Part shown: positions 1-32,000 of the stretch, piece after piece | How positions within the stretch are numbered: position 1 is the first letter of the stretch | Layout of the letters: each line of letters begins with the position of its first letter | NCBI GenBank assembly: GCA_021650915.1 | Contig: CP091279.1 | Location: forward strand, 3,900,001-3,932,000 | Reading direction: 5' to 3' | Source of the DNA: Candidatus Brocadia sp. | GTDB taxonomy: Bacteria; Planctomycetota; Brocadiia; Brocadiales; Brocadiaceae | Length of the DNA: 32,000 bases | Notes under the pieces: generated by a model | Database searches by the model: none | Told to the model about the DNA's origin: nothing | The model's input: only the letters and a program-made list of their open reading frames with translations | Translations under genes and position numbers: made by a program

Positions 1-630
1 TTGATTCATTTTTTTATTCACGTCCCAGATCAATTCCCGGATTTCATGACCGGTCCTGGTATCCAGGTTACCCGTAGGTTCGTCACACAACAATAATTCC
101 GGATTATTAATCAACGCCCTTATGATGGCCACCCGCTGCCTTTCACCGCCAGAGAGTTGAGAAGGCTTGTGCGTTATCCGGTCCCCCAGACCCACTTGTT
201 TCAGCAAAGAAATCGCCCGGTCGGTCTTCCCTTTCGCCGCCGCTCCTCCTTTTAAAAACCTGCTCCCAATAAAGCAGGGCAGCAAAACATTCTCTAAGGC
301 AGTAAAATCAGGCAGGAGATGGTAAAATTGGAAGACAAAGCCAAAAATGCAGTTTCGCATATATGCCTGTCTCTTTGCGTTTAATTCCGTAAGATTTATC
401 CCCTTGTATAGAACGGAACCGGACGTTGGCGTATCTAAAATCCCCAGAATATGCAATAACGTGCTTTTCCCGGCGCCAGAGGCACCCACAATTACGACAA
501 TCTCACCTTTTTTAACGGCTAAATTAATCCCTCGCAAGACAGGCACAGCGCGTTCTCCATTCGTGTATTCCTTGACTAAATCTTTGGCCTGTAAGAGCGT
601 CCCGTTATTTACAATATTCTCAGATACCAT
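1..630 (-). CDS. ABC transporter ATP-binding protein, LolD/MacB-like; its C-terminal end lies beyond the window edge
   Basis: Absent from the ORF track because it is open at the edge. Reverse-strand translation from ATG 630-628 (alternative 636-634) is open down to nt 1: [22 protein letters not shown]... It has Walker [13 protein letters not shown] signature [15 protein letters not shown] and Walker [13 protein letters not shown]. Confidence 0.9.
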
Positions 631-719
631 AATCATGTACAATGAACAGTCATTTTAAAATCGCAATGTGCGACTATATCACATCACCAGGTATTAGTCA
701 ATTTTTTATTTATCCCGCG

Positions 720-1322
720 CTACCCCCGCGAGTCGATGCCCTGATTGGCCAAAGCGTCCGCAATGACATTGTCCTCTCTGCGGACGTGTTGAATCTTCCA
801 TGCGGGTATCTTATCCAGTAATTTCACGAGTTCCTGATAGAGCGGGAGGATGTTTGCGCTTTTTACACGGTATGCACCATGAAGCTGCCTCACCAGGAGT
901 TCGCTATCCGTTCTGAAAATTACCTCTTTGGCATGACAGGCAACGGCCTTCCGGGCTGCAAGTATCATGGCCTGATATTCGGCGACGTTATTCGTAGTCT
1001 CTCCAAGAAACCCGCACACCTCCTCGATAAGGTGATAATCCTTATCAAAAATGGCAACACCAATACCCGCCTTGCCCGGATTTCCTCTCGATGCGCCATC
1101 GGTGTGAATAATAAGTTTGCAAAAATCTTTTTGCCCCCGGCGTGGAAGTTCTTCGGGCGCCGAGCAAGAGTCATCCTGCCCTCTTTCTTCCGTCTGGCAA
1201 ATTTCACGAAAGAATGCGTTGATCATTTCTCTGGTAACCGCGGGATTTTCCCTGATCAATTTTTCGGCATCGAGGTATTTCGATATCAACATTATGAATT
1301 CCTGTGGAGACATATTCCCCAT
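720..1322 (-). CDS. RNase HI-domain protein with an approx. 70-aa N-terminal extension
   Basis: 200-aa ORF. The C-terminal approx. 125 aa carry the RNase H DEDD pattern: HTDGASRGNPG, NNVAEYQAM, RTDSELLV, NVIADALAN. Confidence 0.85.
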   Translation of the reverse strand: MGNMSPQEFIMLISKYLDAEKLIRENPAVTREMINAFFREICQTEERGQDDSCSAPEELPRRGQKDFCKLIIHTDGASRGNPGKAGIGVAIFDKDYHLIEEVCGFLGETTNNVAEYQAMILAARKAVACHAKEVIFRTDSELLVRQLHGAYRVKSANILPLYQELVKLLDKIPAWKIQHVRREDNVIADALANQGIDSRG

Positions 1323-1390
1323 GGTATAACAACCCTCCTTGTAAAATTTATGTTAAGGAATTTCAATCTTGTATCATAGCATACCAGACA

Positions 1391-1487
1391 ACCCCCTGAA
1401 TCCCCTTTTGGTAGGGGAGACTTCCCTGTCCCCCGCTGGTGGGGGTAGGGGGTGGATATCCCCCTTAATAAAGGGGGCGAGGGGGTT
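1391..1487. repeat. Cluster of short C5/G5 hairpins
   Basis: CCCCC-gctggt-GGGGG at 1430-1445 and CCCCCTT-aata-AAGGGGG at 1460-1477, with further C5/G5 runs, in the rnh/selB intergenic region. Confidence 0.5.
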
Positions 1488-1520
1488 GTTTATCATGGCA
1501 TTTGCTAGTATCGAAAAGTC

Positions 1521-1548
1521 GTTGGGTTTTTGTCTTTTAAAACCCAAC
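1521..1548. repeat. Palindromic element GTTGGGTTTT / AAAACCCAAC (member of a GGTTGGG...CCCAACC family)
   Basis: Perfect 10-bp stem with an 8-nt loop. Related palindromes occur at 20465-20492 and 23531-23557, with a degenerate one at 20142-20165. Confidence 0.6.
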
Positions 1549-1552
1549 CTAA

Positions 1553-1685
1553 TTTAATTGTATAGGAATTTTCATTTTATTTAAGCTGGTTTGCGGTAGG
1601 GTGGATTAAGCGAGAGCGAATCCACCTTTCCAGGAAATAGTTGTGGTGGATTCGGTGTAAAAACCAACGCCTTAATCCACCCTAC
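1553..1685 (+). repeat. REP-like structured intergenic repeat, copy A
   Basis: Near-identical to 8582-8727. They share tttaattgtataggaattttcattttatttaagc and then gcggtagggtggattaagcgagagcgaatccacc...ggtggattcggtgtaaaaaccaacgccttaatccaccctac. The outer arms GTAGGGTGGATTAAG / CTTAATCCACCCTAC and the inner arms GAATCCACC / GGTGGATTC are inverted repeats. Confidence 0.85.
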
Positions 1686-1782
1686 TCATAATTTGTCATT
1701 CATCATAAAAATCAATTCTAAAAAATCTTTTTCCATAGGGTGAATTGAACGTCAGCGAATCCACCAGAATGCCCTCATCGGC

Positions 1783-3816
1783 TTACAATACTATCCTCAC
1801 GTCACCCGTCCTTTTGGTAAAATGGATGGCATCGAGATACTCGAGCAACGGGACGGCATATTTACGGGTAGTCCTGATCAGATCTCTGAATTGCGCCACA
1901 CTCATAGGGCCGTTTTTGGCGACATGATCCCGAACCAGTTCCTTTATTTTGTTCAGTATCGTTGCGTGAAAATAGAGACCATTCTCAATCATAATGAGCT
2001 TCTTTTGTTCTGCCAGCAACGAGATGGCGGCCTTGCCAGAAGCGCCGAATTTTGTGACGACCTCTTCCGCAAAAGGCGGGGTGAATCCGGCCTTGAGAAA
2101 GGCCTCTTCAATTTTATCTGCCGCGCCCTTGTCTCTTGCTGATACTTCGAGTCTAAAATCCATGAGCGAAAGCTTATTATCCGTAATTTTAATCGCTTTT
2201 TCGTTCTTCAGAACGGAGAGGGCTGCGGTAAAGAGAAATGGATGAAGCTCTTCCCCAGAAATTGATTTCGGACGGGATTCTCCAGCCCTCGCTTTTACCT
2301 TTTTTAGCGCAGGCAGAAGGCCTGTGGCTACCGACGTCCGGAGTTGAGACTCCTCAATCCCTGTTTTTACCGGATTTTCCTTATGAAATGCCTTAAGGGT
2401 ACTCAATATCTGTTCCTTGACAGCGGCAATAACATCACGATGAACAACAATGTCCTTGCCCTCAACAAGAAATTTCAGAAGCAGCCCCTTCTTTACTAGC
2501 CCCGCTATAGCGTCCTCAGCAGTTGAAGGATGAATATTCACCTGTCTTGAAACATCATCAACGGTGGGGGCAAACGGCCGTTCGTCCCTGCAAACGTGGA
2601 TATTATTCAAATAAACCTGTTCTACGATATCAGGAAGATTGCCGCTGGCAAGAATTTTCAGGGTCTTAATCGTCTTTTCCTGAAAGCGTTTTAATCGGGT
2701 TGTATTGTACCTCAGAACCTTGCCGCCGCCGATGGTGTAGGCCGGTGAGTAGGAACGGATAATGAAACGATCTTCCCGCTCGGTGGTAATAAGATCTTCC
2801 AGGAGAACTTGACACAAGACCTCTTCGCCGGGTTTCAACGCATCCCGGTCCAGCAGAACAACTCTGCCCATCACCTCAGCGGTATTCAGGTAAAACCGTA
2901 TCCTTGCCCTGTTTTTTAAAACGGTTTTTGCACTTTTTATCAACCGTAGCAAGGCATCAATGGCGCTCGCCGGCTGTAAGTATCCAGGAACGGAGAGTTC
3001 ATAGCCGCGTTGTATTTCAGCGGATTTAACGCCTGCCAAATTGAGCGCTGCTCGTTGCCCTGCAAAGGCCGAAGTGACCCGTTCTCCGGTTACCTCAATT
3101 CCCCGTACGCGTAAGGCCTTTTTCGTGGGTAAGAGTTCTATTTCATCCTCCACGGCAATCTGGCCACCCAGAACAGGGCCGGTAACGACGCATCCATATC
3201 CGGGAATGGTGAAAGACCGGTCGATGGGCATCCGGAACACACGGCGACTGCTCTGAGTCTGTGCCCGGGCAATCAGCTCTCTTATCGCCGTCTCACAGGT
3301 CTCAATCCCTTCGCCCGTGACTACCGATACCGGGATAATCGGGGCATGCTCCAGGGATGTGCCCGTTACCGTCTTTTTGATATCCTCCTGCACAACCGCC
3401 AGCCATTCATCAGTGACGAGGTCCTTTTTCGTCAGGGCAATAATGCCGTGTCTGATGCCCAGGAGGTTTATGATCTCCAGGTGTTCGATGGTTTGCGGCA
3501 TAATGCCATCATCAGCCGCAACAACGAATATTACGAGGTTAATGCTCGTTGCGCCCGCCAGCATGTTCTTGACAAACCGTTCGTGTCCTGGTACATCCAC
3601 GATGCTCACCCTGCGGTTTTCATTGAGGTCGAGATAGGCGAAGCCCAAATCGATGGTCAATCCCCTTTTCTTTTCTTCGGGCAGCCGGTCGGTATCGATC
3701 CCCGTCAATGCCTTCACGAGGGACGTCTTTCCGTGGTCAATATGCCCCGCCGTTCCGATGATAATGTGCTCGATGTGGTGTGCGCCAGTTGGTTGTTGTA
3801 AGGATGCCTGTTTCAT
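1783..3816 (-). CDS. selB: Selenocysteine-specific translation elongation factor SelB
   Basis: 677 aa. The N-terminal GTPase has GHIDHGKTSL, DVPGHERF and TKKD motifs, followed by EF-Tu-like domains II/III and a long C-terminal extension typical of the SelB winged-helix SECIS-binding region. Confidence 0.92.
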   Translation of the reverse strand: MKQASLQQPTGAHHIEHIIIGTAGHIDHGKTSLVKALTGIDTDRLPEEKKRGLTIDLGFAYLDLNENRRVSIVDVPGHERFVKNMLAGATSINLVIFVVAADDGIMPQTIEHLEIINLLGIRHGIIALTKKDLVTDEWLAVVQEDIKKTVTGTSLEHAPIIPVSVVTGEGIETCETAIRELIARAQTQSSRRVFRMPIDRSFTIPGYGCVVTGPVLGGQIAVEDEIELLPTKKALRVRGIEVTGERVTSAFAGQRAALNLAGVKSAEIQRGYELSVPGYLQPASAIDALLRLIKSAKTVLKNRARIRFYLNTAEVMGRVVLLDRDALKPGEEVLCQVLLEDLITTEREDRFIIRSYSPAYTIGGGKVLRYNTTRLKRFQEKTIKTLKILASGNLPDIVEQVYLNNIHVCRDERPFAPTVDDVSRQVNIHPSTAEDAIAGLVKKGLLLKFLVEGKDIVVHRDVIAAVKEQILSTLKAFHKENPVKTGIEESQLRTSVATGLLPALKKVKARAGESRPKSISGEELHPFLFTAALSVLKNEKAIKITDNKLSLMDFRLEVSARDKGAADKIEEAFLKAGFTPPFAEEVVTKFGASGKAAISLLAEQKKLIMIENGLYFHATILNKIKELVRDHVAKNGPMSVAQFRDLIRTTRKYAVPLLEYLDAIHFTKRTGDVRIVL

Positions 3817-6113
3817 GGCTTTTGATATTTGTTTGCCTTATCGGCAGAAAGATCAGCGTTAAACCTCGACACAAAGACGTCCTCGCATCTATCGTAAGAC
3901 GTATCGTAAGCGCCTGGTGTAACGGGAAAGTCTGTTGACAAAGTTTCTCCGGCCACATAGACGTTTCCCGCAGCGCTGACGGCAAGTGCATGGCCATAAT
4001 CAGAACGAGACCCGCCCTGAAGTGTGGACATGAGCAAATTCGTCAGTTCGCTGTTAAACTTCGATACAAAGACCTCACTACCACCGTTCGACGTGGCAGC
4101 ATAAGCGCCCGGTGTTGTGGGAAAATCCGCTGAGCTCGTACTGCCTGCCACATAGACGTTTCCTTCGGCACCGATGGCAACTGCCCTGCCATAATCATGA
4201 GCATCCCCACCTAGGAGTGTGGATGCGGCCAGACTTGACAATTGATTGTTGAACTTCGAAACGAAAATATCCTTAAAGCCGCTTTTGTAGGCGGCAGCGT
4301 AAGCGCCCTCCGTCGTGGGAAAGTTTGGCGACACCGTTTCACCTGTCACATAGACGTTTCCACTGCCATCGATGGCAATTGACTTGCCAAAATCATTAGA
4401 ATACCCACCGAGAAACGTGGATGCCAGCAGGCTCGTTAGCCCATTATTGAGACTTGACACAAAGACGTCGTCATTGCCACCGTTATAAGAGATACTATAA
4501 GCGCCGGGCGTTGCGGGAAAGTCTCTTGGCCAGGTATTGCCGGTAACAAAGACGTTTCCAGCGCCATCGACGGCAATCGCTCTCCCATAATCACCGGAGC
4601 TGCCGCCTAGGAACGTGGACGCCAGCAGGCTCGTTAGCCCACGGTTGAACTTTGCTACAAAGACGTCACAATAACCGCCGTTGTAAGAGGTGTCGTACGC
4701 GCCAGGCGTCGTAGGAAAATCAGTTGATGAGGTCTCGCCGGTAACCGTGATGTTTCCACCGGTATCAATGGCAATTGCATAGCCACAGTCATCTGCATTT
4801 CCGCCCAGAAGCGTGGACGCTATCAGGTTCGTCAGCCCGTTGTTGAATTTCGACACAAAGACATTCCAACGTCCGTTACTGATCGCATCATACGAACCTC
4901 GCGTTGTGGGAAAGTCCGTTGAATACGTAGCTCCTGCCACATAGACATTTCCTTCGGCGTCGATGGCAATTGAGCAGGTGCGTTCGTGATTGAGAGCCCC
5001 TCCTAGGAACGTGGACGCCAGCAGGTTCGTCAGCTCACTGTTGAACTTTGACACAAAAACGTCGGTATTGCCATTCCGGGATGTACGATAGACACCTGGC
5101 GTCGTAGGAAATTCAGACGATAAGGTTTCGCCGGCCACAAAGACGTTTCCCTCTGCGTCAACGGCAATTGCCCTGCCACGGTCTTCATAAGGACCGCCCA
5201 GGTAGGTGGACGCAAGGAGGGGATCGATAATGAGATCTTTTGTTTTGTCGTACTGCGCAACCTGAAAACCATATTCCGATTTCGGATCTTGGACTTCGGA
5301 TTTCAGATTTGTTTTGCGCTTTGCATTCCTCATTCCACCATCCGCAATCGTATACTTACATGCCACCTCCACTCTCTTGCCATCAATATCTTGATATGCT
5401 ACGGGTCTTGTAAACTTCACGGCGCCAAGTTCCGTCTCTGCAACAAGCTCGCCCTCCGTGTTTACCGTCAATTCCTGCGCGCCTGCCAGTCTGATTCTTA
5501 TCTTCTCATGGTTTGCGCCGGGTTTTACCGTAAAAAGTTTCTCTACGTTATTTCCATGCGCCTTCAGTCGTAAGTCTATCCCTTCATATATCTCTCCCAT
5601 TTCGACAATCTCATACGTTGGTATATTGCTCTGCCAGTGTGATAGGTCATTTCCGGTAAAATAATTTACGGTGGCTACGGATTTCGACCCACCCTTGGCT
5701 TCATTAATCTTGCCGCCCACGAGTTGTTCTTTAAGGGCAACGCCCCTTACATCCTGCACCAGGTGATTTTGTGTCTGATTCCCCCGCCGATCCTTTGTCC
5801 CTTCACATCCATGCCTGCCTTCCGGCAATGCATAGACGATCTCCCCATCCTTGTTCACAAACACCGTTCCGTCAAAGGTCTGCGCATAAAAAAGCACCCT
5901 TTCATCAACCTGACCATAATTGGCTATAAAAGGCGCTTGAACCTTCTGAACTTTAAGGGTTACTGTTTTCTCCAAGAACTTGCCTGTATTGCCTTGTTCA
6001 GCGAAAAGTGACGCTACCGCTAATGGTATCGTTGAGAGAAAAAAAGAAAAGATCGCCATATAACAAAGAGCGCTACCTGCATGAAATACACGACTGCGAG
6101 ACAAGTTTCCCAT
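3813..6113 (-). CDS. Secreted SBBP (beta-propeller) repeat protein
   Basis: 766 aa. It has an N-terminal hydrophobic signal/anchor (AIFSFFLSTIPLAVASLFA), an approx. 270-aa unique domain, and then seven approx. 65-aa repeats of the form LLASTFLGG..DyGrAIAVDaeGNVYVAGeTsStDFPTTPGAY....DVFVSKFN..LT. Confidence 0.85.
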   Translation of the reverse strand: MGNLSRSRVFHAGSALCYMAIFSFFLSTIPLAVASLFAEQGNTGKFLEKTVTLKVQKVQAPFIANYGQVDERVLFYAQTFDGTVFVNKDGEIVYALPEGRHGCEGTKDRRGNQTQNHLVQDVRGVALKEQLVGGKINEAKGGSKSVATVNYFTGNDLSHWQSNIPTYEIVEMGEIYEGIDLRLKAHGNNVEKLFTVKPGANHEKIRIRLAGAQELTVNTEGELVAETELGAVKFTRPVAYQDIDGKRVEVACKYTIADGGMRNAKRKTNLKSEVQDPKSEYGFQVAQYDKTKDLIIDPLLASTYLGGPYEDRGRAIAVDAEGNVFVAGETLSSEFPTTPGVYRTSRNGNTDVFVSKFNSELTNLLASTFLGGALNHERTCSIAIDAEGNVYVAGATYSTDFPTTRGSYDAISNGRWNVFVSKFNNGLTNLIASTLLGGNADDCGYAIAIDTGGNITVTGETSSTDFPTTPGAYDTSYNGGYCDVFVAKFNRGLTSLLASTFLGGSSGDYGRAIAVDGAGNVFVTGNTWPRDFPATPGAYSISYNGGNDDVFVSSLNNGLTSLLASTFLGGYSNDFGKSIAIDGSGNVYVTGETVSPNFPTTEGAYAAAYKSGFKDIFVSKFNNQLSSLAASTLLGGDAHDYGRAVAIGAEGNVYVAGSTSSADFPTTPGAYAATSNGGSEVFVSKFNSELTNLLMSTLQGGSRSDYGHALAVSAAGNVYVAGETLSTDFPVTPGAYDTSYDRCEDVFVSRFNADLSADKANKYQKP
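3848..5219 (-). repeat. Seven tandem SBBP coding repeats (approx. 195 nt each)
   Basis: Periodic recurrence of GNVYVAG / DFPTTPGAY / VFVSKFN blocks in the translated ORF. The matching DNA-level recurrence includes gacgtttcc and tttcgacacaaagac. Confidence 0.8.
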
Positions 6114-6418
6114 TATCTTACAACCTTCCGTCTGAAATTGTTGAAGAAATAAATCCTGAAATCCACCATCCCATCATCTTTCAATAACCGCTGGACAGGT
6201 TTTGCCCTGTTCGGCATCATCAAAGGCCGCCTGCTGTGCCTATACGTGTTTATTATAAATGCAAAGCTTAAAAATCAAAATGCAAAATGATAAAGAGAAA
6301 TTCAGTGGGGAGTCAAGGGACTGGTTTACAGAAATATTTTGGGGAAAAAACGAGTATTTCAGCTATCGAGCTTGGCGTTCAATAGATATTATAAAGTTGA
6401 TACAGCACAATAATGCTG

Positions 6419-6907
6419 TTAGTCCTTTTTCTTTTTAATCTTCTTTTCAATAGCCTTCTGCAATTCAATGCGGTTATCTTCCAGGAAAATCATTATCTCG
6501 CTTACTTCCTCTTCAGTAAGCAAGTCCATACCGTAATGGCTGGCCAAATATCCAAAGCTAAAAGCAAGATTTTGGTCAGCGAATATGCCTTCAGTTTGCT
6601 CTTCTGTGGCCACGTAACTGGTAAGCATCGCTTCTGTTGCCTTATCTACATTAGCTTTCGTTCTTTCAATCCCGCGAAATTTCAGGCAGATAGAAGGCGT
6701 CATATGGAACAAGTCTTTGTCTGAAATCTTCTGGCCCACAAAGATGCCAAATGGTTTTGTTTCGTACGCATCATGATATGCTTCCGCTATTTCATCGACC
6801 CATTTGTCTGGAGTATGCGGTATGTTGGTGGTTTGCCTTCTTCTCATTGCTTTATTTTCTGCTGTTTGGTAACACTTTAGTTTTTTAAAAAAGTACGGGC
6901 GAAGCAT
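6419..6907 (-). CDS. Hypothetical protein (no recognisable motif; likely starts at the internal Met 6847-6845)
   Basis: 162-aa ORF with a lysine-rich tail (KKIKKKKD). No domain was recognised by eye. Confidence 0.4.
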   Translation of the reverse strand: MLRPYFFKKLKCYQTAENKAMRRRQTTNIPHTPDKWVDEIAEAYHDAYETKPFGIFVGQKISDKDLFHMTPSICLKFRGIERTKANVDKATEAMLTSYVATEEQTEGIFADQNLAFSFGYLASHYGMDLLTEEEVSEIMIFLEDNRIELQKAIEKKIKKKKD

Positions 6908-7010
6908 TTGCTAGTGCTTACTTGCAATAATCTGTGATATTATATAAGGCTCTGGAATAAGCGAAAATATTGGCTTTTCAGCGCAAATTTATTATAAAGA
7001 ATTTATGCAA

Positions 7011-7301
7011 TTAGACACTAGCTTGGGGTGTGAACACATTTATGCCAAAATAGTGATGGATTAACTTATCTCTCATTCTTGCCATATTTTTCCAGTCTAC
7101 ATTGCTATGCCTTTCTCTAAAAGCATCTGAAATATTTTTTGTTGCTTCACCAATAATTTCTAAACTTCTAACAGATGCTATTTTTAAAACAGGATTTTTA
7201 TAAAAATCATCTTCAGAAATACTGTTCAGCTCATTTATAATAAACTCTATTTCCTCAAGTATATGTTTTAAATATTCAAGAGGTAATTTTGACATTTTCA
7301 A
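7011..7301 (-). CDS. hepT: HepT/DUF86-type toxin (short C-terminus)
   Basis: 96 aa with an Rx4HxY motif (RDKLIHHY). It overlaps the upstream MNT gene by 26 nt. Only 12 residues follow the motif. Confidence 0.8.
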   Translation of the reverse strand: MKMSKLPLEYLKHILEEIEFIINELNSISEDDFYKNPVLKIASVRSLEIIGEATKNISDAFRERHSNVDWKNMARMRDKLIHHYFGINVFTPQASV

Positions 7302-7605
7302 TTTCTTCTAATCTATGAGGTCCAATATGGGGACTAAGGCTTTCCTTAGTAATCAGCTCATAGTTATTACCTAAATTTTTTTCAAGAAAGTCGCATAGAG
7401 ACGTAAAAGCTCTAAAAGTTTTTTCCTCCTTTTTAAGCTCTACAAGAATATCATAATCGCTATGCTCTGAATCTTCTCCTCTTACAACAGATCCAAAAAT
7501 ACCAATAGATATTACTCCAAGTTCTCTCAGATATTCTTTGTTACTTTCAATAACCGTATAAAATCTCTCTTTTCTTGTCATCTGTCCATTAGTCTTGAAT
7601 ATCAA
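7276..7605 (-). CDS. mntA: MNT-type minimal nucleotidyltransferase antitoxin
   Basis: 109 aa with a GS-x10-DxD nucleotidyltransferase motif (GSVVRGEDSEHSDYDILV). It is paired with HepT. Confidence 0.85.
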   Translation of the reverse strand: MIFKTNGQMTRKERFYTVIESNKEYLRELGVISIGIFGSVVRGEDSEHSDYDILVELKKEEKTFRAFTSLCDFLEKNLGNNYELITKESLSPHIGPHRLEEIENVKITS

Positions 7606-7719
7606 TTAAATACAGCCATAATAGACAAGTAAATTCATTTTCAAAAATATCATATTTTGCGTTTAATTGCAAAGAAAAGGTGAATTATATATATGGAATT
7701 TTGGGAAGATGAAGGCTGA

Positions 7720-7839
7720 CAAGGCGCTTTGCAAAGTGCCTTGAAGAAGTTGGTGTGCCATTGGAAGATGGGAGAGGCATTTACCACTAACGACCAAACT
7801 CACCGGCCGCCGGCGACGAGTGTCGGCAGCGAAGCCGAC
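7720..7839. repeat. Hairpin-forming palindromes 3' of the RAYT pseudogene
   Basis: A 24-nt near-palindrome, caaggcgctttgcaaagtgccttg (7720-7743), and the hairpin gtcggc-agcgaa-gccgac (7822-7839). Confidence 0.5.
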
Positions 7840-7893
7840 GTTCAATAAATCCGACGCATCCGAAATGGAATTCCGGGGACATCATACTTAATT

Positions 7894-8564
7894 TCAGAGA
7901 TTCTTATTTTTCTTTTGAAGCACCTTTGGGCCTGGTTTCTGCTTATTGAGCATTCTCCCAAGGACATTTTCAAGCCTGGCTATAAAACTCTTAGTGCCCA
8001 GTGGTCTCCCGTTCGCTCGTGACATCGAAACTTTTCAACTTCTTCATCTGATATGCCTCTGGAAAGAAAATCACTCCATTCGTCAAACATTTCAAGCAAC
8101 GGAGCTACATGCACAAGTCGATCATCTCGTCCAGCAATGTGTGCAGATGTACTGCTCCATCGGTACTCCTGTGGTTTCTTAACCAAGTTTGCCCTTACAG
8201 GATTCAGTTCAACATAGCGTGCGGCTACGTACAGATGGGTTTTGTCCATGGGAAAAACGTCCTTGCCATAGGTGCCCTCTCCAGCCTTCCCGGAAGTTTA
8301 CGCGACGCGTGTAGCGCCGATGCGCTTCGCCAATTGCCCGGCTAAGTACCTTTTCAGAAGGCGGAACTGCAATCAGGTGTACATGGTTTGGCATCAGGCA
8401 AAATAGGCCAATACTTCAACGTTCCCGTGTGTACACCGCTGAGACATTATGTCTATGTACGCCCCATAATCCTCGTCGCAGAAGAATGTCTGTAAACGGC
8501 GATTTCCTCGCAGAGTAACATGATGCGGAACTTCCGGTACGACTACACGAGTAATTCTGGACAT
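7894..8564 (-). pseudogene. REP-associated tyrosine transposase (RAYT / IS200-IS605 Y1 TnpA-like), decayed by at least three frameshifts
   Basis: The pieces lie in different frames: MSRITRVVVPEVPHHVTLRGNRRLQTFF...AYF | LMPNHVHLIAVPPSE...WQGRF | MDKTHLYVAARYVELNPVRANLV...HERTG | RPLGTKSFIARLENVLGRMLNKQKPGPK. The HxH motif and the RY(V/I)ELNPVRA motif are both present. Confidence 0.8.
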
Positions 8565-8581
8565 GCACACATCTTAACTAT

Positions 8582-8727
8582 TTTAATTGTATAGGAATTT
8601 TCATTTTATTTAAGCGAGTTTTGGGGATGTAGTAGCGGTAGGGTGGATTAAGCGAGAGCGAATCCACCTTTCCTGGAAGTAGTATTGGTGGATTCGGCGT
8701 AAAAACCAACGCCTTAATCCACCCTAC
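8582..8727 (+). repeat. REP-like structured intergenic repeat, copy B
   Basis: Same element as 1553-1685, with a 13-nt longer spacer and a few substitutions. It begins 17 nt upstream of the RAYT pseudogene start codon. Confidence 0.85.
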
Positions 8728-8777
8728 CAGACTGGCTCTGTTTTCTTACCCATACAGACTCCGCACTTGCATTTCAA

Positions 8778-9152
8778 TCATGCAAAACATAGCATTTTAT
8801 AAATCGGTTCTAATGTCTGCGAATATGTATAGAGTGCCATTAAATCTTCTTTATATTGAGGATGTGTTGACACTATTCGCATTTCTTCTATTTTCTGCTC
8901 GATGACGTGAGAAGCTTGTTGTTTTATCGCTTCGAATATTTTTTCTTTTTTCCATGATTTTTTATAATCAAGCTGGTATTGTTCGCAGAGTTCAAGGAGT
9001 TCCTTTTTTGAAAAGCAATTCAGGACTATATTATCCTCCACCGTTTTAATTACTAAACCATGATCCAATAATGCTTTCCTTGTCTCTTTGATATTGATGC
9101 CAAAATTCCTTAATTTATAGGAGGTTAGATGCGGTAAACTTCCGCCACCCAA
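8778..9152 (-). CDS. Hypothetical protein
   Basis: 124-aa ORF with a TTG start as called by the track. No motif was recognised. Confidence 0.3.
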   Translation of the reverse strand: MGGGSLPHLTSYKLRNFGINIKETRKALLDHGLVIKTVEDNIVLNCFSKKELLELCEQYQLDYKKSWKKEKIFEAIKQQASHVIEQKIEEMRIVSTHPQYKEDLMALYTYSQTLEPIYKMLCFA

Positions 9153-9425
9153 TTCAATGACCGTAAAGAGATGGGCGTGCCTTGAAGTATGGGATACCTA
9201 AGTGGTTGAAAATATCACCTCTGCGAGCCTAAATCCTCGTAGAGAAGTTTGTACCTATGCGTATACAATGGAGTAATCCGTGTGCGGAGAAGGATAGCGT
9301 ATTCCCGTGAGGGGTATGACGGAGTTACGAGGTACAGACGACCTTTTGGGGTGTATGAATATGGCGTGTTAGTTCGTGCCAACTGCCCTTTCTCAGTAAA
9401 GCACTGACAAATGTCCTTGTTGGAG

Positions 9426-10003
9426 ATGTCAAAAAAAAAAGACCTGGTGAAAACATCTCTGGATAATGCGTTTGAACATACATCACGAAGGGAAAAGGGG
9501 AAATCCAGTACTTAAGGAAAAGGCTTACTTCCTATGAGAGAAACTCCTCCAATTCCCATAAACCACCTTCACAGGATAACCCCTTTCAAAAATGCCGTGC
9601 ACCCAGACGTGGCGCTTCCGGCAGAAAGCCGGGCGGCCAAAAAGGTCATCCGGGTAAAGCCCGTGTCATGGCCTTGCCAAGCCATGTCTCTCAAACCATT
9701 CATCACAAACCCCAATCCTGCAAGCATTGTGGCATCTCTTTCTGTGAATCTCACGAAAGTGTTCCCGCCCAAAAACGCCAGGTATGGGAAATCCCAGAAA
9801 TCAAACCATCGGTTGTCGAACATGTCTTCTATAGAACAACCTGCTCGTGCGGACACAAAAACCGTCCTGACGTCCCTGAATGGATCTACTCAGGTACAGG
9901 GGAAAACCTCCAGGCGCTTATCGCTTACCTGACCGTTGAAGGAAAACTCTCACGGCGCACTCTCCAGAGTATCCTGGAGAACGTCTTCCACGTACCCCCT
10001 CTG
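9426..10003 (+). pseudogene. IS66-family transposase (TnpC), 5' fragment
   Basis: Reads ...NSSNSHKPPSQDNPF...SGRKPGGQKGHPG...HKPQSCKHCG...RQVWEIPEIKPSVVEHVFYRTTCSCGH, which includes the zf-IS66 pattern. The frame changes near 9480, and the fragment ends at the IS3 left terminus. Confidence 0.75.
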
Positions 10004-10066
10004 TGTCAATAATAGTTGGACACTTTACCTCATATAGTTTAGTGTAGGGCGTAAAGGAGAAAAACT

Positions 10067-10558
10067 ATGAAAAACAGGAGTACAATAAGTTTGAAGACAA
10101 ATAACACGCCAGGGGAAACGGAAGGAGCCCGTAGGGCGACTGGAGTTTCCCCTGGCGGCGCAATTCAAAGCGATCATTTTCCTGACCCTGAGGTAACCGA
10201 GAAGGCTGTTCGGAGGAAATTCACCGCGAAATACAAACTCCGCATCCTTCAAGAGGCGGAAGTCTGTGCCACACAGGGTCAAATGGGGGCGCTTTTACGC
10301 CGTGAAGGACTCTATTCGTCCAACCTCACTACATGGCGTCGTCAACAGAAGAAAGGCGCCCTGGAAACGCTTTCCCCAAAACATCGCGGCCCAAAGGCGA
10401 AAAATATCACTCCCTCCGATCGTCGTATTGCTGAACTGGAAAAGGAAAACTGTCAGCTGAAAGAGAAACTCAAACAGGCAGAAACCATTATTGACGTCCA
10501 AAAAAAACTCTCGGAAATACTTCGGATACCGCTCGATCCAACCGGAGAGAAAATATGA
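10067..10558 (+). CDS. IS3 OrfA (HTH / leucine-zipper DNA-binding protein)
   Basis: 163 aa with an AAGGAG-type RBS upstream and a coiled-coil segment IAELEKENCQLKEKLKQAE. It ends in an ATGATG overlap with orfB. Confidence 0.85.
   Translation: MKNRSTISLKTNNTPGETEGARRATGVSPGGAIQSDHFPDPEVTEKAVRRKFTAKYKLRILQEAEVCATQGQMGALLRREGLYSSNLTTWRRQQKKGALETLSPKHRGPKAKNITPSDRRIAELEKENCQLKEKLKQAETIIDVQKKLSEILRIPLDPTGEKI
10501..10507 (+). promoter_or_regulatory. Programmed -1 ribosomal frameshift heptamer A AAA AAA (OrfAB fusion)
   Basis: In the orfA frame the sequence reads caA AAA AAA ctc. A -1 slip enters the orfB frame, which is open from 10507 (TLGNTSDTARSNRRENMMRAAE...). Confidence 0.8.
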
Positions 10559-11433
10559 TGCGTGCCGCTGAATCTCTTGCTCAACAGGTGCGTATCAAAA
10601 AGGCCTGCAAGGCGCTGGGTATCCCAAGAGCGACTTACTATTACTACCAGAAAGGGAAACATGACCTCGTGGGAAAAAGAGGTTATTCGACTCCTCCACT
10701 GGCATTATCTGAGCAAGAACAGCAAGCGGTACTTGATATCTTACATAGTGAACGCTTTATGGATAAGGCCCCGCATGAGATTTATGCAACGTTGCTTGAT
10801 GAAGGAACCTACCTGTGCTCCACAAGAACCATGTACCGGATCCTTGAAAAACATGGTGAAGTGCATGAAAGAAGAAACCTGGTGCTCAGACCCCATTACC
10901 AGAAACCGGAGCTCCTGGCAACGGCCTCCAATCAGGTATGGTCATGGGATATTACAAAACTCAAGGGGCCTGCAAAGTGGACATATTTCTATCTCTATGT
11001 CATTCTCGACATCTTCAGCCGTTATGTCGTCGGATGGATGGTTGCATACCGTGAACTGGCCGCATTGGCGCAACGACTTATCGTGGATAGCTGTCAAAAA
11101 CAGACTATCAGGCCTGAACAACTGGTAATCCACGCTGATCGTGGATCAAGTATGACATCCAAGCCTGTGGCGTTTCTTCTGTCTGATCTGGGAATAACAA
11201 AAAGTCATTCTCGTCCTTACGTCAGTAACGACAACCCTTATTCGGAGGCACAGTTTAAAACCCTCAAGTACAGGCCGGATTTCCCGGATACTTTCGGCTC
11301 AATTGAGGATGCCAGGGTCTTCTGTAAGAGCTTCTTCACCTGGTACAATACAGAACATCGTCATTCCGGCATCGGTCTCTTGAAACCAGAAGACGTCCAC
11401 TATGGACGTACGCATCAAATTGTGAAAGAATGA
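10555..11433 (+). CDS. IS3 OrfB (DDE/rve integrase-type catalytic domain)
   Basis: 292 aa with WSWDITKL..YLYVILDIFSRYVVGW, HADRGSSMTS and SRPYVSNDNPYSEAQFKTLKY (DD35E pattern). Confidence 0.9.
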   Translation: MMRAAESLAQQVRIKKACKALGIPRATYYYYQKGKHDLVGKRGYSTPPLALSEQEQQAVLDILHSERFMDKAPHEIYATLLDEGTYLCSTRTMYRILEKHGEVHERRNLVLRPHYQKPELLATASNQVWSWDITKLKGPAKWTYFYLYVILDIFSRYVVGWMVAYRELAALAQRLIVDSCQKQTIRPEQLVIHADRGSSMTSKPVAFLLSDLGITKSHSRPYVSNDNPYSEAQFKTLKYRPDFPDTFGSIEDARVFCKSFFTWYNTEHRHSGIGLLKPEDVHYGRTHQIVKE

Positions 11434-11687
11434 AGTCTTGTCTTAAAAACCGCCTTTGAAAATCACCCTGAACGATTCAAAGAAATTCCCCCTAAACCAT
11501 CAAGTGCGCCTGTGGCTGCTTGGATTAATAAACCAAAAACGGAATTTACTCTGTGATTAGAGTCTAAATTATTTTTTAAAGTGTCTAATTTCCATTGACA
11601 TATTCCGCTGCCTATCATCACAATGGCTTTGATGCGGGATAACGATACACTGGAGGACTTTTGTCTGATCTCTATTTAACAACGCTA

Positions 11688-13022
11688 CTAAAAATTTAAT
11701 CCAGCTGCTAGAGACAACGTATTTCTGGAAAAATCGCCGAAGTCAATATTGTCGTTATTAAAATCATAGTTATAATTGAACTCAGCAAACCACCACTCCT
11801 GAGGACTGTACCTTACATTCAAATCGACATTAACGCCATCAATTTTTTCAGTAATTCCAAATGCTTCGTTTTCTTCTAAAAATTTTAGTTTTGAATAACC
11901 AACATCAATAAATGCATCAAACCTATCGTGTGTAATGGTATATCTTATTCCAATTGCCAAATAAAGATATGCATTATTATCTGATGCACGCAGTTCTCTA
12001 ATACTTCTTTCGCCATGTATCTCAATTGATGACACGGGATTAATGGCATATCGATCCCCTAAGACTGTTGTGAGCCCTTTGAAGTCTTCTAAGGTACTAT
12101 TGCTGTTATAATCCGAAATTCTGTATTCCGTATTTAAATACACTGCATTTTTGGGAGTAATGTTCCATGTAATGTCAAATGGTATATTTTTTCTTATGCT
12201 ATCATTATTTTCGTTTAAATCATAGCGTTGAACAGTATAAACAAACCCGGAAGAAATCTGTATTGGTAAAAAAGGATAGTTATAATTAGCAAGCGTCCTA
12301 ATAATGTCGGTATTATAGTCCGAGTCTTCAAATTCTTTTTCTTCATAGCTTACGTCACGGTTTGCATAATGAATCGAAGAATCAAGATTAGGGAAAAAAT
12401 CGGGAAGATCCAGATCGAAACTTGCGAGGTTTATTATGAATTCTCTCTTTGCAACAAAAGTTTCGAGAGCAAAATCTTCTGTGGGCACTTCTTCAATATT
12501 ACCAACAAACCTCCTGTTTACTATCCCAGGAATTTCTCTCTTGCTAAGCTGATCACTAACACTAAAATTAAAATCATTTGCAAATCTAAAGTCAAAAGCT
12601 GCTTTTACTGATTGATTAATATGATTTTGTTCATCTAACCGCATGTAATCATAAATTTCAGCATTATAGTTGAGATAGGTGCGTGAAAAATCTGACAGAG
12701 GCGACGCAAGTTCTATGCCAGCAAGGTGGGAGGTGTAAAAATCTGAAACCTCATCAGCGCTGGAAAAAAACACATTGTCGTCGAAAGTTTCTTTTATTTG
12801 ATACGATGGACTTATCCCGATTGGTCCAACATGCAAGTCATGATAAAGCATAGATAGCGTATCCATGATGTTAAACCCGGATACGATCGGTAATTCACGC
12901 GTTTCTGAATTGTAAGGGCTTAATTCTTCAGATAACACATAAGATTGTCTTAAATATACAAAGAGACACGAAAGGATAGTTACAATAATCAAACAGAATT
13001 GTCGGAGATATTTATTCATCAT
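11688..13022 (-). CDS. Putative outer-membrane beta-barrel protein
   Basis: 444 aa with an N-terminal signal-like segment (FCLIIVTILSCLFVY). It is rich in N/D/Y/F with alternating-hydrophobicity strands, and it ends in ...LSLAAGLNF (terminal aromatic residue, an OMP-type signature). The gene is strongly AT-rich. Confidence 0.55.
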   Translation of the reverse strand: MMNKYLRQFCLIIVTILSCLFVYLRQSYVLSEELSPYNSETRELPIVSGFNIMDTLSMLYHDLHVGPIGISPSYQIKETFDDNVFFSSADEVSDFYTSHLAGIELASPLSDFSRTYLNYNAEIYDYMRLDEQNHINQSVKAAFDFRFANDFNFSVSDQLSKREIPGIVNRRFVGNIEEVPTEDFALETFVAKREFIINLASFDLDLPDFFPNLDSSIHYANRDVSYEEKEFEDSDYNTDIIRTLANYNYPFLPIQISSGFVYTVQRYDLNENNDSIRKNIPFDITWNITPKNAVYLNTEYRISDYNSNSTLEDFKGLTTVLGDRYAINPVSSIEIHGERSIRELRASDNNAYLYLAIGIRYTITHDRFDAFIDVGYSKLKFLEENEAFGITEKIDGVNVDLNVRYSPQEWWFAEFNYNYDFNNDNIDFGDFSRNTLSLAAGLNF

Positions 13023-13747
13023 CTATTTTTTGCTATATTCCTTGCTCTTTTCATAGTTTGGCCATTAAAGCTTTTTCTCTCTTTTTCCTGCTTCCCAAGC
13101 GAAAACAAATCTTATTAGTATAAGTTTTAAAATTATTTAACAGCCCTTCCCAATTGTAAGAGGGAAAAATTATCAGAGCCAAGAAGTAAAAACAATACTT
13201 CTTTTTCCTAAATAATGGGCAGAAAATTTGTTTAAGGTTGATCCAGATTTGTTTTTTCAAGGAATTTAGCGATTTGATTGTATCTTAACAGAAAAGGTTT
13301 TTCAAATATAATCCGTTTGCTAAGCGTTATTATTTTTTTGAACCAAATACTGAATTATTTTTTCCTTAAGCCGCTAAGTGCTCATTGAAGTAAAACAACC
13401 GATACAATTTTGAAATTCCTGCATATCAAGATTACTCTCAAAAAAATTCTGTTTAAATCTTCACTGAAAGGAGGAATTAATCTATTGGGAATGTATGTAC
13501 ATTGTTACTATTTTCATTTTTAACGTAATTTGAATTTCAGAAACCTGAAAAAGGCAAACCATTCGAAAGGATGGGACGCAAAGCCACTGGCCTAAATCTC
13601 AAATGTTGAGATATGGTAGCGGGTTGCCAGGCAAATATAGTATCTCCTTAACGAGCTGTATTTGCATGGCATTATATGCATGAAAGGAGATATAATATCT
13701 GACATAATTAAGTAGACTTTTTCCAACCAATACGCTATGCTAACGGC

Positions 13748-13914
13748 ATGGCATATGGGTATAGCATTGATCATGCTACGCTTGAGATTATGAGAATGAC
13801 CGCAGTGCGCATGGTAAAACGAGGCATCCGTGTCGAAGATATTGCAGAGGGCATGAGATTGAATCGTTCTACCGTGTTTGGATGGCTCCAAAAATATCGC
13901 CAGCATGGTCTTAA
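13748..13914 (+). pseudogene. IS630-family transposase (copy 1), N-terminal HTH part, cut by an inserted element
   Basis: Reads MAYGYSIDHATLEIMRMTAVRMVKRGIRVEDIAEGMRLNRSTVFGWLQKYRQHGL. The sequence continues at 15924. Confidence 0.7.
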
Positions 13915-15923
13915 CCCGACTTTCGCAATTCGAGGGGTATGCAACCCGCTAAGCCAGGGAAATCAAGGAGTCATGTAAAAAGGTCGGCACTACAGACCGA
14001 CCTGTCCGGATGCGTAAACCTTGGGCGGCGGTTGTTCAGGAAGCGTCAATCCCAACTGCGCCAAAAGGAGTAAAACGTCCTTCTCCGGCTGGGTATAACG
14101 GCTCATGACAATATGACAGCCATCCATGGTCGGTAAATGAACGTCTATCATTTGAATGCCCGACAGTTTTTCCAAAATCGCTTCAGACGTCAGCCCGCCG
14201 GCTCTCCCCCGCGCAAGATTGCGCAGCGTCGTGTGGAGACAAAAAGCCAAAAAGGAGACAAAGATATGGGCTTCAATTCTCCGTTCCAGTTGGTGCCATA
14301 GGGGACGGAGGGAAAGAGACCCCTTCAAGTCCTTAAATGCCTGTTCTATCCGCGTCAACAGCAAATAGTTTTCCCAGACGGTTTCTGGCGCGGTGGCCTG
14401 CATGTTGGAACGAAGCAAATAACGCCCCTCGCGCCGATACGCCTGCCTCAGGCGTTCCCGATCCAAACTGAACCGGAACGTATTCTCATTGACCGGTTCC
14501 TGCGGTTTGGGAATGGAGATCGTGACCAGTCTGTAGTCTCGTCCGGCTTCTTTCTTTAACGCGCCAATATGCATGAGCAGGTCATCGCGCGTGAGGGCTT
14601 TTCGATTGCGAAGTTCGCGCAGACCCATCCACAAACGTCTGAGTCTGCGCCTACGCATGGCACGCTCCTTAGACACCCGGTCATGGCTTTCCACGTAAAC
14701 GTAAAACTCCGATTCCTGCCGAAGAACTTTCACGCGGACGCTCTCCCTCGCCCGCATCCAGGTTTGTTCGAGCAGCGGTTTTTCTACTCTCGTCAAATGC
14801 CCCTTCGGAGTCCCAACCAAATAATCAATCCCGCGCTCACGCATCTTTTCCAACATCTCCTCCGTTGGAATACCGCGATCCATAAGCCAGGTGCGCCGGA
14901 ATTTCCCATACTGCTTTTCAATCCGATCCAGAAATTCCTCCAGCGTTGCGGTGTCTCTGGTATTGCCCGGATACACTTCGTAGGCCACGGGAAATCCTTC
15001 CGGCGTTAACACCAATGCCACTACCACCTGCACGCAATCCGAACGTTTGTCCCGGCTATATCCAAACCGTTTCTTACTCCCCGATCCAGTCGGAGGTGGG
15101 TCACTTTCAAAATACGTACTCGTCAAATCATACAGCAGTACATCGTACTTCGCCCCAAAGAGCTTGCCCCACTTCTCCTTTAAATAGGCAAACAGCTCGT
15201 CCCGATGCTCAAGCAACAAATCCAAACAACGATACGCCTTGTCCTTCTGCGCCAGGGAATAATCCTCTCCCAGCAGATCGCCTATTGCGCTCCGCACGTA
15301 CCACTCACGGTGAAAACGAAATTCGCTTCCCGGATCGATCAACCGGTAACAGACAAGCGCCTTCAGCATATTCAACCAGCTTGTCCCCTTCCGGCTTGAC
15401 GGCAGACGCATCCTCCAGAATGTGTCCAGTTCCAGCATATTCCATACATACAATCCCAACCAGCTTGCTCCCCACTCCCGTGGATGGCGCAGCTCTATTT
15501 TGTCCAACCTCACCCGAACGGTCTCACCATCCGGTATCGGCATGGCTTCCCGGTCGTCCGGGGAAACAACACCAGTTGTCTTGGCCTGGGTTCTTTACCC
15601 GACACCGCCTCTATCGTCCGAATCCACCCAGCCCGTTGATTGTCATTGGGTTCTCCCAAATAGAGAACCTGCCGCTGCACCACCCTTCTTCCGGTAACCC
15701 GGCGGTTCTCCACCACACTCCAATACCGGTGGGTTTTCCCATCCTTCGTTCGTGTCTTTTCCCGGAGAAACATGCGAGCATTTTCGCACTTCCTCCTGCA
15801 TGCGTCAAGAGGGTAGGTCGGCACTACAAGCCGTTTTGAAAATTCACCCCTTGAATATCACGGGTTTCCTGGCGACTCTTGCCCAAAAATAAACTTTTTT
15901 GGACGCGAATTGCGAAAGTCGGG
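13915..15923 (-). mobile_element. IS4/IS1634-type element bounded by perfect 18-bp inverted repeats
   Basis: cccgactttcgcaattcg (13915-13932) is the exact reverse complement of 15906-15923. The element interrupts IS630 copy 1. An internal 13-nt direct repeat, ggtcggcactaca, occurs at 13982-13994 and 15816-15828. Confidence 0.8.
13990..15773 (-). pseudogene. IS1634/IS4-family DDE transposase with one frameshift
   Basis: The N-terminal piece MFLREKTRTKDGKTHRYWSVVENRRVTGRRVVQRQVLYLGE... (ORF 15510-15824) continues as ...PDDREAMPIPDGETVRVRL in the 517-aa ORF 13990-15543. The frame changes at the G4/C4 run 15560-15563. Confidence 0.8.
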
Positions 15924-16435
15924 CTAATCCAGAAAGACAACAGAAGCTCCATCGAAACTGGAACAAAGAACTATCCTTAAATTGATGGATATCCTGCGAC
16001 AGCCAGCAACTGATTACGGTTTTGCCTCTGATCTTTGGACTGGGCCTCGTGTACGAATTCTTATACGAAATAAGTTCGGCGTAAAGATGCACAGGGATTA
16101 TATGCCGAGATTTTTGAGAAGATTGGGGTTTGTGCGTAAAAGCCCTGAGAGGCGAGCGCTGGAACAAGATATTAAGGAAGTCCGAAGATGGAAAAGACAT
16201 GAACTCCCCAAGATTACATGCTCTGCTTCTCAATCCAAGGGAATAATCCTTTATGGAGATGAGAGTGTTTTCAAGCCGATTCCTCATGTGGGAAAAACAT
16301 GGCCTTTTCCCGATGTTAAACCAATTGTTCGTGTCCTTGGCAAAAAAAGGCATTTACGTTGCAGTTACTTCTGCTGTTATACTCAGGATGTTCATAAAAT
16401 GTGATTTTAGATTGATAGATTTACAAGGAACGATA
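15924..16435 (+). pseudogene. IS630-family transposase (copy 1), middle part
   Basis: Reads SRKTTEAPSKLEQRTILKLMDILRQPATDYGFASDLWTG...IILYGDESVFKPIPHVGKTWPFPDVKPIVRVLGKK. A frame change follows at the A7 run 16342-16348. The alternative frame (GIYVAVTSAV...) stays open up to the TA at 16434-16435. Confidence 0.7.
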
Positions 16436-16852
16436 TAATTTTCAGTGCGCGAGATTATTTTACAGAACCTTCCCGTGAGGAGAGTATGATAAAAATAACG
16501 TTTACTGAAGAAGCGACACAAGCATTAAATTGTGAACGGTATCACCATCCCCATCCATGAGTGCAACGAAAGATGGAAGCCTTATGGCTCAAAAGTCAAG
16601 GTGAGCCGCATAACAAAATAGCACAATTAACCGGAGTTTCAATTAATGTTGTTACCCAGTACCTCAGAGAATACGAAGCTGGAGGCATAGAGAAATTAAA
16701 AGAGATCAATTTTTATCGTCCTGAAAGTAAACTGATTGAGTATAAACAAACGATTGAAGATTCCTTTCGAGAACAACCACCCGCAACGATCAAAGAGGCT
16801 ATGAGTGCAATAGAAGAGCTAACCAGGCTCAAGCGCAGTGAAAAACAAGTAA
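16436..16852 (+). pseudogene. IS630-family element (subtype 2), 5' end with the first approx. 122 codons of the transposase
   Basis: ATG at 16486. Reads MIKITFTEEATQALNCERYHHPHP*VQRKMEALWLKSQGEPHNKIAQLTGVS...GGIEKLKEINFYRPES...RLKRSEKQV. There is an in-frame TGA at 16558-16560. The fragment is cut by the IS1380 terminus at 16853. Confidence 0.75.
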
Positions 16853-18567
16853 CCTAAATTCTGCAAATGATTTTCGCGTAGCGAAAATCGGCCTTCCATA
16901 ATACCTTTGCTATGCAAAAATCAGTGATAGACTTCAATATTTGACGGTTTGCGGAGTTACCCGGGGCGGCATGGCAGACGATAAGAATCTGGAAATAGCC
17001 CTGCCAAAACCATTCTGAGCAACAAAAACCGGGATGGAGACAGACCATCCTCCCCTGCTGCATTCTGAGCACCCAAAATATCTGGAGTCAAAGACAAGAA
17101 TTGCTTTCTAGCCGAACACCACACTCAGCGACATGCCTTCCCACGCCCGCCATTCTTCCTGATGAAGAAACTTCTCCGGTAACTTTAAGGTCAATTGCCT
17201 GCTGCCCTTTGTCAATTTCCCTGCAACACGAATCAACCACAACCGCATCGTCTTTACTTCCCACTGCTGCACCAATCCTCCGGTGAGCAGCGCCATCCAC
17301 TTCAAGAGGTTATACGCCAACACCGCACACTGAAATAACGCCGCATTTGCCAGAAACTCACCCGTGCGCAGATGACCCGCATTCATCTGACTCTTACACT
17401 CTTCTATCCACGTCTCGCAGGTCGCCCTCTTTCCATACGACCAATGCGCTTCTATCGGACCGAACCGCTCCGTCGTAACGTAGCAGAAATACTCATACAC
17501 CGGTATGGGAAACAACCCCCCTCTCTCGATTTTGATCAACTTCTTTACTGCCACAAATCGTCTTGCACGATTCCACTCACCGCACCGATACGTAAAATCT
17601 GCCTGCTCCCACCCTGCATGCCCTTCCACTGCCTCCCACTTCTGCCCTTCGAGCAACCCCACCAGATTCTTCAGCTTCACCTTGATAAGGTATCCCGCGG
17701 ATACCGACTCCAGGTAATCCAGCAACTCTCCCGAGAAAAAACCACTGTCTCCCCGAAAGATCACCCGTACCCGCTTCTTCGTATACGCCATACACTCCCT
17801 CATAAACTCTACAATCCCATTGCCCATGTATGCGCTCCCGCAGCGAAACCAACTATGCAATATCTCTTTCGTCTCTGCCACAAATGCTATCATGGGATGA
17901 TACGCCTTCTGTCCCTTCTTTTTGGGGTTATATCCCACTTCCGCACCCTGCTGATCCCCATAGACTCCGTCCACCGTTGAATCAACGTCTATCCACATAT
18001 CGCTCAGCGCACTTCTTAATGTATGCCCTGAACGCACCGCCCGTTTCCACACCTGTCCCCGGAATCGATGGATTATCCCCGTCAGTTCCACAATATCCCC
18101 CGGACTTACCAGCTTCATAATACGCCCTATCGTGCTATCGACGGGAATCTCTTTCCATCCCGGTATCTTCTTCAGTACCTCATCCGACCACACCTTCACT
18201 ACCTGCACCATCGAGGTCGCTCCCGCTATCAACCCCACGACGACCATTTGCACACCATCAACCATCTGATACCGTGCATTTGCCCCCCGCTCCTTACGTA
18301 CTGTCTCTTGCACTCTCTGTCTGAATAACAACTTCCCCATGAAAGTCAGTACCGGTAAGAGTCCTGCATGCACGGTTAATCCCTTCCCACTCATCTCCGT
18401 CTTGATTTTCGGTTGTCTTCTCTCCTCGTTTTGTGCTATAGTCTTCATGGAATTGGTGAACCTCCTTTTCGGTGTTTTTGTTCTTAAAATACCTTGAAAC
18501 CCCTGGAGATTCTATCATTTCTGACCTAACCCTGCAACAAGGCTTTGCCTTGTTTGCAGGATTTAGG
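16853..18567 (-). mobile_element. IS1380-family insertion sequence
   Basis: Terminal inverted repeats cctaaattctgcaaa (16853-16867) and tttgcaggatttagg (18553-18567) match at 14/15. TAA is present on both flanks (16850-52 and 18568-70). Confidence 0.8.
17108..18448 (-). CDS. IS1380-family DDE transposase
   Basis: 446-aa intact ORF with the characteristic GYNPKKKGQKAYHP motif, DVDSTV, and FRGDSGFF. Confidence 0.85.
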   Translation of the reverse strand: MKTIAQNEERRQPKIKTEMSGKGLTVHAGLLPVLTFMGKLLFRQRVQETVRKERGANARYQMVDGVQMVVVGLIAGATSMVQVVKVWSDEVLKKIPGWKEIPVDSTIGRIMKLVSPGDIVELTGIIHRFRGQVWKRAVRSGHTLRSALSDMWIDVDSTVDGVYGDQQGAEVGYNPKKKGQKAYHPMIAFVAETKEILHSWFRCGSAYMGNGIVEFMRECMAYTKKRVRVIFRGDSGFFSGELLDYLESVSAGYLIKVKLKNLVGLLEGQKWEAVEGHAGWEQADFTYRCGEWNRARRFVAVKKLIKIERGGLFPIPVYEYFCYVTTERFGPIEAHWSYGKRATCETWIEECKSQMNAGHLRTGEFLANAALFQCAVLAYNLLKWMALLTGGLVQQWEVKTMRLWLIRVAGKLTKGSRQLTLKLPEKFLHQEEWRAWEGMSLSVVFG

Positions 18568-18582
18568 TAATATTTTAAGTAG

Positions 18583-18795
18583 TGGAATGCAGCACGGGAA
18601 GATTGGGCAACCCATCGCATCGGCCAAGCCCATGGTGTGCAGGTTTTCAAGCTCATCGCCAGAGTCACCCTGGAAGAAAAGATCGACGCCATGATCACCA
18701 CCAAGGCCATCCTCATGAATTCCGTCGTGGAGTCAGACGATGCCGTGTTCAAGACGTTTTCGAGGAAAGAGTTGATAGAGTTGTTGACGTTTTGA
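18583..18795 (+). pseudogene. SNF2-family helicase, last 70 codons only
   Basis: Reads WNAAREDWATHRIGQAHGVQVFKLIARVTLEEKIDAMITTKAILMNSVVESDD...KELIELLTF*, covering helicase motif VI (HRIGQ) and the C-terminal tail. A TAG codon lies immediately before it, and the IS1380 end is 15 nt upstream. Confidence 0.7.
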
Positions 18796-18851
18796 GATTC
18801 CGAAATATCTGTAAAAAGCAGGAAATAAAGTGATATCTAGAATTATTTCTA

Positions 18852-18892
18852 TTTTACCTAATTGGTTGTTCTTTTCCAAAAATTAGGTAAAA
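18852..18892. promoter_or_regulatory. Perfect 12-bp AT-rich inverted repeat upstream of ORF 18924 (operator or terminator candidate)
   Basis: ttttacctaatt (18852-18863) and aattaggtaaaa (18881-18892), separated by a 17-nt spacer. Confidence 0.3.
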
Positions 18893-18923
18893 ACTAAAAT
18901 AGCAGTATATCAAACTTATAGAA

Positions 18924-20132
18924 ATGTACCTCAGTGAAAAAGACATTCAACGGCTGAAAAGTTTCCGACCAGGAATACGGACAAACAAAGTACTCTATTA
19001 CCTTTTAGAAACTAAGGTTCTTGGTTATTGGTCTTTCCTCGAACCAAAGCACAAAGGTATCGAACTTGCTGACATCCTTGTTTGGTGGGAGGATGTTGTT
19101 CTGCTGCTTGAGGCAAAAACCAGAGAAAAGCCCGAAAAGGCAAGTGAGGCTTGGATCAGAACGCAATTAAATGAGGCAGTTGTCCAAGTAAATGAAAAGG
19201 CAAAAATGCTTAGGAATGGGGGAGTTGCAGAGTTACGCAACAAGTGGCGCGGAGTAGTGAAATGGGACCCTGGCGTTGTTAAGCATTATTACAGTATTAT
19301 TGTGTTGAATTGCTTCTCTGATTCCTGCGACCCGCGCGAAATTGCCACCGAAGCGTTCAAAGCATCGGACATACCGATACAAGTGTTTTCTCTATTTGAT
19401 TTGGCGGAGCTTCTCAGGTTTATCAACACGATCTGGGATTTCATTATCTACTATGAGCTTCGGGAGATGTACAGTCGTCGGTATAAGGTTTCTCTCCATG
19501 AGGAATTCCAAACCTATCAAGGCATTCTAAGCTGTTGGGAAGAACTTTCACCTAAAGATGCACAGCAAGAACAAGATTTTCAGGTAGCGATATCGAATGC
19601 AATTCTCAGGTCGAAACTTGCTGACGAAAAGGGATATTCTTTGCTTGCTGCCAGCTATCTTCTTGATCTGGCTATAGGTTCTCTTGAAAGGCGAGCTGAC
19701 TCTGATAAAACAGGAAAGATAGTTGGTAGTCCAAAGCACGAGCAATTTGTAAGTTCTATTGGTGCTATCGCAGAGTTGAGCCGCCATCGAAGAAGTGGTT
19801 ATGGGAAGAAATGGGTTGAGGCAGCAAAACAATCGGCGGAAAACGGTAAGAGCTGTTACAAATTCTGCTACAGTCCAAGTAGAAGACGAAGTTATATTTT
19901 ATGTTCATTTGAAACCAAAGAATATTCACGAGATATTATTATGATTAAGCTAACACAGGAGCATATGAAAGAATATAAAACTACAAGTTGCCTTTGTCTA
20001 GCTGCCACTACAAATACTATACTCTCCACGTATGAAATGTTTTTGTCTTGGACCAAAGGCAAGGGGAGTTCCGAACCACCAGATATAGAGATTCTTGATA
20101 CCTTAGTGCTTTTTACAGAGAAGAGCTTGTAA
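18924..20132 (+). CDS. Uncharacterised protein with an N-terminal NERD-like PD-(D/E)xK nuclease motif
   Basis: 402 aa. The motif IELAD(50)ILVWWEDVVLLLE(63)AK(65)T fits the D-x(n)-ExK core. The remaining approx. 300 aa have no recognisable motif. Confidence 0.65.
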   Translation: MYLSEKDIQRLKSFRPGIRTNKVLYYLLETKVLGYWSFLEPKHKGIELADILVWWEDVVLLLEAKTREKPEKASEAWIRTQLNEAVVQVNEKAKMLRNGGVAELRNKWRGVVKWDPGVVKHYYSIIVLNCFSDSCDPREIATEAFKASDIPIQVFSLFDLAELLRFINTIWDFIIYYELREMYSRRYKVSLHEEFQTYQGILSCWEELSPKDAQQEQDFQVAISNAILRSKLADEKGYSLLAASYLLDLAIGSLERRADSDKTGKIVGSPKHEQFVSSIGAIAELSRHRRSGYGKKWVEAAKQSAENGKSCYKFCYSPSRRRSYILCSFETKEYSRDIIMIKLTQEHMKEYKTTSCLCLAATTNTILSTYEMFLSWTKGKGSSEPPDIEILDTLVLFTEKSL

Positions 20133-20281
20133 AACATGTAAGGTTGGGTTTTGCTTAACCCGGTATACTTAACTGATCATTGACAATTAATAGAGGGTTC
20201 CGGGCACGACGACACCGTGCGGAGCAGGGAATTCCTTGCAGAAAAACTTATCGGCCTATATGGCGAAAAGGAGTTACTGTT

Positions 20282-20431
20282 ATGGTAAAATACGTATTTA
20301 ATAAGTTGAAATCTTTTCTTCCTGTTGCCCTAGTCATTTTTGGCTGGATTGCATTTACATTCGGCATAGTTATCAATGGACATTTTTGTTTGAAGCTTGT
20401 GTTGCTGTCAGTTGCTAGGGCCCTGCCCTAA
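20282..20431 (+). CDS. Small hydrophobic (membrane) peptide, 49 aa
   Basis: ATG preceded by AAGGAG at an 8-nt spacing. Reads MVKYVFNKLKSFLPVALVIFGWIAFTFGIVINGHFCLKLVLLSVARALP, with one clear TM segment. The track's longer 20180 start is less plausible. Confidence 0.35.
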   Translation: MVKYVFNKLKSFLPVALVIFGWIAFTFGIVINGHFCLKLVLLSVARALP

Positions 20432-20464
20432 ATCCTCCGTTGCGAAATACAGCTAAATAAGAAT

Positions 20465-20492
20465 AAGGTTGGGCTGAGCGCAACCCAACCTT
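20465..20492. terminator. GGTTGGG...CCCAACC palindrome (hairpin) after the small ORF
   Basis: aaggttggg-ctgagcgcaa-cccaacctt, with a perfect 9-bp stem. Confidence 0.45.
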
Positions 20493-20527
20493 ACTTAACC
20501 GCAAGTTGAATAGGAAAATACACGATA

Positions 20528-21147
20528 ATGAATAGAATAGATAATCTTCTGTTTTTTAAAAGTAATCTTGATGACACACTCAGAAATCAGTCTGGCCAGA
20601 TAGCCGCCGAAGTTGATTCGATTCCGAAGGATCAACTACTCGCAACGCCTGAAGACGATATTGTTGATCACATTTATTCATCAATCAAGATCGAGCCTAT
20701 TGTTTTGCATGAAGATTCAAAAGAGATGGAACAGCACGAGACTAAAATAGATGTAAGCGGATATCGAGAACAATATGTCTCCGTAGATCGAGGCCCAATT
20801 TATGTTCCTGGTGTAAAGGTTGTTGTAAGCATCCCGTATACAGGGAATCCTTCTCTCTGGAATCTCAAACCCAATCGCAGCCAGTCAGTATTTCCCCGAT
20901 CCGATATTCGGCAACCCAACAGAGATGGGATTGGTTATCTTGATATTGTAATCGAACTGCCGGTAGATGAACAACGCGAAAAATTCAGACAACGTTTAGA
21001 CGACGAACTTAAGAGCATCAGGTTTTACCTTGACTCCCAAAAATCGCAGGTAGAGATGTTTAACTCAACTGCTCCCAAAAACATACTGATAGCTATACAA
21101 GCCAGAAAAGAACGTCTAAAGACCCAAGATGGTATCGCAGATTTATT
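20528..21147 (+). pseudogene. Uncharacterised defence-island protein, N-terminal part (interrupted by IS66)
   Basis: The ORF is open to the IS66 boundary, and the stop codon comes from the IS terminus (ttg taa). It continues in frame at 22875. Confidence 0.8.
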
Positions 21148-22866
21148 GTAACTATTCAGCGAAAATATTTTAGAATTTAGTTGACAGTCAACATGAGAAA
21201 AGGGGGCCGTAGAATTGGTTGGTAGAATAAATGGCTGTGGAGGATGCCACTGTAGCCCATCGGAGGTTTTTGCAAAGAGAGGTGTGGGGTATGTTCGGCC
21301 AGAGAATTACAGAGTTTTGTAGGGCGGTAGAGGGTGAAAAAAATGGGTGAAAAAGCCTGTGGTATAATAGCCGCAGGAGATGATTTCAGGCTATTAATAC
21401 CGGTGCCATCCATTGACGATAGAGAATATAGATATAGATGCAACGCTGCGGAAAGTAGAAAAGCTGCTTTCAGAGGAAAAAGGTCTGTCACCTGCCATAA
21501 GGTCAATGATAGAGTTGTTGGTGTTAGTGATAACGCTGCTGGTAGGACGTCTGAACCGGAACAGTCGCAACAGTAGTAAGCCGCCCGCAAGCGATCCGAA
21601 TCGCACGAGAAAGAGCAGGGCGAAAGGAGAGAGGAAGGCAGGTGGGCAAGAGGGTCATGATGGAGTAACGCTGAAAAAGGTAGCCAATCCTGATAAGGTG
21701 GAAGTAATAAAAGTAGACCGGAGGAAGTATCCGAGCGGCAAATACAGGTTGATCGGTTATGAGTCGCGTCAGGTGTTTGATATGAAGATTTCAAGGGTGG
21801 TAACGGAGTATCGGGCAGAGATAGTTGAGGATGCGGAGGGAAGTAGGTTTGTAGCGTCATTTCCGGAAGGGGTGACAAAGGCAGTGCAGTATGGGCCGGA
21901 TTTGAAAGCGCACGCAGTATATATGTCACAGTATCAATTGATACCCTATAAGAGGATCCAGGAGTATTTTGAGGAGCAGATGGGGATACCGCTGAGCGAA
22001 GGCTCTCTTTACAACTTTAACAAGGATGCCTACGAATCTCTGGAAGCCTTCGAGGGGAAAACCAAGGAAGAACTTGTCAAATCAGAGGTATTGCAGGCAG
22101 ATGAAACGAGCATCAACAAGAACGGAGACAGGTATTGGCTGCATAGTGCATCCAATAGTTTGTGGACACACTTTTTCCCTCACGAAAGACGTGGGACGGA
22201 AGCGATGGATAGTATCGGGATACTGCCCCAGTTTCGGGGGATTCTTTGTCACGACCATTTGAAGGCGTATTACACCTACACCCGCTGTACACATGCGCTC
22301 TGTAATGCACACCACCTGAGGGAATTGGAGGGGGTGTGGGAAGAGGATAAGAAGCAACCGTGGGCGAAAGAGATGAAAGCCCTGCTCGAAGAGATAAACC
22401 GTGCGGTAAAGGATGCGGGGGGTTTGTTGGAAAACGGCGAGTCTGAGAAATACCGGCAAAGGTACCGGGGGATATTACAAAACGCAGAAGCTGAAAGCCC
22501 GCCCCCTGATGAAACGAACCGTAAGGGGAAAAGAGGGCGGGTAAAAAGGACAAAAGCACGGAATCTCCTGGAACGATTACGGGAGTATGAGGGTGATGTG
22601 CTCAGATTTATGGACAATAAAAACGTCCCCTTCACGAATAACCTGGCCGAAAACGATATCAGGATGACGAAGGTTCAGCAGAAGATATCGGGCTGTTTTC
22701 GTTCTCTGGACGGAGCGAAGATCTTCTGCCTCATCCGTAGTTATCTCTCGACTTGTCGAAAACAAGGGGTAAATTTAAGTCAGGCATTACGGATGGTATT
22801 TCGCGGCAAATTGCCTGATTTTGCCAGCTCGTAACGATAGGGGGCGATATTACGCTGAATAGTTAC
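21148..22866 (+). mobile_element. IS66-family insertion sequence, single-ORF (ISBst12-like) type
   Basis: Perfect 14-bp terminal inverted repeats gtaactattcagcg / cgctgaatagttac. A perfect 8-bp target duplication gatttatt is present at 21140-21147 and 22867-22874. Confidence 0.92.
21413..22834 (+). CDS. IS66-family transposase
   Basis: 473 aa with NSRNSSKPPASDPN, GGQEGHDG, LQADETSINKNG, LCHDHLKAY, HALCNAHHLREL, PFTNNLAENDIRMTKVQQKISGCFRS. Confidence 0.9.
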   Translation: MTIENIDIDATLRKVEKLLSEEKGLSPAIRSMIELLVLVITLLVGRLNRNSRNSSKPPASDPNRTRKSRAKGERKAGGQEGHDGVTLKKVANPDKVEVIKVDRRKYPSGKYRLIGYESRQVFDMKISRVVTEYRAEIVEDAEGSRFVASFPEGVTKAVQYGPDLKAHAVYMSQYQLIPYKRIQEYFEEQMGIPLSEGSLYNFNKDAYESLEAFEGKTKEELVKSEVLQADETSINKNGDRYWLHSASNSLWTHFFPHERRGTEAMDSIGILPQFRGILCHDHLKAYYTYTRCTHALCNAHHLRELEGVWEEDKKQPWAKEMKALLEEINRAVKDAGGLLENGESEKYRQRYRGILQNAEAESPPPDETNRKGKRGRVKRTKARNLLERLREYEGDVLRFMDNKNVPFTNNLAENDIRMTKVQQKISGCFRSLDGAKIFCLIRSYLSTCRKQGVNLSQALRMVFRGKLPDFASS

Positions 22867-23511
22867 GATTTATTAGGCATACCCTTAAAAAGACGTGGAG
22901 ATGCACCTCCAATAGAACCTATCCAGATAAAGAGAAAACTAATCAAACCGCTTCCACCTCCTCCAAAGTCTGGGTACAAATCAGAACCCGGTATTACCGA
23001 TCAAGATTTCGAGCATATTCTTGCTGTAATACGGCACGAGGGAAGGAGCTTCGAAGCTACGCCAAAAACATACGCTGTTCACAATGAGGAAGAACTTAGA
23101 GATATTCTAATAGCACATCTGAATGGACATTACGAAGGTGGAGCCACAGGCGAAACTTTTAGAAGAAGTGGAAAAACGGATATTCGGATTGAAGATCAAG
23201 AAAGAGCGGCCTTTGTCGCTGAATGTAAAGTCTGGCGGGGGAACAAAGAACTTTTGGAAGCGGTTGATCAGTTGCTTAGCTACCTTACATGGAGAGATTG
23301 CAAAGCAGCCATTGTCGTCTTCAATAAACACAACGCAAAATTCACCGAATTGCTGACAAAGATGCCTGAAACTATGCGTTCTCATCCAAAATTCAAGAAA
23401 GAACTTGGGCAACAGAAAGAAGGGGAATGGAGGTTTATCCTGACCTCACTCGAAGATGAGCTAAGGCAAGTCATTGTTAACGTGTTTGTCTTCAATCTAT
23501 TCTTTGCCTAA
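22867..23511 (+). pseudogene. Uncharacterised defence-island protein, C-terminal part with a PD-(D/E)xK-like motif
   Basis: The frame is open from the TSD copy: DLLGIPLKRRGDAPP...PLPPPPKSG...ATGETFRRSGKTD(23179)IRIEDQERAAFVAE(23221)CK(23227)VWRG...LSYLTWRD. Only the last 85 codons appear in the track, because there is no earlier start codon. Confidence 0.8.
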
Positions 23512-23530
23512 CAGGAAACTCCAGGATGTT

Positions 23531-23575
23531 GGTTGGGTTTGTTTGCTATACCTAACCTACGTTATTTTTTGTTTT
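23531..23575 (+). terminator. Hairpin plus T-run after the split nuclease gene
   Basis: ggttgggt...acctaacc (one mismatch), followed by tacgttattttttgttttg. Confidence 0.45.
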
Positions 23576-23656
23576 GATTACAAAATTATTTCTGTATAGT
23601 GGATCACTAGAAGCATTACGTAATACTGCATACTATTCTGAAGAAGGCATAACCGA

Positions 23657-25084
23657 ATGTTAACTCTGTCCGAGAACGTTAAAGTCTTACCACAAAAGAT
23701 AGCTTTAAGTGCAGTTGAACACCTTGATCAAAAGTTATATTATCACTTCAAGGACAAATTTCACCTTGATGTTTCTTTATCCCGTTCACTTGTGAGCTTT
23801 CAAGCCAATAAGACCAGAGAAATTTACCGCTGGTATAAATTCAAAGAAGCATTCTCCGCTTCATTAGTCGAACATCTGCTTGAAAAGTACAAGATCGTTA
23901 GCGGCTTAATTCTTGACCCATTTGCCGGCAGTGGAACAGCCTTGTTTGCGGCTATTGCAGAAGGGATAAACGCCGGCGGAATTGAATTGTTACCGATTGG
24001 CCAACAAATAATCAACACGAAAAAAATACTCGCGCTAGAGTTCACGAAAAATGATTTTGCTATTCTCAGGCGGTGGTCGCTCGAACAACCCTGGAGAAAA
24101 TCTGAGTTGCGAATGCCACTAAACGAGTTGCGTATTACGAAAGATGCATATCCAGAACAAACGAAGGAATCAATCGAAAGATACTTAGGCACATGCGAGC
24201 AAGAAAATGAACGCATTCGGGCAGTTTTGCGATTTGCTTTACTGTGTATTTTAGAGTCGGTGAGCTATACACGCAAAGACGGTCAATATCTGCGTTGGGA
24301 TTACCGGTCTGGCAGGCGACAGGGTAAAAAGCCTTTCAATAAAGGAACTATTCCCAGTTTTGAAAATGCTATTTGCAACAAAATAGATGAGATCGTTTTC
24401 GACTTGCATACCAGGGGAAAACAAAAACCACTTTTTACCTCAAAGCATTCAAAAGGTACAATTAATCTCTATGGTGGCTCGTGTCTTGATGTGTTGCCAA
24501 CTATCCCCACTGGTACTTATGATGCTATTATTACTTCACCACCATACTGCAATCGGTATGATTACACACGCACGTATGCTTTAGAACTTGCCTTACAAGG
24601 GATAAGCGAACAAGAACTATTACATCTACGCCAACAAATGCTTAGTTGCACAGTTGAAAATCGCGCCAAGGACTTATTAAAGATGAATCCACCATGGAGA
24701 AAGGCTATTGCTGCCGCTGATCACCAAGAATTGTTACAGTCCATCTTGAAATATTTAGACGATCAAAAGGCGCAAGGTATGCTAAATAACAATGGTATTC
24801 CCAGAATGGTTCGGGGCTATTTTTACGAGATGGCTTGTGTAATCGCCGAATGCTCAAGAGTAATGAAACCAAATGCTCCGTTATTCATGGTGAATGATAA
24901 CGTCCGATTTGCGGGAGCAAGTATTTCTGCGGACATGATACTTTCCCATATTGCGGAGAAGTTAGGATTTTATGTAGAAAACATTCTCGTATTACCTAAA
25001 GGTAAAGGAAATAGTAGTCAACAGATGGGTAAGCACGGACGTGAATTACTTCGAAAGTGTGTTTATGTTTGGAGAAAAACCTAA
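23657..25084 (+). CDS. DNA amino-methyltransferase (N6-adenine or N4-cytosine), motif order I then IV
   Basis: 475 aa. AdoMet motif I is [14 protein letters not shown] (approx. aa 87-100). Catalytic motif IV is [11 protein letters not shown] (approx. aa 292-302). About 190 aa lie between them as the presumed target-recognition region. Confidence 0.88.
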
Positions 25085-26052
25085 TGAGTAGGCCGAGCCT
25101 ACCGCGTTTAAAGTCGAGCAAAGACCTTGAAACCACGTATGAAGCTGTTCGTGCTGGCTTCGTTAAACAGGCGTTAGAAAAAAACAGGCAGGCTACTCAG
25201 TATGTTGAAGAAGCAAGGGCGTTAAAAGTTGCCGCTTCAACCGCTAAAACACCAAGCGATTTGCTCATCATTCCAGACATCCAATCAGCCCTGTTGACTG
25301 CCGCTGGTGTATCCGAGAAGGCAAACAATCATTTATTGCAGCGAGATAAGGAAGAAGCGATAAAAGGGCTTATCGATAATTTTCTTGAACCAGCAGGGAA
25401 AAAGTTTGTAGAAGAATTGGTTTTCAGATTTTTATTGATACGCGGGGATACTCTCGGCGGTTCAATGCGGAATATCGGTGGAATCCTAGCCCAACGGAAG
25501 TTAACGCGCTCTATTATTTCTGCACTCAAGGTTGCTGGTAAATCTTATGAGTGGCTTCATTCAGAAACAAATGCATGGGTGCCAATGACAGAGAGTAATG
25601 CAGAAATAGAGATATTTGTAAAAGGTATCAGTTGGAAAAGCGACAGCCAGAGTCGGACAGCACTTTTTAATTTGTTCGTACCAATCGTTGGTAACAATGT
25701 GGATTTGTGTTTGTTTAATCGTGAATCAAAAGATTTTTCCAATAAGAAAATTGCCAGAGATATACTTATTTCTCCGCCTTCGTATATTGCCCTTGGAGAA
25801 CTAAAGGGTGGAATAGATCCTGCAGGTGCGGATGAACACTGGAAAACTGCCAGAACACATCTTAATCGCATTCAAGACTCATTCAAGAAGATGGGACATA
25901 AACCAAATCTTTTCTTTATTGGGGCGGCTATTGAAGCAAAAATGGCAGTTGAAATATGGAATCTGCTCAAGAAAGGTATACTTTCAAATGCTGCAAACTT
26001 AACTGACGATAACCAAATAGCATCTGTATCACGTTGGTTATGTAATCTATAA
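25084..26052 (+). CDS. Putative type II restriction endonuclease cognate to the upstream methyltransferase
   Basis: 322 aa from the ATG that overlaps the MTase stop (TAATG). A PD-(D/E)xK-like signature is present: NNVDLCLF ... [19 protein letters not shown]. Confidence 0.6.
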
Positions 26053-26073
26053 TCATGTAAAGAGGTATCTGGT

Positions 26074-26259
26074 ATGATAGATCCAGAAAAAATCATTTAT
26101 TCCATCAACATTGATGATATTCAAAATGTTGCAGAACAGGAATTAGAGAGAAAACTAACGGCAAAAGAATTAAGATTAGTCGAAGGTAAAGTTGGCGATT
26201 ATATCAATTGGTATGAAGCCATCCTTAATGCAATTGATGCAGCAAATATTAAACCATGA
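26074..26259 (+). CDS. Small hypothetical protein (61 aa)
   Basis: ORF 21 nt after the endonuclease stop. It is acidic and helical-looking, with no motif. Confidence 0.35.
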   Translation: MIDPEKIIYSINIDDIQNVAEQELERKLTAKELRLVEGKVGDYINWYEAILNAIDAANIKP

Positions 26260-26333
26260 AGATTTAGCCGCGAAGCGCCTGAAGCCGATTGTTTCAAGAA
26301 CCGGGTTGCGCCTGAAATAGAGTGGGGATAATA

Positions 26334-27426
26334 TAGTTCGTTGCATTGATTATGTTAAATAATTCTCAAAGAATTTCTTGGTCAATTCAGGGTTCTTCTG
26401 TATTTTTCTAAGCGCTCCAATGACTAAACGTCCAAGTTGTTTTTTGTCCTGTGCCTGGTGATTCTTTAGCGTGACATGCTTCATATGCCGCCAAACTTTT
26501 TCATCCGGATTCAGATCCGGTGAATACGGCGGCAGATGGAATACGCGTAGCTTCGATGACCCCTCATTCAATGCTTTAATTCTTTTGGCAACATGGCAAG
26601 GCGCTTGGTCCATGATCACCGCCACCTTACGCCGCGGATGTTGCACGCTAATTTGATTCAGAAATTCCATAAGAACCTGGGCGTTAACTTTTCGTTTCTC
26701 CAGACGGAAACACATCCTGCCAGATGGCGAAATCGCCGACATGGCCAAAACGCCGCCCGTTTCCCGGTCACACGCACAACGGGGGTTTCTCCTATCGGAG
26801 CCCATGTTTTTCCAATAACAGGCGCAAGGGAAACGCCCGACTCATCCTCAAAATAGATAATAGCCCGGTTTTTCTGAGCCCACTTCTGAATTTCAGGCCA
26901 CTCCTTGCTAATCCATGTCTTTACCAAATCCATGTCTTGCTGTGAATAACGTTTTTCCGGCTTTTGAAAACTCAAACCCAACCGAACCAGATATCGCCAT
27001 ATTGTGCTGCGATCCAAATTCACTTTTCGTTCTCGCCGGAAAAGAATTCTAACATATGTTCCGGTCCACAGCGGAGTCGAAAAACCATATTTTGTCGCGA
27101 CATTCTGCAAAACACTTTGCAACCATCTTAAATCATCCGCATTTACAATTCGCGCCTTGCCCTTTGCTTTGCGTTCCTTAAGCGCCTCTATACCACCACG
27201 ACGGTATTGAGAGAACCACCTTGAGACACTTTCATACTTAATGCCAAATATCTCGCCTATTTCTTTAACGGAATAATGCATCTTATCCCTGAGCGTGATC
27301 GCCCGGATTCGATAAGACTCCAATACCTCCCTTGACAGCTTCCTTCCGTCATCTTTCATGCTCCTATTTTACAACATTTTATCTAGCAATGAAACTAATT
27401 ATTAACTTAATTAATGCAACAATCTA
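26334..27426 (-). mobile_element. IS630-family insertion sequence (copy 3)
   Basis: Approx. 31-bp imperfect terminal inverted repeats: tagttcgttgcattgattatgttaaataatt versus the reverse complement tagattgttgcattaattaagttaataatt. TA is present on both flanks (26332-33 and 27427-28). It is inserted into another IS630 fragment. Confidence 0.85.
26350..27359 (-). pseudogene. IS630-family transposase with a single frameshift
   Basis: The 233-aa ORF (...GKTWAPIGETPVVRVTGKR) continues in the -1 frame as GGVLAMSAISPSGRMCF...MDQAPCH...LPPYSPDLNPDEKVW. The shift lies at 26756-26759. Confidence 0.85.
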
Positions 27427-27742
27427 TATCTTCATATTGGACAATGCTCGTTATCAGAAATGTGCCGTTGTTAGGAAACTGGCGGAGCAGTTGCATATTG
27501 AGTTAATTTTTCTCCCTCCGTATTCACCCAATCTCAATCTTATTGAGCGGCTTTGGAAATTTGTCAAAAAACAGTGCTTATATTCAAAGTATTATTCAGA
27601 GTTTACCAAATTTAAAAACGCCATTATGGACTGCTTGCAAAAAACCCATTCACAATATAAACGAGAGCTTGCTTCGTTGTTGACGCTTAATTTTCAAACA
27701 TTTCGGGTTCTTCTCCCAATTACCTGACTTTTCCTTGAATTA
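27427..27742 (+). pseudogene. IS630-family element (subtype 2), 3' end with the last approx. 100 codons of the transposase
   Basis: Reads (SGDN)IFILDNARYQKCAVVRKLAEQLHIELIFLPPYSPNLNLIERLWKFVKKQCLYSKYYSEF...LTLNFQTF. The stop is at 27725-27, and the presumed terminus ...gaatta at 27742 is followed by TA. Confidence 0.75.
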
Positions 27743-27844
27743 TATACACTACAAAGCGGGATTACAAGGAGTATAAATAGATAGGGGCAAATTAAGCATA
27801 AAGGCATATTGGCAAAGCGTCATGTAGTGTATACGATATGCACT

Positions 27845-29341
27845 ATGAGCTTTATACGGAGGATAAAACGAGGAGCCTCAATTTACCTAGCCGAGGTAGA
27901 AAATGTAAGAGTAGGCGGCAAGGTTATCCAGAAGCATATCCGGTATGTGGGTAAAGAAGTAGCTGATACACCGATTTTAACAGGGTCGGTGGCGAATTCC
28001 ACGATAGATCGGGTGACAATCTATGGTCCCTTATTGATGTTAGACGAGATCGCAAGACAAATTGATTTATCTGGTATATTGGGGGAATATGGGGACTATT
28101 TGTTGAGCTTGGCCTATGCTCATTGCATTTCGCCAGATAGTTTAACGGGGATGGCAGATTGGTATCAGAAGACCGAGATGGGTAGTCTTCTTTCTCTTTC
28201 CGATGTTACGTACAAGAAATTGATCGAGGCAATCGATTCGGTAGAGGGGATGAAAGGGGCGGAGATTCAAGGGCAAATATTTGGACGTTTAAAAGAGAGT
28301 TTAAATCTATCGGCGAAAGGGTATTTTTACGATATTACGAGCATCTATTTTTACGGGGTATGTTGTCCTCTGGCCAAGCGCGGGCATAATGCGGAGGGGA
28401 GGAAGGAACGGCAAATTCAGGTTGGATTAGCGGTAACGCAGGGGGAAAGGATTCCAATATTTCACAAAGTATTTGAGGGAAACATCTTTGATGCGAGGAC
28501 ACTGCCGGACATTCTTCTTCATCTTAGAGGTCAGCATATCAAGGACATCTGTATTGTATGGGACCGAGGAGTTTCTTCTCAATTGAACATCAAAGAAGCC
28601 AAAGAGATGGGATTTGAAGTGTTATGTGGGCTAGCGTTGAAAGGAGATTTAAAGAAGGTTGCCGATCACGTTCTGGGGGAGGATATCATCTCCATGAAGC
28701 AGAGAGTAAGACTTCAGAATGCCACCTTCTATGTGAAGAAGAAACGGTACCGGATAGACGGGATTGATGGATATCTTGCCGTTTGTCTTAACGAGAAAGA
28801 AAAGCAGGCGATTCGCGAGAGGAGATATGACGAGATTGATCATGCCCTCCAACAGATCGGTCAGAACAAGGATATCCGCGAGGGGCTGAAGAAATATATA
28901 AGCGGGAATAAGGCCAATTACAAGTCTTTGACATTGGCAGGGCGCTATGACGGAATATCGGTAATCTTCTCGGCGAGGAATCTCAGTGAAAAAGATATGA
29001 TCAGGGGGTATTTTGAAAAAGATACCGTAGAGAAATCCTTCCGATGTATGAAAAGCCTTTTAGAAATGGACAAGGTAAGGTTCTGGCTAACTAATCGAGT
29101 CAAGGGACATATTTTTGTTTGCTATCTCGCCTATTTACTTCTCTCTGTCCTTGAATACAGACTTAAGAAAATAGGAATAAAGGCAACTGAGGCAATAGAA
29201 ACCATGGAGTCGATGTGTCGAGTGTACATCACCGATCCAAAATCAAAAAACAGATTCGTAAAAACAGTAACTCTGAGTAAAAAACAAGAAGACATCCTAA
29301 GGGAAATTAATCCGCATCTCTTGACAAAGTGTAATGTGTAA
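27845..29341 (+). CDS. IS1634/IS4-family DDE transposase (second, unrelated copy); element ends not defined
   Basis: Intact ORF. Reads MSFIRRIKRGASIYLAEVENVRVGGKVIQKHIRYVGK, YFYDITSIYFYG, IVWDRGVSS, and a C-terminal YLAYLLLSVLEYRLKK. The track's TTG start at 27809 is less likely. Confidence 0.8.
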   Translation: MSFIRRIKRGASIYLAEVENVRVGGKVIQKHIRYVGKEVADTPILTGSVANSTIDRVTIYGPLLMLDEIARQIDLSGILGEYGDYLLSLAYAHCISPDSLTGMADWYQKTEMGSLLSLSDVTYKKLIEAIDSVEGMKGAEIQGQIFGRLKESLNLSAKGYFYDITSIYFYGVCCPLAKRGHNAEGRKERQIQVGLAVTQGERIPIFHKVFEGNIFDARTLPDILLHLRGQHIKDICIVWDRGVSSQLNIKEAKEMGFEVLCGLALKGDLKKVADHVLGEDIISMKQRVRLQNATFYVKKKRYRIDGIDGYLAVCLNEKEKQAIRERRYDEIDHALQQIGQNKDIREGLKKYISGNKANYKSLTLAGRYDGISVIFSARNLSEKDMIRGYFEKDTVEKSFRCMKSLLEMDKVRFWLTNRVKGHIFVCYLAYLLLSVLEYRLKKIGIKATEAIETMESMCRVYITDPKSKNRFVKTVTLSKKQEDILREINPHLLTKCNV

Positions 29342-29451
29342 AATCGAGGAAACAGTCAGGTATATTAAACCAAGAAAATACCAAATCTGTCAGAGATTGT
29401 CAATACCGTCACAAGTTCCTGATAGTCCCAAATTTCAGCACAAGACAATCC

Positions 29452-29480
29452 TTGACACAACAAACATGGCATGATAAACT
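29452..29480 (+). promoter_or_regulatory. Candidate sigma70-type promoter for glyQ
   Basis: TTGACA (29452-57), a 17-nt spacer, then TAAACT (29475-80), about 78 nt upstream of the glyQ ATG. Confidence 0.3.
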
Positions 29481-29496
29481 CCTAAAATCTTGTATG

Positions 29497-29523
29497 TAGG
29501 GGCAATTCACAAATTGCTCCCTA
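29497..29523. repeat. Palindromic element TAGGGGCAATT...AAATTGCTCCCTA in the glyQ leader
   Basis: Imperfect hairpin with one bulge. Confidence 0.4.
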
Positions 29524-29557
29524 TCCCTGTTTTCTGCATTCACCCACGAGAACACCC

Positions 29558-30457
29558 ATGACCTTTCAGGAAATTATCTTAAAACTGCAAAATTACTGGG
29601 CTGATTACGGCTGTGTACTCTGGCAACCCTATGATATGGAAAAGGGCGCCGGCACGTTTAATCCTGCAACATTCCTGAGGGCGCTGGGTCCTGAACCGTG
29701 GAAATGCGCTTATGTAGAACCCTCACGGCGTCCAACTGATGGCAGATACGGAGAAAATCCCAACCGATTACAACATTACTATCAATTCCAGGTAATCATA
29801 AAACCCGCCCCTGATGATGCGCAGGATATTTATTTAAACAGCTTGCGGTTTTTAGGCATTGATCTGGTGAAACACGATGTGCGGTTTGTCGAAGATGACT
29901 GGGAATCCCCTACCCTGGGCGCTACGGGACTTGGCTGGGAGGTATGGCTGGACGGCATGGAGGTTACGCAGTTTACCTATTTTCAACAGGTAGGCGGTTT
30001 TGAACTTGAACCAATCACCCTTGAGCTTACTTACGGACTCGAACGCATCGCCATGTTCATCCAGGAAAAAGAATCGGTATTCGATCTTGAATGGGTCAAG
30101 GGCTACACTTACGGCGATATCCACAAGCAGGACGAAGTCCAGTTTTCCACCTATAATTTTAAAGTTGCAGACACGACCATGCTTTTCCAGCTCTTTGATG
30201 CATACGAAAAGGAATGCCAGCGACTGCTCAAAGAAGACCTGGTGTTGCCCGCCTATGATTACGTTTTAAAGTGCTCACACACGTTTAATCTGTTGGATGC
30301 CCGCGGGGCTATCGGAGTCACCCAGCGTACTGGTTATATCGGAAGGGTAAGAAACCTCGCCCGACGCTGTGCCGAAAGTTACGTCCAGTTGCGCGAGACG
30401 CTGCATTGGCCGCTACTAAAGGAATTCAAGGCGAAAAAATATGAATACGCGGAATAA
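29558..30457 (+). CDS. glyQ: Glycine--tRNA ligase alpha subunit
   Basis: 299 aa. Reads [48 protein letters not shown]...[27 protein letters not shown], the canonical GlyQ sequence pattern. Confidence 0.95.
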
Positions 30458-30869
30458 CCATAATTGCGCAGGTTTGCGTTACATAGACTTATTCTGTGGA
30501 ATCGGAGGATTTCGCCTTGCTATTGAAGATGTTTGTCGAAAAAATGGCGTCCAAGCAGAGTGCGTTTTTTCATGTGAAATTGACGAAGAATGCCGCAAGT
30601 CGTATTTGGCAAATTTCTCTGATTTACCTCATGGTGACATTACACAAATTTCCGAAAAGGCTGTTCCGGATCACGAAATTTTGCTCGCCGGCTTTCCATA
30701 TCAACCTTTTAGCATTATTGGCAAAAGAAAGGGGTTTGAGGACACAAGAGGCACTTTGTTTTTTGATATTGCCCGAATAATACAGGCAAAACAACCGACT
30801 GCATTTGTGCTGGAAAACGTTAAACTTCTTTCTGGGCATAATCAAGGAAAGACCTTGGTGACATGTTAA
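30441..30869 (+). pseudogene. DNA (cytosine-5) methyltransferase, N-terminal 142-codon remnant with catalytic Cys replaced by Tyr
   Basis: Motif I is DLFCGIGG. Motif IV reads GFPYQPFS instead of GFPCQPFS (TAT at 30699-30701). Motif VI ENV is present. Motifs VIII-X and the target-recognition domain (TRD) are absent. Confidence 0.85.
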
Positions 30870-30919
30870 CGGAGTTTAAAGTCGGTGAAAAATACACAAA
30901 TGATTAGATTCGCTTTGCA

Positions 30920-31858
30920 TTGAACGTAGAAAATTTGGGTGGTATTCGTCCTTCTGTTGATGCAAACAAGAATCTTAACCATCTTGTTATATTAACTACA
31001 ACAGAGCAGTATGCGAAAAACATAGCAGAAAATCCTTACCATGACAGGATCGAAAACAACATACTAATTTACACGGCGCAAGGAAGAACTGGCGATCAAG
31101 AAATCAGCGGTAGGAACAAAAGGATTATTGAACAATACTCTGCGCCAATTCCTTTTTATGGCTTTTCAAACGAAGGAAGACAAAAATATACATTTCCTGG
31201 ATTGCTTGAGCTTCTTCGCCATTTCCAAGAATATCAGATAGACAAAAAGAATATCTTAAGAAAGGTTTGGGTTTTCGAATTTTACATTCATGACGAAATA
31301 CCAACAGTTCCTATCCAAAATGCAAAAGACTTAATTGTTGCAATATTTAAGGAATCAAGAAAAATCCGCGAAATAGAGAGAGAAGAAAGAGAAGTCATTT
31401 TATCTGAAGTTCAACAAAAAGTTTATGAAACTGCAAATTGTGAAACAGAAGAAATTCGTTCTTATCTTCTTCGTATTAATCCGTATCGTTTTGAATTTCT
31501 TGTAAAAGATGTAGTTGCGTCGAATGGTTTTATAAATGTTACCGTGACGACTCCTTCACAAGATGGAGGGATTGATGTAAATGGATATGTTGCAGAATCT
31601 AATTACTTTTTCTCTAGGACGCATGTTCAATTCCAGGTAAAACGTTGGCGTCATTCTGTGGGCAGTGTCGAAATTAACAATTTCAGAGGTGCGCTGCACA
31701 CAACCGCAAAAGGGATATTTGTGACTACAAGCCACTTTACGAAGGCTGCAATGCAAGAGGCAGAACATTCTGTCAAACCTTGCATTTCACTTATCGATGG
31801 ATTTAGGTTTTCAAAACTCATAAAAGACACTGGAATAAACATAAACAAATATCTGTGA
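30920..31858 (+). CDS. Type IV (modification-dependent) restriction enzyme: SRA-like N-domain + Mrr-cat nuclease domain; native N-terminus is cut off by an amber codon
   Basis: The C-terminal domain is Mrr-like: FEFLVKDVV..GFINVTVTTPSQDGGIDVNGY...VQFQVKRW...FRGAL...GIFVTTSHFTKAA...ISLIDG. The N-terminal domain follows an SRA-type pattern: GGIRPS..LVILTTT..Y.D....ILIYTAQGRTGDQEISGRNKRII. An in-frame ATG at 30863 is followed by TAG at 30905-07. Confidence 0.75.
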   Translation: MNVENLGGIRPSVDANKNLNHLVILTTTEQYAKNIAENPYHDRIENNILIYTAQGRTGDQEISGRNKRIIEQYSAPIPFYGFSNEGRQKYTFPGLLELLRHFQEYQIDKKNILRKVWVFEFYIHDEIPTVPIQNAKDLIVAIFKESRKIREIEREEREVILSEVQQKVYETANCETEEIRSYLLRINPYRFEFLVKDVVASNGFINVTVTTPSQDGGIDVNGYVAESNYFFSRTHVQFQVKRWRHSVGSVEINNFRGALHTTAKGIFVTTSHFTKAAMQEAEHSVKPCISLIDGFRFSKLIKDTGININKYL

Positions 31859-31903
31859 GGTCTTATGACTAAAAAGCACTGTGATGAAAAATGAGACTGC
31901 TAT

Positions 31904-32000
31904 ATGTGTGGCAAAGAAACCGTTTCACAACTCACTCCTGGAGGGTGGTTGGGCAATTACCATCCGCTCTGTGACCCATGTGCGGATTCTATCTTTCTCG
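31904..32000 (+). CDS. Partial ORF, possible small zinc-ribbon protein (runs off the window)
   Basis: Reads MCGKETVSQLTPGGWLGNYHPLCDPCADSIFL..., with a C-x-x-C pair preceded by CYMC. This is very weak evidence. Confidence 0.15.
   Translation, partial: MCGKETVSQLTPGGWLGNYHPLCDPCADSIFL

Follow-up and report, generated by a model that had tools for sequence, protein, structure and literature searches.

An insertion sequence (IS) of the IS66 family has knocked out one gene of the PDC-S54 family in Candidatus Brocadia fulgida, and the intact product of this gene was probably a stand-alone anti-phage effector that targets DNA. The gene lies in two pieces on the forward strand of the window, the 32,000-nucleotide stretch of DNA analysed here. 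Its 5' half (20528-21147) comprises codons 1 to 206 and two nucleotides of codon 207 and encodes the whole N-domain, while the 3' half (22875-23511) consists of the last base of codon 207, residues 208 to 418 and the stop codon, and encodes a linker (residues 208-247) and a predicted RecB-type PD-(D/E)xK domain (residues ~249-418). Deletion of positions 21148-22874 in silico restores an open reading frame (ORF) of 1,257 nt (1,254 nt plus the stop codon) for a protein of 418 amino acids, with the junction ...DGIADLL|GIPLKRRGDAPP..., and the in-frame reconstruction put forward in the initial annotation, which was made from the sequence alone, is thereby borne out. The N-half currently yields a product of 207 amino acids (20528-21151), whose stop codon is contributed by the end of the IS (TTG|TAA), and which public genomes annotate as hypothetical (BROFUL_02719 / L3J18_17515). 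The 3' half is annotated publicly as an 85-aa remnant (L3J18_17525). The earliest in-frame start codon of the C-half, a TTG at 23254 (residue 333), is situated downstream of the catalytic residues, and the nuclease can thus not be made. The insertion separates L207 from G208, where the long helix formed by residues 150-207 gives way to the linker. It had originally been placed inside the PLPPPPKSG stretch, which is located 25 residues further downstream.

The inserted element (21148-22866, forward strand) is 1,719 bp in length and is bounded by perfect 14-bp terminal inverted repeats (IRs). The left repeat (21148-21161; GTAACTATTCAGCG) has its exact reverse complement in the right repeat (22853-22866; 14/14 positions complementary), with identity dropping to noise beyond base 14. 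Perfect 8-bp target site duplications (TSDs) of GATTTATT flank the element at 21140-21147 and 22867-22874, and the span, the repeats and the duplication all reproduce the coordinates first proposed. The chance of a 14-bp IR and an 8-bp direct repeat at these fixed positions is ~6e-14. A transposase of 473 amino acids (21413-22834, forward strand), incorporating DUF6444 and DDE_Tnp_IS66 domains, is encoded within the element (PF03050, 6.4e-49 over 282/284 profile positions; PF20042, 2.9e-09; NCBIfam NF033517 transpos_IS66, 2.4e-91, 306.7 bits against a cutoff of 180). The TnpC-type DDE transposase, together with the 8-bp TSD and the terminal IRs, upholds the assignment to the IS66 family. Canonical IS66 elements (~2.5 kb) carry the accessory genes tnpA and tnpB, whereas both are absent from the Brocadia element, whose 1,719 bp include 265 bp ahead of the transposase ORF and no further long ORF in the sense direction. 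On the basis of this length and gene content it is placed in the single-ORF subgroup, outside the canonical IS66 elements. Shared with this group are the IS66-type DDE transposase as the sole long ORF, the 8-bp TSD, terminal IRs starting with GTAA, a size of ~1.7 kb and multiple copies in the host; in ISfinder terms, the group is that of the ISBst12-like elements. Near-identical copies (99.94% over 1,719 bp) were found on three further contigs (L061, L062 and L050), as expected for an active, multi-copy element, with L061 carrying the same IS at a different locus and L062 being a stand-alone contig of 1,719 bp, both in other assemblies. The window itself holds one copy. Short-read contigs end ~23 bp inside the IS, and in L050, an old JGI contig, the right IS end is followed by unrelated sequence. 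The limits of the element are confirmed independently by the copies in L061 and L062, by the uninterrupted orthologue in L001 and by the recurrence of the truncated product in at least nineteen contigs.

Comparison of the repaired protein with the PADLOC models identified it as a member of PDC-S54 (PDLC05036; E = 1.4e-130, 434.5 bits), with residues 1-415 matching positions 1-406 of the 410-position profile. PDC systems are by definition genes that lie within BREX, DISARM or type I restriction-modification (R-M) loci, and PDC-S54 is one of 145 PADLOC candidates, listed as untested (Payne et al., 'guilt-by-embedding', bioRxiv 10.1101/2024.01.29.577857). The Brocadia gene shares with this entry the full-length HMM match, the organisation as a single-gene unit and the existence of relatives between hsdS and hsdR, which is the arrangement for which PDCs were nominated. 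It differs from the nomination context in being insertionally inactivated and in adjoining a type II (BsoBI-type) rather than a type I R-M system. The PADLOC entry consists of a name, without activity, domain description or mechanism on record. A literature search did not find PDC-S54 named in the main text of any paper, and it is not among the PDCs assayed in a cold-seep study. The description of the protein as 'uncharacterised' in the initial annotation therefore holds as regards experiment, but not as regards classification, the family having already been catalogued as a candidate.

Homology searches retrieved 2,972 homologues, and the family comprises 3,862 clusters at 50% identity (E <= 1e-3), nearly all of them 400-430 aa in length and with one matched stretch. 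The relatives are, with few exceptions, single ORFs of ~418 aa, and the two halves thus correspond to one gene, as had been proposed. The distribution of the family is patchy across unrelated phyla and includes 24 plasmids and two phage-like records, with no conservation of synteny. No relatives of the repaired protein were found in Pfam, NCBIfam or among PDB sequences. Profile searches of the latter returned a short match to the MEF2 MADS-box (segment DCKAALIIFNK), which was rejected as a chance match. When 70 homologues were scanned individually against Pfam, isolated weak matches to PDDEXK_9 (0.012), DUF234 (0.0015) and pPIWI_RE_REase (0.05) were observed, which would fit the PD-(D/E)xK clan but do not by themselves count as evidence. 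The same nuclease domain also occurs behind different N-termini in other lineages (L042, L045, L043, P0250, P0268 and P0226), and these alternative N-termini have no Pfam identity.

In the structural models, the protein consists of an alpha/beta N-domain of ~207 residues (three helices, a four-stranded sheet and a helix of 58 residues, 150-207), a conserved, basic and proline-rich linker of ~40 residues (208-247) modelled as disordered, and a C-domain. The AF2 model of the C-domain (pLDDT 92.1, pTM 0.89) has an alpha-beta-beta-beta-alpha-beta core, formed by helix 278-293, strands 297-302, 310-314 and 318-326, helix 330-343 and strand 350-357. D309 is modelled just before beta2, E323 and K325 on beta3, and Q339 and Y343 in helix 330-343, so that both the core fold and the D...(D/E)-x-K arrangement on beta2/beta3 that define PD-(D/E)xK enzymes are present. 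The codons of these residues are found in a motif block at 23152-23283 on the forward strand (E300 at 23152, D309 at 23179, E323 at 23221, K325 at 23227, Q339 at 23269 and Y343 at 23281), the D, E and K codons being those already singled out from the sequence. Across an alignment of 70 sequences (A2; 30-92% identity), D309 and E323 are each conserved in 69/70, E300, K325 and Q339 in 70/70, and Y343 is invariant; the predicted D/E/K triad is thus retained down to 30% identity. The nucleases of the RecB family display four motifs, including a QxxxY in the helix following motif III (PMC2475608), and the invariant Q339-xxx-Y343 within helix 330-343 places the domain in this subgroup. Foldseek comparison of the C-domain model against the PDB returned PD-(D/E)xK nucleases for all six best matches, among them NucS (2vld, E = 3.3e-3), EcoO109I, an EndoMS-DNA complex (5gke, probability 0.98), MspJI (rank 5) and McrC (rank 6). 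None of these matches reached E <= 1e-3, with TM values of 0.28-0.36 over ~105 residues, and as the fold matches are weak the assignment rests on the motif, on the topology and on the agreement among the top matches, all of the same superfamily. Taken together, the C-domain is predicted to be a PD-(D/E)xK nuclease with the RecB-type motifs E300, D309, E323-x-K325 and Q339-xxx-Y343. Nuclease matches were obtained once the C-domain was modelled by itself, whereas the N-domain has no structural match in the PDB or BFVD using Foldseek and no recognisable relative. A search with the whole protein against the PDB gave spurious long alignments only (acetyl-CoA carboxylase central domain and pol beta), and the viral folds in BFVD gave nothing credible, the single match at E = 6e-4 having an rmsd of 19.9 Å.

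Several known nuclease systems resemble the PDC-S54 protein in part. With NucS/EndoMS (2vld, 5gke) it shares the RecB-type PD-(D/E)xK core, the D, ExK and QxxxY motifs and the placement of a separate domain ahead of the nuclease. The similarity is weak (E = 3e-3 to 1e-2, TM ~0.3, ~105 aligned residues, 17-21% identity) and is restricted to the nuclease core, and neither the repaired protein nor the 70 members matched the Pfam NucS family, with no sequence match in the PDB. Unlike in NucS/EndoMS, the N-domain is much larger, unrelated and followed by a long linker, and the gene resides in mobile defence islands rather than being a conserved repair gene. Shedu (SduA, DUF4263) is a single-gene defence nuclease with a C-terminal PD-(D/E)xK domain, variable N-terminal domains and a location in defence islands. 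PDC-S54 is similar in outline, comprising one polypeptide with a C-terminal PD-(D/E)xK domain, exchangeable N-termini and residence in defence islands, but differs in having no sequence relationship and in its family-specific proline/lysine-rich linker and 58-residue helix. PADLOC, which includes Shedu models, gave only PDC-S54 at E <= 0.1, and DUF4263 was matched by 0/70 members. The same four-motif arrangement, including QxxxY after motif III, is likewise found in the nuclease domain of HsdR and in RecB-family nucleases. In contrast to HsdR, PDC-S54 lacks a helicase/translocase module and is a stand-alone domain behind a novel N-domain, often encoded beside HsdR and not as part of it.

In the window, the split gene heads a BsoBI-type methyltransferase/endonuclease pair within a transposase-crowded island. 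The next gene downstream (23657-25084, forward strand) encodes a type II DNA methyltransferase of the N6_N4_Mtase family (PF01555, 1.2e-12; PADLOC MTase_II, 3.5e-159), which carries the UniRef name cytosine-N4-specific methyltransferase and is colinear in the related contig L001. It is followed by a BsoBI-family type II restriction endonuclease (25057-26052, forward strand; PF09194, 1.7e-146; PADLOC REase_II, 9.8e-121). Upstream, a segment of 1.69 kb (18815-20500, forward strand) that is absent from the L001 lineage forms part of the context rather than of the split gene; it contains a strong hairpin (20462-20495) and a 402-aa ORF (18924-20132) to which Pfam, PADLOC and NCBIfam gave no match. 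Kinship of the nuclease domain with this ORF was considered and rejected, and scans for promoters and terminators around the gene gave no useful excess over the shuffled background. Elsewhere in the family, the operon order hsdM-hsdS-[PDC-S54]-hsdR occurs at three loci (L017, L019 and L023), and a fourth (L030) has the order hsdM-hsdS-[PDC-S54]-HNH-SAVED-CD-NTase, the latter genes belonging to CBASS. HsdM/HsdS account for 12/111 nearest neighbours against 3/91 genes located more than 7 kb away (p = 0.036, for non-independent genes), a weak test given that the distant control genes derive from the same islands. Further neighbours include PIN, Fic, GmrSD_C, RelE/HigA and ParD genes, and some homologues adjoin housekeeping genes.

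The joining of the nuclease module to unrelated N-termini in other lineages, and the repeated occurrence of the gene in type I R-M operons, beside CBASS and toxin-antitoxin genes and on plasmids, suggest that the intact protein probably served as a stand-alone anti-phage effector acting on DNA. The N-domain and long helix may mediate oligomerisation and either sensing or autoinhibition, and the nuclease, once released, would cut DNA. From the 58-residue helix, at least a dimer would be predicted. Since the N-domain lacks a structural match, the sensing or autoinhibitory role is pure conjecture. In the Brocadia gene, the IS landed at the helix/linker junction and duplicated GATTTATT, leaving an N-domain stub of 207 aa. 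A bolder proposal, which we hold with rather less conviction, is that PDC-S54 constitutes a mechanistically distinct single-protein immune system, in which a new N-terminal fold with a long coiled-coil helix and a basic, strongly conserved polyproline linker restrains a RecB-type nuclease until infection. The copies embedded between hsdS and hsdR might then act much as PrrC does, as a back-up triggered by inhibition of the surrounding type I R-M system, and the B. fulgida allele would represent a natural N-domain-only truncation.

An unlikely alternative, yet the strongest of those considered, is a modification-dependent (type IV) restriction enzyme with Mrr/MspJI architecture, in which the N-domain would read modified bases and the C-terminal PD-(D/E)xK domain would cut. 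Its inactivation in B. fulgida could, in that case, ease conflict with resident methyltransferases. MspJI and McrC are among the top fold matches, and a single gene adjoining R-M genes with an N-terminal reader and a C-terminal nuclease would suit this layout. One homologue has the automatic UniProt name 'Restriction endonuclease type IV Mrr domain-containing protein', but the relationship to Mrr implied by this name was rejected, as Mrr_cat was matched by 0/70 members at E <= 0.05 and hhalign against the Mrr_cat protein encoded in the window itself gave a probability of 0.1%. Nor does the N-domain match an SRA-like or other reader fold, the best structural match is NucS and the QxxxY motif is of the RecB type, and L001 carries the intact orthologue alongside the same methyltransferase. 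It is less probable still that the protein serves mobile elements as a selfish toxin for addiction or stabilisation, a nuclease that makes it costly to lose the element or the flanking R-M system and that has no direct anti-phage role. Carriage on plasmids, embedding within R-M operons and the frequency of PIN, Fic, RelE/HigA and ParD toxin-antitoxin genes among the neighbours would fit such a toxin, but no small antitoxin-like partner gene is conserved across loci and the gene persists as a chromosomal singleton. The boundary between abortive-infection toxins and defence genes is blurred, and this explanation thus partly overlaps with that of an anti-phage effector.

There is little to recommend a housekeeping nuclease for DNA repair or recombination, analogous to NucS/EndoMS, in place of an immune gene. 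NucS likewise has a DNA-binding domain at its N-terminus and a RecB-like nuclease at its C-terminus, no structures match better than NucS/EndoMS (E = 3.3e-3, probability 0.91-0.98) and some homologues are found among housekeeping genes. Against this stand the patchy occurrence across unrelated phyla, on plasmids and on phage-like records without conserved synteny, the embedding in type I R-M operons and adjacency to CBASS, and the fact that a loss allele disrupted by an IS is the sole one in sampled B. fulgida. The protein is furthermore longer than the matched NucS chain (418 vs 228 aa) and differs in its N-domain, and Pfam NucS was matched by no members. Finally, that the halves are naturally separate genes or the product of misassembly, as the public annotation of two hypothetical proteins and the aberrant junction in L050 might imply, is already refuted by the thousands of single-ORF homologues, the perfect TSD and IRs, the existence of an empty site, the recurrence of the same junction in at least nineteen contigs of independent runs, with the truncated product on a contig of 4.05 Mb, and the lack of a start codon in the C-half.

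The empty site, for which relatives had been proposed as the place to look, is that of L001, a contig of a related Brocadia-like lineage, in which the orthologue is uninterrupted and a single GATTTATT occurs at the junction; aligned with the window, L001 gives two BLAST segments that overlap by exactly these 8 bp. The truncated product of 207 aa was identified in at least nineteen contigs from many independent runs, and the disrupted allele is the sole allele found for B. fulgida, being present in every sampled assembly over many datasets. An exact (100% identical) intact allele was not found among ~15 billion proteins. Comparison with the intact orthologue revealed neither stops nor frameshifts in the split gene, and dN/dS is 0.19 overall and 0.10 for the C-half. 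On the scale of sequence decay the insertion is young, with no other lesions and IS copies that are ~99.9% identical. The claim of a recent inactivation is thus upheld by the intact state of the reading frame and the low dN/dS, but 'recent' applies in a relative sense only, given that sampled B. fulgida has yielded no allele other than the disrupted one and that the exact intact counterpart is absent from the proteins searched. Transposase genes from at least six IS elements occur in the window, and the insertion into the PDC-S54 gene may therefore have no selective meaning. The event is real but fairly ordinary, and amounts to the routine erosion of a genome in an anammox bacterium rich in IS elements.

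For the family, which spans at least 3,800 clusters at 50% identity, is mobile and occurs in many phyla without a Pfam or NCBIfam model or a solved relative, the analysis provides a falsifiable description: a predicted RecB-type D/ExK/QxxxY nuclease joined through a conserved linker to a novel N-domain, with the residues for mutation named. Intact orthologues for cloning, among them P0001 (92% identical), and cultivable carriers (such as Marinobacter albus M216 and a Thauera plasmid) have also been identified. For Brocadia, it means that one element of a defence island, situated beside a BsoBI-type R-M system, is dead in every sampled population, which bears on phage pressure in anammox reactors.

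The IS66-family element occupies 1,719 bp (21148-22866), and reading of the sequence, together with in-silico excision, bore out its ends, perfect inverted repeats and 8-bp target site duplication as described in the initial annotation. The last 14 bases repeat the first 14, GTAACTATTCAGCG, exactly in reverse complement; the similarity goes no further, and GATTTATT is present on both sides (21140-21147 and 22867-22874). The 473-aa transposase (21413-22834) is matched by DDE_Tnp_IS66 (6.4e-49) and DUF6444 in Pfam, and by transpos_IS66 in NCBIfam (2.4e-91, well over the cutoff). While canonical IS66 elements comprise three genes, this element carries one gene in 1.7 kb, which places it in the family's single-ORF branch. 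Deletion of 21148-22874 from the split gene (20528-23511) yields a 1,257-nt ORF (418 codons and a stop) reading ...KTQDGIADLL|GIPLKRRGDAPP..., so that DGIADLL is fused to GIPLKRRGDAPP as proposed, and the codons of the D, E and K residues begin at 23179, 23221 and 23227, as initially read. The insertion does not lie within PLPPPPKSG, as initially placed: it falls between L207, the final residue of a long helix, and G208, at the domain/linker boundary and 25 residues before that motif.

A relative with the unoccupied site was found in a related Brocadia-like contig (L001; Logan SRR25730292), which encodes an uninterrupted orthologue (P0001; 92 % amino acid identity); as in the window, the methyltransferase and the BsoBI-type endonuclease come next. 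Positions 58-704 of this contig align with 20501-21147 and 697-3883 with 22867-26052, and the overlap of the two segments is exactly 8 bp, a single GATTTATT at the junction, making this a textbook empty site. Furthermore, a shortened 207-aa product, diagnostic of the junction since the IS end forms its stop codon, occurs on at least nineteen contigs assembled from many sequencing runs; each of these stops approximately 23 bp inside the element, as expected of a multi-copy repeat in short-read assemblies. Real transposition is thus independently confirmed. By exact sequence matches, the DNA comes from Candidatus Brocadia fulgida, a planctomycete of the anammox group. The stub (BROFUL_02719/L3J18_17515) and the 85-aa C-terminal remnant (L3J18_17525) are both publicly labelled 'hypothetical'.

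Other copies of the element were observed elsewhere. In another Brocadia assembly a 1,719-bp copy, 99.94 % identical and with an identical transposase, lies at a different chromosomal site (L061, 1236-2954), where the flanks AAATTCTT and TATGTGCG contain no matching 8-bp direct repeat, a sign of recombination among IS copies or of a MAG misjoin there. In a third assembly the IS alone forms a 1,719-bp contig with both ends exactly at the inverted repeats. In a contig of an older JGI anammox metagenome (L050), the 55 bp following the right IS end (2415-2469) match 11553-11607, just beyond an IS3-type element in the window, and stand where the C-half of the split gene would be; this junction reflects either a chimeric assembly joining IS copies, or else a further IS copy or a rearrangement within that population.

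A word-indexed search returned 2,972 homologues of the repaired protein, the best 120 of which (407-453 aa) cover 97-100 % of the query. When 1.84 billion cluster representatives were searched exhaustively, this gave 3,862 clusters at E <= 1e-3 (1,257 at E <= 1e-30), nearly all of 400-430 aa and aligned in one matched stretch. The homologues being single ORFs, the two halves are one gene. The rival readings, of halves that are genes in their own right or of an artefact of assembly, are refuted. The repaired protein has no match in Pfam, NCBIfam or the PDB sequences, and aligns end to end with PDC-S54 of PADLOC-DB (E = 1.4e-130). The family is thus already catalogued as one of the 145 phage defence candidates, none tested, which were picked as genes embedded in BREX, DISARM or type I restriction-modification systems (bioRxiv 10.1101/2024.01.29.577857). 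A literature search found no mention of PDC-S54 in the main text of any paper, and it is absent from the candidates assayed in a cold-seep study.

The proposed D-x(n)-E-x-K motif of the C-domain is conserved in an alignment of seventy sequences with 30-92 % identity (D309 and E323 each in 69/70, K325 in 70/70), in which E267, E278, R282, E300, Q339, Y343 and W346 are invariant. When modelled alone with a diverse alignment (pLDDT 92.1, pTM 0.89), the C-domain is predicted to have a core of a helix (278-293), three strands (297-302, 310-314 and 318-326), a helix (330-343) and a further strand (350-357), with D309 just ahead of the second strand, E323 and K325 on the third, and Q339 and Y343 in the following helix. 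Foldseek comparison of the C-domain against the PDB returned nothing at E <= 1e-3; the six best matches are all PD-(D/E)xK nucleases, including NucS (2vld; 3.3e-3), EcoO109I, DNA-bound EndoMS (5gke; probability 0.98), MspJI and McrC. A QxxxY signature in the helix directly after motif III has been described as typical of nucleases in the RecB family (PMC2475608). On the basis of the conservation, model, top folds and QxxxY signature, the D-E-K proposal is accepted, and refined to a predicted RecB-type PD-(D/E)xK domain. An Mrr identity, as in the UniProt automatic name 'Mrr domain' of one homologue, was rejected: none of seventy family members matches Mrr_cat at E <= 0.05, and hhalign with the window's own Mrr protein gave a probability of 0.1 %. 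Repeated PDB-sequence profile matches of residues 347-399 to the MEF2 MADS-box (E ~2e-3 to 1e-2), via DCKAALIIFNK...F, were judged a short compositional coincidence rather than homology.

The full-length AF2 model (pLDDT 79) comprises a confident N-domain of three helices, a four-stranded sheet and a 58-residue helix (150-207), a low-confidence linker (~208-247) and the C-domain. The linker (residues 208-247; 22876-22995) is predicted to be disordered, with pLDDT below 50 at 220-242, yet a pattern of IPL, a basic run, AP, PI, a second basic run, PLP and EPGI is kept down to 30 % identity (I209 in 58, P210 in 62, P218 in 62, P234 in 53, E244 in 53 and I247 in 55 of the seventy sequences). Conserved 'disordered' segments usually mark binding or docking elements, and this conservation suggests that the linker may be an interaction segment. 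The N-termini are modular, with at least three unrelated N-terminal regions, none recognised by Pfam, preceding the nuclease domain in other lineages, mostly Flavobacteriia (L042, 9341-10528; L045, 9311-10495; also L043, 9659-10552, and proteins P0250, P0268 and P0226). In P0226, a Cys-rich extension of ~100 aa is present at the C-terminus as well.

In the disrupted allele, the first start codon of the C-half frame past the upstream stop is a TTG at 23254 (residue 333). Since this lies 3' of D309, E323 and K325, and no ORF listed for 20300-23700 reads from the IS into the C-half, the nuclease is not made, while a 207-aa stub holding the complete N-domain could still be produced. Once repaired, the sequence is free of stops and frameshifts. 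Relative to the L001 orthologue it has a dN/dS of 0.19 (N-half 0.32, C-half 0.10), close to that of the adjacent restriction-modification genes (0.12), and the IS copies are ~99.9 % identical; these features indicate an insertion which, measured by sequence decay, is young. The initial term recent needs qualification on two points: the exact intact allele was absent from ~15 billion proteins searched, the nearest intact proteins being 94.5 % identical, and the disrupted allele occurs in many independent runs and several different assemblies. It appears to be fixed in the sampled B. fulgida.

In the window, the split gene heads a BsoBI-type methyltransferase/endonuclease pair in an island (~10-29 kb) where at least six IS elements are represented by transposase genes. 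Besides that of the IS66 element, at least five such genes are crowded into the ~19 kb around it (10067-11433, 13990-15543, 17108-18448, 26658-27359 and 27809-29341), and include IS3-type HTH and rve, DDE_Tnp_1 types and an IS630-like HTH/DDE_3 fragment. The housekeeping genes SelB (1783-3816) and GlyQ (29558-30457) bracket the region, and a genuine Mrr_cat restriction gene is located at 30920-31858. At the left window edge, adjoining SelB, a 200-aa minus-strand ORF (720-1322) with RVT_3/RNase H-like domains (1.5e-20) has no relation to the split gene. Directly 5' of the split gene, a 1.69-kb segment (18815-20500), missing from the otherwise colinear L001 lineage, contains a 402-aa ORF (18924-20132) and closes with a hairpin (20462-20495; 15-bp stem); its appearance is that of a cassette indel within the defence island. 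Pfam, PADLOC and NCBIfam give no match to the 402-aa ORF; on visual inspection, its D...E-A-K stretch ELADILVWWEDVVLLLEAKTRE could be a PD-(D/E)xK/NERD-like motif, and kinship with the PDC-S54 nuclease domain was ruled out by hhalign. Between 20528-26052 and L001 85-3883, dS is uneven (PDC-S54 gene 0.19, methyltransferase 0.54, endonuclease 0.63), which suggests recombination or separate histories of adjacent island genes. The insertion of an IS in a defence-island gene of this IS-rich genome is an ordinary event.

The distribution of the family is that of mobile and defence-island genes. Three loci (L017, L019 and L023) have the order hsdM-hsdS-[PDC-S54]-hsdR, and a fourth (L030) hsdM-hsdS-[PDC-S54]-HNH-SAVED-CD-NTase, the latter two a CBASS pair. 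HsdM/HsdS account for 12/111 of the two nearest ORFs per side in thirty-one loci against 3/91 ORFs more than 7 kb off (p = 0.036), a weak difference in view of the pairing of the genes and of controls drawn from the same islands. Further neighbours encode PIN, Fic, ParD and GmrSD_C proteins. Members occur on twenty-four plasmids of Proteobacteria, Actinobacteria, Cyanobacteria, Planctomycetes, Spiroplasma, Deinococcus and one haloarchaeon, and in two phage-like records, always annotated as 'hypothetical protein'. On Thauera pTX1 the gene is 3' of a RelE/HigA toxin-antitoxin pair, with a type I specificity-subunit gene further out on one side, and TPR, IS5 transposase and restriction endonuclease genes on the other; on a Nostoc plasmid, NACHT, ATPase and ParA genes lie on one side and a PIN-domain gene on the other. 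The human-gut Caudoviricetes phage NatCom_35866 (PV036449.1) encodes a full-length homologue (L064, 1437-2705; 33 % identity, 93 % coverage) near one genome end, adjoining transposase fragments and a DNA invertase, and the family thus also travels on phage-like elements.

The intact protein would be a stand-alone, DNA-targeting immune effector, in which the N-domain and helix may control the RecB-type nuclease by oligomerising and by sensing or autoinhibition. Among the rival readings, an enzyme of type IV-like kind that depends on modification is a plausible sub-variant, and an addiction-type toxin would overlap with abortive-infection defence. A NucS-like role in repair is unlikely, as the distribution of the family speaks against it. 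The initial observation is confirmed and its interpretation essentially right. The interest rests with the family, which is huge, without a Pfam or NCBIfam model and experimentally untouched, and for which there is now a specific nuclease model, together with a set of residues for testing.

Follow-up and report, generated by a model that had tools for sequence, protein, structure and literature searches.

Competition is assumed between methylating restriction-modification systems and nucleases that depend on DNA modification, mostly on experimental or anecdotal evidence. The cassette mechanism of DpnI and DpnII was reportedly described by Lacks et al. in 1986. According to two papers, strains of Streptococcus pneumoniae carry one or the other of the two systems at one locus (PMC3812788, PMC3573125). 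About half of the relatives of the modification-dependent enzyme MspJI adjoin 5-methylcytosine (5mC) methylase and vsr genes, and decay of the methylase has been proposed for them (Zheng et al. 2010, PMC2938202). In both MspJI and AspBHI, an SRA-like 5mC reader at the N terminus is joined to an Mrr-like D...QxK nuclease at the C terminus.

Here we analyzed a stretch of 32,000 nucleotides from a Candidatus Brocadia sp. (contig CP091279.1, positions 3,900,001 to 3,932,000), referred to below as the window. A sister assembly (GCA_002050315.1) is listed among anammox genomes, and the species is probably an anammox bacterium. Its right end holds a locus that we read as the wreck of a type II 5mC restriction-modification operon, the core of which was probably swapped for a methylation-dependent nuclease cassette that has since decayed. 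We assign this reading a probability of roughly 0.78. The features of the locus are listed in Table 1.

Table 1. Features of the proposed operon wreck and its left border; positions are those of the window unless stated otherwise
Feature	Position	Strand	Basis
glyQ, glycyl-tRNA synthetase alpha, left border of the operon wreck	29558..30457	+	Pfam tRNA-synt_2e, E 4e-151
dcm′, 5′ remnant of an M.HhaI-like C5 DNA methyltransferase gene	30441..30869	+	142 codons
Tyr87 codon TAT (PCQ to PYQ) at the position of the M.HhaI catalytic Cys81	30699..30701	+	alignment
Left junction, ~10 nt from last methylase-derived codon to nuclease ATG	30853..30862	+	comparison with intact L151 and converted L104/L014
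Predicted modification-dependent (type IV/IIM-like) nuclease gene, 331 codons, amber-inactivated	30863..31858	+	homologues, Mrr_cat, fold
SRA-like reader domain	nuclease residues ~1-165	+	AF2 model and Foldseek
TAG at nuclease codon 15; CAG in homologues and sister strains	30905..30907	+	alignment
Longest remaining ORF of the nuclease gene, TTG start, 312 aa	30920..31858	+	ORF list
Mrr_cat PD-(D/E)XK domain, nuclease residues 203-320	31469-31822	+	Mrr_cat, E 2e-22
Zn63, small CxxC...CxxC zinc-ribbon ORF, 63-64 aa in relatives	31865..32000 (runs off window end)	+	tblastn, 70% to L001 ORF

The methylase remnant

The start codon of dcm′ overlaps the stop codon of glyQ. A promoter scan found its sole promoter-like site upstream of glyQ, at 29452-29480, and none from glyQ to the TTG-start ORF. 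The dcm′ product matched profile positions 2-123 of the 324 in Pfam DNA_methylase (PF00145; E 9e-46), the TIGR00675 dcm model (E 7e-50), and residues 8-133 of M.HhaI (E 8e-44), with which it shares 55-60% identity; an intact methylase of 365 aa shares 62% identity with it over residues 4-154. A preliminary description of this DNA, made from the letters alone, had reported that motifs I, IV, and VI are kept, that the frame stops after 142 codons, and that a tyrosine at the catalytic cysteine marks a dead methylase, all of which was confirmed. In the alignment with M.HhaI, motif I reads DLFCGIGGF (30486-30512) and motif VI reads ENV (30813-30821), and motif IV is mutated, with GFPYQPFS standing over GFPCQAFS. 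Motifs VIII-X and the target recognition domain are missing. Nothing extends beyond approximately M.HhaI residue 136, and a custom Dcm HMM detected no further Dcm sequence in the window. The methylase-derived sequence stops near 30852 (GKT), and the length of the left junction differs slightly among related loci. The dcm′ stop codon TAA (30867-30869) overlaps the nuclease start codon in the sequence ATGTTAA, as described earlier.

The locus resembles M.HhaI-type operons with Vsr, whose intact relatives have the order M-R-Vsr, and differs from them in keeping methylase codons 1-142 only, with Tyr in place of the catalytic Cys. The methylase may have had GCGC as its target. The same truncation is common to related loci in Zixibacteria, Nitrospirae, and Deltaproteobacteria. 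There the Cys is intact, and PCQ was present in every related methylase fragment, whereas Tyr87 (TAT) was found in all 10 same-species strain sequences examined. Because the truncation occurs with an intact Cys in other phyla, the exchange is most likely a later change within a dead fragment. The window stub is rather divergent (dN 0.24-0.28 against other stubs, compared to ~0.07-0.14 among most others). Relaxed selection was rejected as the cause, as the neighboring R fragment and vsr in this species have diverged to the same degree; the window therefore simply represents a diverged operon lineage. We also rejected the idea of a stand-alone stub family, since the list of stub homologues contained short proteins only and the search may favor short sequences. 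Many matches in that list were cut by contig ends, and a locus-level analysis was used instead.

The nuclease and its small partner

The nuclease has 869 homologues of ~331 aa with the same start Met. Its structure was assessed with an AF2 model of P0002, an intact homologue 92% identical to the window gene (pLDDT 80). The best folds in a Foldseek search with this model were AspBHI (4oc8, E 5e-14) and MspJI (4f0p, E 8e-14), and the SRA folds of SUVH5 (TM 0.7), ScoMcrA, and UHRF1 were matched as well. The N-terminal domain is therefore SRA-like and the C-terminal domain of the Mrr type, in agreement with the preliminary description. The catalytic residues D234, D238, and Q258-V-K260 are invariant in the family and kept in the window copy. 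Unlike MspJI and AspBHI, the family is compact and distinct (324-342 aa), and no significant sequence match to MspJI was found: a PDB profile search reached it with an E value of 0.68 and in the nuclease domain only. In Pfam, the family gave weak matches to SRA_ScoMcrA and to RE_AspBHI_N (16.5-18.5 bits, where the cut-off is 27; E 2e-3 to 7e-3), and an NCBIfam search with the nuclease gave no match. From the modeled fold, we infer that the 331-aa family depends on 5mC for cutting.

Every clade A locus has Zn63 after the nuclease, and searches of NCBIfam, Pfam, and PADLOC with it gave no match. The window ends at position 32000, and for its species the R fragment and vsr were read in sister strains only.

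Intact operons and before/after alleles

Intact operons were found that encode a methylase (M) of 334-365 aa, a protein of 245 aa (R), and Vsr. The ORF located downstream of Zn63 in related loci corresponds to residues 71-245 of the 245-aa protein and is thus a 5′-truncated fragment; its interpretation as a complete small gene was rejected. The fragment gave no meaningful match, the best hits being at chance level (Pfam NOD, E 0.03; PADLOC Specificity_I, E 0.014), and for this fragment and a DUF4928 protein PDB sequence searches returned chance matches only. For the 245-aa protein, Pfam, NCBIfam, PADLOC, and the PDB sequences yielded no meaningful match, and it had no sequence match to R.HhaI or HinP1I. 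Its AF2 model (pLDDT 81) yielded weak fold matches to endonucleases, the best being NhoI (E 0.02), HinP1I (0.16), and DpnI (0.26). The middle gene is presumed to encode an endonuclease, mainly because of its position between M and Vsr and in addition because of these folds.

Among unbinned metagenome contigs we found alleles representing the states before and after replacement. The intact operon L151 and the converted locus L104 are 99.2% identical over 474 nt on one side and 99.0% identical over 991 nt on the other, and between these flanks 824 nt are exchanged for 1216 nt of cassette. The intact L155 and the converted L101 show the same pattern, with flanks 98.6-98.7% identical. The right junction is nucleotide-identical in both pairs, while the two intact operons are just 68% identical to each other; in L101, resident-type sequence begins directly at the junction. 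In these pairs the cassette has physically replaced the core of the operon. Each pair thus has two gene contents between near-identical flanks, as in alternative-cassette loci of the DpnI/DpnII type. In the species of the window, the cassette allele alone was seen among the strains examined.

The preliminary description had envisaged that methylase and 5mC-dependent nuclease lay side by side in intact form until each was hit by a point mutation, which is contradicted by the physical replacement in these alleles. They also bear on the notion that the nuclease landed by chance near decaying restriction-modification genes in a defense island. Defense genes do cluster, but here the breakpoints fall inside M and R, the flanks share 99% identity with those of intact operons, and the same junction nucleotide was used in diverged operons. 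Together with the specific presence of parts of 5mC operons at most loci of the family (see below), this makes mere co-location very unlikely.

Further comparisons pointed to recombination. In L014 and L107 the cassette differs at 1 of 1188 nt and the flanks at 33 of 1366 nt, and the DNA beyond this 2.7-kb unit is unrelated. The flank differences are mostly synonymous (dN/dS 0.07 in dcm′ and 0.13 in the R fragment), and dS is discordant between the modules. The cassette and its flanks appear to have different histories, as would result from exchange by recombination. Distant operon lineages share just 66-74% flank identity, which is low for classical homologous recombination and counts against it. 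Long-lived polymorphism with homogenization of the flanks is an alternative to repeated invasion.

Survey of nuclease-family loci

The survey covered 80 species-level genome loci of the nuclease family. Pieces of M, R, or V genes were present nearby in 54 of them. Among the 24 neighboring methylase genes, 21 were fragments and 3 were of full length, consistent with the earlier view that writer and cutter are incompatible and indirectly in line with the predicted need of the cutter for 5mC/5hmC. The fragments belong to at least four unrelated methylase lineages and have varied break points, and the replacement recurs in other operon families. A second operon family, with a DUF4928 endonuclease, often keeps a full-length endonuclease gene beside the truncated methylase, which counts against a simple model. 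Toxin-antitoxin pairs and other methylases were also found at some nuclease loci, company that would suit co-location by chance.

At 14 of the 80 loci a methylase stub lies directly upstream of the nuclease gene on the same strand, which amounts to 17 distinct loci once the lineages of the window, L001, and L010 are counted; an N-terminal methylase fragment in any position or orientation occurs at 18 of the 80. This recurrent arrangement raised the question of whether the stub is conserved and translated because it serves the nuclease, for instance by regulating it, by inhibiting it in the manner of an antitoxin, or as a leader for translational coupling. Such a role would be in line with the stop/start overlap and with the dN/dS of the stub, which is 0.03-0.15 and remains in this range even in the close pair L015-L119 (dS 0.19). 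However, the 5′-truncated endonuclease fragment has an equally low dN/dS (0.04-0.15 for both fragments), and the near-identical intact alleles account for both signals: the low values indicate that the divergence occurred while the genes were still functional. Moreover, stub length varies from ~40 to ~150 codons, frameshifts or stops interrupt the stubs in L001, L010, L018, and L021, many nuclease loci have no methylase stub, and the stub of the window has lost its catalytic Cys. We therefore consider a partner function of the stub unlikely.

Decay of the cassette within the species

As noted in the preliminary description, the nuclease gene of the window carries an amber codon, followed by a possible TTG restart. 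Gln at codon 15 and the same start Met were present in 15 of 15 aligned homologues. As the codon is CAG in all homologues, the TAG arose by a single C>T change, and since separate assemblies (L007, L096, L098) carry both this TAG and the TAT of dcm′, neither is an assembly error. Judged from these alignments, the amber codon represents a true nonsense mutation, and it is confined to one haplotype. The site is polymorphic in the species: other strains have CAG and, in addition, a 98-bp transposon-like (MITE) insertion followed by deletions. The gene was disrupted independently at least two times in the species, and one sister strain has deleted it. The Zn63 frame is cut short by a TGA at codon 10 (31892-31894), where L096 and L098 have TGG and the homologues have Trp; the TGA was found in the window and in other strains of the species.

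The nuclease might nevertheless still function in the window strain, either by read-through of the UAG or as the 312-aa product initiated at the TTG. Its ORF is otherwise intact, all invariant residues are kept, and the in-frame TTG lies only 12 nt past the TAG. However, TAG ends three long ORFs of the window as an ordinary stop codon and there is no tRNA gene in the window, on which grounds stop-codon recoding was rejected. The TTG is not preceded by a Shine-Dalgarno-like sequence, and its product lacks the first 19 residues, which hardly vary in the family and make up two strands at the start of the reader domain together with part of helix 1 (pLDDT ~95). The insertion and deletions in sister strains add to this, and the repeated disruption argues that the species can do without the gene or is harmed by it. 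A functional nuclease in this strain is thus very unlikely, and likely no functional gene is left today in the region 30441-32000.

The amber codon had been paired in the preliminary description with the Cys-to-Tyr exchange as the remains of a conflict resolved by mutations in both genes. Part of this stands, as both mutations are real single transitions and as an intact writer and an intact cutter are seldom found together. The methylase, on the other hand, was lost via cassette replacement, which took away about 60% of its length, and not via the Cys-to-Tyr exchange; the same truncation occurs with an intact Cys in other phyla, and Tyr87 is fixed in the species while the amber codon belongs to a group of recent knock-outs that are polymorphic. 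Being so recent, these knock-outs cannot have arisen in answer to the neighboring methylase, which had long been dead. A second C5-methylase, which might explain the repeated knock-outs, was found neither in the window nor in the flanks of the sister-strain loci (up to 8 kb on each side). A clash settled by separate point mutations is largely refuted and appears highly improbable.

Discussion

The history that we propose for the locus starts with an operon of the order methylase (M.HhaI-like, about 334-365 aa), 245-aa presumed endonuclease, and Vsr. A two-gene cassette of the nuclease and Zn63 would have taken over the stretch that begins at approximately codon 139-150 of M and ends at codon 70 of R, leaving the methylase stub upstream of the nuclease gene with overlapping reading frames. 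In the cassette nuclease, as in enzymes of the MspJI/AspBHI type, the SRA-like domain would read flipped 5mC and the Mrr-type domain would cut. A single replacement would hence remove the writer together with its cognate cutter and bring in a cutter of methylated DNA. The cassette may have spread between related operons via recombination in the retained M and R/V sequence. Later decay in the species of the window would have produced the amber codon here, the MITE-like insertion and subsequent deletions elsewhere, and the opal codon in Zn63. A newly converted cell would still be fully methylated, with R protein still present, which counts against the replacement model.

The arrangement resembles DpnI/DpnII in that a nuclease that is predicted to depend on methylation and a methylating system are mutually exclusive at one locus between shared flanks. 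Differences are apparent as well. The modification is presumably 5mC here and 6mA there; the shared flanks are remnants of restriction-modification genes (the 5′ part of M, the 3′ part of R, and vsr) instead of neighboring housekeeping genes; and the pattern spans many phyla and several operon families instead of one species. Compared to the proposal of Zheng et al. 2010 (PMC2938202), in which the R gene itself evolves modification dependence and adjoining methylase genes decay, the M/R junction was here replaced by a cassette, so that the methylase did more than decay next to the nuclease gene. Replacement by a cassette within an operon appears to be undescribed.

We tentatively suggest, at a probability below one-half, that the nuclease-Zn63 pair is a self-propagating operon-killer that recombines via the kept M and R (or vsr) stubs into intact 5mC operons of new hosts. 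If true, this would provide a mechanism for the long-noted linkage of MspJI-type enzymes to methylase and vsr genes as well as direct genomic evidence that type IV and type II systems are at war on the level of genes across phyla.

For annotation, the genes in the region 30441-32000 are best marked as pseudogenes. The 331-aa SRA-Mrr family with its constant 63-aa partner represents a source of candidate epigenetic tool enzymes. Pairs of alleles with 99% identity show a cassette with a predicted methyl-dependent nuclease in place of the core of a 5mC operon, an exchange that recurs in several operon families and phyla, and this replacement suggests a reason why MspJI-like enzymes so frequently have methylase and vsr genes as neighbors. 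Its recurrence in many bacteria may be read as the trace that a conflict between two types of DNA defense has left in genomes.

A truncated, catalytically altered C5-methyltransferase gene follows glyQ

The product of the ORF dcm' that follows glyQ matched the Pfam profile DNA_methylase at positions 2-123 of 324 (E = 9e-46) and also TIGR00675. Its top match among solved structures was M.HhaI residues 8-133 (E = 8e-44), and dcm' holds no sequence past approximately HhaI residue 136. In this alignment GFPYQPFS of the dcm' product lies over GFPCQAFS of M.HhaI, which places Tyr87 at the position of the catalytic Cys81. The preliminary description of this locus, which had proposed a truncated Dcm-type remnant with a Cys-to-Tyr exchange, retained motifs I and VI, and last codons overlapping the next start codon, was borne out on these points. 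As the separate assemblies of the sister strains L007, L096 and L098 share both this TAT codon and the TAG codon of the nuclease gene, an assembly error is excluded. The arrangement of glyQ and an identical Tyr87 stub was found in the window, in L007 and in L092-L099, the latter retrieved via the stub protein. One of the sister assemblies figures in a list of anammox genomes. The exchange most likely reflects later decay of the stub. The operon wreck lies directly 3' of glyQ in every strain of this species, and glyS does not follow glyQ. A 510-aa transposase gene of an insertion sequence, located just upstream of glyQ, is also present in L096.

Features of the locus (window positions unless another locus is named)
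Feature	Position	Strand	Remark
DDE_Tnp_1 transposase gene	27809-29341		510 aa
glyQ	29558-30457	+	stop overlaps dcm' start
dcm' ORF	30441-30869	+	142 residues, C5-methylase 5' remnant
Motif I of dcm'	30486-30512	+	kept
Tyr87 codon TAT	30699-30701	+	from M.HhaI alignment
Motif VI (ENV) of dcm'	30813-30821	+	kept
dcm' stop TAA	30867-30869	+	overlaps nuclease ATG 30863
Nuclease gene	30863-31858	+	331-codon frame
Nuclease codon 15, TAG	30905-30907	+	Gln in homologues
98-bp element	L093/L095/L097 8555-8656 (after window 30994)		interrupts nuclease gene
Zn63 ORF	31865-32000		in window
Premature TGA (opal) of Zn63	31892-31894		Trp in homologues

The adjoining gene encodes a predicted modification-dependent nuclease

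A search found 869 homologues of the nuclease, nearly all of ~331 aa. Because all 15 of 15 aligned homologues have Gln at codon 15, in addition to the same start Met, the TAG is one C>T step from CAG; the amber codon described earlier is present in the window, as in L007, L096 and L098. There was no sign of stop-codon recoding: TAG ends three other long ORFs of the window, which contains no tRNA genes. As anticipated for an Mrr-type nuclease, the C-terminal half matched Mrr_cat (E = 2e-22), and D234, D238 and Q258-V-K260, invariant across the family, are present in the window copy. The N-terminal half gave only subthreshold Pfam matches, to RE_AspBHI_N and SRA_ScoMcrA. An AlphaFold2 model (pLDDT 80) was made for P0002, a 92%-identical intact homologue. 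In a fold search both domains matched AspBHI (4oc8, E = 5e-14) and MspJI (4f0p, E = 8e-14), and the N-domain resembled the 5mC-binding SRA domains of SUVH5 (TM ~0.7), ScoMcrA and UHRF1, in agreement with the proposed SRA-type reader. By sequence, MspJI reached an E value of 0.68 against the family, and clustering at 50% gave only about ten full-length clusters, every one of 324-342 aa. On the basis of the model, the nuclease is predicted to be an MspJI/AspBHI-type enzyme in its mode of working, with matching folds in both domains, whereas by sequence it forms a separate, uncharacterized family. Translation from the TTG would yield a protein missing 19 nearly invariant residues, which make up the first strands of the reader domain; this protein is probably inactive. 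A promoter scan revealed no promoter-like site between glyQ and the nuclease gene.

The core of an operon for methylase, putative endonuclease and Vsr gave way to the nuclease cassette

Related loci have one layout: methylase stub, nuclease gene, Zn63 (a 63-aa CxxC...CxxC ORF without family or structure match, which in the close clade always comes next after the nuclease gene), a frame of ~171 codons, and vsr. Compact intact operons consist of genes for a methylase (334-365 aa), a 245-aa protein, named endonuclease mainly by position, and Vsr. As the ~171-codon frame corresponds to residues 71-245 of this middle protein (family of 3469 hits), nuclease-Zn63 has taken the place of the 3' portion of the methylase gene together with the initial 70 codons of the gene after it. 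Two before/after pairs show this replacement. Between intact L151 and converted L104 the left flank is 99.2% (474 nt) and the right flank 99.0% (991 nt) identical, and 824 nt gave way to a 1216-nt cassette; between L155 and L101 the values are 98.7% and 98.6%, with 954 nt replaced by 1218 nt. In both pairs the right junction falls on the same nucleotide, in codon 71 of the presumed endonuclease gene, even though identity is only 68% between the intact operons and 82% between the cassettes. On the left, the junction in relatives lies anywhere between about codon 40 and about codon 150 of the methylase gene, a spread that later deletions can explain. The nuclease cassette therefore overwrote the operon core; two point mutations settling a stand-off between writer and cutter, as suggested earlier, are not what these pairs show. 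In the literature searched we found no description of such in-operon replacement or before/after alleles.

Methylase fragments recur near nuclease genes of this family

Among 80 species-representative genome loci of the family, 54 had a methylase, endonuclease or Vsr sequence within 1.5-2.5 kb of the nuclease gene: Vsr in 37, an endonuclease gene (245-aa type or DUF4928) in 22 and a methylase sequence in 24. The methylases were N-terminal fragments at 18 loci, C-terminal fragments at three and apparently full length at three. That only 3 of 24 are apparently full length supports the proposed incompatibility of a 5mC writer with a 5mC-dependent cutter. The fragments belong to at least four unrelated methylase lineages with differing break points, and at some loci it is a truncated vsr rather than a methylase that abuts the nuclease gene. 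Other break points were seen in L024 (5995-6480), L039 (6010-6534) and L027 (4694-4957), two with a C-terminal methylase fragment and vsr directly downstream of the nuclease gene and one with an N-terminal vsr fragment directly upstream; the cassette thus entered these operons at several different positions. Zheng et al. (2010; PMC2938202) reported that about half of the MspJI relatives adjoin 5mC methylase and vsr genes and suggested that the neighboring methylase then decays.

Coexistence is possible, since in L029 (5001-7133) and L051 the nuclease gene directly precedes a C5-methylase gene that is apparently intact (PPCQGFS, ENV and GNAVPP are all there); the specificities of the two presumably do not overlap. 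In L046 (482-2911) one open frame of 810 codons spans the nuclease gene and a near-complete C5-methylase frame whose only break is close to motif X; it is either a fusion or a product of chance in GC-rich DNA. The surroundings of the related locus L001 (2210-5401) resemble a defense island; they include a ParE/Phd toxin-antitoxin pair as well as an N6/N4 methylase with a 268-aa ORF behind it.

A second operon family has a full-length gene for DUF4928, which matched the PADLOC type II endonuclease model (E = 1e-41 to 2e-49), next to truncated methylases. In L015 (3916-6913), L118, L114, L117, L120 and L121 its neighbors are the nuclease gene and a truncated methylase gene, and its dN/dS is ~0.1; an endonuclease without its methylase is expected to be lethal, yet the gene persists at full length. 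L009 (6015-7253) carries two tandem 5'-truncated copies after the nuclease gene (profile positions 134-306 and 95-306, 38% identical).

Cassettes and flanks have different histories

The cassettes of L014 and L107 differ by a single nucleotide in 1188, their flanks by 33 in 1366; in both gene fragments the differences are mostly synonymous (dN/dS 0.07 and 0.13), and beyond the 2.7-kb unit the DNA of the two loci is unrelated. In many pairs, dN/dS was 0.04-0.15 for the methylase stub and for the truncated 245-aa gene, and dS was discordant from module to module. Selection on a gene that lacks its 5' part is implausible. The low dN/dS is therefore most simply explained if the flanks diverged as working genes and the cassette came later, by entry into related operons or by exchange among them. 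The pattern may stem from repeated invasion by the cassette, or from long-lived polymorphism with flank homogenization. The DpnI/DpnII locus of pneumococcus, with its alternative cassettes, is a comparable case. Pneumococcal strains have either the one system or the other (PMC3812788, PMC3573125). Here, unlike there, it is what is left of the restriction-modification genes that forms the shared flanks.

The cassette itself was disabled repeatedly in the window's species

State of the cassette in the strains
Strain	Nuclease codon 15	98-bp insertion	Zn63 codon 10
Window, L007	TAG	no	TGA
L096, L098	TAG	no	TGG
L093, L095, L097	CAG	yes	TGA
L126		yes	TGA
L094	CAG	yes, with adjacent deletion	TGA
L092	CAG	yes; all downstream lost	lost
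L099	run of N	run of N	TGA

The 98-bp element, of which the window contains no copy, resembles a MITE: as read from the sequence, its ends are inverted repeats (CGTCTCATAAT/ATTATGAGAC) and TA is apparently duplicated; the deletions of L094 and L092 begin at it. In L007 the Zn63 region is followed by a transposase-like ORF that differs from the one upstream of glyQ, and the strain of the window has therefore probably undergone rearrangement beyond 32000. Intact nuclease homologues and intact operons were found among relatives; the methylase stub of the sister strains is identical, including Tyr87. Among strains ~99.5% identical, the nuclease was knocked out at least two times independently. The adjacent methylase was not the cause, because it was already a stub; mutations in both genes hence do not represent a resolved conflict, as had been suggested, and the nuclease knock-outs differ between strains. 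The cassette itself has thus been disabled recently and repeatedly in this species, candidate causes being a further 5mC methylase encoded at some other genomic site, or simple loss of benefit.
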